Part shown: positions 1-57,459 of the stretch, piece after piece
Position numbering within the stretch: the first letter of the stretch is position 1
How the letters are laid out: each line of letters starts with the position of its first letter
Assembly (NCBI GenBank): GCA_035508175.1
Contig: DATJNL010000021.1
Span: 1 to 57,459, forward strand
Direction of reading: 5' to 3'
Length of the DNA: 57,459 nucleotides
DNA from: Myxococcales bacterium
GTDB lineage: Bacteria; Myxococcota; Myxococcia; Myxococcales; JAKAPL01
The notes under the pieces: generated by a model
The model's input: the letters and a program-made list of their open reading frames with translations, nothing else
Told to the model about the DNA's origin: nothing
Databases searched by the model: none
Translations under genes and position numbers: made by a program

Positions 1-1
1 G

Positions 2-118
2 CCCGAGGTCCTGAACGGCCTGGGCATCTCCATCCTCTCCACCTCCAAGGGCGTGATGGTCGACCGCGAGGCCAAGTCCAAGGGCGTCGGCGGCGAGTTG
101 CTCTGCACCGTCTGGTAG
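2..118 (+). CDS. rpsH: 30S ribosomal protein S8, C-terminal fragment (5' end lies outside the window)
   Basis: Frame 2 reads ...[38 protein letters not shown] and stops at TAG 116-118. This is a typical S8 C-terminus and sits directly upstream of rplF, as in spc operons. Confidence 0.85.
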
Positions 119-146
119 CCGGAAAAGCGAAGGAACGAGGAACGTC

Positions 147-704
147 ATGTCGCGCATCGGAAGACAGCCCATCGCCATCCCCGACAAGGTGAAGGTCGCC
201 GTGGAGGGCCAGTTCGTCCGCATCGAGGGCCCGAGGGGGAAGAGCACCGTTCAGGTGGCGGGGCCGATGAAGGTCACCGCCGACGGCAAGCAGATCACGG
301 TCGCCCGGGACGGCGACAGCCGCGAGGCGCGCTCGCTGCACGGGCTCACCCGCTCGCTGCTGTCCAACATGCTCTCGGGCGTGACCCAGGGCTACCAGCG
401 CACGCTCGAGATCGCCGGCGTCGGCTTCAAGGCCGAGGTCAAGGGGAAGGCGGTTCACTTCTCCATCGGCTTCTCGCACCCCATCGTCTTCCCGCTCCCC
501 GAGGGCGTCACCGCCGAGTGGAAGGAAGTGAAGGTGGCGGACAAGCAGGGCGAGGTCGTGCTCAAGAGCCACGACAAGGACCTCCTGGGCCGCACCGCCG
601 CCAAGGTGCGCGGCCTCCGGCCGGCCGAGCCGTACAAGGGGAAGGGCATCAAGTACGCGGAAGAGACCATCCGCCGCAAGGTCGGCAAGACCGGTGCGGC
701 CTAA
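147..704 (+). CDS. rplF: 50S ribosomal protein L6
   Basis: The 185-aa ORF begins [17 protein letters not shown] and ends ...[11 protein letters not shown], which are canonical L6 termini. A GGA-rich RBS lies upstream and the operon position fits. Confidence 0.97.
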
Positions 705-716
705 AGGAGAGCGAAC

Positions 717-1073
717 GTGATCACCGACGTCAAGAAGGAGAAGCGCGATCGCCGCAAGGCGCACATCCGCCTGCGCGTGACCGGCACGCCGGAGCGCCCG
801 CGGCTCTCGGTCTACAAGTCGCTCAAGCACATCTACGCGCAGGTCGTCGACGACACGACGGGCGCGACGCTCGCCTACGCTTCCAGCCTCGAGGGCGAGG
901 TCGCTGGCGGGAAGGGCAAGAAGGAGGCGGCGAAGAAGGTCGGCGGCATCGTGGCGAAGCGCTGCCGCGACAAGCAGATCGAGAAGGTGGTCTTCGACCG
1001 CAACGGCTTCGATTACCACGGCCGCGTCGCGGCCGTCGCCGAGGGCGCCCGCGCCGCCGGTCTGAAGTTCTAA
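717..1073 (+). CDS. rplR: 50S ribosomal protein L18
   Basis: The 118-aa ORF has a GTG start after AGGAG and contains [20 protein letters not shown]...[12 protein letters not shown], an L18 signature. Confidence 0.95.
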
Positions 1074-1085
1074 GGAGACGACGAG

Positions 1086-1595
1086 ATGCCCAGCAACGCG
1101 AACGAATTCGAGCTGAACGAACGGGTCGTCCACATCAACCGCGTGGCCAAGGTGGTCAAGGGCGGCCGGCGCTTCAGCTTCTCGGCGCTCGTGGTGGTGG
1201 GCGACGGCAACGGCCGCGTCGGCGTCGGCCTCGGCAAGGCCAACGAGGTGCCCGAGGCCATCCGCAAGGGCGGCGAGCAGGCGAAGAAGCACCTCTTCGA
1301 GGTGCCGCTCTCCGGTTCGACCATCCCGCACGAGGTCAAGGGCCACTTCGGCGCCGGCCAGGTGCTCCTCAAGCCCGCCGGCGAAGGCACCGGCGTCATC
1401 GCGGGCGGGGCGGTTCGCGCGGTGCTCGAGGCGGTGGGCATTCGAAACATCCTCACGAAGTCGCAGGGGTCGCGGAACCCGCACAACGTGATCCGGGCCA
1501 CCGTCGACGGCCTGCAGCAGATCCGCAGCCCCGAGCAGCACGCCCGGCTGCGAGGCAAGGACGTGGCGGAGATTCTGCCCGGACGGGCGAACTGA
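1086..1595 (+). CDS. rpsE: 30S ribosomal protein S5
   Basis: The 169-aa ORF contains [39 protein letters not shown], the S5 dsRBD and C-terminal domain signature. Confidence 0.97.
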
Positions 1596-1654
1596 CGGAC
1601 GCGAGGCCCGTCCCGGATTGACTGGCTGCATCGCAGGCGTTACGAGGAGACCCC

Positions 1655-1879
1655 ATGGCGCTGAAAGTGACACTGGTGAAGAGCTGGGCGGGACGCCCCG
1701 AGCGGCACCGCCGCACCCTGACCGGCCTGGGGCTCTACAAGGTCAACGACGAGCGCGTGCTCCCCGACACGGCGGCCGTGCGCGGCATGGTGCGGCAGGT
1801 GACCCACCTCGTGATCTGCGAGCGGGTCGCCGGCCCCCACGTGCCGAAGCCCCGGCGGCAGCACACGGCGCAGGCCTAG
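1655..1879 (+). CDS. rpmD: 50S ribosomal protein L30 (with a short C-terminal extension)
   Basis: The 74-aa ORF begins MALKVTLVKSWAGRPERHRRTLTGLGL, which is L30-like, and lies between rpsE and rplO. Confidence 0.9.
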   Translation: MALKVTLVKSWAGRPERHRRTLTGLGLYKVNDERVLPDTAAVRGMVRQVTHLVICERVAGPHVPKPRRQHTAQA

Positions 1880-1894
1880 GCAGGAGGAACGACC

Positions 1895-2335
1895 ATGAAA
1901 CTGCACGCAATGAAGGCGCCGCACGGCTCGTCCGAGAGACGCAAGCGGGTGGGCCGCGGCCAGAGCTCCGGCCTCGGCAAGACGGCCGGGCGAGGCGGCA
2001 AGGGCCAGAAGGCCCGCAGCGGCAACATGCACTTCGAGGGCTTCGAAGGCGGCCAGATGCCGCTGCAGCGCCGCCTGCCGAAGTTCGGCTTCAAGAACCC
2101 GTTCCGGAAGGAGTTCGCCCCGGTGAACGTTGTCGACCTGGCGCGCTTCGCGGCCGGCACGGTCGTCGACCCCGAGGCGCTCGAGAAGGCGGGCCTGCTG
2201 AGGCAGAAGCTCCACGGCGTGAAGATCCTCGGCGACGGCGCGCTCGACCGCGCCCTCACCGTGCGGGCGCACCGCTTCAGCGCCTCCGCCAAGGAAAAGA
2301 TCGAAAAGGCCGGAGGCAAGGTGGAGGTCATCTGA
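1895..2335 (+). CDS. rplO: 50S ribosomal protein L15
   Basis: The 146-aa ORF contains [28 protein letters not shown], the L15 signature. Confidence 0.95.
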
Positions 2336-2336
2336 G

Positions 2337-3662
2337 TTGGCCGCGTTTGCCAACGTCTTCAAGATCCAGGAGCTGCGGCGCCGGCTGATCTTCACGGTCG
2401 GCATGCTGGCGATCTACCGCATCGGCATCTTCGTCACGACCCCGGGCGTCAACCGGGAGGCCATGCAGGAGCTGATCAAGTCCGGCGGCCTCTTCGGCAT
2501 GTTCAACCTCTTCTCGGGCGGCGCGCTCGAGCAGTTCTCGATCTTCGCGCTCGGGATCATGCCGTACATCTCGTCGTCGATCATCCTCCAGCTCTTGACC
2601 GTGGTCGTCCCCACGCTCGAGAAGCTGCAGAAGGAGGGCGAGGCCGGCCGGCAGAAGATCAACCAGTACACCCGCTACGGCAACATCCTGCTCTCCATCG
2701 CGCAGGGCTACGGCATCGCCCGCTTCCTCGAGAACCCCGAGAACGCGCGCAAGGCCGCCGGGGTGGCGCTGCAGATCGTCCAGCACCCGGGCCTGCCGTT
2801 CGAGCTGATGACCGTGCTGACGCTCACCGCCGGCTCCACCTTCGTGATGTGGCTCGGCGAGCAGATCACCGAGCGCGGCATCGGCAACGGCATCTCGCTG
2901 CTCATCTTCGCGGGCATCGTGGCGCGCATCCCCTCGGCCATCGCCTCCACGGTGGCCCTCTACCAGAACAACCAGATCACCGAGTTCGAGCTCGTCATCC
3001 TGGGCGTCCTCATGCTGGTCGTGGTGGCGGCGGTGGTCTTCGCCGAGACCGGCTACCGCCGCATCCCCGTGCAATACGCGAAACGGGTCGAGGGGCAGAA
3101 GATGTATGGGGGGCAGTCGACCCACTTGCCGCTCAAGTTCAACACCTCGGGCGTGATGCCGCCGATCTTCGCCTCGTCGATCCTGCTGTTCCCGACCACG
3201 CTCGCGTCGTGGTTCCCGATCCTGGCGGCGTTCGGGCAGCACATGAACCGCGCCGACTGGCTCTACAACTCGCTCTACGTGGTCCTGACGATCTTCTTCG
3301 CGTACTTCTACACGGCGGTCACGTTCAACCCCATCGACGTCGCCGACAACATGAAGAAGAACGGCGGTTACATCCCGGGCATCCGGCCGGGCAAGAAGAC
3401 CGCCGAGTACATCGACCACGTGCTGTCGCGCATCACCTTCGGCGCGGCCATCTACCTGTCGGCGGTCTGCGTGCTCCCGAACCTGTTGCAGTCCCAGGCC
3501 GGGATCACGAGCTTCCGCTTCGGCGGCACCGCCCTGCTGATCGTCGTGGGCGTGGCCCTCGACACCGTGCAGCAGATCGAAGCCCACCTGATCACGCGCC
3601 ACTACGAGGGGTTCATCACCAAGCGCGGTCCCAGGATCCGGCGCCGCGCCGAGGCGGCGTAG
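2337..3662 (+). CDS. secY: Preprotein translocase subunit SecY
   Basis: The 441-aa multi-TM ORF has a TTG start one nt after the rplO stop and contains [18 protein letters not shown]...[15 protein letters not shown], conserved SecY motifs. Confidence 0.97.
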
Positions 3663-3663
3663 C

Positions 3664-4320
3664 TTGAAGCTGGTGCTGCTAGGGCCCCCGGGCGCCGGCA
3701 AGGGCACGCAGGCCAAGCGGCTGGTCGAGAAGTACGGCCTCGCGCACGTCTCCACCGGCGACATCCTGCGGGCCGCCATCCAGCAGGGCACGAAGCTCGG
3801 GCTCGAGGCCAAGGGCTTCATGGACCGCGGCGCGCTCGTGCCCGACGAGCTCGTCGTCGGCATCATCCGCGAGCGGCTCCAGGCGCCAGACTGCAAGGCC
3901 GGCTTCGTGCTCGACGGCTTTCCCCGCACCGTGCCCCAGGCCGAGGCCCTCGATCGCGTGCTCGCGGGGCTGGGGAGCCGGCTCGACGCCGTGGTGGCCA
4001 TCGACGTGAGCGACCAGACCGTCATCGACCGGAACACGCAGCGCCGCAGCTGCCCCAAGTGCGGCGCGACCTACCACCTGGTCAACGCGCCCCCGCAGAA
4101 GCCCGGCGTCTGCGACAACGACGGGACGGCGCTCGTGCAGCGGCCGGACGACCGGCCGGAGCAGATCAAGAAGCGCATGGCCGAGTACCGCGAGAAGACG
4201 GAGCCGCTCAAGGCCTTCTACCGCAAGCAGGGCCTGCTGCAGGAAGTCGACGGCGGGCAGCCGCCGGACGACGTGTTCGCGCGGCTGGTCGGAGCGCTGC
4301 CCCGGGCAGTGTCCCGATGA
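3664..4320 (+). CDS. adk: Adenylate kinase (zinc-lid type)
   Basis: The 218-aa ORF has the P-loop GPPGAGKGTQ and a lid reading CPKCGATYH...CDNDG. It has a TTG start and sits after secY. Confidence 0.97.
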   Translation: MKLVLLGPPGAGKGTQAKRLVEKYGLAHVSTGDILRAAIQQGTKLGLEAKGFMDRGALVPDELVVGIIRERLQAPDCKAGFVLDGFPRTVPQAEALDRVLAGLGSRLDAVVAIDVSDQTVIDRNTQRRSCPKCGATYHLVNAPPQKPGVCDNDGTALVQRPDDRPEQIKKRMAEYREKTEPLKAFYRKQGLLQEVDGGQPPDDVFARLVGALPRAVSR

Positions 4321-5183
4321 GCCGCGGCTCCGCCGACATCAAGGGCGCCGCCGAGATCGAGCTCATGCGGCGGTCCGGCCGCATCGTCTGGGAGATCCTC
4401 CAGGAGATGGCCGGCATGGCCCGCCCCGGCGTCTCCACCTTCGAGATCGACCGCGTGGCCGAGCGGCTCATCCACGAGAAGGGCGCGAAGCCGGCCTTCA
4501 AGGGCTACAAGGGCTTCCCCGCCTGCGTCTGCATCTCCATCAACGAGGAGGTCGTCCACGGCATCCCCAGCAAGAAGCGGCTGCTGCGCGACGGCGACCT
4601 GCTCTCGCTGGACTTCGGCGTGGTGTGCGAGGGCTGGTACGGCGATTCGGCCGTCACCGTGCCGGTGGGCCGCGTGGACGCGCAGTCGCAGAAGCTCATC
4701 GACGTCACCCGCGCCGCCATGCACGCGGGCATCGCCGCCATCAAGCCCGGCGCGCGCCTCCACGACATCGGCCACGCGGTGCAGGCGCTCGTGGAGAAGA
4801 ATGGCTTCTCGATCGTGCGCGACTTCGTGGGCCACGGCATCGGCCGCCACCTCCACGAGGATCCGCAGGTGCCGAACTACGGCGACGCCGGCACGGGCCC
4901 GCGCCTGAGGCCCGGCATGGTGCTCGCCATCGAGCCCATGGTGAACGCGGGCAGCCCCGACGTGCTGCTCCTCGAGGACGGCTGGACCGCGGTCACCGCC
5001 GACGGCCAGCGCTCCGCGCACTTCGAGCACACCGTGGCCGTCACCGAGACGGGCGCCTCCATCCTGACCCTCCCCGAGGGGGTGGCGGCGGGCCTGGAGG
5101 GCCAGCAGGCGGCCGAGGTTGCAAGCGCCGACGCAGCATGTTATATGCCCCGGCTCCCCAACGCCGTGGTAGCGAAAGGGTAG
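4317..5183 (+). CDS. map: Type I methionine aminopeptidase with a ~40-aa C-terminal tail
   Basis: The internal ATG at 4317 overlaps the adk stop (ATGA). The product MSRGSADIKGAAEIELMRRSGRIV...FVGHGIG...HFEHTV carries MetAP metal-ligand motifs. The upstream part of track ORF 4059..5183 is the adk shadow frame. Confidence 0.93.
   Translation: MSRGSADIKGAAEIELMRRSGRIVWEILQEMAGMARPGVSTFEIDRVAERLIHEKGAKPAFKGYKGFPACVCISINEEVVHGIPSKKRLLRDGDLLSLDFGVVCEGWYGDSAVTVPVGRVDAQSQKLIDVTRAAMHAGIAAIKPGARLHDIGHAVQALVEKNGFSIVRDFVGHGIGRHLHEDPQVPNYGDAGTGPRLRPGMVLAIEPMVNAGSPDVLLLEDGWTAVTADGQRSAHFEHTVAVTETGASILTLPEGVAAGLEGQQAAEVASADAACYMPRLPNAVVAKG
5119..5147 (+). promoter_or_regulatory. Candidate sigma70-type promoter for the alpha operon, embedded in the map 3' end
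   Basis: TTGCAA (5119-5124), a 16-17 nt spacer, then TTATAT/TATATG (5141-5147). This is an isolated AT-rich motif in GC-rich coding DNA about 40 nt upstream of rpmJ. Confidence 0.3.
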
Positions 5184-5186
5184 GCC

Positions 5187-5303
5187 ATGAAGGTACGGGC
5201 TTCGGTCAAGAAGATTTGCGACAAGTGCACGGTGATCCGCCGCAAGGGAGTGGTGCGCGTCATCTGTTCGGCGAATCCCCGCCACAAGCAGCGTCAAGGC
5301 TAA
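5187..5303 (+). CDS. rpmJ: 50S ribosomal protein L36
   Basis: A 38-aa ORF absent from the track (under 60 aa): [38 protein letters not shown], canonical L36 with its Cys/His zinc ribbon. Confidence 0.92.
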
Positions 5304-5315
5304 AGGAGCGACCCA

Positions 5316-5705
5316 GTGGCACGAATTGCAGGCGTTGACCTGCCGCGCGAGAAGCGGATCGAGGTCAGCCTTCAGTACATCTACGGCATCGGCAAGACGA
5401 CGGCCCAGAAGCTGCTCGCCCAGACCCAGGTGAGCCCGGACATCCGCACCAAGGACCTCTCCGAGGACGAGGTGCGCAAGCTCCGCGAGGCCATCGAGCA
5501 GGGGCTCAAGGTCGAGGGCGATCTGCGGCGCGAGGTGTCCATGAGCATCAAGCGGCTCATGGATCTCGGCTGCTACCGCGGCCTCCGCCACCGCAAGGGA
5601 TTGCCCGTGCGCGGCCAGCGCACCCACACCAACGCGCGGACCCGCAAGGGCCCCAAGCGTGGAATCGTCCGCCGCCCGGCCGCCGTCGCGCCGGCTGGAA
5701 AGTAA
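5316..5705 (+). CDS. rpsM: 30S ribosomal protein S13
   Basis: The 129-aa ORF begins [26 protein letters not shown], the S13 signature. Confidence 0.97.
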
Positions 5706-5714
5706 GGAACCGAG

Positions 5715-6182
5715 ATGGCCGAAGAGAAAGCCCCAGAGACCGCCGAGAAGCCCGCGGCCGCGCCCGAAGCGGCGGCTGCCGCCGGTGCCGCTGCCGGAGA
5801 AGAGGGCGGCAAGAAGAAGAAGAAGGTCAAGAAGAACGTCCTGAACGGTATCGTGCACGTGCAGGCCACGTTCAACAACACCCTGATCACCATCACCGAC
5901 GTGAGCGGCAACGTGATCGCCTGGTCGAGCGCCGGCTCGCGCGGCTTCAAGGGCAGCCGCAAGAGCACGCCGTTCGCCGCCCAGGTGGCCGCGGGCGACG
6001 CCGCCGCCAAGGCGATGGGTCACGGCCTCAAGAACGTGACCATCCGCGTGAGCGGCCCCGGCGCCGGGCGCGAGTCGGCGCTGCGCGCCATCGCCTCCTC
6101 CGGCCTCAAGGTCTCCGAGATCCGCGACGTCACCCCCATTCCCCACAACGGTTGCCGGCCGCCCAAGCGCCGCCGCGTCTAG
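5715..6182 (+). CDS. rpsK: 30S ribosomal protein S11 with an Ala/Glu-rich N-terminal extension
   Basis: The 155-aa ORF has the core [30 protein letters not shown], which is S11. An AAGGAA RBS precedes the ATG at 5715. Confidence 0.95.
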
Positions 6183-6191
6183 GAGAAAGCC

Positions 6192-6818
6192 TTGGCTCGT
6201 TACATCGACTCCGCGTGCCGCATCTGCCGGCGCGAAAATCTGAAGATGTACCTCAAGGGGGAGCGCTGCTACACCGACAAGTGCGCCATCGAGCGCCGCC
6301 CCTACCCACCCGGCCAGCACGGCCAGGGCCGCACCAAGTTCTCCGAGTACGGCGTACAGCTCCGCGAGAAGCAGAAGGTCAAGCGGATGTACGGCCTGCT
6401 CGAGAGCCAGTTCCGCAGCTACTACCACCGCGCCTCCGCCCAGAAGGGCAAGACCGGCGAGAACCTGCTGCAGGCCCTCGAGCTCCGCCTCGACAACGCG
6501 GTGTTCCGGCTCGGCTTCGCCGACACCCGCAACGAGTCGCGGCAGCTCGTGCGCCACGGCCACGTGCTCGTGAACGGCAAGTCGGTGAACATCCCGTCGT
6601 TCGCGGTGAAGCCCGGCACCACCATCGAGATCCGCGAGAAGAGCCGCAAGATCGTGCGCATCTCGGAGTCGCTCGAGGCGGTGGACCGCCGCGGCATCCC
6701 GCCCTGGCTCGAGCTCGACAAGAAGGCGTTCAAGGGCACCGTCAAGGCGCAGCCGGCGCGGGAAGACCTGACGATGCCGATCCAGGAGCAGCTGATCGTC
6801 GAGCTGTACTCGAAGTAG
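6192..6818 (+). CDS. rpsD: 30S ribosomal protein S4
   Basis: The 208-aa ORF begins [26 protein letters not shown] and has an S4 RNA-binding domain. Confidence 0.97.
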
Positions 6819-6931
6819 CAGGGCCGAAGCAGTTGGCGCCCGCACACCCGGAGTGGTGCGCGGCCTCCGGGGATGGGCCCGGTGGCTCGCGCGTGGATCC
6901 GGGGGCGGGCTTTCTCGAAAGGCAGTGACCC

Positions 6932-7942
<1,011 letters not shown>

Positions 7943-7977
7943 ATCGTCAGACGGGCTTTCGCCCTGAGGAGGCAGTC

Positions 7978-8544
7978 ATGCGGCACCAGAACATGGGGCG
8001 AAGGCTCGGTCGGACCACCGAGCACCGGCACGCGCTGCTCGGCAACCTCGTCGCGGCGCTGATTCACCACGAGCGGATCCAGACCACGCTGCCCAAGGCC
8101 AAGGAGGCCCGGCGGCTGGCGGAGAAGATGATCACGCTGGCGAAGCGGGCCGGGCTGCACCACCGCCGCCTGGCGGGCCGGACGCTCCGCGACGGCGACG
8201 CTCTCAGCAAGCTCTTCGCCACGCTGGGCCCGCGCTTCGCAAGCCGCGCGGGCGGTTACACGCGCATCGTGCGGCTGGGGCACCGGCTGGGCGACGCGGC
8301 GCCGATGGCGATCCTCGAGCTGGTGGAGCGCTCCCCGAAGGAGACCCCGGAGACCGGCGCCAAGACGGCGAAGCCCGCGAAGGGCGAGGCCGCCAAGGCG
8401 AAGTCCACCGGCAAGGCCGAAGCCAAGCCCGAGCCCAAGAAGAAGGCCGCCGCGAAGGCGTCGGCCAAGGAAGACAAGGCCGAGGGCGAGAAGAAGGCCG
8501 AGAAGAAGCCCGCGGCCAAGAAGGCGCCGGCGAAGAAGAAGTAA
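7978..8544 (+). CDS. rplQ: 50S ribosomal protein L17 with a ~70-aa Lys/Ala/Glu-rich C-terminal tail
   Basis: The ATG at 7978 lies inside track ORF 6853..8544. The product [37 protein letters not shown] is L17. The tail reads [34 protein letters not shown]...KKAPAKKK. Confidence 0.93.
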
Positions 8545-8600
8545 CCGGTCGGTCCGGTCTCGAACGGTCTGCGGCCCGCAGCGGCGAGCGTCGGGGTCTT

Positions 8601-9608
8601 CTGGCGCGCGTCGAAAGCTTCATGGAAGACGCGCTGGGGCCCGTCGCGCGCGTGCCATGGGCTCTGGCGCAGGCCGTGGGTCTTGGAGCGCGCGTTCGCG
8701 AGCCTCCAGCGCACGGCGAAGGCCTTCCATCGCGGGGGAGAGAGCTCGTTGGACGGGCGATGGAGCTCGTTGAACGAGCCGTCATCGGTCCAGCGCACGG
8801 CGAAGGAGGCCTGGCGCGCGTCGAAGGACGTCTGGCGCAGGTCGGGAAGGCTCTTGAACGCGCGCGAAGGCCCCCAGCGCGTGCGTGAGCCCTTCAAGCA
8901 GGTGCGGGAAATCCTCCAGCGCGTGAGCGAAGCCTTCCAGCGCGTGCGCAAGGGCCTCCAACACATGCGCAATGGCTTCTCCAGCCTGCGCAATGAACGT
9001 TTGCGCGCGTTCGACGAACCCTGGCGCGGGCGCGGGAACCTCCAGCCTCTCGCGTGGAGGGTCTGGCGCGTGCTCGCCGGGTTCTAGAACGCGCTCGCGG
9101 CTTCGTTGGAGACGCCCGCGGCCTTCTGGAACCCGCGCAAGGTCTTCCAGCGCCTGCTCGACGACCTCTGGAACGTGGGCTGGAGGCCCTGGCGCACGCG
9201 CGCGAAGACATTGAACGCGCGCAAACGGTTCGAGCGCGCGTCGTGGAGGCCGTTGCGCACGTCGTGGAGGCGTTTGCACGCGCGCTCGAAGCCTTCGCAC
9301 ACGTCGGGGAAGACCTTGCACGCGTCGTGGAGGCCTTCGCACGTGCGCTGGAAGCCTTCGCGCACGTCGTGGAAGACATTGCGCGTGTCGTGGAGGCGTT
9401 TGCACGCGTGCTGGAAGCCTTCATGCACGTCGTGGAAGACCTCGCACGCCTCGTGGAAGCGTTTGCGCGCGTGCTGGAAGCCTTCATGCACGTCGTGGAA
9501 GACATTGCACGCGTCGTGGAAGCCTTCGCGCGCCTTCTGGGCGCGATCGTACGAGCGCGAGAGCCGCTGGCACGCAGCCTGGAAGGCTTCGGGCGTCGCG
9601 GAGACCCG
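8601..9608. repeat. Degenerate tandem array of about 48 units of exactly 21 nt, with a 63-nt super-period in the 3' third
   Basis: Hand segmentation from 8601 in steps of 21 nt stays in register to 9608. Units 9399/9462 differ by 1 nt and units 9420/9483 are identical. The units contain 10-bp palindromes (GCACGCGTGC, CGCACGTGCG, GAAGGCCTTC). Confidence 0.85.
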
Positions 9609-9779
9609 CGCGGGGGCTCGCAACGCAGCACCCAGGACCCTCGCGACCTCGATCGACCCGGCCGCGGGGGGAGCCCACGCGCGGTTGACCTCGATTGGCC
9701 CGCCCACGAGTGGACTCAAGGGGTTGGCGACCTCGACGCACCCGCTGGTGGCAGGACTCAGCGCGCTGGTGACCTCCAC
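9084..9779 (-). CDS. Candidate heptad-repeat protein rich in His/Cys/Phe (FHDVHEG-FQHACKR-LHDTRNV units); the coding status is unresolved
   Basis: It has a GTG start. Wobble GC is about 86% over 42 hand-counted codons, tied with the + frame that shares the same wobble positions, and its codons are typical of high-GC genomes. There is no convincing RBS, and the ORF lies entirely inside the repeat tract. Confidence 0.3.
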   Translation of the reverse strand: MEVTSALSPATSGCVEVANPLSPLVGGPIEVNRAWAPPAAGSIEVARVLGAALRAPARVSATPEAFQAACQRLSRSYDRAQKAREGFHDACNVFHDVHEGFQHARKRFHEACEVFHDVHEGFQHACKRLHDTRNVFHDVREGFQRTCEGLHDACKVFPDVCEGFERACKRLHDVRNGLHDARSNRLRAFNVFARVRQGLQPTFQRSSSRRWKTLRGFQKAAGVSNEAASAF

Positions 9780-9938
9780 GGACCGGGCCGTGACAGCCCC
9801 TAACTCGTTGGAAGCACTTGCGAACCCGGCCGCGAAGGGGCACGAACCGCTGGCGACCTGGACGGACGCGGTCGTTCCCTGACTCGACGGGCCCGTGAGC
9901 TGCCCTGACCCGGCGGTGGCCCGACCAAAGCCGACCGC
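9645..9938. repeat. Seven units of exactly 42 nt, contiguous with the 21-nt array
   Basis: The motif GACCTCGA/GACCTCCA/GACCTGGA recurs at 9645, 9687, 9729, 9771 and 9855, with degenerate copies at 9813 and 9897. All are spaced 42 nt or a multiple of it. Confidence 0.75.
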
Positions 9939-9962
9939 GGGGCTCCCGCGGGTGGCCGTGGC

Positions 9963-11252
9963 CTACGGGGCCGCGGGCGTGGCCGGCGCGAGCTCGGTGA
10001 ACTGCGCGCCGAGCCGGTCCGCGATGCGCGCGCGCTGCTCGAGGAGAAAGGCGATGCGGCGCTGCAGCCTCGCCACTACCGCGGCGTCCGGGATCTTCGC
10101 CGCCAGCGCCGTCGCGAGCTCGCCTTGCGCCCGCGCCACCGTGGCGTCGATGGGCACCACGTGGATCTGCGTGGGCAGCTTCGCGTTCCGCTGCCGCGCG
10201 AGCGCGTTGTTGTCGGTCCACAGCGGCACCAGCGTCACCGGCCCGAGCTCCACGCGCGGCGGGCCCGCCGCGTACTGCCGCTTCTCGAGCGTCACCTCCA
10301 GCAGCACGCCGTCGCGCGTGTCGGCCTGGCTGTCCGGGTTCACGCCGGGCGCGTAGAGCCGGCTCTGATTCGAGATGAAGTTGCCGAGCGAGTACGCCAC
10401 GAGCGCCACGCGGCCGTCCGCCGCCGGGTACAGCTCGAGCGGCTGCAGCACGTGCGGGTGGCTCCCGAGGATCAGGCCGGCGCCCGCGTCCACCAGCGCG
10501 TGCGCGAGCTCCGCCTCGCCGGGGTCGGGCACCTTCGCGTACTCGGTGCCCCAGTGGATCGACACGATCACGAAGTCGGCCTGCTTGCGCGCGGCGGCGA
10601 TCGCGGCCGTCATCTCCGCCGGGTCCGCCGGGGCGACCCGCGGCGCCTTCGGATCGTCCACGTCGAGGTTCTGGTTGAAGCGCGCGGTGAAGCCGATGAA
10701 CGCGAGCCGGATGCCGTGCACCTCGAGGTACACCACGCGCTCCGCCTCGGCCCGGTCGCGCCCCGCGCCCACTTCCTGCAGCCCCGCCGCCAGCACGTTG
10801 GCCACCGTCTCGGCCACGCCCGCGCGCCCCTGGTCGAAGGCGTGGTTGTTCGCGCACGAGACCACGCCGAAGCCCGCGGCCTTCACCGCGGCGAGCACGA
10901 TGGGCGGCGCGTTGAACACGAACGGCTTCGTGCCGCGCCCGGCCTTCGGCGCCACCGGGAACTCGAGGTTCCCGAAGGCCAGGTCCACGCGGTGCAGCTC
11001 GGGCGCGACCGCGCTGAACAGCCCGTCGAAGCCGTCGTGGTTGGTGGACGCCCCCTTCACGCGCACGTCCTGCGCCGCCGCGGCGTCCTTCACCGCCTCG
11101 TGCATCATCACGTCGCCGGTGGCGGCCAGCGTGAGCGAGGCCAGGACCTTCGGAGCGGGCGCACCCGGCGCGAGCGGTGGCAGCGTGGCGGCGCATCGGC
11201 AAGGGAGGGCAGGGGGCGCCGAGAGGAACAGGGCCAGCAGCGCGGCGAGCAT
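9963..11252 (-). CDS. CapA-family (PGA_cap) metallophosphatase-like protein, secreted
   Basis: The 429-aa ORF has a signal-like N-terminus and the motifs ATGDVMMH, SCANNHAFDQG and SIHWGTEY...GSHPHV, typical of poly-gamma-glutamate CapA-type proteins. Confidence 0.8.
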   Translation of the reverse strand: MLAALLALFLSAPPALPCRCAATLPPLAPGAPAPKVLASLTLAATGDVMMHEAVKDAAAAQDVRVKGASTNHDGFDGLFSAVAPELHRVDLAFGNLEFPVAPKAGRGTKPFVFNAPPIVLAAVKAAGFGVVSCANNHAFDQGRAGVAETVANVLAAGLQEVGAGRDRAEAERVVYLEVHGIRLAFIGFTARFNQNLDVDDPKAPRVAPADPAEMTAAIAAARKQADFVIVSIHWGTEYAKVPDPGEAELAHALVDAGAGLILGSHPHVLQPLELYPAADGRVALVAYSLGNFISNQSRLYAPGVNPDSQADTRDGVLLEVTLEKRQYAAGPPRVELGPVTLVPLWTDNNALARQRNAKLPTQIHVVPIDATVARAQGELATALAAKIPDAAVVARLQRRIAFLLEQRARIADRLGAQFTELAPATPAAP

Positions 11253-11387
11253 CCGCGCAGTCTAGCAGGCCGGCGAGGCCGCCTCGACAATCGCTTTCCG
11301 CTGCCAACGGCTGGAGCAAGACCTGCAGCCGTCGGAACCGGAAGGCCTGTGGCCGCGGTCGGTCGCTGCCATCCTCACCCAGGCGAC

Positions 11388-11400
11388 TTGATGTTATCAA
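11388..11400 (+). promoter_or_regulatory. Candidate operator palindrome TTGAT-N3-ATCAA in an AT-rich patch
   Basis: TTGATGTTATCAA lies directly upstream of the ATG at 11404. The surrounding sequence gatgttatcaaaaaatgagatatatttc is the most AT-rich stretch I noticed in the window. Confidence 0.35.
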
Positions 11401-11403
11401 AAA

Positions 11404-12171
11404 ATGAGATATATTTCTGCGGTGCTCGACTACCTCGTCACCTCGAAGGCTCGCCGCCGGTTGCTGACGCTACTGTGGAGACAGGGGGCGTCCGGCTCGG
11501 CTTCTGCGCTGGCCCAGCAAGCGCACGTCGCCTTTGCGAGCGTGCACCGCGAACTGCAGGCGATGAAGCTGCTCGGCCTCGTCGTCTCGAGGCGGGAGAA
11601 CGCTGCCGAGGTCTTCCGAGCCAACGAGGCCTCGCCGTTTGCCCAGGTGCTGCACGAACTGTCGCGGCCGGTTCCATCGATGCTGGCTGCCGACCCTGCA
11701 GCGGTGCGTACGCGTGGCGAGCTGAGGACGCTTGGCGCTCCTCTCCTCGATCCCCCGGTCGATGTCTCGGAGGTCGAGGCCGCGCTCGTGCGAGGCGCCG
11801 CGTTGTCGCACCGGGATCCGACGGTCGCTCGCGTCCTGCCGCTGTGCTTCCATCGATCGGTGCGAGACCGGCACCTCGACGTCGACCGGCTCCTGCGCCT
11901 CGCCCGTGATTCGAGCGAAAAGCAGGCGGTCGGGTTCTTCCTGGATCTGACGGGATCGCTGTCGGGTGACCGGCGCCTGAAACGTTGGGCGTCACGCTTT
12001 CGGGATCGTCGATGCGCCGAGGGTGCGCGCAGCTTCTTCGTCGAATCCTCGCCGGCAGCGCGCGAAGCTGCGAGCCAGAACACACCGGCCGTGGCCAGGC
12101 GGTGGGGTTTGCGCATGAACATGGGCCTCGGCGCGTTCAAGTCGATGTACGAGAAGCACGTCGATGCGTAG
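11404..12171 (+). CDS. Winged-helix (ArsR/MarR-like) DNA-binding protein with an uncharacterised C-terminal domain; putative antitoxin or regulator
   Basis: The 255-aa ORF has an N-terminal wHTH-like stretch SKARRRLLTLLWRQGASGSASALAQQAHVAFASVHRELQAMKLLGLVVSRRE. Its 3' end overlaps the next gene by 8 nt (ATGCGTAG). Confidence 0.65.
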   Translation: MRYISAVLDYLVTSKARRRLLTLLWRQGASGSASALAQQAHVAFASVHRELQAMKLLGLVVSRRENAAEVFRANEASPFAQVLHELSRPVPSMLAADPAAVRTRGELRTLGAPLLDPPVDVSEVEAALVRGAALSHRDPTVARVLPLCFHRSVRDRHLDVDRLLRLARDSSEKQAVGFFLDLTGSLSGDRRLKRWASRFRDRRCAEGARSFFVESSPAAREAASQNTPAVARRWGLRMNMGLGAFKSMYEKHVDA

Positions 12172-12730
12172 CTACACGCCGGGAGACCTGCGCGTCTTCC
12201 TGAGAGCGGTGGACGCACATCTCGCGCGAACCGCCGAGCTCAAGGTCATGGGCGGAGGCGCCATCGCTCTCGCCTACGGTGTCCTCCTGAGCACCTCGGA
12301 CATCGACACGTTCGAGACGGATCTGGACGCCGTCGCAGACGCCATTCAGAAGGCGCAAGCGAGCACCGGGCTTCCCATCCAGGTGTCTCCGCTCGGCGGG
12401 AGCGTCGGCGACTGGCCCGAGAACAGCGGGGAGCGCTTGATTCGCGTGATGCCGGAGCTGCCGAGGTTGTCGATCTTTGCCCTCGAACAGCACGATTTGG
12501 CACTCAGCAAGAGCGTCCGAGGTTACGAGAACGACCTCGCTGCGATCGAGCAGCTACACGGGCGCCTCGCGCTCGACAGGGACGTCCTCGTGAGGCGCTA
12601 CGTGCACGAGATGGCCCACGCAATTGGTGACCCGGTTCGTCTCGATCGCAACTTCATCCTGATGATCGACCGTCTCTTCGGCGAGACCGCCGCTGAAGAG
12701 GTAGAGGTGCTGCTGGCCTCCCGCCGCTGA
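12164..12730 (+). CDS. Minimal nucleotidyltransferase (MNT/AbiEii/DUF6036-like)
   Basis: The 188-aa ORF carries a pol-beta NTase signature, GGGAIALAYGVLLSTSDIDTF (G[GS]-x9-13-DxD), and is translationally coupled to the wHTH gene. Confidence 0.7.
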   Translation: MRSYTPGDLRVFLRAVDAHLARTAELKVMGGGAIALAYGVLLSTSDIDTFETDLDAVADAIQKAQASTGLPIQVSPLGGSVGDWPENSGERLIRVMPELPRLSIFALEQHDLALSKSVRGYENDLAAIEQLHGRLALDRDVLVRRYVHEMAHAIGDPVRLDRNFILMIDRLFGETAAEEVEVLLASRR

Positions 12731-12824
12731 TTCTCGTGGCCAGCCCGTGAGACCTGGTTGGCGCGTTCGATGGGGGTCTTGCTCGGCCGATCCTGGAGGA
12801 ACTGCTTGTAGCGGTAGACGGGGC

Positions 12825-14810
12825 CTAGCCGGGGCAAATTCCCGCGTCGCCGCACGAGAAAGGAATGGCCGGCAGGCAACCGTAGCCGAGCACGCACTCG
12901 CCGAGGAAGCATGCCGGCGTTGGGCAATCGAGGTCGGCGCCGCACGGGCTGCCGGTCTCCGTGCAGGCCCCGGCGTCGGTGCAGGTATCTGCCGGGCAGT
13001 CGGCTGTCGTACGGCAACCGGCGGTCCCCACGAGGCCGCCGTCGGCACACCAGCACGGAGTTCCTACCAGGCTAGGGCCGCCGCAGGCGCAGATCCCGAG
13101 ATCCGCGGGGACGCCCAAGGGCGTGCACACGAAACCGCCTGGGCAAGCGCCAGAAGCGGAGCAGTCCGCCGCGCAGATGAACCCACAGCCTCCATCATCG
13201 CAGCCGTCGAGGTCCCGCTGCGCGGGGAGACAGGTGCCGCCCGCATTCAGGCAGGCCGTTGAAGCCCCAGGGGCACAGGTCAAGCACGCAGGGGCCGTCC
13301 GGGCACAATCGTACCCGCAGCGCCCTGCGTCGCAGGCCTGTCCGGCAGAGCAGGAAGCCCCACACGCTCCGCAGTTGGCGAGGTCGGCCTCCTCATTCGT
13401 GCAGGTCCCCGCGCAGCACGCGCCGCTCTCGCATTCGCCGGCACTGACGCAAGGCATGCCGAGGCCGCGCGTTGGTGCCGGAGCCGCGGCTGCAACCGGT
13501 AGAAGCTCCATGACCCGTCCGTCCTGGAAGCCTGCGTCGGGGGTCCCCGTGTCGTTCCAGAAGAGCGTCCCCGAGGTGGCGACCAGCGCCGGGGGGCTGA
13601 CGGACGGCTGTCCCCCGACCAGCAGCGTGGGCGCCCCTCCATCGATCCGGATCGATTCGATTCTCACGTCGGTCTGGGACAGCACGTTGTCGGTCCAGAA
13701 GATCGTTGTGCGGCCCAGCGCCAGGGTCCCTGGCCATGTCAGAGACGACGCCAGGGTGACGGTCGCGCCCCCGTCTCGGGCCACCGCCATGAGGGTGCCG
13801 TCTCCGGGTTGGGGGATGGCGCCCGGGACGCAGCCGTACTCGCCCAGGTTCAGCCAGTAGAGATTCCCTTGGTCCAATGTCAGAGCCGTGGGCTGGTGCT
13901 GGCCTGCTGCCAGCACGCGAGGCCGGCCGCCGGACAGGGGGCGAGCAAGGATGGCGCCATCCGTACACTTCGGAGGAGAGCCCGAGGCGGCCCAGTAGAG
14001 ATAGCCGTCGTCGATGACGAAGGCGGTTGCCCCACTGGCGAGCAGAACCCGTCCGCCATCCAAAGGATCAGCTCGGGGCAAGCGGACGATGTCCCCGGCC
14101 TGGTAGGGCGGTCCGGAGTACAGCCATTCGGCGTCGACGTAGGATCCTTGTTCCCCATGCGCCTGGACCAGAGAGAACGGGCCACCATCTAGCGATGTCG
14201 ACGCGATCCCATAGTTGGCCCCGAACCACCAGAGCGCCCTTCCGTCCACAAAGGGGGCTTCTGCCCATTGGTTCTCCTGGTTCTCCGCCGAGACCGGCGA
14301 GAGGCCTCCCCCCTCCAGGTCGACTTGCCAGACGATTGGCTCCCCGGGATTCGCGCCGAAATTCGTGCCAAACAAAGCCGGTCCCCAGAGGGCCAAGCCG
14401 CTGGCGGGCTGTTGGGTCACGGTGATCAGGCAACGCCCGCGAATGCAAGCACTGGGGCCAGCGTCCGTCGGAGACGCGGGGCACGCGAAGCCGCAGGCAC
14501 CGCAGTTCGCGGGGTCGGCCAGGGTGTCGACGCATGCACCTCCGCACGCCGTCTCTGCACCGCCGTCGCTCGGCGGGCAGGCGCATTCGCCCGCGGTGCA
14601 AACGCTCCCCGTGAGCGATGCCTGGCAATCGAGGTCGGATCCACATCCGCCATCCCCGCCGTCCCGCCCTCCGTCGGCACCCGGCGTTCGCCCTGCATCC
14701 TGCCCGCCATCCGTCTGCCCACCATCGGTCTGGCCGCCGTCCCCGGGCGGCGAAGGCGGCTTGCAGGCGGAAGCCACAACGGCCAGCAACATGAAGGCTG
14801 CGGGCTTCAC
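12825..14810 (-). CDS. Cys-rich lipoprotein with a beta-propeller (YWTD/LYW-type blades) and a C-terminal Cys-knot-like region
   Basis: The 661-aa ORF has a GTG start and the lipobox VVASAC. Blade signatures are GYLYWAA, GNLYWLN, TTIFWTD and GTLFWND. The motif NCGACG-x2-C occurs twice. The start lies 3 nt after the upstream stop. Confidence 0.8.
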   Translation of the reverse strand: MKPAAFMLLAVVASACKPPSPPGDGGQTDGGQTDGGQDAGRTPGADGGRDGGDGGCGSDLDCQASLTGSVCTAGECACPPSDGGAETACGGACVDTLADPANCGACGFACPASPTDAGPSACIRGRCLITVTQQPASGLALWGPALFGTNFGANPGEPIVWQVDLEGGGLSPVSAENQENQWAEAPFVDGRALWWFGANYGIASTSLDGGPFSLVQAHGEQGSYVDAEWLYSGPPYQAGDIVRLPRADPLDGGRVLLASGATAFVIDDGYLYWAASGSPPKCTDGAILARPLSGGRPRVLAAGQHQPTALTLDQGNLYWLNLGEYGCVPGAIPQPGDGTLMAVARDGGATVTLASSLTWPGTLALGRTTIFWTDNVLSQTDVRIESIRIDGGAPTLLVGGQPSVSPPALVATSGTLFWNDTGTPDAGFQDGRVMELLPVAAAAPAPTRGLGMPCVSAGECESGACCAGTCTNEEADLANCGACGASCSAGQACDAGRCGYDCARTAPACLTCAPGASTACLNAGGTCLPAQRDLDGCDDGGCGFICAADCSASGACPGGFVCTPLGVPADLGICACGGPSLVGTPCWCADGGLVGTAGCRTTADCPADTCTDAGACTETGSPCGADLDCPTPACFLGECVLGYGCLPAIPFSCGDAGICPG

Positions 14811-14813
14811 AGG

Positions 14814-15362
14814 TCAGGGCAGGGCGAGGGTGCAATAGACGGTCGGAGGACCTGCGTCTCCGTACGGCAGCGTCTCGGCACAGCGGTAGCAAACGAGATC
14901 GCCGAGTGACCCCGCGTCGAAGCCGACGAGGCCGGTCGCCGGCGGAGCTTGCGAGGTGAAATAGGGCGCGCAGTCGCAGATGTCCCCCAGCGTGCACCCG
15001 TCCGGAACGGCGCGGCACGCACCCGGGTAGACGCCCGAATGTTCCTCGCTGGTCGCGAAGTACTCGCAGAGCTCGGCGGAGGGGCAAGCGAGGCACGGCG
15101 CCACGGTTTCCCCGCCGGCGTCGTCGACGTAGAGGCACTGGACCGGGCTACTGCAAGGCAGCAGGCCGGCGTCTCCACCGCTCGGGACGAACCAGCCAGT
15201 GCCAGCGTCCGGGAGCAGTACTCCGAAGCCGCCGGCATCCACGGAGCCGGGACCTACGGCCGCGGGGAGGTTCTCCGGCGCAAGCGAGTTGGGCGAGCAC
15301 GTGGTCAACAGGGGCAGAAAGCACGTCAGGGTGCCTAGCTTCCTACGAGCCACAAGCGGCAT
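14814..15362 (-). CDS. Cys-rich lipoprotein, function unknown
   Basis: The 182-aa ORF has the lipobox PLLTTC, 14 further Cys residues and good high-GC codon usage. Confidence 0.75.
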   Translation of the reverse strand: MPLVARRKLGTLTCFLPLLTTCSPNSLAPENLPAAVGPGSVDAGGFGVLLPDAGTGWFVPSGGDAGLLPCSSPVQCLYVDDAGGETVAPCLACPSAELCEYFATSEEHSGVYPGACRAVPDGCTLGDICDCAPYFTSQAPPATGLVGFDAGSLGDLVCYRCAETLPYGDAGPPTVYCTLALP

Positions 15363-15981
15363 TAGAACAAACGCCAGACGGGCAGGCTACCCCGCACCCG
15401 CCGCAGTTGGTGCGAGTTCCTATCGAAGAAGCGGGGTCACCCCCTTCGAAGGCGAACCAATTCCTCTCGACGAGGCAGTAGTTCTCTTCGAAGAGGAACG
15501 AGCTCCTCTCGCAGAAGCGGCCGTTCCTTTCGAAGAGGAACGAGCTCTTCTCGCAGAGGCGGTCGTTCCTTTCGAAGAGGAACGACCTCTTCTCGCAGAG
15601 GCGGTCGTTCCTTTCGAAAAGGAACGAGCTCTTCTCGCAGAAGGGGTTGTTCCCTTCGAAGATGAACCAGCTCCTCTCGCAAGGGAGGTGGTTCCTTTCG
15701 AAAGGGAACGATCTCTTCTCGCAGAAGCGGTCACTCCTTTCGAAGGGGAGCGATCTCCTTTCGCAGAAGCGGTCACTCCTTTCGAAAAGGAACGAGAGCC
15801 TCGCGCAGAAGCGTTCGTTTCTTTCGCGAGGGACCGACCTGTTCTCCCTCCGAACCGCCTTGCCGACCTTCCTGCACGGGTGCGGTGACCCACCGCAGCC
15901 TCGCATCATCGACCTTCGCTCGCGGGCTGGCGAGCGATCGTCGCCGACGAGCGGAGGACTTCGACGCCTTTGGCCTGACAC
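15343..15981 (-). CDS. Candidate 14-aa-repeat protein (FLFERNDRLCEKRS, about 10 copies) ending in an NCGGCGVACPSGVC motif; coding status uncertain, possibly a gene remnant
   Basis: The repeat part has high GC3 (13 of 14 codons per unit). The C-terminal motif matches the NCGxCGxxC motif of the downstream 661-aa protein. Its 3' end overlaps the next gene by 20 nt. It has no signal peptide, and the + frame that shares its wobble positions is also open. Confidence 0.3.
   Translation of the reverse strand: MSGQRRRSPPLVGDDRSPARERRSMMRGCGGSPHPCRKVGKAVRRENRSVPRERNERFCARLSFLFERSDRFCERRSLPFERSDRFCEKRSFPFERNHLPCERSWFIFEGNNPFCEKSSFLFERNDRLCEKRSFLFERNDRLCEKSSFLFERNGRFCERSSFLFEENYCLVERNWFAFEGGDPASSIGTRTNCGGCGVACPSGVCSNAACGS
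15417..15857. repeat. Array of about 21 units of 21 nt (about 10 units of 42 nt) alternating two palindromic unit types
   Basis: Type X is CGTTCCTTTCGAAGAGGAACG, with 7-bp arms CGTTCCT/AGGAACG around TTCGAAG. Type Y is AGCTCTTCTCGCAGAGGCGGT, with CTTCT-CGC-AGAAG. Boundaries at 15522, 15564, 15606, 15648, 15690, 15732 and 15774 are exactly 42 nt apart. Confidence 0.85.
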
Positions 15982-16046
15982 CGCGCCGAGCCCGCGAGAC
16001 GATCCTCTCGCCGCGCTCCGCGAACCGTGCTAAGCGCTGCGGCCCC

Positions 16047-16460
16047 ATGAGATCCTCGAGAGGGAAGATTGCGGGAGCCGCGCTGTGCCTCCTCTTGGCC
16101 TGCGCCTCCGACCCTTGCAGCGACGGCGCGTCCGCCGCGCAGAACGTCGCCAACTACATCGCGGGCTGCGCCGCCAGCGATCAGGGCTTCTTCGGCGGCT
16201 ACTCGCCCTGCTTCGATCAGAACGCGTGCGAGACGAACTTGAAGTCGTGCTCGCAGGCCGATCGCGCGGTGCTCGAGGCCACGGCGAAGTGCCAGAACGA
16301 GTACGCCGCGAGCAACGCGTGCACGTTCGCGGAGCTGCAAACCTACGACTCCTGCGCGGCCTCGGCGACCACGGCGGCCGACGGGGGGAGCGCTCTCTCG
16401 CCTGCCTGCGCCGAGGCCTTCTCGCAGAACCCTGGCAGCTGCGGGGCCGACGCCGGGTGA
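16047..16460 (+). CDS. Small Cys-rich lipoprotein
   Basis: The internal ATG at 16047 of track ORF 15885..16460 gives MRSSRGKIAGAALCLLLACASDPC, with lipobox LLLAC, and about 11 Cys in the mature part. Confidence 0.7.
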   Translation: MRSSRGKIAGAALCLLLACASDPCSDGASAAQNVANYIAGCAASDQGFFGGYSPCFDQNACETNLKSCSQADRAVLEATAKCQNEYAASNACTFAELQTYDSCAASATTAADGGSALSPACAEAFSQNPGSCGADAG

Positions 16461-16467
16461 GCGATCT

Positions 16468-16481
16468 TGACAAAAATGTCA
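16468..16481 (+). promoter_or_regulatory. AT-rich palindrome TGACA-AAAA-TGTCA (includes a TTGACA hexamer) upstream of the envelope operon
   Basis: The sequence cTTGACAAAAATGTCAgaca is a perfect 5-bp inverted repeat lying 120 nt upstream of the beta-barrel gene start. Confidence 0.3.
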
Positions 16482-16601
16482 GACAACCAGAGCGGGTACC
16501 CACTTGCCTTTGTGGGAGCCGGGTGCTACATGCGCGTGCTCTTGGATGACGAGCGCATGAAGTTTCGGACACGAACTGGTGGCGGCGTGGAGGTATTCCC
16601 C

Positions 16602-17678
16602 GTGAGAACGGCGGCCGTGGCCCTCTCGATCCTCTGCTTCGCCGGAACCGCCTTCGCCACCGCCGAGAAGGGCGACACCACCAAGGGTGAGCACGGCGAC
16701 ACGTCGGCGCCCTCGGACAAGTCCAGCGGTCCGTCGTCGAGCTCCGAGCAGGCCGGCGAGAGCGTGGACCGGAGCTTTGGCACCGGCGGTCCGCTCGCGC
16801 TCAAGCGCTTCAAGTTCGAGCTCGGCTGGGAAAACCATGCGTTCCTCGCGAGCAACAACTTCGAGGGCGACGGCTCGGTGGGCACCGGTGGCGCCGAGGT
16901 CGAGTTCAACTACTTCTACGCCGGCGCCACCTACTACATCACGCCGAGCGACAAGCTCGCCGTCGTCCTGGGCATGTACCTGTTCCACCTCTACAACCCC
17001 GGCGGTCCGGACGGCTTCAGCCCGGACGACGGGTTGCTGCGCTACACGCACCACTTCGCGCTGCCCTGGAAGCTCAACCTCGACGCCTCGGCGTCGGTGA
17101 GCGCACCGTTCTCGAACCTGAGCTACAAGATGGGCCTCATCACCGAGCCGCAGCTTCGCGTCTCGCTGAGCCGCACCTTCGCGAAATACGTCTACGTCGA
17201 CCTGCGCGTCTTCGGAGACTACTACTGGCAGCAGTACAGCAGCATGATCGGCGGCTCCACGCCGAACCCGTACGCGCGTGCCGGCGCTCGCCTCAACGTC
17301 GAGGGCCAGCTGCCCTACCACCCGGCCCTCGCGCTCGGCGTCGACGTCGAGACGGGCTACACCGCCTTCTACAACCCCACCGGCCAGCCGCTGGGGCAGC
17401 CCGGCGAGCCCAACGCCACCACGCCGGGCCCGTACTACGGCATCGAGACGAACCCCATCTACTCGGGGCAGCCCCTGCAGCAAGACTACGGCTACGACGT
17501 GTACTTGAAGTACGACTTCCCGAAGCTGGCCGGCGTCAAGGCCGAGGCGCTGGTGGCCTACGCCCAAGGCGATCCCACCGCCGGCTACACCACCGACCTC
17601 ATCGATGGCGCCTCGAACCTGTACCTGTATTACCCCGAGGCGTCGCAGGTCTACTTCTCGCTGGACCTCACCTACTGA
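16602..17678 (+). CDS. Outer-membrane beta-barrel protein (porin-like), family unknown
   Basis: The GTG at 16602 lies 8 nt after GGAGG. The signal peptide reads VRTAAVALSILCFAGTAFA/TA. The sequence has alternating-hydrophobic strands rich in Y/G and a C-terminal ...YFSLDLTY aromatic end. The alternative ATG at 16557 is less likely. Confidence 0.75.
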   Translation: MRTAAVALSILCFAGTAFATAEKGDTTKGEHGDTSAPSDKSSGPSSSSEQAGESVDRSFGTGGPLALKRFKFELGWENHAFLASNNFEGDGSVGTGGAEVEFNYFYAGATYYITPSDKLAVVLGMYLFHLYNPGGPDGFSPDDGLLRYTHHFALPWKLNLDASASVSAPFSNLSYKMGLITEPQLRVSLSRTFAKYVYVDLRVFGDYYWQQYSSMIGGSTPNPYARAGARLNVEGQLPYHPALALGVDVETGYTAFYNPTGQPLGQPGEPNATTPGPYYGIETNPIYSGQPLQQDYGYDVYLKYDFPKLAGVKAEALVAYAQGDPTAGYTTDLIDGASNLYLYYPEASQVYFSLDLTY

Positions 17679-17704
17679 AGCAAGCAACGGAACAAGGAGC
17701 GATC

Positions 17705-20700
17705 ATGCGCCGGTTCACTCTCGCGGTCTCCACCTCGCTGGTCACGCTGGCCTTCGGCTTCGCCGGCTGCAACGACGGCCCGAACCAGACCTACTCGCCG
17801 CCCGCGCCGAACGCGACGTGGAACGACGGCCGCGCGGCGCCCGGAGACGGCGGCCTGCCCACGGTGCCCGGCGGCACTGCCACCAGTGCCACGGCGCCCT
17901 TCGCGGCAGACGGCGGCGGCGCCCTCGGCTCGGGCGGACAGAACTCGAACGAGATCTGCACGCCGGCGGAGATCGCGGTGCAGAACGGGGTGCTGAACAA
18001 CGAACCGATCCTCGCTCCGAACCAGGTGGCCGGCCTCAACATCGCCGGGGCCGACGGCCAGGGCGGCACCACGTGGCAAGGGCTCACCATCGAGCAGGCC
18101 GAGTCTCGGCCGAACCTCGGGACCGCCATCACCAGCGGCCCGGGCATCACCAGCGCCGATCCGTTCATTCCCAACGCGGGCGGCAACTGCCAGGGCACGC
18201 CGGAGTCCGACCTGTTCGGCCAGGCCAACTACCTCAGCGTCTACTGGAACGGCGGCTCGGTCACGGCGGAATACTACGTGCCCACGCACAAGATCGACTA
18301 CCTGGGCATCGGCCCCGGCCTCGGTGGTCAGTACCAGGGCACTTTGACCATGACGAGCCTCGACGGCAGCACGACCTACACGGTCGCCGTGGACGGTGTC
18401 ACCCCGATCTACGTCCTCGACAACACCACCGGGACGAATACGGCCGTGCCGAATCTCGACTGGCTCGGGGCCAGCCAGGGCGTGCCGGCCTCCATGGCGA
18501 TCTTCGACAGCATGTACCGCGCTGCGATGGCCACCTTCTTCCCGGGCTATCCCACCGAGCCCGCGGGCCAGACCTGCAACCAGACCGGCGCCTGCATCAT
18601 CGGCACGTTCCCCTCGGGCAACTACGCCTACTTCGCCATCCAGCCCCTGGGCATCGCTCTGTGGGTGAACCCGTACACGTTCGGGACGATCACCTCGAAC
18701 GCCATCAACCGCATCGACGTGAACTTCGCGCAGATCATGAACTTCTCGTCGGCGAACCCGGTCCTCAAGCTGGACAACGTCGGCCCCACGACCATCCCGT
18801 TCTCGACGCCCAGCGGCCAGACATGCGCGCTGTCGCTGGGCATGAGCTATGGCGACTTCCTCAACGATTGTGTCGCCACTTCGACCGACGCCTCCGCCAA
18901 CACCACCGAGCAGCTCGAGCTCTTCAGCAACCTGTCGCACGACGAGGAGACGATTCAGTTCAATATCGTCGGCGTCGACATGAGCTTCTCCGCGATCGAC
19001 CGGCTCGGCTACGCGACACCCGCGAACCCGCCACAGGTCCTGGTCGACGCGCCGCTCTCGGGTTGCGCCACCGCGGCCAACGAAGGGGCGGCGGGCTGTC
19101 CACAGCCGGCGGACCAGTCGTTCGAGATGAACGTCGACCAGTACACCCTCGGCCTCCTCGCGAACGACTGGTCCTACAGCACCGACGCGAACGGTAATGT
19201 CGTCGCGCAGTACCAGACCCTGGCTGGCGCGGGCGCCCTGTACGACGACTACCGGACCCTCTCCATCGGTGCCATCGAGAGCGAGGTCTGCAGCAACAGC
19301 CCGACCAACCCGAACTGCGCGGTCTGGATCCCGGCTGATCCCGACGGCGGCACGCCGGCGCCGCCGACCCTGGCGCAGCAGATCCAGAGCTGCATCGCGC
19401 CCCGCGATTCCTCGGGGAACCTCGAGACGACCTCCTGGTTCAACGCCAACGTCGGCGCGGCCTACGTGGCCGGGATTCCGGGCGTGCTGCCAGTCGGGTG
19501 CACCGGCATGGAGCAGCTCCTCAGCGCCGACATCACGCCGAAGAGCGACGGCACCCCGAACTACGACGACCCGGTCGACATCGGCCCCATCGTCAGCCAG
19601 ATCGACCCGAACTACACGCTGGGCATGAAGATGGGCCACCAGACCGGCGCGTGGTGCATCGACGCCATGTCCCTCAACCAGATCGGCGCCCAGAGCGTCG
19701 TGACGCTGGGCGACGGGACCACCCAGCCGATGACCGGCAAGGAGGTCGTCGACCTCGCGGAGCAGGGGCCGGCGGGTGTGCAGGCCGACTTCAACGATCC
19801 CGCGGCGACGGTGACGACGCTCACGCTGCCGCAGTTCTGCGTGGAGAACAACATCCTGCCGCAGTCCGAGCTCCAGGTCATCGCCGCGGTCGCGGGCGGC
19901 AACCAGGCGCTCCTCCCCCTCGACATGCAGGGCGGCGCGGGCGGGACGCCCTCGGCGCGCTTCTTCTTCAAGCAGTACGGCTACGCGACCATCCAGACGC
20001 TGGAAGCGTCGACCGGTGTGGGGTCCTTCGGTCCCAACGGCTCGATCTCGATGCCGGTCTCGGAGTGGGGCCCGCCCACGGTCGGATCGCCGATGCCGAT
20101 CCAGCTCAACGACCTCTTCTTCGACTCGCTCGGGGACGGCCAGTTCGAGACCTTCGAGTACGTCGATCGCCGCTTCGTCTGCCCCGACGGCGCGAACGAC
20201 TGCGCCCCAGCGCCGCTGCCGCAGGGCGCCCCGACGCCGCCGGCGTTCACCTGCCCGGCCGGCACCTGCGACATGTCGGTCGCGAGCAACCACTGCCCGG
20301 CGCCTGTGGCGAACGGAATCGTGCCCCAGGTCCCGCTCTGCAATCCCAATGAGACTGCACAGCCGCCCACCGACGTGACCTTCACCGCCGACGTCAAGGA
20401 CGGCATCATGGATGCCTACGACGTCAACAGATACCTGTACCGCGGTGAGACCGCGCTCTACACCTCGATCCAGCCACAGGGCTTCGCCGTCGCGCAGGCC
20501 AGCAACGCCCTCTTCACCAACGTCTGGGGCAGCGCGCTGCTCAACTCGTTCGGCCCGGGGGCCGCAGGAATCGATGGTCTGCCCGATCTGACCGGGGCGA
20601 TCATCCATGCCTCGGACTACGCCGGCGCCATCGCCTATGCCTCGACCGGCGTCGGGACGCCGCTCACCCTCTCCTACACGCAAGCGCCCACTTCGGCTCT

Positions 20701-21268
20701 CACGGTCGATGGCACCTACGCCGGCCCCCAGCAGATCTTGCTGAATTACGAGGTGCCGGACGGCGGCTTCCCCGGCGTCGGTGGCGCGACGCCCTGGACC
20801 GAGATGGTCGACTGGACCCCGAACCAGCCGCTGAACGGGTTCGACGTCGCCGACTACGGCAACAGCATGCTGGACTACTTCGTCCAGACCGCCTCTGCCG
20901 ACTTCACCGGCATCACCGTGACCGGTCTGCTCGACTACAACATCGTCAACGGCGGCATGGAGGAGATGGCCGCCGAGAGCACCGACTTCCTCGGCGACGT
21001 CTTCATGTGCTACGAGCCCGCGGCCAACCCGCCGATCCTCGCGGTGCGCATGTACACCCCCACCCAGGCCGTCTTGAACTGGTTGAACTCCGTGCCCCAG
21101 GCGTACGCCGACTGCGGCATCGTGGTCCGCTGGAGTCCCTACGACACCTTCGTCAACCTGATCGACTCCACCCTGTACGGCGTACGGCTCCAGGTGACGC
21201 AGGGCGGCGGCCTCGGCCGCATCGTCGGCGCCCAGGTGTACGTGCCGAACCTTCCGTTCGAGGAGTGA
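17705..21268 (+). CDS. Large (1187-aa) lipoprotein with no recognisable domain
   Basis: An AAGGAG RBS precedes it and the lipobox is GFAGC. The sequence is N/T/Q/G/Y-rich and Arg/Lys-poor, with paired Cys residues, a composition typical of surface or extracellular proteins. Confidence 0.85.
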   Translation: MRRFTLAVSTSLVTLAFGFAGCNDGPNQTYSPPAPNATWNDGRAAPGDGGLPTVPGGTATSATAPFAADGGGALGSGGQNSNEICTPAEIAVQNGVLNNEPILAPNQVAGLNIAGADGQGGTTWQGLTIEQAESRPNLGTAITSGPGITSADPFIPNAGGNCQGTPESDLFGQANYLSVYWNGGSVTAEYYVPTHKIDYLGIGPGLGGQYQGTLTMTSLDGSTTYTVAVDGVTPIYVLDNTTGTNTAVPNLDWLGASQGVPASMAIFDSMYRAAMATFFPGYPTEPAGQTCNQTGACIIGTFPSGNYAYFAIQPLGIALWVNPYTFGTITSNAINRIDVNFAQIMNFSSANPVLKLDNVGPTTIPFSTPSGQTCALSLGMSYGDFLNDCVATSTDASANTTEQLELFSNLSHDEETIQFNIVGVDMSFSAIDRLGYATPANPPQVLVDAPLSGCATAANEGAAGCPQPADQSFEMNVDQYTLGLLANDWSYSTDANGNVVAQYQTLAGAGALYDDYRTLSIGAIESEVCSNSPTNPNCAVWIPADPDGGTPAPPTLAQQIQSCIAPRDSSGNLETTSWFNANVGAAYVAGIPGVLPVGCTGMEQLLSADITPKSDGTPNYDDPVDIGPIVSQIDPNYTLGMKMGHQTGAWCIDAMSLNQIGAQSVVTLGDGTTQPMTGKEVVDLAEQGPAGVQADFNDPAATVTTLTLPQFCVENNILPQSELQVIAAVAGGNQALLPLDMQGGAGGTPSARFFFKQYGYATIQTLEASTGVGSFGPNGSISMPVSEWGPPTVGSPMPIQLNDLFFDSLGDGQFETFEYVDRRFVCPDGANDCAPAPLPQGAPTPPAFTCPAGTCDMSVASNHCPAPVANGIVPQVPLCNPNETAQPPTDVTFTADVKDGIMDAYDVNRYLYRGETALYTSIQPQGFAVAQASNALFTNVWGSALLNSFGPGAAGIDGLPDLTGAIIHASDYAGAIAYASTGVGTPLTLSYTQAPTSALTVDGTYAGPQQILLNYEVPDGGFPGVGGATPWTEMVDWTPNQPLNGFDVADYGNSMLDYFVQTASADFTGITVTGLLDYNIVNGGMEEMAAESTDFLGDVFMCYEPAANPPILAVRMYTPTQAVLNWLNSVPQAYADCGIVVRWSPYDTFVNLIDSTLYGVRLQVTQGGGLGRIVGAQVYVPNLPFEE

Positions 21269-21271
21269 GCC

Positions 21272-24200
21272 ATGAACTGCACACATTTCGAGACCCGCGA
21301 CATGAACCGCATTTCGAGAGAGGACGGCACCATGGCTCACCGCATCCTGCGCCTCGTGGCCTTCGCGGCCGCGTTCCTGGCCACAGGGAGCTGCGTACAG
21401 ACGCGCCCGTCGCGTAACGCGGTCCTGAACGAGAACCAGTACGTCCGAAAGGACTTCCTGGTCGGCGCCGCGAACTCCACCACGCCCGACCCGGGCTGGT
21501 GGCTCAAGGGCACCATCGTCCAGACGTCCACGCCGAACCCGCTCGGCAGCTCCACCTTCGGGCTGTCGCCGGGCATCGACTCGGGCGCCATCCCGATCCG
21601 CTTCGTGATCACCGAGGACAAGCTGCAGATGGTGTCCACGCGCGAGGAATCGGCGACCGACCCGCAGTCGCCCGAGGTCACCCCGGCCGTGGTCAATGCC
21701 TGGCCCATCCAGAACGTCGACCTCATGTACTACGTCAACTTGGACGGCGAGCTGACGAACCAGTACGTCGTCAACCAGGAGGCCCCCTGGCAGCAGCGCG
21801 AGTGGGTCCAGGTCAACTTCGACAAGAACGACATGGCCGACCTGGCTCCGCTGGGCGAGGCCACCTGGAACCTGCTGAGCAACTGCGTCGACCAGGCCAA
21901 CGTCTCCACGACCCTCGTGCCGAACTCGTTCATCGTGGACGAGGCGAACAACTACATGCAGTGGACGGTGAGCGTCACCCTGCCGCTGATCTGGGATGAC
22001 CCGAACTGCACCTTCGCCTACGGCGACCTCGGCCAGGAGGCCGCCGCGCTCGGCAAGGAGAGCGTCACCTTCAACCTCATGTACTCGCTCGAGCGCATGA
22101 AGCCGCTGAACCAGGTCACGTACAAGCCGCTGACCATCGCCGAGAAGGACCCCATCCAGCACAAGTACGGCTTCCTGCAGAACATCACCCAGAACCTGGA
22201 CCCGAACACGGGCATGCTCGCTGGCCAGGAGCAGGTGATCCGCTTCGATCCCACGAAGCCCATCGTGTGGTACTTCTCGCAGGGCTTCGACGAGGCCTAC
22301 AAGCACTTCTTCACCGACCCGAACACCGGCATCGTGGATCGCACCAACGCGGTTCTCGAGGCCGCCGGGTCCGCCAAGAACTGCGGCACGGCGCAGGCGA
22401 GCGGCAACTGCGTCGAGGTTCACGACTACGACTACAGCTGCACCGGCTCGAACTGCTCCCCCGGCACCGTGCTCGCACAGGGCCAGGGACCGCGGCAGTA
22501 CGGCGACATCCGCTACAACTTCCTCACCTGGATGTCCGACCAGTTCTCGCAGGAGACCTTCGCCGGCGTCACGATCCCGGTGGTCGATTACCGCACCGGC
22601 GAGTCGATGGCGGCCAACATCGCCTTCAACACGTTCGCATTCCAGGACTTCTACCTGCAGCGCGTGAACGACTACCTGCTCAGCATCGGGGCCTACGGCA
22701 CCGATAACGGCCAGGCCTACAACCTGAACACGCCCGGCGAGTGGCCCACGGAGCCCACCTTTGCGGAGCCTCTCGGCGTGACCGACCCGACGACGGACCC
22801 GAACCTCGTCAACTGCACGGTCGCGGCGGCGCAGAACTCGTGCCCCATCACCGTGACGTACACCGATGCCACGACCAACCAGCCGACCAGCGAGACCCTG
22901 AACTGCTACCAGGGATCGACGCTGCCGATCGAATCTGTCGTCGACGCGGCGGTCCACAACGGCACTTCGACCGTGTTCGGCAAGATGCAGGACTACCTGG
23001 GGGAACCCAGCTCGATCTACGGCAACCTCGGGCCGGCGAATTTCATTGCCCCCACGAGTCAGACCAACGATCCGGACTTCTTCAACGCCTATTACACCTT
23101 GCTGCCCTACATCGTTTACACGGACCCGACGATGAACCCGTACGTGGTTCCGGAAGGCGGCAACGGAACCTTCGGGCCGCCCACCACCACGGACGCCTGG
23201 ACCGATCTGCAGAACGAGGTGGCGTTCCAGAACTGGGCCGCCCAGCTCAACGCCGGACAGGACCAGGGGCTCACCGGCGCCAACATGCCCAACGGCTGGC
23301 CTTACAACTACACGGGCGCTCAGGGTGGCGTGGTCGCCGCAGCGGCGGGCGCCAGCACGTTCCGCAACCTCGACCAGATGCACCACGACTACCAGTACCA
23401 CCTGATGCAGCGGAACATGGCGCACGGCATGCACCTCGACGGGCTCGACAGCCTGTCATTCGAGAGCCAGGCCGACCAGGTCGCCCGGAGCTGCGGCGTC
23501 GACACCGCGGGCGCGTGGCAGACCAAGGAGCAGTGGGTCAGCGATCTGACCTCCGCCTACTGGAACCAGGTCTTCATCCACGAGTTCGGCCACAGCCTCG
23601 GCCTGCAGCACAACTTCATGGGCTCGCTGGACGCGCCGCACTACGAGGCGTTCCCGGTGGGCGTCGACTCGAGCGGCAACCCCGCGACCCAGGCCGAGTG
23701 CGATCAGAACCCGATCCAGCAGGGCTGCGTGCCGGTCACCCACACCAGCTCGGTGATGGAGTACAACGCTTACACGGATCGCCTCGAGTTCCACACACCG
23801 GACTGGGGCGAGTACGACAAGGGCGCGATCGCCTGGATCTACGCGAACAACTCGGCCGACGGCACGCCCCCGAATGGGACGGCCTGCCAGAGCGCGGGCT
23901 GCAGCATCAGCGGCCAGAACAGCGCCACCTCGCCCTGGAACGACCCGATGGGCTTCGACTCGAGCGGCAATGAGATGAAGTTCCTCTTCTGCGACGAGTA
24001 CCACGAGAAATACACGCCGCTCTGCAAGCCCGACGACATGGGCCGGACGCCGAGCGAGATCACCGCCAACGCACTCGACACCTACGAGTGGCAGTACCAG
24101 TGGCGCAACCTGCGCAACTACCACAAGTACTGGGACGACTCGACCTACGCGAACACGCCCGATGCGCTCTTCTCGAGCCTGCAGAAGTTCGTCTCCATGT

Positions 24201-25183
24201 GGGCCTTCGACTGGAGCAACACCGAGATCGCGGTGGAACTGAGGCGCATCGGCATCACCAACCCCTGCGAGGGCGACGTCCAGCCGTCGGCCCAGTGCCC
24301 GATCGGCGGCCAGAGCGACCAGGATTACTACAACCAGCTCTCGAACAAGTTCGAGTCCGAAGTCTCGGCCTCGAGTCAGATGGCCGCGGCCTACCACATC
24401 GCCATGATCAACCAGGCATACTCGGAGCGGCCCGCTGCCACCACCTACGACCCCTACTACGGCGACGTCGAGCAACAGGGCATCATCCTCGACAAGTACT
24501 TCGCCATGCAGGACTTCGCGGGTCTCTGGCCGGTGACGAACTACGATCCGACGCAGTCGGCCGGTGCGTACCTCACCTGGTACGGCGGCGTCGGTGACAC
24601 GGCCTTCAACAACCTGGCCGAATGGGGCGTCACCACCATGCTCGGTGGCGTGATCAACGTGTTCCCGTACTTCCAGCCCACCACGGTGGCGCTGTTCGCG
24701 CAGGACACGCACGATCCGGCCTTCGATCCCGTCAGTCCCTTCGAGCGCGATTGGATCGGCGGGCACCAGTTCAGCCGCCTCGAGGACTTCCTGGCGTACT
24801 TCCAGGAGATCGCGGTCGACAACCAGTACACCGGCATGACCGGGTGCGTGGACCAGACGGCCGATGCGACACAGGGTCAAGCCGTGGCGTGCAATTGCAT
24901 CACCGCCGATACCTGCACGTACGACCCCCGCAACATCCCCGATCCGCAGAACGCGAACGAGTTCGTGGGCCCCGACGGCAAGCGCTACATCTGGGCGAAA
25001 ATCCAGGACAGGCAACAGTGGGTCGTCGCGGAACAAGACCGCAACATCGTGACCAACACGCTGCTCTACGAGTTCAACCTGGACGTGGTGGCCGGTCAGG
25101 ACGACGGCAACTTCCCGGGCGGCGCGTACGAGTACGAGCTCCCGATCAAGTTCACCGCCGATTCGTTCACCTACTTCAACTAG
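21272..25183 (+). CDS. Large (1303-aa) zinc metalloprotease lipoprotein (metzincin, DUF4953/Met-zincin-like)
   Basis: A GAGGAG RBS lies 6 nt upstream (alternative start at ATG 21332). The lipobox is LATGSC. HEFGHSLGLQHN at 23579-23614 fits HExxHxxGxxH, followed by SSVMEYN as a Met-turn candidate. Confidence 0.85.
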   Translation: MNCTHFETRDMNRISREDGTMAHRILRLVAFAAAFLATGSCVQTRPSRNAVLNENQYVRKDFLVGAANSTTPDPGWWLKGTIVQTSTPNPLGSSTFGLSPGIDSGAIPIRFVITEDKLQMVSTREESATDPQSPEVTPAVVNAWPIQNVDLMYYVNLDGELTNQYVVNQEAPWQQREWVQVNFDKNDMADLAPLGEATWNLLSNCVDQANVSTTLVPNSFIVDEANNYMQWTVSVTLPLIWDDPNCTFAYGDLGQEAAALGKESVTFNLMYSLERMKPLNQVTYKPLTIAEKDPIQHKYGFLQNITQNLDPNTGMLAGQEQVIRFDPTKPIVWYFSQGFDEAYKHFFTDPNTGIVDRTNAVLEAAGSAKNCGTAQASGNCVEVHDYDYSCTGSNCSPGTVLAQGQGPRQYGDIRYNFLTWMSDQFSQETFAGVTIPVVDYRTGESMAANIAFNTFAFQDFYLQRVNDYLLSIGAYGTDNGQAYNLNTPGEWPTEPTFAEPLGVTDPTTDPNLVNCTVAAAQNSCPITVTYTDATTNQPTSETLNCYQGSTLPIESVVDAAVHNGTSTVFGKMQDYLGEPSSIYGNLGPANFIAPTSQTNDPDFFNAYYTLLPYIVYTDPTMNPYVVPEGGNGTFGPPTTTDAWTDLQNEVAFQNWAAQLNAGQDQGLTGANMPNGWPYNYTGAQGGVVAAAAGASTFRNLDQMHHDYQYHLMQRNMAHGMHLDGLDSLSFESQADQVARSCGVDTAGAWQTKEQWVSDLTSAYWNQVFIHEFGHSLGLQHNFMGSLDAPHYEAFPVGVDSSGNPATQAECDQNPIQQGCVPVTHTSSVMEYNAYTDRLEFHTPDWGEYDKGAIAWIYANNSADGTPPNGTACQSAGCSISGQNSATSPWNDPMGFDSSGNEMKFLFCDEYHEKYTPLCKPDDMGRTPSEITANALDTYEWQYQWRNLRNYHKYWDDSTYANTPDALFSSLQKFVSMWAFDWSNTEIAVELRRIGITNPCEGDVQPSAQCPIGGQSDQDYYNQLSNKFESEVSASSQMAAAYHIAMINQAYSERPAATTYDPYYGDVEQQGIILDKYFAMQDFAGLWPVTNYDPTQSAGAYLTWYGGVGDTAFNNLAEWGVTTMLGGVINVFPYFQPTTVALFAQDTHDPAFDPVSPFERDWIGGHQFSRLEDFLAYFQEIAVDNQYTGMTGCVDQTADATQGQAVACNCITADTCTYDPRNIPDPQNANEFVGPDGKRYIWAKIQDRQQWVVAEQDRNIVTNTLLYEFNLDVVAGQDDGNFPGGAYEYELPIKFTADSFTYFN

Positions 25184-25201
25184 GACCGAGGAGACTAAAA
25201 G

Positions 25202-25429
25202 ATGGCCAAGATCTGCCTGCTCCTCGGAGCCCTGGGAACGCTGGCGCTCGGCGTGGCCTGCGGCCCCAACAACACGAACTGCCTCGAGCAGTCGTGCGTA
25301 CCGTCGGGCCCCTGCAACTGTGTCGCGCTCGCCGCGTGCACCACGGCCAACCAGGTCACCGAGACCTGCGGCGTGGGCATGGTCTGCTGTCCGCCGCTCG
25401 CGGACGGCGGCAACGGCGTCGGCGGCTGA
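25202..25429 (+). CDS. 75-aa Cys-rich mini-lipoprotein
   Basis: It has a GAGGAG RBS and the lipobox LGVAC. The mature peptide of about 55 aa has 9 further Cys (CLEQSC, CNC, CTT, CGVGMVCC). Confidence 0.7.
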   Translation: MAKICLLLGALGTLALGVACGPNNTNCLEQSCVPSGPCNCVALAACTTANQVTETCGVGMVCCPPLADGGNGVGG

Positions 25430-25444
25430 GAGGGCCGGAATGAA

Positions 25445-25592
25445 GGCCTCCCTCTCCCCTTCAGGGGAGAGGGCAGTGGTGAGGGCCCATCACCAGGCCT
25501 CCCTCTCCCCTTCAGGGGAGAGGGGTACTCCCTTCGCGCCCCTCACCAGGTCTCCCTCTCCCCTTCAGGGGAGAGGGCAGGGGTGAGGGGTA
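25445..25592. repeat. Three REP-like palindromic elements (perfect 10-bp stems) between convergent genes; likely a bidirectional terminator or mRNA stabiliser
   Basis: CCCTCTCCCC-TTCA-GGGGAGAGGG occurs at 25450-25473, 25501-25524 and 25554-25577. The third copy is nested in a longer palindrome, CCCCTCACC...GGTGAGGGG. Confidence 0.8.
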
Positions 25593-25608
25593 CTCTCTCC
25601 GCGCCCTT

Positions 25609-26862
25609 CTACGGCACCCGGCGCAGCGCGAGCGGGTACCCCGCGCAGCCGCCGCAAGGCTGAACGCCCACCGCGAAGAGATCGCCCTGCGGGTCACTCG
25701 CGATGGCGCTTATCGTCTCTGCGCCCGCCGGTAACGTCTCGGCCTGCCAGACTCCGCCCTGGTCCCGCAGGATCAAGGGCGGGTTCCCCCCCACCGCCGC
25801 CGCGGCCACGAACAGCTCACCTTCCTGGGGCTCGCAGATCGCGGTCAGCGGCGGCAGCGCGGGGGTTGGGTACGAGGTGAAGCCGCCGTCGACGCCGCCA
25901 TCCACGAAGCCGAACGCGAGGCCGTTCCCGTTGTCGTCATCGCCTACCGCCAGGACATCGCCCGTAGAACCGGCCGCGATGTCCGAGAGGTTGACCGCTC
26001 CGAGAACGGGAAACTCGGTCCAGACGCCCCCGTCCCGCTCGAGGATCACGGAGATCTGCGCATTGGACGAGTCCGCGAGCGCATAGATGAAGCCGTTCGG
26101 CCCGGTGACCATGCGGTAGACGCGGGTGAGGCCGCCCGGCAGCGGCTCGAGCGCGAGACCGCCGTCCGGGAGCAGATGAAGGGCGTTGGCGGCGGGGATG
26201 CCGGCGGCGACGGCTTCGTTGGGCCCGAGGCCGACGACCGCCTGGAGCTCCGAGAGCGGCGGACCGGCATCGAGCCCAACCGCCTTGAGGCCTCCATCGA
26301 GCCGGCCGGCCACGAGCAGCGCCGTGCCGCCGTCGACGGCCCCGGCTGCGAAAACGTCGCCCGAGGAATCTGCCCAGACGCCGAGCAGTGCGGAAGCAGG
26401 CGGAGTGCCCGTGACGGGGGACCAGCCCGCATCCCCGCTGCGTGATACGAGCGTCCCGAGCGCGGGAGCGGTACCAGCGGCGACCTGCACGGTCGGCGAC
26501 GGGGTGGAGAGCGCAGTCAGGCCGATGATGCCCGTGCCGCCCTTGACGGCTTCCTGCACCCACTGCGCCCCGTCGCTGGGGAAGCCGCTGCCGCCGGTCG
26601 TCCCGCCGGACACTCCCGCATCCGGCACGCAGAGCCCCGAGGACGGGTCGCAGATGTCGTTCGCATCGCAGCAGGGGAACGTGGGCTCGCAGGCGGTGCC
26701 GGGCGGCGCGCACGTCGGATTGAGACCGCCGTCGAAGCCGGCGTCGAAGCCGCCGTCTGGCGCTCCAGCGTCGAAGCCGGCGTCCGGGTTCGAGGAAGAG
26801 CTGCAGGCCGTCAGCACCGCGGCGCCGAGGCAGGGGAGCAGAAGACCGAAGCGGGTTCGCAT
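25609..26862 (-). CDS. Lipoprotein with an N-terminal Cys-rich segment and beta-propeller-like repeats (GD[VL]FA[AV]G)
   Basis: The internal ATG at 26862 gives MRTRFGLLLPCLGAAVLTAC with a lipobox. Blade-like motifs recur: GDVFAAGAVDGG, GDVLAVGDDDNG, GELFVAAAAVGG and GDLFAVGVQ. Confidence 0.75.
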   Translation of the reverse strand: MRTRFGLLLPCLGAAVLTACSSSSNPDAGFDAGAPDGGFDAGFDGGLNPTCAPPGTACEPTFPCCDANDICDPSSGLCVPDAGVSGGTTGGSGFPSDGAQWVQEAVKGGTGIIGLTALSTPSPTVQVAAGTAPALGTLVSRSGDAGWSPVTGTPPASALLGVWADSSGDVFAAGAVDGGTALLVAGRLDGGLKAVGLDAGPPLSELQAVVGLGPNEAVAAGIPAANALHLLPDGGLALEPLPGGLTRVYRMVTGPNGFIYALADSSNAQISVILERDGGVWTEFPVLGAVNLSDIAAGSTGDVLAVGDDDNGNGLAFGFVDGGVDGGFTSYPTPALPPLTAICEPQEGELFVAAAAVGGNPPLILRDQGGVWQAETLPAGAETISAIASDPQGDLFAVGVQPCGGCAGYPLALRRVP

Positions 26863-27565
26863 GACGACCATCCTAGCGCAGCTCTCGGCTGCCCTGGCCA
26901 TTCAAGTGATTGACCGCTCGCCGCTTCGGCAGTACGGGAGGACGGTGGCCGTCGTCACCCCCCAGCGGCGGGTGCAGCTCCTGGGCCTGTTCACCCGCGG
27001 GCTCGCGCACGAGGCGAGGAACGCGCTCAACGTGATGGCGCTGCACGTGCAGGCGCTCTCGGACCGCGGGCGCGCGGGCCGGCCGCCGGCGGACGAGGGA
27101 ATCGACCGGTCCGTGCAGGCGCTGCGGGCGCAGATCGGGAAGGTCGATCAGCTGATCACCCGGTTCTGTCAGTTCGCCGTGCCGAGGGCTTCGCACGCGC
27201 CTGCGGCGGAGCTGGCCGAAGTCCTGTCGGCGCTCGTGGGCCTCTGCGAGGTCGAAGCCCGGCGCGCCCACGTGACGCTGACCGCGGCGCTCGAACCGGG
27301 GCTGACCGCGGCGGCCGGCGTCGACGACCTGCTCGCCGATCTGCTGCCCCGGCTGCTCGAGCTTCCGGGGCTCGAGGGCTCGGCCCTCCGCGTCTCGCTC
27401 GCGGCTCGGGGGCCGGCGGGCCGGCTCGACCTGGAGGTGGGTGCCCCGCTTCCTGACTCCCTCACCGCGGCCGCGCAGGAGCTGGCCCGGCGCGCCGGCT
27501 GCGAGGCGAGCCACGAGGAACGCAGCCTTTCTTTCAGGTTTCCCGTCTCACGCCGGGCGCGTTGA
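26861..27565 (+). CDS. Short cytoplasmic histidine-kinase-like protein with an H-box but a degenerate ATPase domain
   Basis: The HisKA H-box FTRGLAHEARNALNVM is present. I saw no clear N, G1 or G2 box in the C-terminal half. The start is uncertain; ATG 26861 overlaps the divergent gene's ATG. Confidence 0.55.
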   Translation: MTTILAQLSAALAIQVIDRSPLRQYGRTVAVVTPQRRVQLLGLFTRGLAHEARNALNVMALHVQALSDRGRAGRPPADEGIDRSVQALRAQIGKVDQLITRFCQFAVPRASHAPAAELAEVLSALVGLCEVEARRAHVTLTAALEPGLTAAAGVDDLLADLLPRLLELPGLEGSALRVSLAARGPAGRLDLEVGAPLPDSLTAAAQELARRAGCEASHEERSLSFRFPVSRRAR

Positions 27566-29128
27566 GCGCTCCAGGGCGACCGGATTCGGCGAGACGATCG
27601 GCCGCAGGAGCTCCCACAGCCGGGGCAGGTCCAGCGGCTTGCTCAGGAACGCGTGCGGGCGCGCGCGGCCCGCGCCGAGCTCGAGATCGGCGCCGCTCAT
27701 GAGAAGCACGGGAATCGCCCGCGTCGCCGGGTCGAGCTGCAGGCGGTCCAGCAGGGTGAGGCCATCGATCCGGTCCAGCACCACGTCCAGCAGGATGGCG
27801 CCCGGCCGCTCGCGGGCGGCCCGCGAGGGGAGGGCCATCTCGTCGCCGAAGGCGCGCACACGCAGCCCGCGTTCCTCCAGCCAGCGGGCGAGCAGCGTGC
27901 GGCTCGATGCGTCGTCGTCCACCACGTAGACGAGGGAGGCCGCAGCCGGGGCAGGTGGACGGAGCCTCCGGAGGCGGCGGGAGCGAAGCCAGCGGCGCCA
28001 GCGCTGCCAGAGACGCGAGGGGCCGGGCAACGGCACTGCAGGTCGCTCAGACGTGCCATCCTCGAACATCCACGTGAAGGCGCGGATGGACGCAGCCCGG
28101 GTGGGGTCGAGTCGTGCGCCCTTCTCGAGGAACCGCCAGCGGGAGGCGGCCTGCCGTTCGGCGGCGCGGGAGCGGAACCGCCGGCGCTCGGCCGCGTCCT
28201 CGCCGGCCGGAAGGGCCAGGAGATCCTCGGCCAGCCGCAGGGCCTCGCGCACGGCGACCGGAAAGGCCGACAGGGGCCACAGCGCCGTCGCGGCCTCCCC
28301 GAGGCGCAACCCCCCGTCCTCCCGGGCCCTGCCTCGGCGCGGCCGCCAGGGCCGGCTCCAGGCATGCTCGACCGCCAGCTCGATCGGGAGCAGGCCGTCG
28401 CGTTGCAGGGCCATGAGGCGCCCCACGACCTCCGGCGCCTCGCCGCTGCCGCCTGCGTAGAGACGCTGGCCGACCGGGGCCACCCAGAGCCAGCCCTCGT
28501 GGCGCGGCCGAGCGAAGACGTGCACCCAGGCAGCGAATCGCGACGGGAAGGGCCGGGTCGCGCCTAACCAGAGGCAGCTGCCCGGCCGGAGGCCTCGCGC
28601 GCCCCCGGCGAGGGCTCCGGCGCTGTCGCGGACGCCGCAGGTCACGAGGGTACGCTCCGCCGCCTGGACGAGCCCGCGGGCCCGAATCTCCGGGCCGCCG
28701 TCCGTACTCGAGCCGGGGAGCAGGGTCGCCCTGGACGCGACGAGTCGCGCGCCCAGGCCGGCGGCGACGCCGCGCAAGAGACGCCGGAAGGCCGCCGCCG
28801 GAGGACCGGGCGCCACCGCGGCGATGGGCCGGCGCACCAGCACGAGCGGCGAGGCCGCCGCCGTTCCATGGAAGGCGACGCCCTGGTAGCGGGTGAGGAA
28901 GGTCTGGGGTACGCCGACGCCCAGCGAGGCCAGCCGCACGACGGTCGGCTGATCGACCACGAGCGGTTCGGCCAGCTCGTCGGGCGTCGCGGGCGCGTGG
29001 TAGACGCAGACCTCGATGATGCGACCCAGGCGACGCGCACAGGAGAGCAGCGCGGCCGCGGCGCAGGCACCCGCGGGGCCTCCCCCGAGGATGGCGACGC
29101 GCGAGCCGTTCCCGAGCAGGGCTGGCAC
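27548..29128 (-). CDS. Fusion protein with an N-terminal FAD/NAD(P)-binding oxidoreductase-like domain and a C-terminal response-regulator receiver
   Basis: The 526-aa ORF has VAILGGGPAGACAAAALL (a GxGxxG Rossmann motif) at the N-terminus. The C-terminal REC has VYVVDDD, ILLDVVLDRIDG, LLMSG and FLSKP. Confidence 0.8.
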   Translation of the reverse strand: MPALLGNGSRVAILGGGPAGACAAAALLSCARRLGRIIEVCVYHAPATPDELAEPLVVDQPTVVRLASLGVGVPQTFLTRYQGVAFHGTAAASPLVLVRRPIAAVAPGPPAAAFRRLLRGVAAGLGARLVASRATLLPGSSTDGGPEIRARGLVQAAERTLVTCGVRDSAGALAGGARGLRPGSCLWLGATRPFPSRFAAWVHVFARPRHEGWLWVAPVGQRLYAGGSGEAPEVVGRLMALQRDGLLPIELAVEHAWSRPWRPRRGRAREDGGLRLGEAATALWPLSAFPVAVREALRLAEDLLALPAGEDAAERRRFRSRAAERQAASRWRFLEKGARLDPTRAASIRAFTWMFEDGTSERPAVPLPGPSRLWQRWRRWLRSRRLRRLRPPAPAAASLVYVVDDDASSRTLLARWLEERGLRVRAFGDEMALPSRAARERPGAILLDVVLDRIDGLTLLDRLQLDPATRAIPVLLMSGADLELGAGRARPHAFLSKPLDLPRLWELLRPIVSPNPVALERSTRPA

Positions 29129-29137
29129 CCGTGACGC

Positions 29138-30973
29138 TCAGATGGAGGGCGGCGTGGACCGGGGAGGCGCGGCGACGGCCACGCGGTTCCTCCCGCCTCG
29201 CTTGGCCCGGTAGAGCGCCGCATCCGCGGCCTCGAGCAGCGCCTTGGCGTCGATTCGCTCGGGGTCGAGCTGGGCGACGCCCAGGCTGATGCCGAGCGGC
29301 AGGGCCGCGCGCTCGCCGGCGCGGACGACCTCGACGCGGAGGCGCTCCGAGAAGCGCTCGGCCTGCGCCGCGTCGGTGTGGGGCAGGAGAACCACGAACT
29401 CGTCGCCGCCGTAGCGAGCGGCGAAGTCGGTGCCACGCAGCTCCTGCCGGATGGCGGCGGCGAGCGTGACGATCGCCTGGTTGCCGGCCGCGTGCCCGCG
29501 CGCGTCGTTGAGGGCCTTCAGGTCGTCGAGATCGATCATCACCATCGAGAGGGGTGTGGCGTAGCGCGCCGCCCGGCGGATCTCCTCTTCGAGCCGCGCG
29601 CGAAAGGCGCGAAAGTTGGGAAGCCCCGTCAGGGCGTCGCTCTGGGCCATCGTCCGGAAGTGGTCCTGCTGGCGTCGCTGCTCCCGCGCCTTCGCAACCC
29701 GCGCGAGGAGCTCCGGTCCCGAGAAGGGTTTCACGAGGTAGTCGGCCGCCCCGAGGTCGAGGCCGCGGACCTTCGTCAGGTCGTCGCCCTGGGCGGAGAG
29801 CAGGATCACCGGGACGTCGGCGGTGCGAGGGTCGCGGCGCAGCTCCTCGAGGGCCGCGAAGCCGTCGAGCCTCGGCATGAAGAGATCGAGCAGGATGACG
29901 TCCGGCGGCTTGGCGCGGGCGAGGCGCAGCGCCGCGTCGCCGTCCTCGGCCTCGACCACGGCGTAGCGTTCGCCGAGGACGTCCGCCTCGAGCGCGCGCG
30001 CGTCGGGGTCGTCCTCCGCCAGGAGCACGGTCGGCCGGCTCTGGGGAGCCTCGAGGGGCGCACGGTCGCGGAGCGGCAGGTGCACGACGAACGCGGCGCC
30101 GCCCTCCGGGCGGTTCGCGACGTCGATCCGGCCCCCGTGCAGCTCGACGATCTCGCGGCAGATGGGCAACCCCAGCCCGTCGCCCGACCCGGCCCGCCGG
30201 TCGCTGCGGCGCCGGAAGGCGGGGTCGAAGAGCTGCGGCAGCTCCTCGGCGGGGATGCCCGGGCCGGAGTCCTGGACTTCGAGGACGGCTTCCTCGCCGG
30301 CGGTGCGCAGCGAGAGGCGGACCTGCCCGGGGGCCGGCGTGATCCGGAGCGCGTTCGTGATGAGGTTCGTGAGGACCTCCTGGATCTTGCTCCCGTCCAC
30401 GCTGGCGAGGATTGGCTCGTCGGGGACGCCGTGCTCGAGGGACAGCCCGCGGGCGGAGGCCAGGACCGCGAGGCTGCCGGCTACCTCACGGCACAGCGCT
30501 CCGAGATCCTCGGGCCGGCGATCGAGCTCCATGCGGCCCAGGGAGAGGGCGCGCAGGTCGAGGAGGTCCTCGACCAGCTCGACCATGCGGCCCACCTGCC
30601 GCTCGATGGCCTCGACGCTCTGGCGCTGGCTTGGCGCCAGCGGTCCACGCGAGCCGCGCAGCAGGAGGCGCACGTGCCCCAGCACCACGTTGAGGGGGCT
30701 GCGCAGGTCGTGGGCGCAGACGGCCATCGCGTCGTCCTTGCGGTGGCAGAGCTCGCGCAAGCGGCGGTTGGCCTCGAGCAGCTCGAGGTTGCGGGCGTCC
30801 ATTTCGGCCGTGCCTGGCATGGGAGTCTCGAGCTCGACCGCAAAGTTGTTCAGTGTGACCGGAGCTGGCATCTCCGCGAATGAATCAGGAGGGTCCCCTC
30901 TCAGCGGCTGCAAGCGCCATGCCTCCCGCCGGGCGCGCGCTCCGGCGCCGCGGGTGGGAAGGCAAATGCCCAC
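29138..30973 (-). CDS. Hybrid sensor histidine kinase / response regulator / diguanylate cyclase (HisKA-HATPase-REC-GGDEF)
   Basis: It has the H-box CAHDLRSPLNVVLGH, an ATPase region DSGPGIP...GLGLPI, a REC domain VLLAEDDPD...ILLDLFMPRLDG, and GGDEFVVLL preceded by an RGTD (RxxD) I-site. The start may instead be an internal Met near 30871. Confidence 0.88.
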   Translation of the reverse strand: MGICLPTRGAGARARREAWRLQPLRGDPPDSFAEMPAPVTLNNFAVELETPMPGTAEMDARNLELLEANRRLRELCHRKDDAMAVCAHDLRSPLNVVLGHVRLLLRGSRGPLAPSQRQSVEAIERQVGRMVELVEDLLDLRALSLGRMELDRRPEDLGALCREVAGSLAVLASARGLSLEHGVPDEPILASVDGSKIQEVLTNLITNALRITPAPGQVRLSLRTAGEEAVLEVQDSGPGIPAEELPQLFDPAFRRRSDRRAGSGDGLGLPICREIVELHGGRIDVANRPEGGAAFVVHLPLRDRAPLEAPQSRPTVLLAEDDPDARALEADVLGERYAVVEAEDGDAALRLARAKPPDVILLDLFMPRLDGFAALEELRRDPRTADVPVILLSAQGDDLTKVRGLDLGAADYLVKPFSGPELLARVAKAREQRRQQDHFRTMAQSDALTGLPNFRAFRARLEEEIRRAARYATPLSMVMIDLDDLKALNDARGHAAGNQAIVTLAAAIRQELRGTDFAARYGGDEFVVLLPHTDAAQAERFSERLRVEVVRAGERAALPLGISLGVAQLDPERIDAKALLEAADAALYRAKRGGRNRVAVAAPPRSTPPSI

Positions 30974-31030
30974 GTGGGCAAGGCCGTTGTCCGCGCCGTG
31001 CCGCTCCCGGAACCGTCGTGGCCCGCTTGC

Positions 31031-32498
<1,468 letters not shown>

Positions 32499-32501
32499 GC
32501 G

Positions 32502-32879
32502 ATGCCCTCGAAGCCCAGTCGAGCGCTGGAGACCTTTCCGAATCCGAAGCCCGAGCGCGACTACCAGGTCGCCTTCGAGTGCGCCGAGCTCACGTGCCTC
32601 TGCCCGAAGACCGGGCAGCCGGACTTCGCGACGCTGAGGCTGCGCTACGTGCCCGACCGGCTCTGCGTGGAGCTCAAGAGCTTCAAGCTCTACCTGTGGA
32701 GCTTCCGCGACGAGGGGCGCTTCCACGAGGCGCTGGCGAACCGGATCTGCGACGACCTCGCGGCGCTACTCGCACCGCGCGCGCTCGAGGTCGTGCTGGA
32801 TTTCAACGTCCGGGGCGGGATTCGCACGGCCGTGACGGCGCGGCACCCCGCCGAGGCCCGCGCGCTGCTCGACCGCTGA
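32502..32879 (+). CDS. queF: NADPH-dependent 7-cyano-7-deazaguanine reductase (type I QueF)
   Basis: The 125-aa ORF contains [41 protein letters not shown], the QueF motif with its catalytic Cys. Confidence 0.93.
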
Positions 32880-32881
32880 GG

Positions 32882-33148
32882 CTAGTGCTTGGGGGCCGGG
32901 CCTTCGGGCTCGGGGTCGTCCTCGATGCCGAGGATCCACACGCGCACGATGGTCCAGGCGCCGAGGCCGAGCATGTAGGCGATGCAGACGGTGGCCAGGT
33001 AGAAGGTCCACAGGAGGCCCCGGCCGAAGACCTCGACGCCGAGGCGCTCGTGCCCGGTGGTTCGCCCCCACCAGAAGCCGACGAGGCAAACCATCGACGC
33101 CACGAAGATGAGCGCGCCGACGTAACGGGCAATCTTGGCCTGGTTCAC
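32882..33148 (-). CDS. Small (88-aa) membrane protein, unknown function
   Basis: The GTG at 33148 lies inside track ORF 32882..33961. There are two or three hydrophobic helices (IARYVGALIFVASMVCLVGFWW; LLWTFYLATVCIAYMLGLGAWTIV) and GC3 is high. Confidence 0.6.
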   Translation of the reverse strand: MNQAKIARYVGALIFVASMVCLVGFWWGRTTGHERLGVEVFGRGLLWTFYLATVCIAYMLGLGAWTIVRVWILGIEDDPEPEGPAPKH

Positions 33149-33207
33149 GCCCGAACCCCTAGCATCGACGGACCCGCCGATGCAAGCGAGCGAGCGGGGG
33201 AGGGCGC

Positions 33208-34203
33208 CTACCCGCCGATGCCCATCATTGACAGGAGGCGGCCGCCGACCCGGGGCTCGAGGAAGCGGTGGCCTTCTTCCTTGCGTGAGAGCGCGGCTCG
33301 AATGGCGCCTTCCAGCAGGGGTGGGGGCACGCCCTCTTCGAGCAGCGGCGCGAGCGGCACCCGCTCGGCACCGCCCAGGCAGGCCTGGAGCTCGCCGCGC
33401 GTGGAGACGCGCAGCCGGTTGCAGCTCGCGCAGAAGTTGTGGGTGAGCGCCCCGATGAACCCGACCTCGCCTCCGGAGCCGCGGCGGTAGCTGGCCGGGC
33501 CGCGGCCCTCGGGGCGGGGCAACTCCGGGCCGAGCGAGAGGCCGTCCCGTGCGAGCCTCGCGACCAGCTCGTCGGTGGGGACGGGCGCCCCGCTGGCGAA
33601 CGGCATGAGCTCGATGAAGCGGGGGGTGAGGCCGCGCTCCCAGCACCAGCGCACCAGCGGCGCCGCGTCCGCCTCGTTCACCCCTCGCAGGATCACCGCG
33701 TTGATTGCCACCTCGGCGAAACCGGCCTCGAGCGCAGCCTCGATGCCGTCGGTCACCTCGTCCACCCGGCCCCCGCGCGTGATGGAAGCGAAGCGGCCGG
33801 GATCCAGGCTGTCGAGCGAGACGTTGATCTTGCAGACGCCCGCCTCGCGCAGGGAGCGCGCCAGGGCGACGAGGTTCGTCCCGTTGGTGGACAGGCAGAC
33901 CTCGTCGATCCCCGGGGTCGAGGCCGCGTCCGCCGCCAGCGCCACGATGTCCTTCCGCCACAGGGGCTCTCCGCCGGTCAGCCGCACGCGGCGAACGCCC
34001 AGGCCCGCGAAGGCGCCGAGGAGCCGGCGAAGCTGGCCGCGGGTCAGGTCCGCGCGCGCCCCCTCGGCCGGCGAGCAGTAGACGCAGCGGTAGTTGCAGC
34101 GGTCGGTGACCGAGAGGCGCAGGTAGCTGATGCGCCGGCCCTGCGCGTCCCGCAGCTCGCGCAGGAGCTCGCGCGGGTCCTGGCTGGGGCGCGGATCAGG
34201 CAT
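33208..34203 (-). CDS. moaA: GTP 3',8-cyclase MoaA (molybdenum cofactor biosynthesis)
   Basis: The ATG at 34203 gives ...ISYLRLSVTDRCNYRCVYC (radical-SAM CxxxCxxC) and a C-terminal FCASCNRLRVSTRGEL. Its start overlaps the stop of the upstream gene by 8 nt. Confidence 0.93.
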   Translation of the reverse strand: MPDPRPSQDPRELLRELRDAQGRRISYLRLSVTDRCNYRCVYCSPAEGARADLTRGQLRRLLGAFAGLGVRRVRLTGGEPLWRKDIVALAADAASTPGIDEVCLSTNGTNLVALARSLREAGVCKINVSLDSLDPGRFASITRGGRVDEVTDGIEAALEAGFAEVAINAVILRGVNEADAAPLVRWCWERGLTPRFIELMPFASGAPVPTDELVARLARDGLSLGPELPRPEGRGPASYRRGSGGEVGFIGALTHNFCASCNRLRVSTRGELQACLGGAERVPLAPLLEEGVPPPLLEGAIRAALSRKEEGHRFLEPRVGGRLLSMMGIGG

Positions 34204-35293
34204 CGAGCTGGGCCACCGCGGCGCGGATCTCTTGAAGGCGGGCGTTGTCGAGGGAGAGGAAGGCCTTGACGCAGTCGGGGTCGAACTGCGTCGAGCCGCA
34301 GCGCTCGATCTCCGCCCGGGCCGCGTCGTAGCTCTGGCCCTTGCGGTACGGCCGGTCCGAGGTGATCGCATCGAACGTGTCGGCGATGGCGAAGATGCGA
34401 GCGCCGATGTGGATCTCCTCGCCCTTGAGGCCGCGCGGGTAGCCTCCGCCGTCGAACCGCTCCTGGTGCGAGAGCACGATCTCGGCGGGCGTCCGGAGGA
34501 AGGGGATCCCCTTGAGGATCTGGAAGCCGATGTCGGGGTGCTTGCGCATCTCCACCCACTCGTCCTTGGTGAGCGGCCCGGGCTTCAAGAGGATCGAATC
34601 CGGCACGCCGATCTTGCCGATGTCGTGCAGCAAGGCGCCGCGGCCGATGTCGCCCAGGTCCCGGCCGTCGAAGCCGATGATGCGCGCGATCGCCTTGGTG
34701 AAGCGCACGACGCGCTGGCTGTGGTCGGACGTCTCGTGCTCGCGGGCGTCGAGCGCGGCGACGAGCGCCAGCAGGGTGGTCTGGTAGCTCCCCTCCAGCT
34801 CCTCGAGCGCCTGCGTGAGCTCCTGGGTCTTGTCCGCGACCTTCCGCTCGAGCCGCCGCTGGTAGCGCCGCCGCGCCAGGTCGATGCGCCGCCGGGACAG
34901 GGCGCGCTCGATCGAGCGGATCAGGTCGGTGATCTTCGGCGGCTTGAGCAGGTAGTCGGTGGCGCCCCGTCGCAGGCATTCGACGGCGGCTTCGGTGTCG
35001 CCGAAGCCCGTCAGCATGATGACCGAGGTGTCGGGGTGCTCCTTGCGCATCTGATCGAGCAGCCACAGCCCGTCGTGGCCCGGCATCTTGAGGTCGCTGA
35101 TGACGAGGTGGATCTCGCCGCGTCCGACGAGCTCGATGGCTTGTTCGGCGCTGGGGGCCGCCGTGATGACGTAGCCCTCTTCCGCCAAGAGGACCGACAC
35201 CACGTCGCGCACGGCCGCGTCGTCGTCCACGATGAGAATGTGGCTCGCGGTCTCGCCGGATGGGACCACCTCGACATCGGGATCGGCTGCCAT
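34196..35293 (-). CDS. Response regulator with an HD-GYP domain (c-di-GMP phosphodiesterase, RpfG-like)
   Basis: The 365-aa ORF has a REC domain (ILIVDDDAAVRD...VISDLKMPGHDG...DYLLKP) and an HD-GYP domain (HSQRV...LLHDIGKIGVP...HQERFDGGGYPRGL). Confidence 0.92.
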   Translation of the reverse strand: MAADPDVEVVPSGETASHILIVDDDAAVRDVVSVLLAEEGYVITAAPSAEQAIELVGRGEIHLVISDLKMPGHDGLWLLDQMRKEHPDTSVIMLTGFGDTEAAVECLRRGATDYLLKPPKITDLIRSIERALSRRRIDLARRRYQRRLERKVADKTQELTQALEELEGSYQTTLLALVAALDAREHETSDHSQRVVRFTKAIARIIGFDGRDLGDIGRGALLHDIGKIGVPDSILLKPGPLTKDEWVEMRKHPDIGFQILKGIPFLRTPAEIVLSHQERFDGGGYPRGLKGEEIHIGARIFAIADTFDAITSDRPYRKGQSYDAARAEIERCGSTQFDPDCVKAFLSLDNARLQEIRAAVAQLDA

Positions 35294-35413
35294 GGGGCGG
35301 TCGCGCCTCCTCGGGGAGCGTTGCTCGGCTTCCAGTATAGCAAGAAGCCGGAAGAACCCGACCAGGGGGCGGGCCGTTGACCGGCGGGAGCCACCGGGCT
35401 ACACCCCCTCGCC

Positions 35414-36391
35414 GTGGCCGTCGCGCCGAGCGAGCTCTCGCTGCCAGACCTCGCGTCCCTGCGCGTGGTGGTGGCGGGCGATTTCGTGCTGGATCGCTAC
35501 CTGTACGGGTGCACCGAGCGAATCAGCCGCGAGGCGCCCGTCCCGATCGTCCGCTTCGAGCGCGAGGAGCAGAAGCTCGGCGGGGCCGGCAACGTCGCGC
35601 AGAACCTCGCCGCCCTCGGGGTGCGGGTGGAGGCCGTGGGGCTCGTGGGCCGCGACTGGGCAGGCCGGACCTTGCGGGCACTGTGCCGGCGCGCCGGCAT
35701 CGGCGTCGGGGGCCTGGGGCTCCTCCCCGATTTCCAGACCCCGCAGAAGACGCGGATCCTGGCTGGCGCCTTGCACACGACGCGGCAGCAGCTGCTGCGC
35801 CTCGATCTGGGTGCTCCGCTCGGATCCGACGCGCCGGTGGCTCGGTCCCTGAAGGCCGCGTTGCGCGGCGCCGATGCGCTCGTGGTGTCCGACTACGGGC
35901 TCGGCAACGCCGGCGCGGCGGTCGCCCGGCTGGCCGCGAGCGCCGCTCGAACGATGCCGGTGTGCGTCGACAGCCGCTATGGTCTCGGGCGCTTCCCGGG
36001 GGTGACGGTGGCGAAGCCGAACGTGCCCGAGCTGTCGGCGCTGGCCGGCGCCCCGGTCGATTCGGAGGCGGCGCTGGCACGCGCGGCGCAGCGACTCCTG
36101 CTGGCGAAGCGCTGGCGAGCGCTGCTCGTGACGCGCGGGCGGGACGGGCTCGTGCTCTTCCGGCGAGGAGAGCGGGCCCGCTTCTGGCCCGTGCATGGAC
36201 CGGCCGAGGCGGTGGACGTGACGGGCGCCGGCGACACCGTGCTCGCGACCTTCACGGCCGTGCTCGCCTCGACGGCCGACCCCGTGCGCGCCGCCGACGT
36301 GGCCAACGTCGCCGGGGGGCTGGTGGTGCAGAAGCCGGGAACCGCCACGGTGACCTTGCGGGAGCTCGCGGCGGCGCTGCGGGAGCGGTAG
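35414..36391 (+). CDS. hldA: D-beta-D-heptose 7-phosphate kinase (RfaE domain I type, stand-alone)
   Basis: The 325-aa ORF is in the pfkB/ribokinase family and contains VVVAGDFVLDRYLYGCTERISREAPVPIV...LGGAGNVAQNLAALG...DVTGAGDT. Confidence 0.88.
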   Translation: MAVAPSELSLPDLASLRVVVAGDFVLDRYLYGCTERISREAPVPIVRFEREEQKLGGAGNVAQNLAALGVRVEAVGLVGRDWAGRTLRALCRRAGIGVGGLGLLPDFQTPQKTRILAGALHTTRQQLLRLDLGAPLGSDAPVARSLKAALRGADALVVSDYGLGNAGAAVARLAASAARTMPVCVDSRYGLGRFPGVTVAKPNVPELSALAGAPVDSEAALARAAQRLLLAKRWRALLVTRGRDGLVLFRRGERARFWPVHGPAEAVDVTGAGDTVLATFTAVLASTADPVRAADVANVAGGLVVQKPGTATVTLRELAAALRER

Positions 36392-36430
36392 GCACGGCGA
36401 CGGCCGCGCATCTGGTACGTTCAGCGGGCG

Positions 36431-36910
36431 ATGGGCACGTCTTCCAAGATCGTATCGCTCGGCGAGGCCACGCGGCGGGCGGCCGAGATCCGGGCGACGG
36501 GCGGCAAGGTGGCGCTCGCGAACGGCGTCTTCGACGTGCTCCACGTGGGGCACGTCCGCTACCTGGAGGCGGCCCGCCGGCTCGCCGATCTGCTCGCGGT
36601 CGCGGTCAACTCGGACCTGTCGGTCCAGGCGAACCGCGGGCCGGGGCTTCCGCTCGTCCCCGAAGCGGAGCGCGCCGAGATCGTGGCCGCCCTCGCCGCC
36701 GTGGATCTGGTCGTCGTCTTCGGGGAGCGGGACGTGGCCGAGGTCGTGCGCGCGCTTCGCCCGGAGCTCCACGTGAAGGGCACGGACTACCGGGAGGACA
36801 CGGTGCCGGAACGCGCCCTCGTCGAGTCGCTGGGCGGCCGCGTGGTGATCGCAGGCGATCCGAAGGATCACTCGAGCACGGCCCTGCGGGCGCGGATCAA
36901 GGGGGGCTGA
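36431..36910 (+). CDS. hldC: D-beta-D-heptose 1-phosphate adenylyltransferase (RfaE domain II type, stand-alone)
   Basis: The 159-aa ORF has a cytidylyltransferase fold and contains ANGVFDVLHVGHVRYLEAAR...HVKGTDY. Confidence 0.88.
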   Translation: MGTSSKIVSLGEATRRAAEIRATGGKVALANGVFDVLHVGHVRYLEAARRLADLLAVAVNSDLSVQANRGPGLPLVPEAERAEIVAALAAVDLVVVFGERDVAEVVRALRPELHVKGTDYREDTVPERALVESLGGRVVIAGDPKDHSSTALRARIKGG

Positions 36911-36916
36911 GCGGTC

Positions 36917-37969
36917 GTGCGCCTCCTGATGTTGACCACCGAGCGCGGCTTCCGGGGGGGCGAGGTTCAGCTGATGCTCTCGGCCGCGGAGCTCGCGCGA
37001 CGGGGCCACGAGGTGCACGTCGGTGCGCCGGTGGATGGCGAGCTCGGGGCGCGGCTGCCTGCGGCCGTCCCGCTCCACCCGTTCCGGGCTCGCAACGACC
37101 TGGATCTCGGTGCTGCCGCACGGCTCCGCGTGCTGACCGCGCGGGTGCGGCCCGACCTGGTACACGCCTTCACCCCCCGGGCACAGGCGGTGGCGCGGCT
37201 CGCCTTGCGGCGCCATCCACCGCTCGTGGCCAGCCGGCTGGTGGGATTCCGGGCAGGGAAAGGCCTCGGAGGCCGGCTCAAGTACCGGGGCGTCGCCGGC
37301 TACGCAGCCGTCTCGGCGGACGCCGTCGCGGCGCTGGTCCGGGCTGGAGTCGAGGAGGCGCGCGTGCGGCTCGTGCCAAGCGCCGTGTCGCCCGCGTTTC
37401 GGCCGCGCTCCCCGCAGCGGGAGGCGAAAGCGATAGTGGGCTGCGTGGCGGCTCTCGTGCCGGGCAAGGGCCACGCCGACTTGCTCGCCGCCTGCGCGTC
37501 GCTCGTGCCACGCTTTCCCACTCTCGAGCTGCGCCTGGTCGGCGATGGGCCGGAGCGGTCTCGTCTCCAGCGGCTGGTGGAACAACTCGGCCTCGAGACG
37601 CGGGTGCGCTGGCTGGGGCAGCTCGGAGGCGCCGAGGAGGTCGAGGCGGTGCTCGCCGGCTGGGACGTCTTCGCGTTGCCCTCGCACGCGGAGGGCCTGC
37701 CCACGGCCGTCCTCGAGGCGATGGCCGTGGGGGTGCCAGTGGTCGCGGCGGCCGTGGGCGGCGTTCCCGAGATCGTCCGGGACGGGGACAGCGGCCGGCT
37801 GGTGGCGCCGCACGACGTCGCGGCGCTCGCGAACGCCCTCGCGGACCTTCTCGCTTCGCCGGAGCGGCGGGCGCAGCTCTCCGCCGGCGGGAGACGCGTC
37901 GCCGAGGCCCATTCGGTCGCAGCAGCGGTCGACGCGCTGGAGGCCCTTTACGCCCTCGTTGCACCCTGA
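36917..37969 (+). CDS. Glycosyltransferase, GT4 family
   Basis: The 350-aa ORF has a GT-B C-terminal motif, PSHAEGLPTAVLEAMAVGVPVVAAAVGGVPEIV. Confidence 0.85.
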   Translation: MRLLMLTTERGFRGGEVQLMLSAAELARRGHEVHVGAPVDGELGARLPAAVPLHPFRARNDLDLGAAARLRVLTARVRPDLVHAFTPRAQAVARLALRRHPPLVASRLVGFRAGKGLGGRLKYRGVAGYAAVSADAVAALVRAGVEEARVRLVPSAVSPAFRPRSPQREAKAIVGCVAALVPGKGHADLLAACASLVPRFPTLELRLVGDGPERSRLQRLVEQLGLETRVRWLGQLGGAEEVEAVLAGWDVFALPSHAEGLPTAVLEAMAVGVPVVAAAVGGVPEIVRDGDSGRLVAPHDVAALANALADLLASPERRAQLSAGGRRVAEAHSVAAAVDALEALYALVAP

Positions 37970-37978
37970 GCGGCGAGG

Positions 37979-38770
37979 TTGGCGCGAAGCCCCTCCCGCA
38001 TGCTACTTCCCCGCTGCATGAGGCTCGCGCTCGCGTTCTTTGCGGCGACCGCTTGCCGTGCGGAGGTGCCGGTGCTGCTCTACCACGAGGTCGGCTGTGG
38101 CACGCACGATGCGCGCGACGTGCCGGCGGCCCAGCTGGACGAGGAGCTCAGCTGGCTCGAGGGTCACGGCTACCACTACGTGACCGCGCGGGACGCGCTG
38201 ACGCCCGGCGCGGCGCTGCCTGCGCAGCCCGTCGCCATCACCTTCGACGATGGCGCCGCCTGCCTGTACTCAGCGGCGTTCCCGGTGCTGCAGAAGCATC
38301 ACGCTCCCTTCGAGCTGTTCCTCGTGAGCGGGTGGGTGACGGCGGATCCAGCCTCTCGCCACCTCCAGAAGCTCGAGGATGGCGAGGAGGTGAGCACGCT
38401 CGTCTGGCCGGAGGTGGCGGTGATGGCCCGCTCGGGACTGGCGAGCCTGGGAGCGCACGGCCGCGGCCACCTGTACCTCCGCCGTCTCGGCGGCGCTGCG
38501 CTGACCGACGAGGTCGCCGGCTCGCGGCAGGACGTCGCTGCCGCCGCAGGCGCGCCGGTCGACCTCTTCGCCTATCCGTTCGGGGCCTTCGATTCGTCGA
38601 CGCTGGAAGCCGTCCGGCTCTCCGGCTACGCCGGGGCGTACGCGGTGGGCGTGGGGCCGGGCGGGACGTTCGCCTACCGCCGCCGCTCGGTGCACCGGGG
38701 GCTGAGCGACGACGATTTCGCGAGGTTGCTCTCGCGCCGCTGGATCTTCCCCCTCTGGAACCACGACTGA
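37979..38770 (+). CDS. Polysaccharide deacetylase (NodB homology domain), secreted
   Basis: It contains VAITFDDG, an LGAHGRGH region and a signal-like MRLALAFFAATAC. The true start is probably the ATG at 38018. Confidence 0.78.
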   Translation: MARSPSRMLLPRCMRLALAFFAATACRAEVPVLLYHEVGCGTHDARDVPAAQLDEELSWLEGHGYHYVTARDALTPGAALPAQPVAITFDDGAACLYSAAFPVLQKHHAPFELFLVSGWVTADPASRHLQKLEDGEEVSTLVWPEVAVMARSGLASLGAHGRGHLYLRRLGGAALTDEVAGSRQDVAAAAGAPVDLFAYPFGAFDSSTLEAVRLSGYAGAYAVGVGPGGTFAYRRRSVHRGLSDDDFARLLSRRWIFPLWNHD

Positions 38771-38773
38771 CCG

Positions 38774-39916
38774 ATGAACGTTCTCCTCACCGTCGCTTCT
38801 TCCTCCGTGACCGGCCCCGCCGAGCGCCTCTTCGGCAATGCCCGGTGTCTCACGGCCGCCGGCCACGAGGCGCGGGTGGCGTTCGACACCGTGAGGCCCG
38901 GCAACCTCGCGGAGCGCGCCCGCGCCGAGGGAGTGGCGCTCGAGGAGGGCCTCGCGCTGTCTCGCAAGCCCACGCCGCGGCAGATCGTGCATGACCTGGG
39001 CCGGCTGCGGGCCCTGCTGCGCGAGCGCCGCGCGGACATCGTCCACAGCCACTTCTCGCACGATCACCACCTGGCGCTCATCTCGTCGGCGGGCCTGCGG
39101 GGGCCGCTCCGGATCGTGCGGGCCGCGGAGACCGAGGCGAACCTGACCCCCACGGTGGCGCGGCGCCTCGCCTACCGGCGTACCGACGGGCTCGAGGTAG
39201 CGACGCGTGGGCGCGCCCGGGCGCTGGTGGAGGGATTGGGCGTCGACCCGCTGCGCGTGGGGGTTCTGCCAGGCGCGGTGGATCCCGTGCACTTCTCGCC
39301 GACCGTCCACGGCCGGCCCTCGGAGCTGCGCCGCCGGCTCGGCATCGCCGCGGACGTGTTGCTCGTAGGGATCGTGGCGCGCCTGAAGCCCGAGCGGCGG
39401 CACGCGGAGCTCGTCGAGGCCGTGGCCTCGCTGCGTGGCGGGTTCCCCCGGCTGCGTCTCGCCATCGTCGGGCGCGGGGAAGGTGAGCAGGCGCTGCGCG
39501 TGCAGGTGGAGCGGCTGGGCCTCCAGCGGGAGGTGCTCTTCGCAGGCTACTGGGCGGGCGACGACCTCGTGGAGGCCTACCGAGGCCTCGACATTGCCGT
39601 GTGGCTCGCGGACGGCAACGACGGCAGCGCACGAGGGTTGCTCGAGGCCATGGCCTGCGGCCTTCCAGTCGTCGCGGGCGCCGCGGGCGCGGCCTCCGAG
39701 ATCGTGCGCGAGGAGAGGACCGGCTGCCTGGTCCCGCCCGGCGACGTCCCAGGCCTGGCGCGAGCGCTGGCGCGGCTGGCCGGAAGTGCCGCCGACCGGC
39801 GTGCCTTCGGAGAGGCCGCCCGGCAGCGCGTGATGGCGCGCTTCACCTGGGCCCAGCGCGGCCCCGCGCTCCTCGAGTTCTACCGCCACGTGCAGGAATT
39901 GCCCGCCGCGGCTTGA
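38774..39916 (+). CDS. Glycosyltransferase, GT4 family
   Basis: The 380-aa ORF contains GSARGLLEAMACGLPVVAGAAGAASEIVREERTGCLV, the E-x7-E region. Confidence 0.85.
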   Translation: MNVLLTVASSSVTGPAERLFGNARCLTAAGHEARVAFDTVRPGNLAERARAEGVALEEGLALSRKPTPRQIVHDLGRLRALLRERRADIVHSHFSHDHHLALISSAGLRGPLRIVRAAETEANLTPTVARRLAYRRTDGLEVATRGRARALVEGLGVDPLRVGVLPGAVDPVHFSPTVHGRPSELRRRLGIAADVLLVGIVARLKPERRHAELVEAVASLRGGFPRLRLAIVGRGEGEQALRVQVERLGLQREVLFAGYWAGDDLVEAYRGLDIAVWLADGNDGSARGLLEAMACGLPVVAGAAGAASEIVREERTGCLVPPGDVPGLARALARLAGSAADRRAFGEAARQRVMARFTWAQRGPALLEFYRHVQELPAAA

Positions 39917-39931
39917 GCGGCCGGTCGATCC

Positions 39932-40780
39932 ATGGCGGTGCCCGCGGTGCAGGTGATCGTGACGACGTACGAGCAGCCCCGCTACCTGGAGCTCGTCCTC
40001 CTCGCGCTCGAGCGGCAGAGCGCGCGCGAGTTCGGTCTCGTCGTGGCGGACGACGGGTCGGGCCACGAGACGCGGGAGGTCGTGGAGCGCGCTCGAAAAC
40101 GAAGGCCGGTCCTGCACCTCTGGCAGCGGAACCGCGGCTTCCGCAAGTGCCGGGCGCTCAACCGGGCCGTGGCGGCGGCGACGGCGGAATACCTGGTCTT
40201 CCTCGACGGAGACTCGCTGCCGCGGCGGGATTGGCTGGCGCGGCACCTCGCCGCGGCGGCACCGGGTCGTTACCTCGCGGGCCGGCTCGTGCGTTTCGAT
40301 CGCGACCTGTCCGGGCGGGTCGTCGCCGCCGACGTGGAGAGCGGCCGCTTCGCGCGGCGGGGCTTTCTCTGGCGTGAATGGCGCGCCGGTCACCTGGCGC
40401 AGAAGCCACAGTACGCCTTCGTGCCGGCGGCGCTGGGCGCGGCGCTTTTTCGCCGCGACGGCGGGAGCTGGACCGGCGCGAACTGCTCGGCCTGGCGGGC
40501 GGACGTCCTGGCGGTCAACGGCTTCGACGAGCGGCTGGGCTACGGCTTCGAGGACACGGACTTCGGCTGGCGGCTAGGCTTGCATGGCGTGCGGCGGCGC
40601 TCGGTGCGCTACGCCGCGCTCGCGTTCCACCTCGATCACGATCGGTCCTGGCGGGACGAGGCGGCGATGGCGAAGCACCGTGCGCTGGCCGAGGAGAGCT
40701 TGCGGCTGGGCGCGTGGCGGTGCTACCACGGCATCGATCGGCTGGCGGCCGGCGCAGAGCTGGAGGACCGGGCGGCCTGA
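39932..40780 (+). CDS. Glycosyltransferase, GT2 family
   Basis: The 282-aa ORF contains VQVIVTTYEQPRYLELVLLAL...VVADDGS...FLDGDSLP, with a DxD motif. Confidence 0.85.
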   Translation: MAVPAVQVIVTTYEQPRYLELVLLALERQSAREFGLVVADDGSGHETREVVERARKRRPVLHLWQRNRGFRKCRALNRAVAAATAEYLVFLDGDSLPRRDWLARHLAAAAPGRYLAGRLVRFDRDLSGRVVAADVESGRFARRGFLWREWRAGHLAQKPQYAFVPAALGAALFRRDGGSWTGANCSAWRADVLAVNGFDERLGYGFEDTDFGWRLGLHGVRRRSVRYAALAFHLDHDRSWRDEAAMAKHRALAEESLRLGAWRCYHGIDRLAAGAELEDRAA

Positions 40781-40789
40781 GGTGACGGC

Positions 40790-40963
40790 ATGGCGCTAAG
40801 CAAGGAACTCAAGGAGCTGCTCGTGTGCCCCAAGTGCAAGGGGGAGCTCGAGTTTCACGAAGAGAAGGGCGAGATCCACTGCCGCGCCTGCAAGCTCGTC
40901 TACGCCATCCAGGACGACATCCCGATCATGTTGATCGACGAGGCCCGGCCGCTGCAGGGCTAG
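40790..40963 (+). CDS. Trm112/YcaR-family small zinc-ribbon protein (UPF0434)
   Basis: A 57-aa ORF absent from the track: MALSKELKELLVCPKCKGELEFHEEKGEIHCRACKLVYAIQDDIPIMLIDEARPLQG. It has CPxC...CxxC and the DIPIML motif. Confidence 0.88.
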   Translation: MALSKELKELLVCPKCKGELEFHEEKGEIHCRACKLVYAIQDDIPIMLIDEARPLQG

Positions 40964-40972
40964 ATTGGCCTC

Positions 40973-41956
40973 GTGCGGATCGTCGTCTGGCAGCCCGCCT
41001 ACCTCGGCGACGTCGTCTTCGCCGGGCCGCTGACGCGGGCCGTGGCAGATGCGTGGCCGGGTGCCGAGCTGGTCTTCGTCGCGCGGCCACCGGCGGACGA
41101 GATCGCACGCCGGCTTCCCGGGGTCAGCCGCGTCGTCACGTATGACAAGCTCGGGCACGACCGTGGTCTGCGCGGCGCGCACCGCGTCCTGCGCGAGCTG
41201 CGTGCGTTCCGCCCGGAGCTGTGGCTCTCGCTGCACGGCTCGCTGCGGAGCGGCCTGTTTGCCCGCGCGGCATCGCCGGGCAGGAGCATCGGGCCGGGCG
41301 GGCAGCCGGGCTCGCCGTTCTTCGAGGTCACGGTTCCGATGGAGAGCTTGGCCTTTCCGCAACGCGCGGTGGCGGTCGCACGGGCGGCCGGAGTCGCCGC
41401 GCGGCCGGAGCTCGAGCTCCGGCCGACCGAGGCGGAGCGGGCCACGGGGAGGAGGTTGGTGGGCGAGGGTCCAGCGGTGGGCGTCATACCCGGAAGCGAG
41501 TGGGAGACCAAGCGCTGGCCCGCGGCTCGTTTCGCCGAGCTGGCGCGACTGCTGCTCCGGCGAGGGCGCCGGCCGGTCCTGCTCGGGGCGCCCGGCGAGC
41601 GGCCGCTGTGCGCCCAGATCGCGGCCGAGGCCCCGGGCTGCCTCGATCTATGCGGTGGCTCGGTTTCGGAAGCGCTGGGCGTGCTGGCCGCCTGCGAGGC
41701 GGCGGTCGGTGGCGACAGCGGGCTCGTGCACGCGGCGCGCGCCCTCGGCGCCCCGGCGGTCGTCCTCTTCGGGCCGACGGATCCCGGCCGGCACGTCGCC
41801 GCGGCTGGACAGGCGTTCGTGAGCCTGGGGCTCCCGTGCGCGCCTTGCAGCGACCACGGGACGCGCCGCTGCCCGCTCGCGCACCACCGCTGTCTCGTCG
41901 ATCTGGCGGCCGAACGGGTGGACCGGGAGATCGGGGCCGTCGAAGGGATGGCCTGA
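40973..41956 (+). CDS. Heptosyltransferase-type glycosyltransferase, GT9 family
   Basis: The 327-aa ORF contains MRIVVWQPAYLGDVVFAGPL...GGDSGLVHAARALGAPAVVLFGPTDP. Confidence 0.85.
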   Translation: MRIVVWQPAYLGDVVFAGPLTRAVADAWPGAELVFVARPPADEIARRLPGVSRVVTYDKLGHDRGLRGAHRVLRELRAFRPELWLSLHGSLRSGLFARAASPGRSIGPGGQPGSPFFEVTVPMESLAFPQRAVAVARAAGVAARPELELRPTEAERATGRRLVGEGPAVGVIPGSEWETKRWPAARFAELARLLLRRGRRPVLLGAPGERPLCAQIAAEAPGCLDLCGGSVSEALGVLAACEAAVGGDSGLVHAARALGAPAVVLFGPTDPGRHVAAAGQAFVSLGLPCAPCSDHGTRRCPLAHHRCLVDLAAERVDREIGAVEGMA

Positions 41957-41962
41957 GCCGCC

Positions 41963-43063
41963 GTGCCGGTGCTCCTCGGCAAGCTGAGAGGCTTCGGTCG
42001 CGCCCTGCTCGTCGGCGTGTTGCGGCTCTTGCTGCCCCTCTCGGGGGACGAGGTGCCGGTCGACCCGAAGACGGTCCACTCGGTCCTGGTGATTCGCACG
42101 GACGACCGCGTGGGCAACCTGCTGCTCACGACCCCGCTCCTCGCGGCGCTGCGAGAGGGGCTGCCCCACGCGCGGCTCGGTCTTCTCTGCGCGGCGCGGC
42201 GGGCACCAGCGATCGAAGGGACGGGGCTCTACGACGAGCTGTGGCCCTTCGAGAAGCGCGACTTCTTCGTACGGCCCTGGCGTTTCGTGGCCTTCTGCCT
42301 GCGGCTCAGGCGGGCGCGCTACGAGGTGGCCATCGAGGCTGGCCACTGGCACGCCTTCTCGTTCACCGCAGGGGCGCTCGCCCTCTGGAGCGGCGCCCGC
42401 GTGCGCGTGGGCCACCGACGCGGCGAGTCGGCGCGGCTTCTCACGCACGCAGTCGCAAAGGATCCGGCCGTGACGTACGATCCGGAGTCGAAGCTCGAGT
42501 TGCTTCGACCCCTCGGACTCGCGCCGACGGCTCGTCCGCCGCTCGCCACCCGCTTGGGCGAAGCGAGCCGCAGGCGCTTCGAAGAGCTGTTTGCCCGCAG
42601 GCCCGTCCTGCTCGTGAACCCGGGCGGGCGCAAGGCCGACCACCGCTGGAGCGCGGACGCGTTTGCCGCGGCGGCGCGGGCGGTCGCGGCCAAGCTGGCC
42701 CTCGACGTCTGGATCGCCTGGGGGCCGGGAGAGGAGGCGATCGCCTGCGAGGTGGAGGCGCTGACGCCCGGAGCGAGGCGCCTGCCTCCCACGAACCTCG
42801 AGGAGCTGGCCGGCGCGCTGCGGGCCGCTGCGCTCGTGATCACGAACGACACGGGGCCGATGCACCTCTCCGTGGCGGTGGGAACGCCGACGCTGGCCGT
42901 CGTGCTGACCGGCGACTGGCGCCGATGGGCAGAGCCCGGGCCACGGCTCGGCGCCGTGCCGGTCCAAGGTCTGTCCGAGTCCGAGGCGGCGGCGAAAATC
43001 GCCGAGGCCGGCGCCGCGCTGCTCGAGGCGGGGCGAGGATCCGCAGCCGCCTCCCACGCTTGA
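41963..43063 (+). CDS. Heptosyltransferase-type glycosyltransferase, GT9 family (second copy)
   Basis: The 366-aa ORF contains VLVIRTDDRVGNLLLTTPLL...ITNDTGPMHLSVAVGTPTLAV. Confidence 0.83.
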   Translation: MPVLLGKLRGFGRALLVGVLRLLLPLSGDEVPVDPKTVHSVLVIRTDDRVGNLLLTTPLLAALREGLPHARLGLLCAARRAPAIEGTGLYDELWPFEKRDFFVRPWRFVAFCLRLRRARYEVAIEAGHWHAFSFTAGALALWSGARVRVGHRRGESARLLTHAVAKDPAVTYDPESKLELLRPLGLAPTARPPLATRLGEASRRRFEELFARRPVLLVNPGGRKADHRWSADAFAAAARAVAAKLALDVWIAWGPGEEAIACEVEALTPGARRLPPTNLEELAGALRAAALVITNDTGPMHLSVAVGTPTLAVVLTGDWRRWAEPGPRLGAVPVQGLSESEAAAKIAEAGAALLEAGRGSAAASHA

Positions 43064-43096
43064 CTGCGCCGGCGGATGCTCCTAGACCCGTCCCGC

Positions 43097-43975
43097 ATGG
43101 CGCGCAGCATGACGGGCTTCGGAGCGGGAGGCGCCACGGTCGGCGGCGAGCGCATCTCCGTCGAGATCCGTGCCGTGAACCACAAGTTTTGCGAGGTGAA
43201 GGCGCGGCTACCGCGGGAGCTTCTCTCGCTCGAGCCCGGGCTCATCGAACGGATTCGGGCGCGGGTCACCCGCGGTGCCATCGACGTGAGCGTACACCAC
43301 GCACGGGGGCAGGGATCCGCGGCCGTCCCCCGAGTCGATCTCGGCCTGGCGCGCGAATACGCGGCGGCCTTCCGGGAGATGTCGTCGGCGCTCGGCCTGA
43401 CGGAGCCACTTTCGGCCCGCACCATCTTCGAGGCCGAGGGGGTGGTGCGCCTGGAGGAGCGGCCGGCCGATCTGGCGGCCGCTGGTCAGGCCCTGGGGCA
43501 AGCCGCCGATCAGGCCCTCGAAGCGCTCGTGGCCATGCGGGCCGAGGAGGGCCGGGCGCTGGCGTGCGACCTCTCTCAGCACCTCGACCGGCTGCGCGCG
43601 CTCGTCCTGCAATTGCGCGAGCTGGCCCCCAGCGTGCGGCAGGAGGAGCGGGAGCGGTTTCTCGCGCGCGTGAAGGAGCTGGCGGCCGGGCAGCCGGTCG
43701 CCCCGGAGCGCCTGGCCCAGGAGGTCGCCATTCAGGCGGAGCGGGCCGACGTCGAGGAGGAGCTCTCCCGTCTCGAGAGTCACCTCGAACAGCTGCGCCA
43801 GATGCTCGCGAGCGGCGAGGCGGTGGGGCGCCGCATGGACTTCCTGATCCAGGAAGTGCACCGGGAGATCAACACGGTCGGGAGCAAGTCGCAGAGCGCC
43901 CCGATCGCGACGCTGGTTGTGGATCTCAAGGCCGAGGCCGAGCGGTTCCGTGAGCAGGTCCAGAACGTGGAGTGA
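43097..43975 (+). CDS. yicC: YicC-family stress-induced protein (putative endoribonuclease)
   Basis: It begins MARSMTGFG and ends with DFLIQEVHREINTVGSKSQ. The start was chosen at the internal ATG of track ORF 43076..43975. Confidence 0.9.
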   Translation: MARSMTGFGAGGATVGGERISVEIRAVNHKFCEVKARLPRELLSLEPGLIERIRARVTRGAIDVSVHHARGQGSAAVPRVDLGLAREYAAAFREMSSALGLTEPLSARTIFEAEGVVRLEERPADLAAAGQALGQAADQALEALVAMRAEEGRALACDLSQHLDRLRALVLQLRELAPSVRQEERERFLARVKELAAGQPVAPERLAQEVAIQAERADVEEELSRLESHLEQLRQMLASGEAVGRRMDFLIQEVHREINTVGSKSQSAPIATLVVDLKAEAERFREQVQNVE

Positions 43976-43978
43976 TCG

Positions 43979-44617
43979 ATGGCATCCCCGCTGCTGCTGA
44001 TCCTGTCGGCGCCCTCCGGCGCCGGAAAGACCACGCTGGCACGCTACCTCCTGGCGGCGGAGCCGGACGCGCGCCTGTCGGTGAGCACGACGACGCGGGC
44101 CCCTCGCGGCCAAGAGGTGGAGGGACGCGACTACCACTTCGTCGGGGAGGCGGAGTTTCAGCGCATGGTGGAGGGAGGCGAGTTTCTCGAATGGGCGCGC
44201 GTGCACGGCTTTCGATACGGCACGAGTCGCATGGTGGTCGAGCGGGCGCTGCGCGAGGCCGCCTCGCTCACCATCTTCGACATCGACGTCCAGGGCGGCA
44301 GCGCCATCAAGAGCCAGTTCCCGCAGGCGGTCACGGTCTTCATCCTGCCGCCCAGCCTCGCAGAGCTCGAGGCGCGGCTGCGGGGCCGTGGCACGGACAG
44401 CGAGGAAGTGATTCAGCTGCGGCTCGAGGCGGCGCGCTCCGAGATCCTGCGCGGCCTCGCGGAGTACGATTATCTCGTCGTGAACCGGGTCCTCGAGGAA
44501 GCGGGCGCCGACCTCAGCGCGATCGTGCGTGCCGCCCGCTGTCGCGCCACGTACATGCGCGATGAGCTGCGCGAGGCCTTCGGCGCCAGCCGGAGCTCGC
44601 CGGCGCCGCGGGGGTAG
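43979..44617 (+). CDS. gmk: Guanylate kinase
   Basis: The 212-aa ORF contains LLLILSAPSGAGKTTL...STTTRAPRGQEVEGRDYHFV. Confidence 0.95.
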   Translation: MASPLLLILSAPSGAGKTTLARYLLAAEPDARLSVSTTTRAPRGQEVEGRDYHFVGEAEFQRMVEGGEFLEWARVHGFRYGTSRMVVERALREAASLTIFDIDVQGGSAIKSQFPQAVTVFILPPSLAELEARLRGRGTDSEEVIQLRLEAARSEILRGLAEYDYLVVNRVLEEAGADLSAIVRAARCRATYMRDELREAFGASRSSPAPRG

Positions 44618-44626
44618 GGCTTGCCG

Positions 44627-45133
44627 TCATCGGCCGAAGGTACCGATCAGCGTGCCTTCGGCCAGCACGTGTCCGCGCATGGCGCGACGGAGGTCCGCGG
44701 CCGACGCGCCGGCCGGCAGTGTGAGCTCTCGATCCAGCGCGAAGACCTTGAAGTGGTAGTGGTGGGGGGCGCCAGGCGGGGGGCACGGACCGCCGTAACC
44801 GTCTCGACCGAAGTCGTTGCCTCCCGATCGCCCGGCCGCGGCTCCTCCCTCGTCCAAGCTGCGAGTCCCGGCCGGGATCCCGTAGAGCACCCAGTGGACG
44901 AACGCGCCGCCGGGCGCATCCGGATCCTCGACGAGCAGGGCGAAGCTTCGCGTCCCGGTCGGCGGGGCGCTCCAGTGCAACTCGGGCGGAAGGTCGGCTC
45001 CCGCGCAGGTGAAGCGGCCGGGGATGGCTCCGCCTGCCGCGAACGAGGTGCTCCCGACCTGCAAGGTTCCCAGAGCGCCGGCCGCCATCGTCATCATGAC
45101 TTGGAGCATCGATCCCTCCTCCGCCTCTGGCAA
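44627..45133 (-). CDS. YbhB/YbcL-family PEBP (Raf-kinase-inhibitor-like) protein
   Basis: The 168-aa ORF contains FALLVEDPDAPGGAFVHWVLYGIP...GGPCPPPGAPHHYHFKVFAL. Confidence 0.88.
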   Translation of the reverse strand: MPEAEEGSMLQVMMTMAAGALGTLQVGSTSFAAGGAIPGRFTCAGADLPPELHWSAPPTGTRSFALLVEDPDAPGGAFVHWVLYGIPAGTRSLDEGGAAAGRSGGNDFGRDGYGGPCPPPGAPHHYHFKVFALDRELTLPAGASAADLRRAMRGHVLAEGTLIGTFGR

Positions 45134-45232
45134 GGCAGTTTAGCCGACCGGCACGGGCAGGGCGAGCGGTTCGGTCCCGGCGCGGCGCAGCGTTCGCCGC
45201 CGACCGGCGCAAGTTCGTGGTAAGGTCTGCCG

Positions 45233-46087
45233 GTGACCTCGTTGCGCCGTCTCGTTGCCGCCGTCTCCCTCCTCGCGCTCGCTGTTTCCTGTCGCCGCTG
45301 CGGCCGTCTGCCTGGCGAGGCCGGCAAGCCCGCGGCGGACGCGGGCCGGCCCGGGGTCGTCGTTCGGCCCGTGACGCCTCCCGTCTGGGAGCGCCACGTC
45401 GTGAAGCAGACGCCCCGGGGCCGCCAGGTCTCGGCGGCGCAGATCGTCATCTGCTGGAAGGGGACGCCCGCGACCTGGGTGCCACAGCGGGCCCGCCAGC
45501 GGACCCTCGAGGAGGCACGGGCCCTGGCCGAAGAGGTGGTCGCCAAAGCGCGAGCCGGCGCCGACTTCGCCGAGCTGGCGGTCAAGTACAGCGACTGGCC
45601 GCTGGCCGACCGCAAGATCGCGTCGGGCTACGGGGGACGCCTCGGCCTCTTGACCGAGGGCACGTCGGGCTATCCGGAGGCCTACAAGCGGATCTTCGAG
45701 CTAAAGGTCGGAGAGGTCAGTGACCCGGTGCCGAGTAACTTCGGCCTTCACGTCTTCAAGAGGTTGCCGGCCGTACGTCTCGGGCAAATCCTGGTGACCC
45801 ACGAGGGGGCCGGCAGGGTGCATGCGCCGCGCACCGAGGCGGAGGCCCGGCAGCTGGCACAGAAGATCGAGGATGAGCTGGCCTCCGGGAAGAGCTTTGC
45901 CGACGAGGCGTTTGCGTATTCCGACGACGTGGGCTCCGCGGGGCGGGGTGGCGACATCGGTTCGTTCGAGCGGGAAGATCTCATCCCGTCCGACCTGCGC
46001 GACGAGGCGAAGCGGTTGCGGGTCGGGCAGATCTCCGCCCCGTTCGAGACACCGATTGGGCTCGTGATCCTGCAGAGGACCGAGTAG
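45233..46087 (+). CDS. Parvulin-type peptidyl-prolyl isomerase lipoprotein (two rotamase-like modules)
   Basis: It has the lipobox LALAVSC and GGDIGSFEREDLIPSDL...ISAPFETPIGLVILQR. Confidence 0.82.
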   Translation: MTSLRRLVAAVSLLALAVSCRRCGRLPGEAGKPAADAGRPGVVVRPVTPPVWERHVVKQTPRGRQVSAAQIVICWKGTPATWVPQRARQRTLEEARALAEEVVAKARAGADFAELAVKYSDWPLADRKIASGYGGRLGLLTEGTSGYPEAYKRIFELKVGEVSDPVPSNFGLHVFKRLPAVRLGQILVTHEGAGRVHAPRTEAEARQLAQKIEDELASGKSFADEAFAYSDDVGSAGRGGDIGSFEREDLIPSDLRDEAKRLRVGQISAPFETPIGLVILQRTE

Positions 46088-46090
46088 GTC

Positions 46091-46657
46091 GTGGCCACCC
46101 TCGTCGAGGATCTCGTCGCTCAAGGCGTCTGCACGCCCGAGGTGGTGGAAGCGGTGAAACGCCAGTTGGCAGCCGGCGGCGGCGGTCGGATCACGGACGC
46201 CCTCGCGGTGCTAGGCTGGGCCGACGAGCGTGCGGTCCTGCGTGTGATGGCGCTGCGTGCCAACACCCGCTTCGTGACGGTCGAGAAGCTCCAGGGCGCC
46301 AAGATCGAGCAGAGCGTGCTCGACCGCGTGCCGGTGCGCTTCTGTGAGACCCATTCGGCGATCCCGCTCAAGTACGACGGCCCCACGCAGGCGCTGCTCG
46401 TGGCGGCCGCCGATCCGGCGGATCAGGCCTTCCTGATGGACCTCAAGGTCGTCTCCAGCCTGCAAAACATCGTGGCCTTGGTCGCGCTCGAGCGCGGCGT
46501 CCAGGCAGCCATCCGTCGCTTCTACTATGGGGACGTCACGGCCTTCGAGAGCCTGTCCAAGGAGCTCAAGCCGGTCCGCGCTCCCGCGGCCGTCCGCGAC
46601 ACCCAGGAAGCCTCGCTATCGAAGATCTTCAAGACGCCCATCCCGAAACCCCAATGA
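46091..46657 (+). CDS. Stand-alone GspE/MshE N-terminal-domain (T2SSE_N-like) protein
   Basis: The 188-aa ORF contains ALAVLGWADERAVLRVMALRANTRFVTVEKL...SVLDRVPVRFCETHSAIPLKYDG..LLVAAADP, characteristic of the N1 domain of secretion ATPases. No ATPase domain follows. Confidence 0.7.
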   Translation: MATLVEDLVAQGVCTPEVVEAVKRQLAAGGGGRITDALAVLGWADERAVLRVMALRANTRFVTVEKLQGAKIEQSVLDRVPVRFCETHSAIPLKYDGPTQALLVAAADPADQAFLMDLKVVSSLQNIVALVALERGVQAAIRRFYYGDVTAFESLSKELKPVRAPAAVRDTQEASLSKIFKTPIPKPQ

Positions 46658-46702
46658 GGATCTGGAGTTCCCGGCCGCTCGGAAGATGCGTAGCTTGCGG
46701 TC

Positions 46703-47095
46703 ATGCGGGTGTTGATCGTCGAAGACGACGCTGACAACGGCGAGATCCTGCGCGAGCTGTTCGAAGCCGAGGGCCTCGAGGTCGCCTGGGCTCGGACGGG
46801 ACAGGAGGCGATCGATCTCCTGGGCCCCGACCGCTTCGGTGCAGCGCTGGTCGACGTTTCCCTGCCGGACCTCGACGGTGCCGCGGTCCTGTTCGCGCTG
46901 CGGCGAGCGCTGCCTCGAGCGCAGCTCGCCCTGGTGACGGGCTTCCCTCTCGCCACCCTCGACGCCGATCTGCGCCGCCTGGCCGACAGGATCTTCGAGA
47001 AGCCAGCCGACCCGGAGACGCTCCTCGCGTACGTTCGCGCGGCCGGCGAAGCGCGGCGCGAGGGGGCGGTGGACGCCTCGCCCCCGCCGGCGTAG
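46703..47095 (+). CDS. Single-domain response regulator (receiver only)
   Basis: The 130-aa ORF contains MRVLIVEDDADNGE...ALVDVSLPDLDG...LVTG...FEKP. Confidence 0.88.
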   Translation: MRVLIVEDDADNGEILRELFEAEGLEVAWARTGQEAIDLLGPDRFGAALVDVSLPDLDGAAVLFALRRALPRAQLALVTGFPLATLDADLRRLADRIFEKPADPETLLAYVRAAGEARREGAVDASPPPA

Positions 47096-47104
47096 AACGG
47101 CGCA

Positions 47105-47431
47105 GTGGGTCTATGGGATCACATGCGCCCGGCAGCGCGGACGGCGCAGCCGACCTTCTTCGAGCAGGCCGAAGGCAAGCTCGTCATCGGGTGGGACGAT
47201 CAGGTTCGGACCGAGATACCCTATCGAGAGCTGCGCCTGGCCTGTCCTTGCGCGGGCTGCGTCGAGGAGTGGAGCGGCAAGCGCACCGTGGATCCTGCAA
47301 ACGTGCCCGAGGGGGTGCATCCCCTGACCCTCGAGCCGGTGGGAAACTACGCCGTCTCCATCACCTGGAGCGATGGCCACTCCACCGGCATCTATTCCTG
47401 GACCACGCTGCGGGCGCTCGGCAGCCGCTGA
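47105..47431 (+). CDS. DUF971-family protein (gamma-butyrobetaine hydroxylase-like N-terminal domain)
   Basis: It contains LRLACPCAGCVEEWSGKR...GNYAVSITWSDGHSTGIYSWTTLRAL. The start may instead be the ATG at 47123. Confidence 0.78.
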   Translation: MGLWDHMRPAARTAQPTFFEQAEGKLVIGWDDQVRTEIPYRELRLACPCAGCVEEWSGKRTVDPANVPEGVHPLTLEPVGNYAVSITWSDGHSTGIYSWTTLRALGSR

Positions 47432-47452
47432 GGCGGGCGGCTCCGCCGCAGT

Positions 47453-47920
47453 CTACTTGATCAGCCGGAGGTGGCTGCGCGCCCGTGCCGACGTCGGTGT
47501 GGGCGTCTTCTCGTCATCGGGCCGCGACGTGCCCAGCGCGGCGGCGGCCCCCTTCGAGCTGGCCACGCGTGGAAGAGGCGTCGGCTCGGCAAACGGCCCC
47601 GGCAGCCCTTCGGGCATGTCCTCGCGCCAGACGACCGATTCACCGGTGACGTGGCTGGTCGCCGCGTAGATGGCCTGGTAGGGCAGCTTGCAGAGGAAGG
47701 GGCTGCCGCCGAAGCTCAGCGTGCAGCTCACCCCGTCACCCTCGAGTGACAGGTCACGGCTGGCGAACCGGTGCGACAGGTTCAGGCGGAGCTGCGGGTC
47801 GGCCGCGTGCTTGGCCGGCACGCGCACCCCGTCGCGCCGCGCGTCGAGGTGGACCAAGACCATCCCCTCGGAGAGCAGCCTCATCAGGATCGCGCGCTTC
47901 GGCGGCAGGCGAGCGGGCAC
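47453..47920 (-). CDS. sspB: SspB-like ClpXP adaptor protein
   Basis: The 155-aa ORF contains GMVLVHLDARRDGVRVP...LRLNLSHRFA..DLSLEGDGVSCTLSFGG..FLCKLPYQAIYA, which is SspB-fold-like, followed by a disordered tail. It is adjacent to smpB. Confidence 0.65.
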   Translation of the reverse strand: MPARLPPKRAILMRLLSEGMVLVHLDARRDGVRVPAKHAADPQLRLNLSHRFASRDLSLEGDGVSCTLSFGGSPFLCKLPYQAIYAATSHVTGESVVWREDMPEGLPGPFAEPTPLPRVASSKGAAAALGTSRPDDEKTPTPTSARARSHLRLIK

Positions 47921-47974
47921 GTGACGAGTCTACCCGAGCAGGGCGACACCGCAAGGCCCGGCCGGGAAGCGCCT

Positions 47975-48457
47975 TCACCTCCCGCGACGTGACCCCTTGA
48001 CGGCGCGATCGATTTCGCGGCGCGTCTCGCGCTCCTTGATGTCCTCGCGCCGATCTTCGTGCGTCTTCCCGCGGCAGAGACCGAGCTCCACCTTCGCGAA
48101 GCCATTCTTGAAGTAGAGAGAGAGGGGCACGAGCGAGTAGCCGCGCTCGGACACCTTGCCGACCAGCCGCTCGATCTCCTTCTTGTGCAACAACAGCTTG
48201 CGCGCGCGCGTCGGCTCGTGACCGAGCTGCGCCGCCGCCTCGTAGGGTCCGATGCGGCAGTTCACCAGGAACAGCTCCTCGCGCTTGGGAATCGCGTAGG
48301 CGTCGGCGAGGTTGGCGTTCCCGGCGCGCAGGCTCTTGACCTCGCTGCCCTGCAGCTGCAGCCCGGCCTCGAGCGTCTCCTCGACGGCGTAGTTGAAGCG
48401 CGCCTTCTTGTTGCTCGCGATGACCTTGCGATCCGGCGATTTCAGCTTCGCGCTCAT
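47975..48457 (-). CDS. smpB: SsrA-binding protein SmpB
   Basis: The 160-aa ORF contains IASNKKARFNYAVEETLEAGLQLQGSEVKSLR...LLLHKKEI. Confidence 0.96.
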   Translation of the reverse strand: MSAKLKSPDRKVIASNKKARFNYAVEETLEAGLQLQGSEVKSLRAGNANLADAYAIPKREELFLVNCRIGPYEAAAQLGHEPTRARKLLLHKKEIERLVGKVSERGYSLVPLSLYFKNGFAKVELGLCRGKTHEDRREDIKERETRREIDRAVKGSRRGR

Positions 48458-48460
48458 CGG

Positions 48461-49309
48461 TCAGGCCAGGGCCGTGTTGTCGATGAGGCGCGTCTTGCCG
48501 ACGAACGCTGCGACGAACGCCATCGAGCGCGCGTCGGCCCGGGTGACGGCGCGCAGACTCTCGCCGTCACGGATCTCCGCGTAGTCGGCCCGGGCGCCGG
48601 CTTCGGCGAGCCGGTCGAGGATCACCTGCGACAGGGGCGCCGGTTCGCGCACCCCCGAGGCAAAGAGGGCCCGCGCCGCTGCCAGGCCCTGTGAGAGGCA
48701 CAGGGCGCGCCGGCGCTCATCGGCCGACAGGTAGGCGTTTCGGCTGCTGAGCGCCAGGCCATCCGGCTCTCGCACGATCGGCGCACCCACGATGCCCGTC
48801 GGGAGGCCCAGATCGAGCGTGAGCCGCTCGATGATCTTGAGCTGCTGGTAGTCCTTGCGGCCGAAGACCGCGACGTCCGGCAGGAAGAGGCAGAGGAGCT
48901 TGGCGACCACGGTCGCGACGCCGCGGAAGTGCCCGGGGCGGCTCGCGCCGCAGAGGCCCTGTGAGAGCTCCCCGACGTCCACCGCGGTCTGGAAACCGGG
49001 GGGGTAGACGTCCTCCGGCGGCGGGTGGAAGACCGCGTGCGCGCCGGCCGCGCCGCACTTCGCGAGGTCGCCCGGCAGGTCGCGCGGGTAGCGCGCCAGG
49101 TCTTCCGCGGGTCCGAACTGCAGCGGGTTCACGAAGATCGAGACCGCGAGCCGGTCGGCCTGGCGCAGCGCCTCGCGCATAAGCGACAGATGGCCCTCGT
49201 GCAGGTACCCCATGGTGGGGACGAGGGCCACGCGCAAGCCGGCCCGCCGCCACGACGCCGCGAGCTCCCGCGCCTCGGTGGCCTTTTCGACGACCTGTGG
49301 CTCCGCCAC
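48461..49309 (-). CDS. panC: Pantoate--beta-alanine ligase
   Basis: The 282-aa ORF contains LVPTMGYLHEGHLSLM...VSIFVNPLQFGP. Confidence 0.95.
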   Translation of the reverse strand: MAEPQVVEKATEARELAASWRRAGLRVALVPTMGYLHEGHLSLMREALRQADRLAVSIFVNPLQFGPAEDLARYPRDLPGDLAKCGAAGAHAVFHPPPEDVYPPGFQTAVDVGELSQGLCGASRPGHFRGVATVVAKLLCLFLPDVAVFGRKDYQQLKIIERLTLDLGLPTGIVGAPIVREPDGLALSSRNAYLSADERRRALCLSQGLAAARALFASGVREPAPLSQVILDRLAEAGARADYAEIRDGESLRAVTRADARSMAFVAAFVGKTRLIDNTALA

Positions 49310-49315
49310 GGCTCC

Positions 49316-50164
49316 TCAGTCGCCTCCCGTGCCGCCGTGGCCCTTCACGAGCCGGATCTCCTCCGCGGGAAAGGCGTGTGCCGCGGCGGGAAACGCACCG
49401 CCCCGCACCTCCGAGACGTAGCGCTCGGCGGCCTGCTTCGCCTCCGTCCCGAGTTCGGCGAAGCGCTTCACGAAGCGAGGCTTGAAATCGGGATCGAGGC
49501 CGAGCATGTCGTAGCACACGAGCACCTGTCCGGAGCACGCTGCACCGGCGCCGATGCCGATCGTGGGGATCGAGAGCTTCGCGGTCACCTCGGCGGCCAG
49601 CTCGGCCGGGATGGCCTCTAGGACGATCGCGTAGCAGCCGGCCTTCTCGAGAGCGATCGCGTCTTCGACCAGGCGGCGCGCCTTGTTCTCGCCGCGCCCC
49701 TGCACCACGTAGCCGCCGAGCTTGTGGAACGACTGCGGCGTGAGCCCCAGGTGGCCCATCACCGGCACGCTGGCGCGCACGATGGCCTCGACCACCGGCA
49801 CGAAGTCCGCGCCGCCCTCGAGCTTCACGCTCTCGGCCCCGCCCTCGGCCACGAGCCGGATCGCGTGGCGCACGGCCTCTTCCCCGGACACCTGGTAGCT
49901 CCCGAACGGCATGTCCGCCACCAGGTGCGCGCGCTTCGTCGCCCGCGCCACCGCACGGCAGTGGTAGACGACGTCGTCGACCGTGACCGGCAGGGTGTGG
50001 GGGTGGCCCTGGACGACCATGCCCAGGGAGTCGCCGACGAGGAGCACGTCCAGACCCGCGGCGTCGAACAACCGGGCGAACGTTGCGTCGTAGCAGGTGA
50101 GCATGGAGACGCGCTCGCCCGCGTCCTTCATCTTCTGCAGCGTATGGATGGTAACCTTCTTCAC
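49316..50164 (-). CDS. panB: 3-methyl-2-oxobutanoate hydroxymethyltransferase
   Basis: The 282-aa ORF contains [12 protein letters not shown]...[14 protein letters not shown]...VKLEGG. Confidence 0.95.
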
Positions 50165-50258
50165 GGTTTACCTCCTGCTTTCTGGCCGCTCTGTGTCGCT
50201 CCCCACCTCGGGTAGCGCGCCCGCGAGGGCTGCGCTCCCAGGGGAGCCATTGCTCCCG

Positions 50259-50945
50259 TCAGCGCGCGGCCGAGCCGACGGGGTGGTAGTGCTGCGTCCC
50301 TTTCTGCATGCGCCCGATGGCGGTCAAGAGCCCTTCCAGATCCTGCTCGTCCTCCACGAAATCGATGTCCGACGTGTTCACGACCAGGAGCGGCGTTTCG
50401 TCATAATGGAAGAAGAACTCATTGTAAGCCTCGCAGAGCCCCGCGAGGTAGCCCGCGTCGAAGCGGCGCTCGAACTCGCGTCCGCGCTTCTTGATGCGCG
50501 CGAGCAGCACGTCGAGCCTGGCTTGCAGGTAGATCACGAGGTCGGGCTTCAGGACGCGCGGCCCCATCAGCTCATAGACCTTCTGGTAGAGCATGATCTC
50601 CTGGGGGTCGAGCGTCACCTGCGCGAACAGTCGGTCCTTCGCGAACAGGTAGTCGCTGATGGTCGAACCCGAGAACAGGTCCATCTGGCCGAGCTCCTGC
50701 TGCTGCTTGAAGCGCGAGAGCAGGAAGAAGAGTTGCGTCTGGAACGCATACTTGCCGCGGTCGGTGTAGAAGCTCGCAAGGAAGGGATTCTCCTCGACGA
50801 TTTCGAGGACGGTGCGCGCCGCGAGCCGCTTCGCGAGCGCGTGGACCAGCGTGGTCTTGCCCACGCCGATGGGCCCCTCGACGACGATGTAGCGGTTCCG
50901 GTTCAAGGGTCCGCGATCAAACCACAGGGACGCCGCGAGGTCCAT
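50259..50945 (-). CDS. Deoxynucleoside kinase
   Basis: The 228-aa ORF has the P-loop YIVVEGPIGVGKTTL and an ...ERR..F lid region (IKKRGREFERRFD). Confidence 0.85.
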   Translation of the reverse strand: MDLAASLWFDRGPLNRNRYIVVEGPIGVGKTTLVHALAKRLAARTVLEIVEENPFLASFYTDRGKYAFQTQLFFLLSRFKQQQELGQMDLFSGSTISDYLFAKDRLFAQVTLDPQEIMLYQKVYELMGPRVLKPDLVIYLQARLDVLLARIKKRGREFERRFDAGYLAGLCEAYNEFFFHYDETPLLVVNTSDIDFVEDEQDLEGLLTAIGRMQKGTQHYHPVGSAAR

Positions 50946-50981
50946 CGCGGCCTCGCGCGCAGTCCCGGGGGGCCTGCCGCC

Positions 50982-53297
50982 TCAGGGGATCTGGCAGCAG
51001 TTGCCGCCGCAGCCGGCGGGGCAAGCCGCGCAGACGAGCGTGGTGCCGCCGACGACGTTGCACTCGGCGTCGTTGCTGCACGCCTGGCCTTGCAGCGTCA
51101 TCACGTCGGCGGTGCACTGGTTCACACCGGTCTCGCCGCCGCAGATGATCGCCGGCTGCTCGCAGACCTCGTCGCTCGGGCAGTCGGCGTTGCTCGCGCA
51201 GCTGTTCGTGCCGGCATCGGGCTGGCCGCCGCCGCCCGGGCCGCCGTCGGGTGTGCCACCGGACGCCTTGCACTGGTCCTCGCCCCCTTTGCCCTCGTCC
51301 TCGCAGCCCGCCGCGCAGCTCTGGACGGTGGTGAGCTTGCCCTGCTTGCACGCATACAACGTTCCGTCGTTGCCCTTCACGCCGTGGCCACCACAGTAAA
51401 GGCCGTCGCCGGCCGGGCACTGCGGCTCGATCTGAGCCGCTACGCAGGAGTCGACGCCGGTCGCGAGCCGCACGAAGGCCTTCCAGCCGTTCACCGTGTG
51501 GTGGGCCGCGTCCAGGTGGCCGTTCGCGGTCACCGCGAAGACCCAGTCTCGGCCGTCCGCACCTTGCCAGGCGAACGGGTCCGAGGCGAACTGATCCGTG
51601 GAAAGGGACGCGAACTTCCCGAGCACGTGGGTCTTCGCATCCAGCGTCGCGCGGCTCACCCGGCCGGAGACGCCGCGCACGAACACCGTCACCACGCCGT
51701 CGTCGAGGGCGGCCGCGGGCTCGCCGGCGAGGGCGAAGGTGGTGTCCATCGCCTCGAACTGCGAGAAGCCCTGCGCCGTCGAGTGCGCGCCATAGAGCCT
51801 GCCGTCCTGCCCGCGCGCGAAGAGCCGCAGCACACCGTCCGCGTCGCGCACCGCCACGGGGCGCGACGAGAGCGGCCCGCCCGCGATGGCCTTCCAGCCC
51901 AGCCAGCCCGAGCCATCCGCGTCGTGGCTCTCGTCGTACGACGCCTGCCCGGCCGCATCGGTGGCGAAGAGCACGCCGTCGCCGTCCTGCGCCAGGATCG
52001 CGCTTGCCCCCGTGGCGAAGCTGCCACCGAGGCTCTCCCAGGTGCTCCAGCGCTTGTCGAACGGGTCATAGTAGCGGTGGTAGAGGCGCCCCTCGCCCTG
52101 ACTCAACGCGAAGACCTCGGTGCGGCCGTCCTTCCAGCCGCCAGCCGCCGTGTCCGACCAGCGCAGCGTCGCGGGCTGCACGAGATCCTTGCCTCCGAAG
52201 TCGGCGAGCGGCGTCCAGCCGCGATCGTAGTCGCTCGCGCGCGTATCGCCCGCGGCGCCGCTCGAATCGAAGACCTCGGCGTGCTCGCCGCCCGCGTAGC
52301 TGTCGACGGCGGCAACGCCGCAGTGCGCCATTCCGTCGAGGTCCGCGGGCGCGTGCCACTGGTCCGACGTCCCGTCCGTCCACGCGTGGAGCACCTTGCC
52401 GGAGCTCTCGCGCACGAAGACCTCGACGTGCCCATCGGCCCAGGTGACCGCCGACATGCCACCGTTGTTCTCGACCTGGTCCACGCCCGTCGGGTACGTC
52501 TCCGGCGCGAGGTTGGTCTTCCCCGGCGCGGGCGCCAGCAGGAGGTCGGCCGTGTCGTAATCCATGCTGCCGCTGCAGTCGGTGTATTGCCAGGCGAGGT
52601 CGCGGTAGCCGGAGTAGTCGGGGTCGGAGAACGGCGACAGCCCTGCCTCGAAGCAACGGCTCGGATCCGGGTAATTCGCGACCCAGGCGCCGTCGACCGG
52701 CAACCCCTCGCTCTTGAAGGCGTCCAGGCCGTCGGGGTTGGAGTAGACGTAGCCCAGGTAGCCGCCGGCGTGGACCGCGTCGAGCCAGGCGCGGACGTAG
52801 GCGGACGCGCCGCTCGGGTCGTTGCCGTAGGTCTCGGCCTCGACGTCGAGGACCACCGGGATCTTCGCGTTTGGCGCCCAGTGGTAGCTCTTCATGATCG
52901 AGACCGCGTCCGCGCCGTCGGCGGTGCCCTGTCCGGAAGTGAGATTGCACGGGCAGCCGAGTCCCGGACCGTTCTGGCCCACGTAGATGGGCATGAACTG
53001 CCAGCCGGTGGCCTGGCTGAGCGCGATGAGCGCGCTCTCGTCCCAGCCGGACCCGGCATTGCACGCTCCGCCGATGTACGCGCCCGACCACTGGATGCCG
53101 TCCTCGCTCTTGTAGGCCTTCGCCTCGGCGACGCTGAGCACGCTGGCGCGATCGAGGCCGGCGGCGGCTGGACCGACCTGGAGCTCGTCCGCGGTGAGGA
53201 ACGGCGGCACTCCTGCGCCTTCGACTCCCTGCCCGCAGGCCACGAACAACCCGAGCGCGAGAAGGGTCGCAGCGACATGGCGGGCGTTCGCGGTCAT
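50982..53297 (-). CDS. Secreted lipoprotein with a DUF1906-like glycoside-hydrolase-fold domain, lectin-type beta-propeller repeats and a C-terminal Cys-rich module
   Basis: The ATG at 53297 follows GGAGG and the lipobox is LGLFVAC. The N-domain contains VVLDVEAETYGNDPSGASAYVRAWLDAVHAGGYLGYVYS. About six repeats follow, such as GHVEVFVRESSGKVLHAW, GRTEVFALSQGEGRLYHRYY and DGVLRLFARGQDGRLYGAH. The tail has about 20 Cys. Confidence 0.78.
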   Translation of the reverse strand: MTANARHVAATLLALGLFVACGQGVEGAGVPPFLTADELQVGPAAAGLDRASVLSVAEAKAYKSEDGIQWSGAYIGGACNAGSGWDESALIALSQATGWQFMPIYVGQNGPGLGCPCNLTSGQGTADGADAVSIMKSYHWAPNAKIPVVLDVEAETYGNDPSGASAYVRAWLDAVHAGGYLGYVYSNPDGLDAFKSEGLPVDGAWVANYPDPSRCFEAGLSPFSDPDYSGYRDLAWQYTDCSGSMDYDTADLLLAPAPGKTNLAPETYPTGVDQVENNGGMSAVTWADGHVEVFVRESSGKVLHAWTDGTSDQWHAPADLDGMAHCGVAAVDSYAGGEHAEVFDSSGAAGDTRASDYDRGWTPLADFGGKDLVQPATLRWSDTAAGGWKDGRTEVFALSQGEGRLYHRYYDPFDKRWSTWESLGGSFATGASAILAQDGDGVLFATDAAGQASYDESHDADGSGWLGWKAIAGGPLSSRPVAVRDADGVLRLFARGQDGRLYGAHSTAQGFSQFEAMDTTFALAGEPAAALDDGVVTVFVRGVSGRVSRATLDAKTHVLGKFASLSTDQFASDPFAWQGADGRDWVFAVTANGHLDAAHHTVNGWKAFVRLATGVDSCVAAQIEPQCPAGDGLYCGGHGVKGNDGTLYACKQGKLTTVQSCAAGCEDEGKGGEDQCKASGGTPDGGPGGGGQPDAGTNSCASNADCPSDEVCEQPAIICGGETGVNQCTADVMTLQGQACSNDAECNVVGGTTLVCAACPAGCGGNCCQIP

Positions 53298-53578
53298 CGG
53301 CGGCCTCCGTTCTCCAGGAGGTCTCTCAGCAAGTCGCACGCCACGAGCACCCACGAGCGATCCTGCATGGATAGGGGTGTAGTGAAGCTTTACTTCCTCC
53401 CACCTCGCGCACCACTGGAGCAGCGCTGCCGCGCCTCCGGGGCGGGCCGGGGACGCAGCCGTCAGAGGGGCTCGCTACAGTGCCGTTCGGTTCACGGGAG
53501 GTCTCCATGGCGAGAGCGGCATTGCGTCGGAGCAGGGCGGCGGTCGTCGAAGCAGAACCCGAGGGAGAGGCGGAGCAC

Positions 53579-53767
53579 ATGACGCCGCTCTACGCGGCGG
53601 CGCTCCTCAAGGTGGCGATGGAGCTGAAGCGCCCGGACGCGCGCGGGCTCGATGAGCTCCTCGCCCACGTGCTCGAGGGGCTGCGCGTCGACCGCGACGA
53701 GTTCAAGGCCTATCTCTCGCGCAACTTCTCGCTGCTCAGGGCGACGGCGCGAAGCCGGGCCTACTAG
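53579..53767 (+). CDS. Small (62-aa) hypothetical protein
   Basis: The internal ATG at 53579 of track ORF 53480..53767 is favoured because wobble GC rises sharply from that ATG onward. The 3' end overlaps the convergent rsmA by 32 nt. Confidence 0.45.
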   Translation: MTPLYAAALLKVAMELKRPDARGLDELLAHVLEGLRVDRDEFKAYLSRNFSLLRATARSRAY

Positions 53768-54563
53768 CGAAGGCCTCCGCGAGCTGGTCGAACTCCTCGA
53801 CGCTGAGGGTCTCGGCACGGCGGGAGCCGTCGATCGAAGCGGCCGCCAGCGCGTGCGGCACCTCGGGGAGCCCTGCGTTCGCGAGGGCGTTCTGGAGCGT
53901 CTTGCGGCGCTGGCCGAACGCGGCGCGGACGGTGCGCTGGAATGCCTCGGTACCGGCGAGGTGGGCGCGCGGAGCCGCGAGGGGCTCGAGCCGGACCACC
54001 GCCGAATCGACCGCGGGGCGCGGATGGAATGCGCTGGCCGGGATAGTGAACAGCCGCTCCACCCGGCAGCGCGCCTGGGCCTGCACCGACAGCGCGCCGT
54101 AGGTACGCGAGCCCGGACCCGCGGCCAGGCGGTCGGCAAACTCCGCCTGCAGCGTGAACACGAGTCGCACGACGTCCGAGAGCTGCGCGAGGCAGTGGAA
54201 CAGGATGCGGCTCGACAGGTGGTAGGGCAGGTTGCCGACCACGGTGGCGCGGCCGCCCGCCACCTCGCGCAGCGAGACCGTTGCCGCATTCGCCTCGACG
54301 ACCGTGACGCCGGGCAGCGTCCGCCGCAGCAAGACCGCCAGGTCGCGGTCGCGCTCGACGGCTACGACACGCGCACCCGTCGCGAGCAGCCGCTCGGTCA
54401 GGTGGCCGAGCCCCGCCCCCAGCTCGACGGCCACGTCGCCTTCGCCCAGCAGCGCCGCCGCGGCGATGCGATCGAGCGTGCCTGCGTCGGCCAGGAAGTT
54501 CTGCCCCCAGGACTTCTTGGGCGAGAGGCCCGCCCGCTTTAGTAGGACCGAGGGCGCGTCCAT
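53736..54563 (-). CDS. rsmA: 16S rRNA (adenine1518/1519-N6)-dimethyltransferase
   Basis: The 275-aa ORF contains PKKSWGQNFLAD...VVELGAGLGHLT...GNLPYH. Confidence 0.95.
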   Translation of the reverse strand: MDAPSVLLKRAGLSPKKSWGQNFLADAGTLDRIAAAALLGEGDVAVELGAGLGHLTERLLATGARVVAVERDRDLAVLLRRTLPGVTVVEANAATVSLREVAGGRATVVGNLPYHLSSRILFHCLAQLSDVVRLVFTLQAEFADRLAAGPGSRTYGALSVQAQARCRVERLFTIPASAFHPRPAVDSAVVRLEPLAAPRAHLAGTEAFQRTVRAAFGQRRKTLQNALANAGLPEVPHALAAASIDGSRRAETLSVEEFDQLAEAFASRPGFAPSP

Positions 54564-55559
<996 letters not shown>

Positions 55560-55631
55560 CGGCCGGAGGTGTGCCTGCGAAGTGCGCAAACGTCAAGCCA
55601 GGGCGGGGGGACCGTGGGGCGCGCCAGCTGC

Positions 55632-57410
55632 TCAGTGCAACGTCTTCAGGATGGTCCGCACGTCGCGCGCGAACTCCCCGCGTGGGTCGATCTCCAGGTA
55701 CTTGCGGTACATCGTCGCCGCCTGCCCCCGGTCGCCGGCCGTCTGGTACAGCGTTCCGAGCGTGAGGCAGGCGCGCGTGTTCGAGGGGTTGAGCTCGAGC
55801 GCGCGCTTGAGCGGCCGCTCCGCGGCGGCGGTCTGGCCGGACTCGTAGAGAGCGTTGCCGAGCGCGGCCAGGGCCACGTCGCTGTCCGGGCGCGCGGCGA
55901 CGGCCTTGCGGTACTCCACGATGGCGCTGCGGATGGCCCCGCGGCGGTAGTGCGCTTCGCCCGCCGCGAACGCCGTCCGGTAGATCTCCTCCGGCGATGG
56001 CACGGGCGTCGCGGCCGGGGCCGGCGGGTGGGGGTTTGGGGGCGGCTCCACGGGCTTCGGGGGCGCCGCCACGGGAGGAACCGCAGTGCGCGCGGCCACC
56101 GCCGTCGGCGGGAGGGTGGGTGCCGGCTTCGGTGGAGCAGGCGGCGTCGCGGGCGACGGCGCAGGCTCGACGGGGATCGTGGCCACGGGCGGCTTCGGCG
56201 CTGGGGTGTGGGCCAGCGGCGCCGCGGGCGGTGACAGGGCGAAGTAGGCGCCTCCGGCCACGACGAGGATGACGCCGAGCGCGAGCGCAGCCGTCCCGAA
56301 GCGCGAGCGCCGCCGCAGGGGCTCGTCGAGCGCCTCGGTGGGCGTCGGCTCTTCCTCTTGCGGCTGGTCGAAGTACGAGAGCTCGGCCGCCGGCACGCCA
56401 TTGTGCGAGCCGCGGGCGCTGCGCCGCTCGGAGGGGAAATGGACGATCGTGACGGGGCGCGATGCGCCCGGGGAGGCCGCGTCACGGTCGCGGACCTCGA
56501 GGGGGAACGGCTGCTCCGAGGCGCTCTGCAGCGAGAGGGCGGGAGGGGGCGCGGCGATCGCGGCAGGGGCGGTCTCCACCATGGGGGGCGGCTCGGACAC
56601 TGGCGCGAGGGCGAGCGGGGGTGGCACCGCGGGTTCCACCGCCGCCGCCGGCGCGGACGGATCGAGGGCCGGAGCCTCGATGGGCGCCGCGAGCTGTACC
56701 GTGACGGCGCTCTCCTCGGGCGCGGCGAACCAGGCGGCGTGCTCGGGGAGATCAGCGTTGCCCCGCGCCAGGACGGGCGAGGGCGCGACCGCCGCCTCGG
56801 CGGCGCTGCGATCGGCGGCCCAGCGCTCGACCTCGTTGCCGGGCGGCACCACGGCCTCCTGCCCGCTGCCCGCTTCGCGCAGCAGCCCCTCGAAGTAGAG
56901 CTTGGCGACGAGGTTCAGCGAGGCCAGCTCGTCGAAAGGCGCATCGTCCACGACCTCGCCGAGGCTGCGTTTGCCGTCGAAGAGCTTGAGCAAGCCGTCG
57001 ACCTGGTCCGGGATCTTGGGGAGCTTGTGCACCAGCGCGGCATAATCGAGCTCGTAGACGGCCGCGAGCGGCGGGATCTGCTCCAGCAGCCGGCCGCGCT
57101 CGTCGACGCGCCGCATTCCCTCGAGCAGGAGCCCCTGCGACGAGAGCGCGATGCGATCCTTGCGGTCCACCTGGCCGAAGTCGATGGTGAAGGGGCCCTC
57201 GTTCAGCGCGAGCATGCGGTAGAAGGCCGCTTCGCCGCTCCAGCGGCCGAGCTCCGCGTCGATGACCTTGCCCTCGCGAAACCAGACGGACGCCTCCACC
57301 TCGCGTCCAGGGAGGCGGATGCGCAGGGTGCCGCTCTTGCGGCCGGCGTCGAGGGTCTGTGTGAGATCCACGAGCCCCATGTCGGTCAGGTTCCCCATGA
57401 ACTGCGCCAT
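55632..57410 (-). CDS. DUF4388 (PATAN-like) domain protein with a Pro/Ala-rich linker, one TM segment and C-terminal TPR repeats
   Basis: The N-terminus GNLTDMGLVDLTQTLDAGRKSGTLRI is DUF4388-like. The TM segment is FGTAALALGVILVVAGGAYF. The C-terminus carries TPR motifs (AIVEYRKAVAARPDSDVALAALGNALYESGQ...). The frame stays open upstream to the window edge, so the start is not certain. Confidence 0.8.
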   Translation of the reverse strand: MAQFMGNLTDMGLVDLTQTLDAGRKSGTLRIRLPGREVEASVWFREGKVIDAELGRWSGEAAFYRMLALNEGPFTIDFGQVDRKDRIALSSQGLLLEGMRRVDERGRLLEQIPPLAAVYELDYAALVHKLPKIPDQVDGLLKLFDGKRSLGEVVDDAPFDELASLNLVAKLYFEGLLREAGSGQEAVVPPGNEVERWAADRSAAEAAVAPSPVLARGNADLPEHAAWFAAPEESAVTVQLAAPIEAPALDPSAPAAAVEPAVPPPLALAPVSEPPPMVETAPAAIAAPPPALSLQSASEQPFPLEVRDRDAASPGASRPVTIVHFPSERRSARGSHNGVPAAELSYFDQPQEEEPTPTEALDEPLRRRSRFGTAALALGVILVVAGGAYFALSPPAAPLAHTPAPKPPVATIPVEPAPSPATPPAPPKPAPTLPPTAVAARTAVPPVAAPPKPVEPPPNPHPPAPAATPVPSPEEIYRTAFAAGEAHYRRGAIRSAIVEYRKAVAARPDSDVALAALGNALYESGQTAAAERPLKRALELNPSNTRACLTLGTLYQTAGDRGQAATMYRKYLEIDPRGEFARDVRTILKTLH

Positions 57411-57459
57411 GGGGCCCTTGTGCTCGAGCTGCTCCTTCTCGCGCCGCTGCAGGACGAGC

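Follow-up and report, generated by a model that had tools for sequence, protein, structure and literature searches.

The window, that is the whole stretch of 57,459 nt analysed here (Myxococcales bacterium, 70% GC), carries a 1.4-kb spacer between two converging genes, that for ribosomal protein L17 and a capA-like gene, whose coordinates are collected in Table 1 together with those of the features between them. By codon position the GC content of rplQ is 0.74/0.52/0.96, and L17 adjoins capA in relatives too. The 429 aa of capA are also the length of its two closest relatives (P0055 and P0056, 76-78% identical) and, because of this equality, its TAG looks, on comparison, like a normal stop.

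Table 1. Genes, repeat segments and open frames of the rplQ-capA region (strand is left empty for features without orientation)
Feature	Position	Strand	Description and basis
rplQ (ribosomal protein L17)	7978..8544	+	Final gene of the rpoA-rplQ operon; ORF/translation
Left degenerate part	8604..9086		23 in-register 21-nt units, ~50% unit-to-unit identity
A-R-V-V-E-A-F heptad ORF	9054..9803	+	249 aa, GTG start; best coding candidate if anything is translated
Palindrome GTTCTAGAAC	9081..9090		Sequence
FHDV/EGF-heptad ORF	9084..9779	-	231 aa; codon-aligned antisense of the 9054..9803 frame
Central degenerate units	9087..9233		7 x 21 nt; register table
Young tandem array	9234..9548		Five 63-nt units (3 x 21), 80-85% alike; TRF and repeat-family search
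Transition units, then 42-nt periodic stretch	9549..9926		Same 21-nt register
capA-like gene (PGA_cap)	9963..11252	-	Converges on rplQ; Pfam PF09587, E = 5e-76

The repeat array of the spacer

Positions 8604-9926 are taken up by about 62 in-register units of 21 nt, with sub-arrays of 42 and 63 nt, the unit length being a multiple of three in every case. From 8604 to 9590 the register table gives 47 units with zero phase slip, and the 42-nt periodic stretch (9633-9926, seven units with the motif GACCTCGAC) continues in the same register. Identity reaches 0.65 at lag 21 and no more than 0.24-0.25 at lags 18 and 24; a signal of period 21 extends over 8547-10017. In lag and axis scans the left part matches the right part at 0.52 as reverse complement and at 0.47 in direct orientation, a weak preference.

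Two dyad axes, 10.5 nt apart, are present per unit. Unit dyad symmetry is 0.43-0.44 versus a mean of 0.28, and long-range complementarity on the dyad lattice is about 0.5 versus a median of 0.28. When 26-nt windows are folded, the minimum energy is -6.0 kcal/mol for units and -5.2 for shuffled sequence, the unit hairpins being no better than shuffled, so a REP-like RNA role stays putative. Folded as a whole, the array scores z = -10 against shuffled controls in which the repeat itself is destroyed. Alternating purine/pyrimidine tracts number 25, at a fixed unit position, versus 3.1 +/- 1.4 per 987 nt elsewhere.

The array motif does not occur outside the array within the 57-kb window, Rfam gave no match to the array, and no Pfam or NCBIfam family reached threshold for its frames. 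A second array with 21/42-nt periodicity lies in the window at 15420-15840 and is likewise without coding signature.

Related lineages and the homologous copy

In three related lineages (capA identity 71-78%) the capA-rplQ spacer measures only 33 nt (L087/L088), 35 nt (L091/L092) and 6 nt (L095). In L089 it consists of 22 in-register 21-nt units of about 52% GC, and an ORF called over them has a GC content by codon position of 0.54/0.67/0.51, with a real-gene GC3 of 0.93; this array is clearly non-coding in composition. In L093 a 63-nt tandem repeat begins right behind capA and runs off the end of the contig. The units in L089 and L093 are unrelated to those of the window. On the contigs compared, the array is shown to be an optional, lineage-specific filling of the spacer, two further lineages to have arrays of the same period and different sequence in its place, and gain or loss to involve whole units (21, 63 or 126 nt). 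Head-to-tail units, whole-unit change in copy number, and presence or absence at the same site, the marks of an intergenic tandem repeat, are all found here.

The array has a single homologue, a metagenomic copy (L001/L082) whose locus is unrelated to this one and whose neighbours, in L001, encode an RDD-family protein and a small membrane protein. Identity is 77% over 940 nt (886 aligned nt versus L001), and a search of 5.8 billion protein clusters plus 1.8 billion representatives returned, as the sole relative, the same element in one other organism. The near-identical strains L001 and L082 differ by 126 nt in the array, its copy number shifting in 63-nt steps. The indels that distinguish the window from L001 and L082 are only of 21 nt or multiples of 63 nt (a 21-nt indel versus L001), and no small indel is present across about 900 nt at 23% divergence. 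The segment 9549..9926 is absent from L001, and none of its frames has a coding signature.

Substitutions versus L001 number 52/75/71 by phase, with no excess at the wobble position, and over the whole element the amino-acid conservation of all frames (z from -1.3 to +1.3) does not exceed that given by the same substitutions placed at random. Within the central units substitutions peak at coordinate mod 3 = 1, which is the second codon position for the FHDV/EGF minus frame as well as for the ARVVEAF frame; of all frames there, that of the minus-strand ORF 8782..9405 alone is somewhat conserved (z about +3). This is the ORF in which an EGF-type motif had been pointed out, and LEGF-type heptads are indeed present. 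In the left half every frame has a stop in at least one of the two genomes, and none has protein-level constraint. Of the options in a preliminary description, non-coding DNA is the one favoured here, and the pattern it had named as a sign of such DNA, stops scattered through all frames of a homologue, is encountered in the left half. The first G, C and G of the left-half unit are nearly invariant between the genomes (1/22, 2/22 and 1/22 changes), and across the 21 positions of the unit, substitution rates do not differ significantly (p = 0.10). In both genomes GC3 of the array frames, 0.86 and 0.67-0.73, is under that of all real genes (0.93-0.98).

Open frames through the array

What had drawn attention to the locus is a minus-strand frame that does run nearly stop-free from 9965 to 8256: translation of its 570 codons gives the TAG at 9084-9086 as the sole internal stop, and capA, 9084..9779 and 8256..8993 share this one frame, as described. 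It terminates, again as described, within rplQ, 288 nt inside the gene, and its 8256-8544 part is an antisense frame of rplQ that shares the wobble position of that gene. The chance of sharing capA's frame is 1 in 3. Between 9962 and 9780 the frame has no start codon, and no homologue of the stretch 9780-9962 was found. One stop at most is present in 15.8% of all 568-codon windows (six frames, whole window). Stop-to-stop stretches of at least 276 codons number 89 in the window, with 71 of the 89 lacking gene-like composition, and all six frames have an ORF of more than 200 aa across the repeat. At 70% GC, single-stop openness is weak evidence for a gene. Since the units are G+C-rich and stop-free in most frames, every frame runs open, and the 1.7-kb minus frame is most likely a by-product of the repeat array. 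Its single TAG is part of a palindrome and most likely not a lesion: CTAG in GTTCTAGAAC yields TAG on both strands (minus 9084-9086, plus 9085-9087), and L001/L082 have CTCGAG where the palindrome of the window has CTAG/TAG.

On balance the spacer is probably a non-coding, minisatellite-like block of weakly dyad-symmetric, phase-locked units. Tandem amplification of a short palindromic 3′-end element, by slippage or unequal recombination, would have generated the array, which may persist as a structured buffer, transcribed or untranscribed, between converging transcription units in the manner of REP/BIME elements, or may be functionless. Strict 21-nt phase would stem from unit-wise turnover, possibly together with a helical-phasing constraint, 21 bp being two turns of the DNA helix. 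Counter to the non-coding reading are the conservative wobble variation of the plus ARVVEAF frame in the 63-nt array, the lack of small indels, which is unexpected for neutral DNA, the unit lengths in multiples of three, and a gene-like codon-usage LLR of 0.45 per codon for the minus frame in the right arm.

The main rival reading, possible though doubtful, is that the right part of the array is a real plus-strand gene (9054..9803), co-directional with rplQ, for an orphan protein consisting of one long amphipathic alpha-helix of heptads with a 21-residue super-repeat, and possibly a coiled-coil or surface-binding structural protein. The minus frame would then shadow it in antisense, and the left half would consist of decayed repeats or serve as a non-coding leader. 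In the 63-nt array 19/36 differences are at third codon positions of this frame (variable columns 14/7/5), dN/dS is 0.36 in the tandem part, and amino-acid replacements within the array are conservative (z +3.3 to +3.7, window and L082), a signal not given by three control arrays. The GTG start is at the homologous position in L001, in both genomes the ORF has the orientation of its upstream neighbour and closes short of the following gene, and the restriction of indels to unit size would fit reading-frame constraint. Among PDB entries its product is similar to designed coiled coils (8qad, E = 9e-11), with sub-threshold matches to the helical region of MCE-family proteins. AlphaFold2 gives one long helix (residues 2-182, pLDDT 93-98 in the repeats), but this is non-discriminating, as any heptad-periodic sequence is predicted as helix.

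Against such a gene, GC3 is 0.73 (0.67 in L001), versus 0.93-0.98 for native genes, and codon-usage LLR is 0.08 per codon. The first 60 residues are unconstrained (dN/dS 1.08, z about 0), the C-terminal tails are unrelated between the genomes, and over the whole element z is 0.0. No relative was found in a protein-database search covering up to 8,000 word-sharing candidates. In both genomes the 13 nt preceding the GTG are free of any Shine-Dalgarno-like motif, and no sigma-70-like promoter was found for the frame. The same-site arrays in L089 and L093 would encode unrelated peptides. This frame had been set aside earlier on GC3, and the hand counts behind that decision were reproduced (for 9250-9549, 0.73 at its wobble position and 0.86 at that of the minus frame, coordinate mod 3 = 0), but by substitution pattern it is the better coding candidate.

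That 9084..9779 is itself a real gene, for a 231-aa His/Cys/Phe-rich heptad protein (FHDVHEGFQHACK) with its normal end at TAG 9084-9086 and converging on rplQ, is improbable. GC3 of 0.86 would point that way, as would the right-arm LLR per codon, which compares with 0.54 +/- 0.19 for real genes. L001 and L082 both keep this ORF open, and in L001 a gene caller chose the frame (P0001). However, a single amplified 21-codon unit accounts for most of the codon usage, which so carries little weight; elsewhere the LLR of the frame is 0.00 (left arm) and -0.15 (9591-9962). Versus the homologue, dN/dS is 1.66 in the right part and 1.4 in the left, and amino-acid conservation is below random expectation, both overall (z -1.2 to -1.3) and within the tandem array of the window (z -1.7 to -3.0, BLOSUM and identity), where unit differences cause radical changes (C/R/H, D/R/H/E, G/V/R). 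Start codons and N-termini are non-homologous between the two genomes, and the stop is unconserved: in L001/L082 the frame stops about 40 codons later, with further stops beyond, and its left half there contains two stops. No family or PDB relative was found. AlphaFold2 gives the 231-aa ORF a mean pLDDT of 64.9, its first 45 residues, a non-heptad N-terminus, being poorly predicted. The earlier case for coding by this frame, made from its wobble GC and its His-, Cys- and Phe-rich heptads, is not supported by these comparisons.

Another improbable alternative makes the array a platform of phased binding sites, as in iteron or centromere-like arrays, for a putative dimeric protein of DNA-binding or nucleoid type. 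Strict 21-nt phase kept, without small indels, across units just 50% alike is consistent with it, as are the dyad symmetry of the units, the fixed-position alternating tracts and the near-invariant G, C and G of the left-half unit. In neither genome, however, does a replication, partition or regulator gene adjoin the array, there is no plasmid or phage match to it, unit positions do not differ significantly in substitution (the p value given above), and the same-site arrays of relatives have unrelated units.

Hardly to be entertained is one long minus-strand gene that a nonsense codon at 9084 has broken or that recoding reads across, the pseudogene and recoding options of the preliminary description, perhaps with capA extended by it. 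Only the shared frame and single stop speak for it. Against it, capA matches its two closest relatives in length, no start codon is available downstream of it in 9780-9962, three related lineages have room for just 6-35 nt after capA, the downstream portion of the frame runs antisense through rplQ, the stops of L001 are elsewhere with no constraint on either side of the TAG, and open frames this long are common in the window. Pseudogene, recoding and capA read-through are contradicted by the homologue stops, the length of capA and the short spacers of relatives.

Known systems and significance

For the probably non-coding array several known systems offer partial parallels. As with shadow ORFs of G+C-rich bacteria, stops are rare at 70% GC and the minus frame lies codon for codon antisense to another open frame, but the openness here comes from a stop-free intergenic repeat unit and not from a proven opposite-strand gene. 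Mycobacterial MIRUs, among VNTRs and minisatellites, are similarly intergenic, with units that are multiples of three, varying copy number, ORFs through the units, and presence or absence in relatives. MIRUs are 46-101 bp, lie between co-directional operon genes and are dispersed in many copies, whereas here about 62 units of 21 nt, seen within 57 kb of genome, separate converging genes. REP/BIME, the palindromic extragenic repeats of enterobacteria, share the location after 3′ ends of converging genes and dyad-symmetric units of 20-40 nt, and a role in mRNA 3′-end structure or as transcriptional buffer is a conceivable further likeness. The units of the window, however, are contiguous and phase-locked, not scattered, and their hairpins have no extra stability over shuffled sequence.

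Heptad-repeat (coiled-coil) proteins encoded by 21-nt repeats are approached by the plus frame in its 3/4 spacing of hydrophobics and its predicted long helix, but differ in that here there is no natural homologue, codon usage is atypical, the termini are unconstrained and the units weakly palindromic. Plasmid iteron and centromere-like arrays are likewise built of direct repeats, about 20 bp long and two helical turns apart; the present array is apparently chromosomal, between housekeeping genes, with no rep or par nearby and far more units.

A wider proposal, tentative and rather unlikely as a whole, is that an uncultured Myxococcota clade harbours an undescribed class of phase-locked, dyad-symmetric arrays of 21-nt units (seven codons, or two helical turns) that repeatedly fill one converging-gene spacer with different units, and also occur at unrelated loci, with 9234-9548 perhaps becoming, or being, a translated amphipathic heptad-repeat protein.

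For annotation, a long open frame of high GC3 across a repeat in a G+C-rich genome is not evidence for a gene, and gene callers, as in L001, take the frame with the best wobble composition even against the substitution pattern. The object of interest is the array itself, a kilobase of 21-nt units never out of phase, optional, and recurring at the same site with different sequences. If its phase lock reflects selection, it would point either to a role of the DNA that depends on helical periodicity or to tandem repeats as a source of new heptad-repeat proteins; should the array be turning into a translated heptad protein, satellite DNA would here be seen giving rise to new coiled-coil ORFs.

A phase-locked array between rplQ and the capA-like gene

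The window has a G+C content of 70%, and in it rplQ and a capA-like gene converge on a long spacer (table). The preliminary description had followed a minus-strand frame from 9965 down to 8256, here the minus frame, and had placed three ORFs in it, among them the 231-aa ORF 9084..9779. The ORF listing confirms the common frame, translation bears out TAG at 9084-9086 as its single internal stop, and the GC3 figures were recovered (0.86, vs 0.73 for the plus-strand frame of the 249-aa ORF 9054..9803, the ARVVEAF frame after its A-R-V-V-E-A-F heptads). The observation is correct; as evidence it is weak. Over the array region all six frames hold ORFs of more than 200 aa, 15.8% of the 568-codon windows, taken over all six frames of the window, contain no more than one stop, and of its 89 stretches that stay open for 276 codons or more, 71 are not gene-like in composition. 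The 8256-8544 part of the minus frame is antisense to rplQ, and an ORF scan of the 9780-9962 part found no start codon. The TAG sits within a palindrome, GTTCTAGAAC, and is therefore a stop on both strands. The minus frame, which encodes FHDVHEGFQHACK, is the codon-aligned antisense of the ARVVEAF frame, which encodes VVEAFAR and HVVEDIAR.

Set out in rows of 21 nt (register table), the spacer is one phase-locked array. From 8604 to 9590 there are 47 units of 21 nt with zero slips, identity at a lag of 21 nt rises to 0.65 where lags 18 and 24 give 0.24-0.25, and the 21-nt periodicity extends over 8547-10017. Units of the left and central parts are about 50% alike unit to unit and are old; the 63-nt array to their right is young, and the 42-nt periodic stretch beyond, with no coding signature in any frame, keeps an identical register. 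The units have weak dyad symmetry, with complementarity of about 50% (vs a median of 0.28) about every axis of a 10.5-nt lattice, from which follow the similar-looking heptads on both strands and the fold z of -10 for the whole stretch. Though the stems of the RNA fold lie on a common axis at 9112.5, one giant hairpin tipped by the TAG palindrome was rejected because every lattice axis gives such complementarity, a property of the unit and not of a specific long hairpin. Alternating purine/pyrimidine runs are a classic Z-DNA-forming sequence type, and 25 such tracts of at least 8 nt (e.g. GCGCGCGT, GCACGCGT) occur in 8604-9590 at a fixed unit position, vs 3.1 ± 1.4 for every 987 nt in the rest of the window. 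An Rfam search and promoter and terminator scans of the element gave nothing useful.

Features of the window and of the loci compared with it
Locus	Feature	Position	Strand	Details
Window	rplQ	7978..8544	+	converges on spacer of 1,418 nt
Window	PGA_cap/capA-like gene	9963..11252	-	Pfam E = 5e-76; converges on rplQ across the 1,418-nt spacer
Window	five 63-nt units	9234-9548		80-85% alike; tandem repeat detection
Window	seven 42-nt units	9633-9926		GACCTCGAC motif; main array's 21-nt register
Window	second tandem array, 42-nt period	15420-15840		21-nt sub-period, 8.7 copies; unit GTTCCTTTCGAAGAGGAACGA GCTCTTCTCGCAGAGGCGGTC
Window	51-nt tandem repeat	8419-8520		in rplQ C-terminal tail (8380-8541)
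Window	53-nt tandem repeat	25444-25589		2.8 copies; internal hairpin CCCTCTCCCC...GGGGAGAGGG
L087/L088	capA-rplQ spacer			33 nt
L091/L092	capA-rplQ spacer			35 nt; palindromic hairpin
L095	capA-rplQ spacer			6 nt
L089	22 in-register 21-nt units	6331-6792		capA 76% identical; spacer ~500 nt; CCTTCGATCGGCGAAAGAAGG-like, ~52% GC
L093	63-nt tandem repeat	6040-6185		capA 76% identical; palindrome GTGTGAAGGCTTCACAC; from ~70 nt past capA
L083	12-copy 21/42-nt array	3002-3248		downstream of dnaG-rpoD
L084	12-copy 21/42-nt array	3138-3464
L085	12-copy 21/42-nt array	3209-3478		downstream of ribonucleotide reductase gene

A homologous element and tests by frame

Against 5.8 billion protein clusters the 231-aa ORF had one match, P0001, called in the metagenome contig L001, and an exhaustive profile search over 1.8 billion representatives contributed nothing beyond unrelated repeat proteins. 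Of its 53 matches, the nine inspected apart from P0001 were repeat or low-complexity proteins of no relation, some of eukaryotic appearance; they were rejected as homologues because repeats inflate their E-values. For the ARVVEAF ORF no relative appeared among the word-sharing candidates compared. P0001 has an RDD-family gene on one side and a gene for a small membrane protein on the other, with a type I restriction system adjoining, a context unrelated to that of the window. The L001 DNA is collinear with 8594-9533 at 77% identity (main alignment 886 nt); it is missing the 42-nt units, and indels between it and the window are confined to a single 21-nt unit and to multiples of 63 nt. A second contig from L001's organism, L082, is identical save for two additional 63-nt units: between L001 5701-5954 and L082 3943-4325 the flanking genes and the aligned element are identical and the array differs by exactly those two units, which is a copy-number polymorphism. 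Searches of GTDB species genomes, of plasmids and of viral contigs gave no further copy of the element, and JGI metagenomes yielded L082 only.

Substitutions between the window and L001 fall by phase as 52/75/71, with no wobble excess. By Nei-Gojobori, dN/dS for this pair is 1.66 in the right part and 1.4 in the left for the minus frame, 1.73 and 1.02 for the plus frame having the minus frame's wobble position, and 0.61 over the right part for the ARVVEAF frame (0.36 in its tandem part, 1.08 in its first 60 codons). Not one frame of the left half is free of stops in both genomes. When sites were shuffled with substitution number and type held, no frame showed amino-acid conservation beyond chance over the whole element (z -1.3 to +1.3), the minus frame standing at -1.2 as a whole and at -2.0 within the tandem part. 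Codon usage in the minus frame points the opposite way to the substitution tests, its log-likelihood ratio per codon being 0.45 over the right arm (0.54 ± 0.19 in real genes, no more than 0.31 in wrong frames) and 0.00 and -0.15 beyond it; the right-arm value reflects essentially one amplified 21-codon unit. In both genomes, GC3 of every candidate frame is below that of every real gene.

Two gene pairs were also tried and rejected: convergent paralogous genes meeting at CTAG, the left plus ORF of which (8683..9087) has three stops in L001 and dN/dS of 1.02, and divergent genes that would lead away from the centre on either side. The left-hand minus frame of this second pair (ORF 8782..9405) has no constraint in the left arm and some in 9087-9233 alone (z about +3), an unexplained pattern.

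The spacer in relatives, and arrays elsewhere

Homologues of the capA-like gene, 71-78% identical and from uncultured Myxococcota, keep the capA-rplQ-rpoA order. The ORF called over the L089 array, a 182-aa hypothetical protein, is clearly not native coding sequence, since its GC by codon position (0.54/0.67/0.51) is unlike that of real genes (GC3 0.93). The L093 contig ends inside its 63-nt repeat, probably an assembly break. Similarity of the L089 and L093 units to the window's unit is not significant, nor is a GAAGG/CCTTC core common to all three. Because relatives' spacers vary and their units are dissimilar, spacer content is optional and of fast turnover; what recurs at the site is a 21/63-nt period, not a peptide.

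The window's second array is strongly dyad-symmetric in its unit (0.63), below the genome in GC and nearly open in six of six frames, with no coding signature. Dyad-symmetric arrays on three unrelated metagenome contigs of 60-64% GC (L083-L085) are annotated as hypothetical proteins, a hint that 21/42-nt arrays are widespread and regularly mistaken for genes. Elsewhere in the window, the rplQ tail is Lys/Ala/Glu-rich, the period of the 53-nt repeat is not a multiple of three, and in the 5 kb of 11300-16400, where G+C drops to 0.61-0.66 in places, no ORF passes a filter for gene-like composition (GC3 > 0.88 and GC < 0.58 at second positions); that region may be of different origin or of weak coding density.

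Readings of the array

Phase lock, unit-wise copy-number change, dispensability among relatives and a lack of protein-level constraint over most of the array are direct observations, and a non-coding, minisatellite-like array is, by somewhat better than even chances, what the spacer represents, its open frames being judged by-products of a stop-free, G+C-rich unit. The main unexplained point is that there are zero small indels at 23% divergence. Neutral DNA at such divergence should have gathered several, and two alternatives, a plus-strand heptad protein and a DNA-phasing function, consequently stay alive.

That the array encodes the heptad protein is possible while on the unlikely side. Variation within the 63-nt array is the one coding-like signal: 19 of 36 differences from the unit consensus are at ARVVEAF third codon positions, positions 3, 2 and 1 have 14, 7 and 5 variable columns, and the encoded residues stay the same or change conservatively (z +3.7 and +3.3 in the window, +3.3 and +3.6 in L082). 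Identical differences read in the minus frame are radical (C/R/H, D/R/H/E, G/V/R; z -1.7 to -3.0 in the window), and three control arrays (left arm, 42-nt stretch, 15420-15840) lack such a wobble signal. The plus ORF has a GTG start homologous in the window and L001, and in both genomes it runs in the upstream gene's direction and ends before the next gene. AlphaFold2 predicts a single helix (pLDDT 93-98), and a helix for the minus frame too (mean pLDDT 64.9), as would be expected of any heptad periodicity, so that these predictions do not discriminate. The plus ORF is similar to designed coiled coils and matches no family above threshold. The plus frame is the translated one, if anything here is.

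The 231-aa minus-strand gene of the preliminary description, contradicted by the homologue, is quite improbable. A DNA-phasing function, to which the lack of small indels also points, is at least as doubtful. Pseudogene, recoding or capA read-through has next to no likelihood, being contradicted by the homologue; capA, at 429 aa, is exactly as long as P0055 and P0056, the two relatives closest to it.

The finding as first described is an example of frames that stay open spuriously because the DNA is rich in G+C. In placement and behaviour the array is like bacterial VNTRs/MIRUs and REP/BIME elements; it differs from them in its strict 21-nt phase over some 62 units, its weakly palindromic character, the reappearance of arrays of equal period at a single site across lineages and the existence of a copy, 77% identical, at an unrelated locus. 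Searches of the literature turned up no account of such arrays, and Rfam and Pfam have no entry for them. A short palindromic 3′-end element, amplified in tandem, may have given rise to the non-coding array, which could serve as a structured buffer where the two transcription units converge, or as a binding platform with helical phasing.

Follow-up and report, generated by a model that had tools for sequence, protein, structure and literature searches.

The window, a stretch of 57,459 nt from a Myxococcales bacterium (GCA_035508175.1 DATJNL010000021.1:1-57459), contains behind rplQ an array of 48 units of 21 nt whose number varies between strains, and which represents one member of a small dispersed family of cassettes of about 1 kb. 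The regular last third of this array most likely encodes an unannotated alpha-helical heptad-repeat protein, judging from the pattern of substitutions in one frame and from a structure model. For the cassette as a whole, we give about an even chance to the reading that its 3' half codes on the + strand, or did so until very recently, and that its 5' half has decayed. The features discussed below are collected in Table 1.

Table 1 Features of the cassette and its borders, numbered from the first nucleotide of the window
Feature	Position	Strand	Remarks
Spacer	8545..8596		From the rplQ stop codon to the onset of BLAST homology to other cassette copies
Early arm	8597..9053		Some 22 units of 21 nt, degenerate and mostly in inverse orientation to the late arm; no frame constrained
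ORF A+ (putative shadow ORF)	8683..9087	+	134 aa, GC3-rich; called as a gene in ENA and in Logan assemblies (L085, L086)
Large imperfect hairpin	8850..9375		Early and late arms, 202 predicted pairs, apex near 9112
In-frame TGA	8994..8996	+	In the + heptad frame; upstream limit of ORF2
ORF2 (frame B+)	9054..9803	+	249 aa; best-supported coding frame
CTAG	9084..9087		Within TTCTAGAA; TAG on each strand, ends both putative shadow ORFs
ORF A- (putative shadow ORF)	9084..9779	-	231 aa, F-H-D-V-R-E-G heptads; codon-for-codon antisense of ORF2
Regular array	9240..9545	+	14.5 units of 21 nt in a 63-nt (three-heptad) super-repeat; unit number strain-variable
Tail	9611..9962		Locus-specific, weak 42-nt periodicity, without counterpart in other copies

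The first-pass annotation had described about 48 units of exactly 21 nt, held in a single register between 8601 and 9608, and the measurements bear this out. Within 8601-9608 the autocorrelation gave an identity of 0.54 at lag 21 and of 0.51-0.56 at lags 42, 63, 84, 105 and 126, over a background with an all-lag mean of 0.28 (sd 0.07), and the lag-21 value was 0.32-0.38 in four control kilobases of the window. Tandem Repeats Finder recovered the 63-nt period at 9235-9520 (4.5 copies, 85% matches) and the 21-nt period in three stretches, 8793-8844, 8862-8993 and 9234-9533; the unit count, (9608-8601+1)/21, is 48.0. When early blocks were compared with late blocks, the best match fell at lags 0 mod 21 (0.427), with a second peak at 2 mod 21 (0.402) which corresponds to the 2-nt slip of the motif noticed earlier. 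The 63-nt super-period of the last third was found as described, the units at 9420 and 9483 being identical and those at 9399 and 9462 being 1 nt apart, as were the palindromes GCACGCGTGC (9402), CGCACGTGCG (9338) and GAAGGCCTTC (8718) within units.

The tract lies downstream of rplQ, as stated at the outset, and since the rplQ stop codon is at 8542-8544 it begins about 55 nt past that gene. One base phase is 81-94% G+C, unbroken from 8545 to 9962, and a weaker 42-nt periodicity runs on to about 9960. The regular array is open in five of the six frames, and the pile of overlapping ORFs is, as had been proposed, a by-product of stop-poor units. CTAG occurs only once in the region. Scans of Pfam, NCBIfam and Rfam placed the unit in no named family, in line with the earlier failure to recognise one.

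The cassette is a discrete segment of about 1 kb with limits at about 8560/8597-9610. The alignments to L001, L082 and L083 all begin at 8595, at the end of a spacer that is 9.6% divergent from the ortholog L088 and has a 6-nt indel at 8591. The alignment between L082 and L083 (1029 nt) extends about 39 nt further left than the homology with the window, suggesting the possibility that the cassette begins near 8556. In the register of the G+C-rich phase, heptads of the same type (F/L-Q/H-R/D-V/A-R/C-x-G) are read from about 8597-9087 on the + strand and from 9088-9610 on the - strand, so the tract is largely an inverted pair of arms; odd units share their order in both arms (RLRAFDE / RLRAFNV and LQPLAWR / LQPTFQR), and there is an inverted self-match of 533 nt at 8858-9367 (67%, centre 9112.5). 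The 21-nt unit is itself quasi-palindromic (GAAG-C-CTTC, a GCG spacer, CACG-T-CGTG), because of which direct and inverted registers can coexist. The first-pass annotation had missed that the early part is a largely inverted and degenerate form of the late part, and that the tract is one of several dispersed copies. Two further palindrome-bearing tandem arrays are present in intergenic DNA of the same window.

Stop codons in the early arm vary among strains and copies. The TGA that limits ORF2 upstream is present in the window, in the ortholog L088 and in the paralog L083, and L082 has a TGA 7 codons later. The CTAG is absent at the equivalent site of L082 and L083. ORF2 crosses the tail as far as its stop codon at 9801-9803.

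The question of a dispersed family or a single locus, raised with the first description of the repeat, was settled in favour of a dispersed family, with four loci in all. Diverged copies of the cassette, with 65-78% identity, were found at three other loci in soil metagenome contigs, L001 and L082 being counted as a single locus in two assemblies, which differ by 126 nt. The whole ~1 kb, and thus more than an ORF, is common at the DNA level to the window, L001/L082 and L083 (71-78% identity), and the window and L084 are about 65-76% identical. Each of the four copies is located 12-80 nt behind a gene co-oriented with the + strand of the window, namely rplQ in the window, gatB in L083, a mutS-family gene in L084 and a gene for a small membrane protein in L082. 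The flanks of the four copies are unrelated, and the downstream gene is convergent in three of the four; in the window the neighbours of the tract are rpoA, rplQ and a gene for a PGA_cap protein. The left ends are common to the copies, and terminal inverted repeats or target duplications could not be defined by eye. No transposase domain (Pfam, NCBIfam) was found in any ORF.

No further copy of the unit was found elsewhere in the 57 kb window, and searches of viral contigs, phage records and plasmid records gave zero matches to the tract. A profile scan with A- of genome contigs (one genome per species, 185,579 species) gave no relative. The profile of the A- ORFs added a single array, L087, which is a weak and unrelated 21-nt array and was rejected. 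In the nearest genomes the synteny is missing, and the PGA_cap neighbour there is 44% identical, so no empty site was available for comparison. A search of the literature for any 21-bp intergenic repeat reported from myxobacteria found nothing relevant.

L088, from a strain 96.5% identical over 5148 nt, carries a true ortholog of the locus. In rpoA and rplQ, pS between the window and L088 is 0.029-0.034 and pN is at most 0.002. Divergence within the cassette is about 10% over its whole length, and L088 has one extra 21-nt unit (an insertion at 9259); the cassette evolves about ten times as fast as its flanks and about 3 times as fast as synonymous sites there. In B+, the + frame of ORF2, the G+C-rich phase falls on the first codon position (GNN codons); in the A frames it falls on the third. 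The 48 substitutions at 9057-9531 are distributed 12/10/26 on B+ codon positions 1/2/3, and 24 of them are synonymous in B+ (expected 14.3 ± 3.1, P = 0.0017) under a null in which each change was re-placed on sites of like base and CpG status, with the change type kept. No stop arises in B+ over this interval. The excess is seen both in the non-repetitive N-terminal stretch 9057-9239 (9/15, P = 0.04) and in the array (15/33, P = 0.013). The array has a pS of 0.21 and a pN of 0.08, close to the total divergence of the early arm (0.10), so part of the synonymous excess may represent old unit variants that have been reshuffled. Upstream of 9054 none of the frames tested (B+, A+ and B'-) exceeds the null, and the counts on the three phases are flat (14/19/16 over 8597-9087 and 4/8/6 in 8897-9053). 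Substitutions between the orthologous loci thus respect one reading frame at 9057-9531 and none upstream of 9054.

Comparison of the paralogs pointed to the same frame. Over 9240-9533 dN/dS between paralogs was 0.23-0.31 in B+, the lowest among the six frames, and across paralogs and ortholog omega was 0.23-0.38. The G+C-rich phase is the most conserved phase among paralogs. The 48 units sampled in three copies comprise 37 distinct DNA sequences; every one of the seven B+ third-position columns varies among them, and columns 7, 8, 14 and 19, which are first or second positions in B+, are invariant. Three CpGs commonly carry the change that B+ leaves silent or conservative and rarely its partner. 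By manual count 'EAF' is spelled eight ways among the listed units, and positions 1-2 of every unit are V/L and position 5 is F/I/L, the heptad consensus being V-V-E-A-F-A-R / A-L-E-A-F-A-H / V-V-E-D-I-A-R.

The predicted ORF2 product consists of a helical N-terminal region of about 60 aa, 14-15 heptads and a locus-specific tail that is predicted to be disordered. The single-sequence AlphaFold2 model is one helix from residue 33 to 182, with a pLDDT of 93-98 in the array, compared with a mean of 64.9 for the antisense A- product. Among PDB sequences, a designed barrel of six coiled-coil helices (8qad, E = 9e-11) matches best. A conserved non-repeat domain, a signal sequence and partner genes are all lacking. 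A search of 5.8 billion predicted proteins with ORF2 gave no match at E <= 0.01, and the 196 matches in a representative library of 1.84 billion were all unrelated heptad tandem repeats or long coiled coils. Scans of the candidate ORFs against Pfam, NCBIfam, PHROGs and PADLOC gave only sub-threshold matches of coiled-coil type. The proposal that the tract encodes a heptad protein has support in the last ~480 nt alone, in the + frame from 9054, where the synonymous excess, the low omega and the helix model coincide, and finds none in the first ~450 nt, where no frame is constrained in the ortholog or the paralogs.

Other properties of ORF2 speak against a working gene, among them the strong folding of the RNA (z -7 to -11) and the lack of a genuine homolog in the protein libraries searched. 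GTG 9054 is the sole canonical start ahead of the array, and the start is uncertain because this codon is GTC in L088. ORF2 has no evident Shine-Dalgarno sequence, and a sigma-70 scan found no promoter-like site; together with the position of all four copies behind a co-oriented gene, the latter fits a cistron without its own promoter. The stop of the ORF2 frame lies 190 nt into unique flank in the window and 40 nt into it in L082, and there is none within the locus in L083; because the shared sequence ends before any stop, each copy would terminate differently in unique DNA. The codon usage of B+ differs greatly from that of the neighbouring genes (GAA 74% vs 8%, GCA 30% vs 3%, ATT 100% vs 2%), GC3 is about 0.73 vs 0.95-0.98, and with the G+C-rich phase at codon position 1 the frame seems non-native. 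L084 is the most divergent copy; translated in B+ it gives VVEDIAR-ALMLPRR-ALTPFAR, in which each 21 aa include two prolines. The 63-nt unit of L084 (5.9 copies, 92% matches) has a 16-bp inverted repeat composed of GCACGCGTCGTGGAAG and its reverse complement, and the presence of this core motif in both orientations indicates a motif at the DNA level.

Gene callers place two convergent His/Cys/Asp-rich heptad genes here, of 134 aa on the + strand and 231 aa on the - strand, with a shared CTAG stop. These ORFs have a native G+C profile (GC3 0.84-0.94, GC1 > GC2) and are annotated in ENA, Logan and JGI assemblies, and the - strand ORF has a called homolog, P0001, which is its sole database relative and is located on a contig with unrelated neighbours. 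The substitutions largely refute this model, to which we give almost no credence. Third positions are the most conserved in these ORFs, and dN/dS of A- between paralogs was 1.4-3.9. In the ortholog, synonymous change is depleted in A- (8/46, 12.6 expected; in the centre 0 synonymous and 12 non-synonymous) and in A+ (6/44, 10.8 expected). A+ is furthermore broken by stops in L082, L083 and L088, and the CTAG is not conserved. On these sequence comparisons the GC3-rich ORFs (134 aa, 231 aa and P0001) behave as shadow ORFs of B+: relative to that constrained frame they are either shifted or antisense in codon register. Their length comes from stops being scarce, and gene finders pick them because they have the genome-typical GC3 that the constrained frame lacks. 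In this they differ from shadow ORFs in other high-G+C genomes, which usually have the poorer GC3. An S/T/R-rich frame on the - strand, whose third positions coincide with those of B+, was numerically as good as B+ against L088 but was rejected, since a stop arises in it in L088 and its ORF gives no signal where it extends below 9054.

The tract folds strongly. For the RNA of 8850-9375, z compared with shuffles was -10.3 (+ strand) and -11.1 (- strand), and three full copies also fold beyond shuffles (z -7.3, -8.0 and -7.3), with topologies that differ. In the three-copy alignment 80% of the cells of the window hairpin stay paired, compared with 30-50% in slid controls, whereas covariation in the hairpin across the three copies was not above shuffles. 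In L088 179 of the 202 pairs survive, compared with 177.2 ± 2.8 under random placement (P = 0.32), and at the palindrome positions within units pairing was no more frequent than for independent columns. Rfam returned a single chance-level match (E = 0.67, 17 bits vs a gathering score of 51), and an intrinsic terminator scan found no terminator and no terminator-like U-tract. The giant hairpin was consequently rejected as a selected structure, and of the suggestion that the tract is an array of hairpin or protein-binding sites the strong folding (z -7 to -11) stands, while covariation and preferential preservation were not found. We ascribe the self-complementarity to the unit and to an inverted duplication, the tests having given no sign of selection on it.

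Taken with these results, the preferred coding reading would run as follows. Within a single uncultured lineage of Myxococcota, a tandem-repeat cassette of ~1 kb would have reached four or more intergenic sites, each copy coming to lie just behind a gene of the same direction, with which it may be co-transcribed. The 3' half, about 9054-9545 (with the stop at 9803 in the window copy), would code on the + strand, or would have done so until very recently, for a strongly hydrophobic (V-V-E-A-F-A-R)n product, which is predicted to form one long alpha-helix and may assemble into a coiled-coil bundle. Slippage of units would change the number of heptads and make the protein length strain-variable. 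The 5' half would be an older, partly inverted and decayed portion of the array from which constraint has gone, and the complementarity between the 5' and 3' halves would be a by-product of the quasi-palindromic unit and the inverted duplication. We consider unlikely a combined form of this reading, in which a mobile, promoterless minisatellite of ~1 kb copies itself behind genes, is co-transcribed with them and yields a length-variable, hypermutable coiled-coil peptide, so that the self-complementarity of the DNA, acting in spread or expansion, and the constraint on the heptads would fall on the same bases.

The main and serious rival is that the tract is a non-coding intergenic minisatellite, selfish or structural, which lands behind genes and has quasi-palindromic units that vary in number by slippage. 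At most it would act as a structured 3' element (a terminator, an insulator where two genes converge, or a stabiliser of mRNA 3' ends), and its codon-like pattern would have been inherited from a source sequence or produced by reshuffling of unit variants. We regard this as possible, if on balance doubtful. The placement of the copies at short distances behind genes and mostly between convergent ones agrees with it, as do the extreme folding of every copy, the core motif of L084 in both orientations, the alien codon usage and unconserved start and stop, the variable unit number with a divergence about 3 times that of flanking synonymous sites, the two other palindrome-bearing intergenic arrays in the window, and the retention in all copies of an early 450 nt that has no coding signal. 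Against it stand the synonymous excess specific to B+ in a true ortholog, also in the non-repetitive 9057-9239, and the results on structure: neither palindrome positions nor the large hairpin covary beyond independence, the hairpin is preserved in L088 no better than by random placement, the pairing topology varies between copies, and neither a terminator-like U-tract nor an Rfam match was found.

A further reading is a phased array of ~48 putative protein-binding sites of the form ~GCRCGYGTCGTGGAAG, two helical turns apart and centromere-like or nucleoid-organising. The period of exactly 21 bp, with a full kilobase free of net indels, agrees with it. Conservation peaks in a contiguous core of columns (GTCGTGGAAG plus T.GC.C), which is kept both ways round in L084, and the units have dyad symmetry. 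However, no candidate binding protein or partition gene is present beside any copy, the variable columns track codon third positions and not the edges of a site, and the early units are too degenerate for one common site. We hold this reading to be highly improbable. Equally little favoured, or slightly less, is the view that the whole kilobase is one + strand heptad gene for a coiled coil of ~340-400 aa, with a mid-element TGA that is read through or has recently made it a pseudogene. A + frame heptad pattern (hydrophobic-A-R/H/Q-V/A...) does extend over 8601-9545 with 1-2 stops per copy, all TGA, and a conserved ATG block (A-M-E-L-V-E-R), located near the left end in L082, L083 and L084, is found again at 8761 of the window. 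The openness of this frame is uninformative, since its first codon base is 88% G/C; the sequence upstream of 9054 is unconstrained in ortholog and paralogs, and the extra stops are strain-specific, the one at 8886 being lost and one near 8907 gained in L088.

The cassette fits no named family. It has the generic properties of a VNTR minisatellite, with four loci, a 21-nt gain in L088 and the 126-nt difference between L001 and L082, and part of those of a coiled-coil gene. Of the latter, the heptad and a predicted continuous helix are present, as is purifying selection, perhaps inflated by unit reshuffling; a conserved start, stop and ribosome-binding site and genome-typical codon usage are absent. 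MIRU, the interspersed repetitive units of mycobacteria, are reportedly tandem units at several intergenic loci and gene ends within or after operons, with strain-variable copy number, and their unit length is said to be a multiple of 3, of about 46-100 nt, with small ORFs phased with neighbouring genes. The cassette resembles them in its tandem units at four intergenic loci, in its placement at gene ends, in a unit length that is a multiple of 3, in its strain-variable number and in small ORFs that keep phase with the adjacent genes, and differs in the 21-nt unit, the ~48 units, the inverted decayed half, the phylum and the protein-coding substitution signature of one part. REP elements occur in hundreds of copies, each made of one or a few units of 20-40 nt. 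With REP and BIME sequences the cassette shares imperfect dyad symmetry, a position behind genes and between convergent ones, and strong folding; unlike them it is one 1 kb array per locus with no other unit copy in 57 kb, and its pairing positions show no covariation or other sign of selection, which argues against membership. CRISPR arrays consist of direct repeats of 23-55 nt with unique spacers of similar length. Here the units are contiguous and without spacers, the neighbours are rpoA, rplQ and PGA_cap, and the PADLOC matches are weak coiled-coil matches below significance. The chance-level Rfam match likewise gives no assignment to an Rfam family. The V-V-E-A-F-A-R heptad, with five small or hydrophobic residues and an E/R pair, and the long predicted helix recall coiled coils with hydrophobic a/d/e/g positions, such as designed alpha-helical barrels (sc-apCC-6) and the tails of ZorA, MCE and tape-measure proteins, but the sequence matches to these are compositional and do not indicate homology.

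If ORF2 is real, it would represent an orphan, fast-evolving coiled-coil gene family which gene finders systematically read on the wrong strand; the entries for P0001 and the 134-aa ORF would be artefacts, and the locus would exemplify the loss or mis-annotation of genes carried by repeats when metagenome-assembled genomes are rich in G+C. If the tract is non-coding, it would be a large, dispersed and strain-variable minisatellite, usable as a strain marker, and a case study of an inherited codon structure that mimics selection; to our knowledge no such minisatellite has been described in this phylum. In either case the cassette breaks every short-read assembly of the locus, which bears on genome completeness near the ribosomal protein operon. 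The window is a complete 57,459-bp contig of the public collections; other assemblies made independently from this organism (L085, 99.7% identical; L086, 100%; L089, 99.96%) all end inside the array, and mismatches of L085 clustered at 9283-9361, which resemble assembly register shifts, were left out of the comparison.

The 21-nt repeat cassette behind rplQ and the 52-nt spacer that precedes it are approximately 10 % divergent between strains (window 8545-9531 compared with 4135-5148 of the orthologous locus L088), and in the same strain pair rpoA and rplQ are approximately 99 % identical. Cassette and spacer have thereby diverged approximately 3 times as much as synonymous sites in the flanks, which is suggestive of hypermutation driven by the repeats or of conversion by paralogous copies. 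In the diverged cassette copy of a soil metagenome contig, L084, a perfect 21-nt array shows recent local expansion (table below). The contigs of four independent assemblies of the cassette locus (L085, L086, L088 and L089) all end within the regular array (window 9240-9545), which is an assembly breakpoint adjoining the ribosomal protein operon; the final ~80 nt of L085 are apparently mis-registered.

In the cassette, the phase that is rich in G+C coincides with that of third codon positions in both flanking genes (window 8542-8544, 9963-9965 and the intervening tract). For this reason the plus-strand shadow ORF predicted by the gene caller shares the reading frame of rplQ, and the minus-strand shadow ORF shares that of the PGA_cap gene downstream. 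The agreement with both genes is probably a coincidence (1 in 9). CTAG is strongly depleted across the whole window, with 20 occurrences observed and ~157 expected from base composition. Where CTAG occurs in the right phase in cassette copies it produces paired stops on both strands, at 9084 in the window and at 8706/8707, 8970/8971, 9147/9148 and 9579/9580 (window-equivalent coordinates) in the diverged copies L082 and L083.

From the end of the cassette to the PGA_cap gene (window 9611-9962), the sequence has the same G+C phase as the cassette and a weak 42-nt periodicity (lag-42 identity 0.53), and no counterpart of it was found at the other cassette loci. Translated in the frame of ORF2, the plus-strand heptad-repeat ORF, it would give 14-amino-acid D-L-D-x-P repeats, predicted to be disordered. 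On the other side of the cassette, the C-terminal extension of rplQ (window 8340-8541) is rich in Lys, Ala, Pro and Glu, and two copies of a 51-nt repeat (8419-8520) make up part of it.

Other tandem arrays in the window and in retrieved loci
Location	Unit	Copies	Remarks
Window 15462-15826	42 nt	8.7	second tandem array; 82 % matches
Window 25444-25589	53 nt	2.8	
L084 4654-4732	21 nt, GCGCACGTTCAACGAGACAGC	3.8	perfect; early part of the cassette copy
L087 150-480	21 nt, F-S-D-V-R-E-R		built around GACGTC; unrelated forest-soil contig

The L087 array, in which ...DVRE... is read from both strands, is an analogue of the quasi-palindromic heptad design of the cassette, not a homolog. No further copies of the 42-nt array were found in the rest of the window or in the retrieved loci. 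Each of its units contains the dyad GTTCCTTTCGAAGAGGAAC, its A+T content is higher than that of the genome, and it is flanked by divergent genes (14814-15362, minus strand, and 15885-16460, plus strand). Each 53-nt unit contains a hairpin with a perfect 10-bp stem, CCCTCTCCCC-TTCA-GGGGAGAGGG, similar to a REP element.

Follow-up and report, generated by a model that had tools for sequence, protein, structure and literature searches.

The window analysed here, a stretch of 57,459 nucleotides, is a chromosomal, housekeeping region of a Myxococcota-like organism, with rpoA, rplQ, thiC, genes for LPS glycosyltransferases, smpB, and panBC as the assignable neighbours. The assignment to Myxococcota is based on a single homologue bearing the name ‘[Myxococcales bacterium]’ and on general features. 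A tandem array with a period of 42 nt occupies most of a 684-bp gap separating two divergent lipoprotein-like genes. The features of the gap and its borders are as follows:

14814..15362, minus strand: 182-aa lipoprotein-like gene, the first gene of the leftward operon (called on the ENA metagenome contig)
15363..15409, minus strand: non-repetitive segment directly 5′ of the start codon of the 182-aa gene (from alignment with the region upstream of its 167-aa orthologue in relative L045)
15391..15888, no strand: whole reach of detectable 42-nt periodicity, with decayed units on both sides (repeat family D1)
15417..15857, no strand: tandem array of X and Y dyad units, degenerate at the edges and most uniform in the centre (Tandem Repeats Finder, spacing, register layout)
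15522..15647, no strand: the three 42-nt units most alike, starting at 15522, 15564, and 15606 (unit table; X copies with 0–1 mismatch at 15523, 15565, and 15607)
15858..16046, no strand: non-repetitive rest of the gap, 5′ of the 137-aa gene, 71% GC (composition, repeat search)
16047..16460, plus strand: 137-aa lipoprotein-like gene, the first gene of the rightward operon (called gene)

The translation of the 182-aa gene begins with a signal-peptide/lipobox-like N-terminus, and the gene is followed by one for a 661-aa Cys-rich secreted protein (12825-14810). L045, a syntenic relative, has a 167-aa gene at the matching position; pairwise alignment shows the segment 15363..15409 to be conserved there, with conservation ending just short of the array, and this segment may hold the 5′ leader of the 182-aa gene and perhaps a core promoter. 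The distance from the array to the 182-aa start codon is ~50 bp. On the other side, 15858..16046 holds two small unrelated inverted repeats (I4 and I5), and the 137-aa gene is followed by genes for a 382-aa OMP-like protein, a 1187-aa protein, and, last, a 1303-aa Met-zincin protein (Pfam DUF4953/Peptidase_M10). This rightward operon is conserved among relatives from the 382-aa gene on; a small 138-140-aa gene upstream of it is present, among relatives, in L045/L046 and L052 only. Neither a sigma-70-like nor a sigma-54-like promoter rose above background in the gap, the window, or the relatives (in the gap, the top sigma-54-like score does not exceed the median for random windows), and no terminator bounding the array was found.

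The ten-odd 42-bp tandem units that the first-pass annotation described are real. Tandem Repeats Finder reports the array core (15462-15826) with a period of 42, 8.7 copies, 82% matches, 0% indels, and a score of 429; a repeat search returned eight in-register copies at a spacing of exactly 42 nt; and the unit boundaries earlier placed 42 nt apart at 15522, 15564, and so on to 15774 are exact in the 21-nt register. An independently assembled metagenome contig (L003) is identical base for base (100%) across 15300-16100, which rules out an assembly artefact in the window as the source of the array. The array spans ~15417-15857 and comprises ~10.5 units, that is, 21 alternating 21-nt dyad units of types X and Y. 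The copies of repeat family D1, from 15391-15594 through 15685-15888, show 65–83% identity to the reference copy. At 56% GC, the array is AT-richer than the remainder of its gap (71% GC) and than the window (70% GC). Not a single indel is found across the ~440 bp of the array although substitution divergence is 18%, and neighbouring units carry common variants (e.g. CAC at 15732 and 15774). Within the array, the units at 15522..15647 are the most recent or the most strongly homogenised, and it is these that carry the X palindromes with perfect 7-bp arms.

The earlier description of the units needs some amendment. X (CGTTCCTTTCGAAGAGGAACG) is a palindrome with perfect 7-bp arms, as described, at 15522 and 15564, but it has one central change at 15606 and is imperfect in the remaining copies; the 19-mer GTTCCTTTCGAAGAGGAAC occurs seven times at ≤3 mismatches (0.01 expected), always within the array. 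Y is present too, although the CTTCT/AGAAG form ascribed to it is found in only some units and the most frequent form is AGCTCTTCTCGCAGAGGCGGT (arm AGAGG). The alternation of the two holds, but X and Y are variants of one 21-nt unit type, having T4, C5, T9, C10, G11, A13, and G17 in common and a shared 13-bp core, C-Y-T-Y-T-C-G-M-A-G-R-R-G (CYTYTCGMAGRRG). They are strictly contiguous, in a single orientation, and without linker motifs. Dyad symmetry is a maintained property of the array; 80% of cells pair about column 11 versus 48–67% in slid controls, and the differences between X and Y are compensatory at pairs 1-21 (C-G vs A-T), 3-19 (T-A vs C-G), and 8-14. The best-conserved columns are the central TTCGAA/TCGCA (nine clustered TTCGAA sites in the array) plus the symmetric C5/G17 and T9/A13. 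The 42-bp unit corresponds to four helical turns and the 21-bp dyad interval to two, so that all dyads lie on the same side of the helix.

Comparison with related genomes showed no orthologous array in any syntenic relative examined (L045-L054 and L090-L095), and the orthologous gaps do not align; that of L045/L046 (65% amino-acid identity in the neighbouring gene) holds an IS fragment and a small ORF, and no array. Further copies of the unit, down to single X- or Y-like sites, were likewise sought and are absent from the rest of the 57-kb window and from ~100 kb of the syntenic relatives. The lineage has several further 21-nt-based arrays. At an unrelated metagenome locus (L074/L089), we found a 21-nt tandem array in which one unit equals X at 21/21 positions and the dominant variant, TCCTTTT-G-AAAAGGA, is a better palindrome still; the two arrays thus make up a small, undescribed repeat family. 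In L074, the stop codon of a gene precedes the array by 115 nt, and the array is in no obvious promoter position there; the partial ORFs called over L074/L089 have no exact counterpart in the collection consulted. Just one other contig matched in a 19-mer scan of 241 million metagenome records. A scan of the genome collection with TTCGAA-N15-TCGCAG-N15-TTCGAA, a pattern blind to X-only arrays such as that of L074 and to T-variants, returned 41 single chance matches and no array. The plasmid, phage, and viral-contig collections held no match to the array, the literature contains the motif as text only in primers and unrelated sequences, and Rfam 15 yielded only miRNA-precursor models at 24–31 bits (gathering scores 68–97). 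The earlier judgement that the unit belongs to no described family thus stands.

We consider the array very probably to be a non-coding, lineage-specific minisatellite that grew by in-register duplication of a 21-bp dyad unit, followed by divergence of X and Y and then by amplification of the 42-bp XY pair, with the centre youngest and the edges decayed. As to its function, we tentatively suggest—with rather less than even confidence—that the array may offer a dimeric DNA-binding protein a platform of many phased sites upstream of the 182-aa/661-aa operon; a hairpin minisatellite without function is almost as probable. In such a platform, the dimeric protein would polymerise along one face of the AT-richer patch and govern expression of either or both of the divergent operons, and copy-number change in 42-bp steps would tune occupancy while keeping the helical phase. 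The position of the array in the divergent gap, adjoining the conserved leader of the 182-aa gene, speaks for this proposal, as do its lower GC content, the maintained dyad symmetry, and the identical X unit at L074/L089; the 182-aa gene would be the candidate target if the array is regulatory.

A precedent, by resemblance only, is the Myxococcus xanthus enhancer-binding protein PexR, which binds 3–6 tandem interrupted palindromes in intergenic regions (PMC12754779). The PexR sites R1-R6 are, like the units described here, adjacent intergenic myxobacterial dyads, and they assemble oligomers of a dimeric regulator; but PexR-type arrays consist of 3–6 sites of the form CACCG-n6-CGGTG beside a sigma-54 promoter and the cognate regulator gene (PMC12754779), whereas in the present array ~21 sites, unrelated to these in sequence, adjoin one another, and the surroundings hold neither a sigma-54 promoter above background nor a gene for an enhancer-binding protein. 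An upstream activating array for an enhancer-binding protein was rejected, dyads being present but neither a sigma-54 signal nor a Sigma54_activat protein being near. In relative L048, a Sigma54_activat protein is encoded upstream of the orthologous operon, yet there is no array.

Several observations weigh against the binding platform. A candidate binder with a link to the array was not found: nothing ties to it the wHTH protein (11404-12171) that the first-pass annotation put forward as a binder, which appears to be half of a two-gene module of its own with a DUF6036 nucleotidyltransferase (PADLOC candidate PDC-M05A), a module that the syntenic relative L045 lacks. No regulon is visible, since single X- or Y-like sites are confined to the array within the 57 kb and the ~100 kb from relatives; no recognisable sigma-70 or sigma-54 promoter lies beside the array; and the second array, in L074, follows a stop codon. 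The absence of the array from every syntenic relative examined implies that any role is young and dispensable for the operon family. To our knowledge, ~20 contiguous sites also far exceed the operator and upstream-activating-sequence arrays so far described. Finally, central homogeneity with edge decay is the product of neutral slippage, and template-switch repair of quasi-palindromes could keep the dyad symmetry without selection.

These last points lead to the foremost rival explanation, which we regard as a realistic possibility: that the array is a functionless or ‘selfish’ hairpin minisatellite, possibly REP/BIME-like, in which a small palindrome that landed or arose in a rearrangement-prone gap was expanded by slippage or unequal recombination (both favoured by hairpin-forming units) while template-switch correction kept the dyad. 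The benefit to the cell would then be nil, incidental effects aside. The lack of the array in all syntenic relatives is in keeping with this origin, as are the IS fragment in the same gap of L045, which indicates that the site tolerates insertions, the decayed edges around near-identical central units, which fit slippage, and the variants common to adjacent units (CAC at 15732 and 15774). What slippage explains less readily is that there are zero indels in ~440 bp despite 18% substitution divergence, that X and Y differ in a compensatory manner, and that a unit in another genome's array is X at 21/21 positions.

REPs and BIMEs are extragenic imperfect palindromes of ~20–40 nt, of which two unit types alternate in tandem clusters that may reach or pass a dozen units. 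The array, too, is a cluster of alternating extragenic palindromes of this size (80% of cells pairing, X/Y alternation as of REP types in BIMEs, intergenic position); its X unit recurs at the unrelated L074 locus downstream of a gene, which is a typical REP position; and the lineage's several other 21-nt-based arrays may be counted on the same side. It differs from them in being contiguous, in one orientation, and without linkers. Furthermore, the lack of dispersed copies in 57 kb and ~100 kb of relatives, with one contig in 241 million records, is unlike a high-copy REP family, and no IS200/IS605-type (RAYT-like) transposase was seen among the Pfam-scanned ORFs of the window (1-6.8 and 53.7-57.5 kb excepted). 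We know of no REP/BIME-like family in Myxococcota-like hosts. Other bacterial intergenic minisatellites (VNTRs, such as the mycobacterial MIRUs) are lineage-specific, with units of tens of bp and variable copy number. The array shares with these its intergenic position, a unit length that is a multiple of three, lineage specificity, and probably copy variability (its copy number being that of one genotype only), but each of its units is a palindrome pair with a maintained dyad.

It is unlikely that the array acts as RNA, either as a long 5′ leader of one of the divergent operons or as a separate small RNA, with a row of ~20 hairpins that would alter mRNA stability, influence termination, or, like CsrB, titrate an RNA-binding protein. 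Transcripts of either strand would indeed fold into rows of hairpins, as had been predicted, and the folds of both strands are much more stable than those of shuffles (−214.8 kcal/mol and z = −8.7 for the plus strand; −195.7 kcal/mol and z = −6.6 for the minus strand), but low free energy is automatic for any palindromic tandem repeat. Each X unit contains an AGGAA motif, yet the GGA motifs are placed in stems rather than loops. With only ~50 nt between the array and the 182-aa start codon, a promoter to the right would place the whole array in the leader of that gene; the array is, however, without a bounding terminator. As a sign of strand preference, G.T pairs slightly outnumber A.C (21 to 13), an excess that is not significant and is inflated by inheritance among copies. 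Moreover, the ‘loop’ TTCGAA is most conserved while the stems vary, the opposite of typical structured RNAs, and no Rfam family was matched other than miRNA hairpins below threshold.

The first-pass annotation had also weighed a 14-aa-repeat protein, encoded either by a 212-aa minus-strand ORF (15343-15981; FLFERNDRLCEKRS repeats and a Cys-rich tail) or by the plus-strand VVPFEEERALLAEA frame, and this we consider quite improbable. Its statement that the array is open in all six frames is true only of the consensus unit; within 15417-15857, stops are absent from two frames (VVPFEEERALLAEA on plus, FLFERNDRLCEKRS on minus) and number 1–3 in the other four. Openness of both frames over the full array is a point for coding, as is the high wobble GC, which we confirm (13/14 consensus positions in the minus frame; 0.91 GC in 15489-15686); but the dyad turns the wobble phase back onto itself, which leaves only ~7–8 independent positions behind the GC3 signal. 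The stop of the minus ORF overlaps the start of the next gene by 20 nt in operon-like fashion. In addition, the window's other array (9084-9779, minus strand) looks coding at 0.24 per codon, and the two minus-strand array ORFs match by BLASTP (E = 0.006), yet the two regions have no DNA similarity above shuffles; we rejected paralogy in favour of an effect of composition and repetition.

The remaining evidence disfavours a protein. No gene is called across the array on the public contig. Among 5.8 billion protein clusters, neither the minus frame (for which Pfam was also negative) nor the plus VVPFEEE frame found a match, not even to itself, and the 119 matches of the nearly open FLSKRNE frame (exhaustive HMMER, 1.84 billion representatives) are all, on inspection, generic repeats of the heptad or low-complexity kind, and many belong to spurious ORFs. 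Mismatches between units are evenly spread over the codon phases (13/11/16), the wobble phase showing the fewest rather than the most, and pN/pS between units is 1.17–2.90 over all six frames (2.5 in the minus open frame, 2.9 in the plus), without any synonymous excess. Codon log-likelihood per codon, for which 43 training genes gave 0.40 ± 0.13 with a minimum of 0.16, is −0.14 over the whole minus ORF, −0.46 and −0.58 in its non-repeat flanks, which thus look non-coding, and −0.51 in the VVPFEEE frame. A second organism, with 68% GC, has the same AT-ending codons GTT CCT TTY GAA, which speaks for constraint on DNA, not on protein. More generally, a repeat that is open in six frames and seemingly high in GC3 need not be a gene in a genome of 70% GC.

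Least probable of all is a partition centromere of sopC/parC type or an iteron-type replication or incompatibility element, e.g. the remnant of an integrated plasmid. The architectural likeness that prompted the comparison is fair: sopC of plasmid F (type Ia) consists of 12 head-to-tail repeats of 43 bp, each with a 16-bp inverted repeat (PMC3177203), and the array likewise has head-to-tail units of 42 bp with 7-bp-arm inverted repeats in four-turn phasing and ~10 copies (8.7 well kept, ~10.5 with the decayed edges), within the ~10–12 direct repeats of ~43 bp of that type. Its 21-nt sub-period, free of indels, also resembles the 17–22-bp direct repeats of iterons in helical phase. Membership in either class is contradicted by the rest. 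Instead of one SopB-site inverted repeat per unit, the array has two related dyads 21 bp apart, of unrelated sequence; it lies in a divergent promoter gap rather than downstream of a par operon; and it is chromosomal, with housekeeping genes as the assignable neighbours and syntenic chromosomal genes in relatives as flanks, not on a plasmid or prophage beside sopA and sopB. No ParA, ParB, Rep, or relaxase domain was detected by Pfam (all examined ORFs ≤6 kb from the array covered; those at 1-6.8 and 53.7-57.5 kb excepted), the whole window lacks a DnaA box (TTATCCACA) within one mismatch, the region's lowest GC is 56% and offers no AT-rich unwinding element, and BLAST was negative against 72,556 plasmids and 50,697 phage records. 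In its arms GTTCC/GGAAC, X has the outer five bases of each half-site of the Myxococcus-type parS, which we take to be TGTTCCACGTGGAACA, but its arm spacing is 9 bp rather than 4 bp. The canonical 16-bp palindromic parS (TGTTNCACGTGAAACA) has one 3-mismatch match, at 36537, outside the array and at chance level (9/100 shuffles). A CRISPR array was rejected as well, the 21 nt between X copies (Y) being themselves repeated and related to X, not unique spacers.

Returning to the binding platform, a bolder version of it, which we think improbable, is that the 21-bp dyad is the recognition element of a putative undescribed Myxococcota protein that polymerises on phased arrays into a centromere- or silencer-like filament and so switches the divergent surface-protein operons on or off, with L074 as a second member in another genome. 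Copy-number change in 42-bp steps or methylation of the nine TTCGAA sites might make such a switch heritable.

If slippage alone made the array, it is a curiosity and a strain-typing marker. Were it a binding platform, it would stand out among chromosomal operator arrays of bacteria by its unusual length and perfect phasing, and the identical 21-mer in a second genome would point to a conserved DNA-binding factor. The platform would then control operons for secreted lipoproteins, an OMP, and a metalloprotease in a predatory, social lineage with poorly mapped regulation.

Very probably, the array is a lineage-specific, non-coding minisatellite in which dyad-symmetric units of 21 bp multiplied by duplication in register, and it is a member of a small repeat family not previously described. 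Tandem Repeats Finder delimits a core at 15462–15826 (period 42, 8.7 copies, 82% matches, no indels, score 429), and a repeat search of the window recovers eight copies that keep register at a spacing of exactly 42 nt, with 42-nt periodicity traceable over 15391–15888. The phased 42-bp array, with alternation of two unit types (X and Y) in 21-nt register, described in the first-pass annotation is thereby borne out. The consensus of unit X is CGTTCCTTTCGAAGAGGAACG and that of unit Y is AGCTCTTCTCGCAGAGGCGGT; X and Y, which have T4, C5, T9, C10, G11, A13, and G17 in common, are variants of a single 21-nt unit rather than the two separate types originally proposed. The 7-bp inverted-repeat arms noted earlier are perfect in three X copies only and imperfect in the others. 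The X 19-mer (≤3 mismatches) has seven matches in the window versus 0.01 expected, all of them within the array, where nine of the thirteen TTCGAA sites of the window also fall. The array is 56% GC, compared with 71% for the rest of the same gap and 70% for the window, and positions 15300–16100 are identical in an independently assembled public contig (L003, ENA sample ERZ27256562).

All 22 units were aligned without gaps (19 from the window and three from L074, an unrelated metagenome locus). About column 11, 80% of cells are standard pairs versus 48–67% with the partner slid, and the covariation score is 0.39 versus 0.12–0.28 in slid controls (reached by 0/500 shuffles), although these statistics overstate the case, since a small number of independent events is shared by descent among many copies. 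Compensatory X/Y differences occur at pairs 1–21 (C-G versus A-T), 3–19 (T-A versus C-G), and 8–14; dyad symmetry has clearly been kept through X/Y divergence.

The window is chromosomal (~70% GC), and Pfam identifies in it rpoA, thiC, queF, LPS-type glycosyltransferases, guanylate kinase, smpB, panB, panC, and signalling proteins. Among the homologues of the 382-aa OMP-like protein listed below, one carries the name ‘[Myxococcales bacterium]’.

Features of the window referred to in the text
15363–16046: array-bearing gap, 684 bp, between two divergent operons
Leftward operon: 182-aa lipoprotein-like gene and 661-aa Cys-rich secreted protein
Rightward operon: 137-aa lipoprotein-like gene, 382-aa OMP-like protein, 1187-aa protein, and 1303-aa Met-zincin protein
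11404–12730: module in which the gene of a wHTH protein (PADLOC candidate PDC-M05A, ArsR-like HTH) overlaps a DUF6036 nucleotidyltransferase gene by 8 nt
8419–8520: tail of an rplQ-like (L17) gene, 51-nt tandem repeat, two copies, long Lys/Ala/Glu-rich C-terminal end
8545–9962: second phased array (arrays 8793–8993 and 9234–9533), 21-nt units, 63-nt super-period, downstream of the PGA_cap gene
25444–25589: 53-nt repeat, 2.8 copies, strong hairpin (CCCTCTCCCCTTCAGGGGAGAGGG)

GC skew is negative (about -0.1) and sustained over 16000–25500, along the plus-strand OMP/1187-aa/zincin operon, with a cumulative minimum near 25–26 kb; this is probably a gene-composition effect and not a replication landmark. 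The strand opposite 8419–8520 holds a long shadow ORF.

The 1.4-kb stretch at 8545–9962 has gene-like GC3 (0.85–0.94), unlike the 15417–15857 array; its minus-strand ORF 9084–9779, with His/Cys-rich heptads EGFHDAC/NVFHDVH, scores as coding (0.24 per codon), and the plus-strand frame picked there by the public gene caller (ARVVEAFARALEAF...) scores -0.06. L045, the closest syntenic relative, has a 63-nt-period array in the same position (1–158) that shares the minus-strand peptide ACE[VG]F, where two of the three DNA differences are synonymous, and the stretch is probably a mis-annotated heptad-repeat gene. The 25444–25589 repeat lies between the convergent Met-zincin gene (end 25183) and a minus-strand gene (end 25609), is found in the independent contig L003 as well, and resembles a REP or terminator element.

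Syntenic loci were retrieved via homologues of the 382-aa gene. In L045 and L046, where that gene is 65% identical, gene order matches on either side, but the gap lacks the array and holds a fragment of an IS-type transposase plus a small ORF for a secreted product, and the L045 gap does not align with that of the window. At L045 4024–4260 lies a fragment like an IS3/IS481-type transposase core (…LGVTKTHSRPHVSDGNPFSENQ…), followed by a poly-C/poly-A run and by a secreted ORF of 104 aa. The gap seems to be a site prone to rearrangement. The array is likewise absent from the further relatives L048–L054 and L090–L095. The window and L045 share a conserved stretch of about 47 nt immediately upstream of the 182-aa start codon, and conservation stops just short of the array; together with its absence from relatives, this indicates a young, lineage-specific insertion or expansion. 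In L048, a gene for an FHA + sigma-54-activator + HTH_8 enhancer-binding protein (5618–7249) is the immediate upstream neighbour of the orthologous OMP-zincin operon, across a 750-bp gap, in which no sigma-54 promoter stands above background.

Across 185,579 species-representative genomes, the X-Y-X core pattern yielded nothing beyond 41 single, chance matches; the X 19-mer had 32 single matches in 241 million metagenome records, most of them in contigs of low GC and seemingly fortuitous. The one real match, L074 (JGI Ga0105240_10361923, 68% GC), terminates in a tandem array of 21-nt units (GCGTTCCTTTTGAAAAGGAGG x 5.9), in which one unit equals X at 21/21 positions and the dominant unit, TCCTTTT-G-AAAAGGA, is a more perfect palindrome. 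This array begins 115 nt past a dioxygenase gene's stop codon, a context unrelated to that of the window; L089, from another ENA sample, is a second assembly of this locus and likewise breaks at the array. The 21-nt unit thus defines a small sequence family at two or more unrelated loci, probably spanning two organisms. L048, a Myxococcales MAG, carries at 4240–4584 a nested 21/42/84/126-nt tandem array of GCGCGTCCGCCTCGCGTTCGC-like units, within a called minus-strand ORF of 169 aa, some 3.4 kb upstream of the orthologous OMP-zincin operon; 21-nt-period arrays seem common in the lineage.

The main rival to a regulatory role is a functionless hairpin minisatellite or REP-like expansion, which we rate only a little less likely than that role. 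In its favour, all relatives lack the array, the site is prone to insertions, the array edges have decayed, the L074 array lies 3' of a gene, and neither binder nor regulon is identifiable. The wHTH protein (11404–12171), earlier suggested as binder, belongs to its own two-gene module, which is missing from L045, where PGA_cap directly adjoins a 630-aa orthologue of the 661-aa gene; the pair looks like a self-contained insert, probably toxin-antitoxin or defence-like. REP/BIME clusters are closest in kind to the array (extragenic palindromes, alternating types, same unit at unrelated loci); within the 57-kb window and the relatives, however, no dispersed copies of the array unit were found.

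An RNA role is improbable. Typical structured RNAs conserve their stems and vary the loop, whereas conservation here peaks at the central TTCGAA of X and TCGCA of Y and at the symmetric pairs C5/G17 and T9/A13. Single-unit ssDNA hairpins are modest (X -5.7 kcal/mol, Y -2.7), and although the array as a whole folds at very low energy, any palindromic tandem repeat would do so. G.T exceeds A.C (21 versus 13) without significance, so neither RNA strand is favoured.

A repeat protein, the 14-aa-repeat alternative of the first-pass annotation, is very improbable. The array had been called open in all six frames; two are fully open over 15417–15857 (the plus-strand VVPFEEE frame and a minus-strand 212-aa ORF, 15343–15981) and the remaining four are not. 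The public contig's gene caller called no gene in the 684-bp gap, Pfam found no domain in the array ORFs, and neither open frame has a homologue or self match among 5.8 billion protein clusters; a third, GC3-rich frame matches only generic heptad or low-complexity repeats (exhaustive search, 1.84 billion representatives). Differences between units fall 13/11/16 by codon phase, lowest in the putative wobble phase, and pN/pS versus consensus is 1.17–2.90 across all six frames, leaving no synonymous excess. Under a codon log-likelihood model trained on 43 confident window genes (0.40 +/- 0.13 per codon, minimum 0.16), the VVPFEEE frame scores -0.51 and the 212-aa ORF -0.14. Its repeat part scores 0.02, which by itself is not decisive since the neighbouring conserved 661-aa gene also scores merely 0.02; the non-repeat flanks (-0.46 and -0.58) are decisive. 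The minus-frame GC3 of 13/14 is less informative than it seems, because the wobble phase self-maps under dyad symmetry and leaves about 7–8 independent positions. The AT-ending ‘codons’ GTT CCT TTY GAA are shared by the second organism (68% GC), which points to constraint at the level of DNA and not of protein.

A centromere or iteron is scarcely credible: the array is like sopC (12 x 43 bp, each with a 16-bp SopB-bound inverted repeat, beside sopAB; PMC3177203) in form, as first remarked, but differs in partner genes, replicon type, and sequence, and is rejected as a member on these grounds, and no rep gene, DnaA boxes, or AT-rich element accompany it as an iteron array. Pfam found no ParA, ParB, or Rep domains in the scanned ORFs (roughly 6.9–53.5 kb of the window), and canonical parS is absent. 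A CRISPR array was rejected since the ‘spacers’ are themselves repeats. With no Rfam family match either, the earlier view that the unit lies outside described repeat families holds.

The binding-platform reading is tentative, and we place it somewhat short of an even chance. It draws on the position of the array beside the conserved leader of the 182-aa operon, the strict 21/42-bp phase without indels, the maintained dyad symmetry, the conserved 13-bp core, the low GC content, and the exact recurrence of X in another genome. Myxococcus enhancer-binding proteins do use tandem interrupted palindromes (PexR; PMC12754779); no sigma-54 promoter stands above background in the window or relatives, so that this likeness stays an analogy. 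The array would then be a putative phased multi-site platform for a dimeric DNA-binding protein, which may act on one or both of the divergent operons.

Follow-up and report, generated by a model that had tools for sequence, protein, structure and literature searches.

In Treponema denticola the dentilisin protease is encoded in the lipoprotein protease operon prcB-prcA-prtP, whose accessory lipoproteins are needed for the acylated protease (PMC8167434). The dentilisin complex is outer-membrane (OM)-associated and surface-located, and it interacts with the barrel protein Msp (PMC8167434). Among myxobacteria, M. xanthus exports the lipoprotein zinc protease FibA (PMC3222651), and their Glt gliding machinery includes an OM lipoprotein adhesin, CglB (PMC9946355). 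How large lipoproteins and proteases are placed on the myxobacterial surface is poorly understood, and the question is relevant to predation and matrix biology.

We analyzed a stretch of 57,459 nucleotides from a Myxococcales bacterium (the window) and found that it contains a real gene cluster, B-C-D-E, which is kept in uncultured soil myxobacteria. Among its products are a small OM barrel (B), a giant lipoprotein without a known fold (C) and a giant zinc-protease lipoprotein (D). The features of the cluster and its flanks are:

16047..16460, + strand: gene A, a predicted 137-aa Cys-rich lipoprotein with signal LLAC/A.
16468..16481, + strand: palindrome TGACA-AAAA-TGTCA, overlapping a TTGACA hexamer (16467-16472).
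16503..16532, + strand: promoter-like block, CTTGCCT, a 17-nt spacer and TGC-TACATG.
16602..17678, + strand: gene B, a predicted 358-aa OM beta-barrel protein with start GTG 16602.
17705..21268, + strand: gene C, a predicted 1187-aa lipoprotein without a known domain, with 23 Cys.
21272..25183, + strand: gene D, a predicted metzincin lipoprotein, 1303 aa from the first ATG, with 23 Cys and signal TGSC/V.
23579..23614, + strand: zinc-binding motif HEFGHSLGLQHN, D residues 770-781.
23747..23764, + strand: Met-turn SSVMEY, D residues 826-831.
25202..25429, + strand: gene E, a predicted 75-aa Cys-rich lipoprotein with signal GVAC/G, a lineage-specific accessory.
25444..25589, no strand: repeat array of 2.8 copies of a 53-bp unit, each with a GC-rich stem of 10 perfectly paired bp.

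The preliminary description had read these genes as a co-oriented, tightly spaced envelope unit, and the ORF coordinates in the window agree: C, D, E and the barrel ORF all lie on the + strand, with gaps of 26 nt between B and C, 3 nt between C and D (first ATG of D) and 18 nt between D and E. While the gaps stood, the start of B had to be moved to GTG 16602 on account of a conserved GGAGG (16589-16593) that lies 8 nt 5' of this codon and recurs in three relatives; the corrected protein of 358 aa is the same as database protein P0137. The start of D is ambiguous among 21272, 21302 and 21332, and the family alignment favors M21 (21332), which gives 1283 aa and a C-D gap of 63 nt. Good GGAG-type ribosome-binding sites, also claimed before, are present as AAGGAG 5' of C and GAGGAG 5' of both D and E, that of B depending on its corrected start. 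Codon-position GC indicated that the frames of A to E are coding, with GC3 values of 0.91-0.93. A 1920-aa minus-strand ORF (17672-23434) was rejected as a high-GC shadow.

Gene A had been described as preceding the unit, and we do not count it as part of the operon. A homologue of A was found in only one of 83 related loci (L083, 67% identity), and the 141-nt gap between A and B holds the conserved promoter-like block; A is therefore probably a neighbor that forms a separate unit. Because of the same block, we take B-C-D-E to be probably the unit, with A outside it. The elements CTTGC[CT]TTT and TG[CG]TA[CG][AG]AG are present in all four close relatives (4/4); a generic sigma-70 scan returned no matches and left the block unscored, and no sigma-54 promoter of the form TGGCAC-N5-TTGCW was found at <=2 mismatches in positions 15000-17700. 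The palindrome that had been noted upstream of B is present, and its pattern TTGAC-N-AAA-N-TGTC is kept in L083 and L082 and missing in L001; it is a candidate operator or activator site. At the other end of the cluster, the triple hairpin of the preliminary description proved to consist of three exact copies of CCCTCTCCCC-TTCA-GGGGAGAGGG at 25450-25577, where chance would give 0. The array sits between E (+) and a gene that converges on it, 25609-26901 (-), was absent from all 83 related loci and is likely a terminator or a REP-like array.

By its sequence, gene D encodes a metzincin with an intact active site, as had been proposed. Residues H770, E771, H774, G777, H780 and N781 of the zinc motif, and S827, M829, E830 and Y831 of the Met-turn, are invariant in the D family alignment (A3). 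Among the D ORFs of the loci that are full-length, 58 of 61 have the pattern HExxHxxGxxH; of 120 homologues from the database, 118 have HExxHxxGxxHN. D matched PF16313 (DUF4953) with 36.0 bits at a gathering cut-off of 24.2, as did 20 of 20 aligned homologues, the alignment covering only profile positions 7-38 of 316 and leaving the other ~1200 residues of D unmatched. PDB matches from profile searches were likewise confined to the zinc helix. A literature search on DUF4953, DUF5117 and PF16313 found no mention of them. Assignment to the matrixins (M10, PF00413) was rejected, since D scores 22.1 bits against a cut-off of 24 and its sequence has no PRCG. At the N-terminus, the lipobox Cys41 is invariant and leads into the near-invariant CV(A/Q)(D/T)RPSRN(G/A)V(F/L), as seen in an analysis of the junctions between C and D in 63 loci.

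Gene C begins with the lipobox FAGC/N, whose Cys (C22) is at least 90% conserved, followed by a near-invariant C-(E/N)-D-G-P-N-Q-T-Y and a low-complexity tether of 45-64 aa. This N-terminal motif was found in >50 loci, and an exhaustive search placed 621 representative clusters in the C family. The earlier reading of C as an orphan is borne out, as neither Pfam nor PDB gave a match, profile searches included. An AF2 model from 16 sequences was poor (pLDDT 55), and Foldseek of this model against the PDB gave only insignificant beta-propeller-like matches (E>=0.006, TM<0.15). Conservation in C is highest at the C-terminus, which is rich in beta structure, in a model too poor for fold assignment. 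We also asked whether C could be a degenerate D paralogue, and rejected this because BLASTP and hhalign found similarity in the lipobox alone.

Gene B encodes a signal peptide ending in AFA/TA, a disordered N-terminus of ~45 Ser/Gly/Glu-rich residues, 12 predicted strands and the C-terminal sequence FSLDLTY; beyond the signal peptide the protein has no hydrophobic helix. The AF2 model (pLDDT 57.6, pTM 0.60) has 12 long antiparallel strands, joined by turns that are short on the periplasmic side and loops that are long on the external side. Loops L2, L3 and L6 appear conserved like the strands and L1 and L5 variable, a weak signal. Every full-length homologue (26 of 30) has Y or F as its last residue. 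A signal for signal peptidase I, an even number of antiparallel amphipathic strands (counted in the AF2 model) and a C-terminal aromatic residue are all features of OM barrels, and with moderate confidence we assign B as a 12-stranded OM barrel, as modeled. Foldseek searches with the model returned only OM barrels. NanC, FapF and intimin ranked highest, with NanC (2wjq) as the best match (E 1.4e-4, target TM 0.61). B and 23 homologues matched no Pfam family at E<=1, and B has no PDB sequence match, profile searches included. The barrel without plug or TonB box that had been described was thus recovered in the model and the Foldseek matches, with no Plug or TonB match in Pfam.

Homologues of E directly 3' of D were found only in L082, L083 (two tandem copies) and L001/L002, in all ~5 loci. 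Its lipid Cys (C20) and six further Cys are invariant, and neither a PDB comparison nor Pfam and PDB profile searches gave a match. The limitation of E to the closest clade argues against the core inhibitor or chaperone role suggested for it before.

C, D and E each have a signal peptide that ends in a lipobox with a conserved Cys, the -3 positions being relaxed, and are predicted to be bacterial lipoproteins; the lipoboxes and the AFA/TA site of B had all been listed previously and are present. The composition of C and D also agrees with the earlier account. Compared with 15 other genes of the window, C and D are poor in Arg (1.5-2.4% vs 8.1%) and rich in Asn (6-7% vs 1.9%), Thr (8-9% vs 4.4%) and Tyr (3.8-5.1% vs 1.6%). 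This extreme Arg/Lys depletion and Asn/Thr/Tyr enrichment, together with the 23 Cys in each protein, fit extracytoplasmic or exposed proteins. In M. xanthus, Lys at +2 is a signal for inner-membrane retention and Ala at +7 one for the matrix (PMC3222651). Both C and D lack Lys at +2 and Ala at +7, by rules that come from a different myxobacterial class.

Absence of the genes' co-occurrence in other genomes had been named as a ground for dropping a joint reading, and we found that they co-occur widely. At 63 of the 68 junctions examined, C ends <=400 nt upstream of the D lipobox Cys; the median distance from the C stop to the D Cys codon is 99 nt, that is, an intergenic gap of ~10-40 nt. The pairing persists at identities as low as 25% for C and 40% for D. 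In the 22 loci with >=1.5 kb of flank on both sides, B adjoins the module on the same strand in 15, upstream of C in 3 and downstream of D in 12, and this variable position argues that the linkage is under selection and not simply inherited as synteny. The linkage is not obligatory, since B is not adjacent in the other 7 of the 22 loci, where no substitute for it was found. So far the B family has been seen only with the C-D module, and at least 5 of 11 database homologues of B (the window's own protein excluded) share a contig with a D homologue, the contigs being paired by their lengths. A thioredoxin-TPR protein adjoins the module in a clade without B. Beyond the module, the related loci have no conserved neighbors other than lineage-specific synteny. 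In L082, L041 and some further loci, genes for NtrC-type activators lie upstream of the module. The lineage with the C-D family has a GC content of 0.61-0.70, its named records being Myxococcales, Polyangiaceae and Deltaproteobacteria MAGs. Locus L003 has a tandem expansion of paralogues, and a scan of the genome collection with a single-protein query returned 2 loci.

We infer that these genes specify, in Polyangia-type myxobacteria, an OM-anchored C-D protease complex together with a small barrel dedicated to it, an account to which we give an even chance. B, C and D, with E in this lineage, would form one transcription unit with its own promoter-like block and ribosome-binding site upstream of B. 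D would be a catalytically active metzincin and C its obligate non-catalytic lipoprotein partner, with substrate binding, scaffolding or stabilization as candidate roles, like those of PrcA and PrcB toward PrtP in dentilisin. Both would be lipidated and carried to the OM, where B, as a dedicated 12-stranded barrel, would be the membrane partner of C-D, and the physical complex would most likely act at the cell surface, degrading proteins of prey or of the extracellular space. E would be a disulfide-knotted mini-lipoprotein, maybe an inhibitor or immunity factor for D in this lineage. For B itself, docking or surface presentation is a tentative assignment, slightly favored over a channel for cleavage products, which we regard as possible. 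The C tether has a median length of 48 aa in loci with and without B alike, which gives no support for threading of the tether through B. Speaking further against the proposed complex, a 12-stranded barrel is too narrow for the passage of folded 1200-aa proteins, the models of B and C are of low confidence (pLDDT 55-58), and the top structural match of the B model is a diffusion porin, NanC.

That last match also supports a reading in which C and D capture and cleave polymers from outside the cell at the surface and B is a product-specific passive channel for the fragments, a capture and import function that seems rather doubtful to us. NanC is itself a 12-stranded porin, and the arrangement would follow the logic of KdgM/NanC porins encoded beside catabolic genes, or of RagAB/SusCD minus TonB. 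The absence of B from a third of the loci and its variable position are also what would be expected of an accessory porin. However, by sequence B matches neither KdgM/NanC nor any other porin family in Pfam or the PDB, its family keeps so far to the company of C-D, and general porins normally suffice for small peptides. NanC carries charged tracks, whereas B is poor in basic residues.

B-C-D might instead be an unrecognized system for lipoprotein surface presentation in Myxococcota, in which B reads the motifs after the lipid Cys and exposes or tethers C and D; we hold this to be improbable. The motifs that B would recognize are C-E-D-G-P-N-Q in C and C-V-A-D-R-P-S-R-N-G-V-F in D. If true, such a system would join Slam/T11SS and the Bacteroidota export signal as a third way of solving the same problem.

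A periplasmic role has a still smaller chance. C and D would then sit on the inner leaflet of the OM and process periplasmic or OM proteins in quality control or remodeling, with B as substrate or regulator. Default Lol sorting leads to the periplasmic face, the lipoprotein metalloproteases BepA, YcaL and LoiP provide parallels, and the thioredoxin-TPR neighbor in the clade without B would suit this setting. On the other hand, D has no M48 similarity in Pfam, two proteins of ~1200 aa each with Arg/Lys depletion and Asn/Thr/Tyr richness are atypical of periplasmic housekeeping proteases, and the apparent restriction to one high-GC lineage and the tandem paralogues in L003 are more typical of niche or secreted functions.

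In PulA, acidic residues act as a Lol-avoidance signal. Export of C and D by a general pathway, either type II secretion as for PulA or the FibA route, with B as a merely co-regulated OM protein, is the least probable reading: the acidic +2/+3 residues of C (C-E-D), the precedent of a lipoprotein metalloprotease exported to the matrix by myxobacteria (FibA; PMC3222651) and the 7 of 22 loci without adjacent B speak for it, but neither protein has the +7 Ala matrix signal, and the linkage of B is kept in two gene orders, which indicates selection for co-expression.

With the C-D protease complex as the preferred account, the module is a defined and widely conserved three-gene target (621 clusters in the C family, >300 full-length homologues of D), and C becomes a large orphan family with a firm functional partner. 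The strikingly conserved motifs after the lipid Cys, CEDGPNQ in C and CVADRPSRNGVF in D, are testable as sorting or docking signals. Even if the module were just a surface protease with an accessory porin, hundreds of genes that metagenomes from soil and peat list as 'hypothetical' would gain a useful annotation.

The locus resembles the dentilisin system in being a probable lipoprotein operon for a protease, a candidate accessory lipoprotein and a candidate barrel partner. The two differ in that PrtP is a subtilisin and D a predicted metzincin, with no sequence relation and from different phyla, that Msp is encoded outside prcB-prcA-prtP, and that C and D are 2-3 times larger. With the PF16313 (DUF4953, 'Met-zincin') proteases D shares the HExxHxxGxxHN zinc helix. 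The preliminary description had seen a SusCD-like or Slam-like logic, and this resemblance did not hold at the level of families: no Plug, TonB_dep_Rec, SusD or DUF560 match was found at E<=1. As in Slam/T11SS, a dedicated barrel gene lies beside the lipoproteins it would serve (PMC8406197, PMC12282271). However, T11SS is described from Proteobacteria, to which the myxobacterial lineage does not belong. Slam cargo has a C-terminal 8-stranded barrel domain; the C-terminus of C is beta-rich, in a poor model without a Foldseek match. Slam barrels have 14 strands, whereas the B model has 12, and B lacks both DUF560 and a TPR region. SusCD/RagAB offer a barrel clustered with large lipoproteins and a possible role in nutrient capture, but Pfam found no Plug, TonB_dep_Rec or SusD/RagB domain in B, C or D, and SusC is a protein of ~1000 residues compared with ~290 barrel residues in B. 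Lacking DUF560, Plug and TonB-receptor domains, B is neither Slam nor SusC. The low-confidence model of B is similar in fold to NanC/KdgM, FapF and the intimin beta-domain (E 1e-4 to 1e-3, target TM 0.4-0.6), without sequence similarity to any of them; because NanC is a porin, FapF an amyloid secretion channel and intimin a translocator of its passenger, the fold does not fix the function of B. FibA and CglB/Glt, compared by description only, are myxobacterial precedents with different gene sets and domain types. Taken as a whole, the set is without a described counterpart, and the kinds of protein that compose it are familiar envelope proteins.

All five ORFs named in the preliminary description are present on the + strand, and the GC3 of their frames (0.91-0.93) marks these as coding. 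By the same analysis a 1920-aa antisense ORF was rejected as a gene, being a high-GC shadow.

16047-16460, + strand: A, small Cys-rich lipoprotein, 137 aa
16467-16481, 5' of B: palindrome TTGAC-AAAA-TGTCA, kept in the close relatives L083 and L082
16503-16532, 5' of B: block CTTGCCT, 17 nt, TGnTAnnAG, kept in all four aligned sequences
16602-17678, + strand: B, outer-membrane barrel, 358 aa, start corrected
17705-21268, + strand: C, orphan lipoprotein, 1187 aa
21272-25183, + strand: D, metzincin lipoprotein, 1303 aa from the first candidate start
25202-25429, + strand: E, small Cys-rich lipoprotein, 75 aa

The region 5' of B was aligned with that of three close relatives. Because GGAGG (16589-16593) lies 8 nt ahead of a GTG or TTG start in this alignment, we placed the start of B at 16602, and the resulting protein is identical to database protein P0137. 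The gaps of 26, 3 and 18 nt and the ribosome-binding sites (AAGGAG or GAGGAG) were found as previously described. The start of D is ambiguous (21272, 21302 or 21332), and the C-D gap is therefore 3 to 63 nt; across the family its signal peptide measures 20-26 aa, and a Met aligned with M21 is nearly invariant. Genes B-E are closely packed in one direction behind a conserved block of their own. The aligned region holds the palindrome, CTTGCCT block and GGAGG, in this order, and the unit has a promoter-like region separate from A. With 141 nt between it and B, and with a homologue in L083 alone, A is probably not part of this unit. E, which has six invariant Cys besides the lipid Cys and no structural relative detectable by sequence search, occurs behind D in the window's closest clade alone (L082, two copies in L083, and L001); neither A nor E is a core part.

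The 'triple hairpin' described at the end of the unit does hold three exact 10-bp stems, where none are expected by chance, and proved to be a 53-bp unit repeated 2.8 times (25444-25589, perfect GC stems, between convergent genes). Since this repeat was found in none of 83 related loci, we class it as a local array of REP-like or terminator type outside the module; L083 carries a different repeat (168-bp, 2 copies) at the same place. A 42-bp tandem repeat (15462-15826; 8.7 copies, 82% matches, short palindromes in each unit) lies between a minus-strand ORF (14814-15362) and A, with no other occurrence in the window and no equivalent in L083. Further upstream, the Cys-rich product of a 661-aa minus-strand ORF (12825-14810) weakly matched Stig1-like sequences (E 1.8e-4, which is below the cut-off), and a homologous gene of 630 aa may occupy this position in L083. 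About ten loci (among them L082, 851-2482; L041, 3120-4466; also L007, L018, L019, L034, L060 and L078) carry, upstream of the module, genes for sigma-54 activators of the NtrC type, with an FHA or receiver domain, Sigma54_activat and HTH_8; no match to a sigma-54 promoter was found upstream of B in the window.

The preliminary description had made recurrence of the gene set elsewhere a test of its proposal, and the set does recur. We scored all ORFs of the 83 related loci with profiles of B, C and D. We considered the 68 D N-termini for which 600 nt or more of upstream sequence was available. A C gene terminates no more than 400 nt ahead of 63 of them; the five without one are the latter D of a D-D tandem in L003 and the D genes of L020, L074, L080 and L081 (~860 nt of flank only). 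Between the C stop and the D lipobox Cys codon the median distance is 99 nt, which implies an intergenic gap of roughly 10-40 nt. Pairing persists where C retains only 25% and D only 40% identity to the window proteins, and C-D is an obligate gene pair. We saw the B family in association with this pair alone. Of the 22 loci with flanks of 1.5 kb or more on each side, 15 have B next to the pair, downstream of D in 12 and upstream of C in three, the window's clade among the latter. That the linkage persists in two gene orders speaks for selection to keep the genes co-expressed. The other seven loci form one divergent clade, with neither B nor a substitute found nearby. Every relative with a name is a MAG assigned to Myxococcales, Polyangiaceae or 'Deltaproteobacteria', GC is 61-70% in all loci, and the module's neighbours in the window are unrelated (rpoA/ribosomal cluster, PGA_cap gene, histidine-kinase-GGDEF protein, response regulator, ThiC).

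Several loci hold additional genes. The 1.18-Mb contig of L003 (1-18520) shows a tandem paralogue expansion, C(partial)-D and a 162-aa ORF followed by C-D-D-B, and L015 and L055 also have a second module copy close by. In the clade without adjacent B, a convergent thioredoxin-plus-TPR gene lies just 3' of D (L035, 6486-8129; L042, 8718-10067; also L033, L043-L045 and L071); its product could help disulfide formation in the Cys-rich C-D pair. A ~470-560-aa protein without Pfam match, encoded directly 5' of C in either orientation in seven loci (L004, 4906-6519; L009, L011, L030, L034, L050 and L078), may be another accessory component.

D matched Pfam PF16313 (DUF4953, 'Met-zincin') with 36 bits against a cut-off of 24.2, over the zinc helix only (model positions 7-38 of 316), and its matches to solved structures are likewise confined to the zinc helix of MMPs and serralysins. 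When 20 diverse homologues were aligned, neither residues 770-781 (HEFGHSLGLQHN) nor the Met-turn SSVMEY (826-831) varied, and HExxHxxGxxHN occurs in 118 of 120 database homologues. The metzincin site is intact, and D belongs to the metzincin clan and, marginally, to the uncharacterised DUF4953 family, of which a literature search found no mention. More than 300 full-length homologues (40-74% identity) carry no functional annotation. A matrixin was rejected, as the score is below the cut-off and the cysteine switch is absent. C, whose family comprises 621 representative clusters in an exhaustive profile search, matched nothing in Pfam, NCBIfam or PDB as single sequence or profile; its AF2 model is poor (pLDDT 55) and returned nothing significant in Foldseek. 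Sequence comparison also shows no relation between C and D.

B is likewise an orphan in sequence searches of Pfam and PDB. In its AF2 model (pLDDT 57.6, strands 70-84; pTM 0.60), 12 long strands run antiparallel, with 2-6-residue turns alternating with 11-34-residue loops, a predicted topology of the classical outer-membrane type. Each of the 50 Foldseek matches listed is a membrane beta-barrel, and nearly every one comes from a bacterial outer membrane; 12-stranded NanC (E 1.4e-4, target TM 0.61), FapF and the intimin beta-domain rank highest. Tyr or Phe is the last residue of all full-length homologues (26 of 30, the remaining four being truncated at contig ends), and no hydrophobic helix was found after the signal peptide. 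B has a signal peptidase I site, and C, D and E have lipoprotein signals.

The claim of unusual composition holds: Arg makes up 1.5-2.4% of C and D against 8.1% in 15 other window genes, relative to which Asn, Thr, Gln and Tyr are raised two- to three-fold. Such a composition, poor in Arg and Lys and rich in Cys, Asn, Thr and Tyr, suggests that the proteins are exposed outside the cell. The codon usage that it entails most simply explains the module's strongly negative GC skew (-0.07 to -0.15, 17000-25000) and slightly lower GC (0.64-0.69, against 0.70-0.77 in the remaining window). In M. xanthus lipoproteins, Lys at +2 is an inner-membrane signal and Ala at +7 a matrix signal (PMC3222651); C and D have neither, and both are probably outer-membrane lipoproteins. 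The two would assemble into a complex, with C supporting or targeting the protease D and B as membrane partner. Lipoprotein N-termini are variable tethers as a rule. In all related loci the residues after the lipid Cys are near-invariant, C-E-D-G-P-N-Q-T-[YF]-x-P in C (17768-17800) and C-V-A-D-R-P-S-R-N-G-V-F in D (21392-21430), and these motifs are possible sorting or docking signals.

As matches to the fold of B, the porin NanC, the polypeptide secretion channel FapF and the passenger-translocating intimin domain are about equally good. We tentatively and only slightly favor a role in docking or presentation. That B serves as a product channel is nearly as likely, and what probability these two leave goes to a barrel with no mechanistic link to C-D. 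A threading model predicts that the C tether differs between loci with and without B; its median is 48 aa in both. It is improbable that the module represents a novel means of surface-lipoprotein presentation that relies on the post-Cys motifs.

Of the original interpretation, an envelope module that combines a protease with a dedicated barrel stands, while its resemblance to SusCD or Slam systems is one of logic only. A SusCD/TonB-dependent system was rejected, as Plug, receptor and SusD domains are absent, and so was Slam/T11SS, in view of missing DUF560 and TPR domains and the 12 strands modeled for B, whereas Slam barrels have 14. The parts belong to well-known kinds of protein, while neither the conserved trio nor the C family has been described. 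Dentilisin of Treponema denticola offers the nearest precedent in function: its prcB-prcA-prtP operon of lipoproteins yields a surface protease complex that interacts with the barrel protein Msp (PMC8167434).
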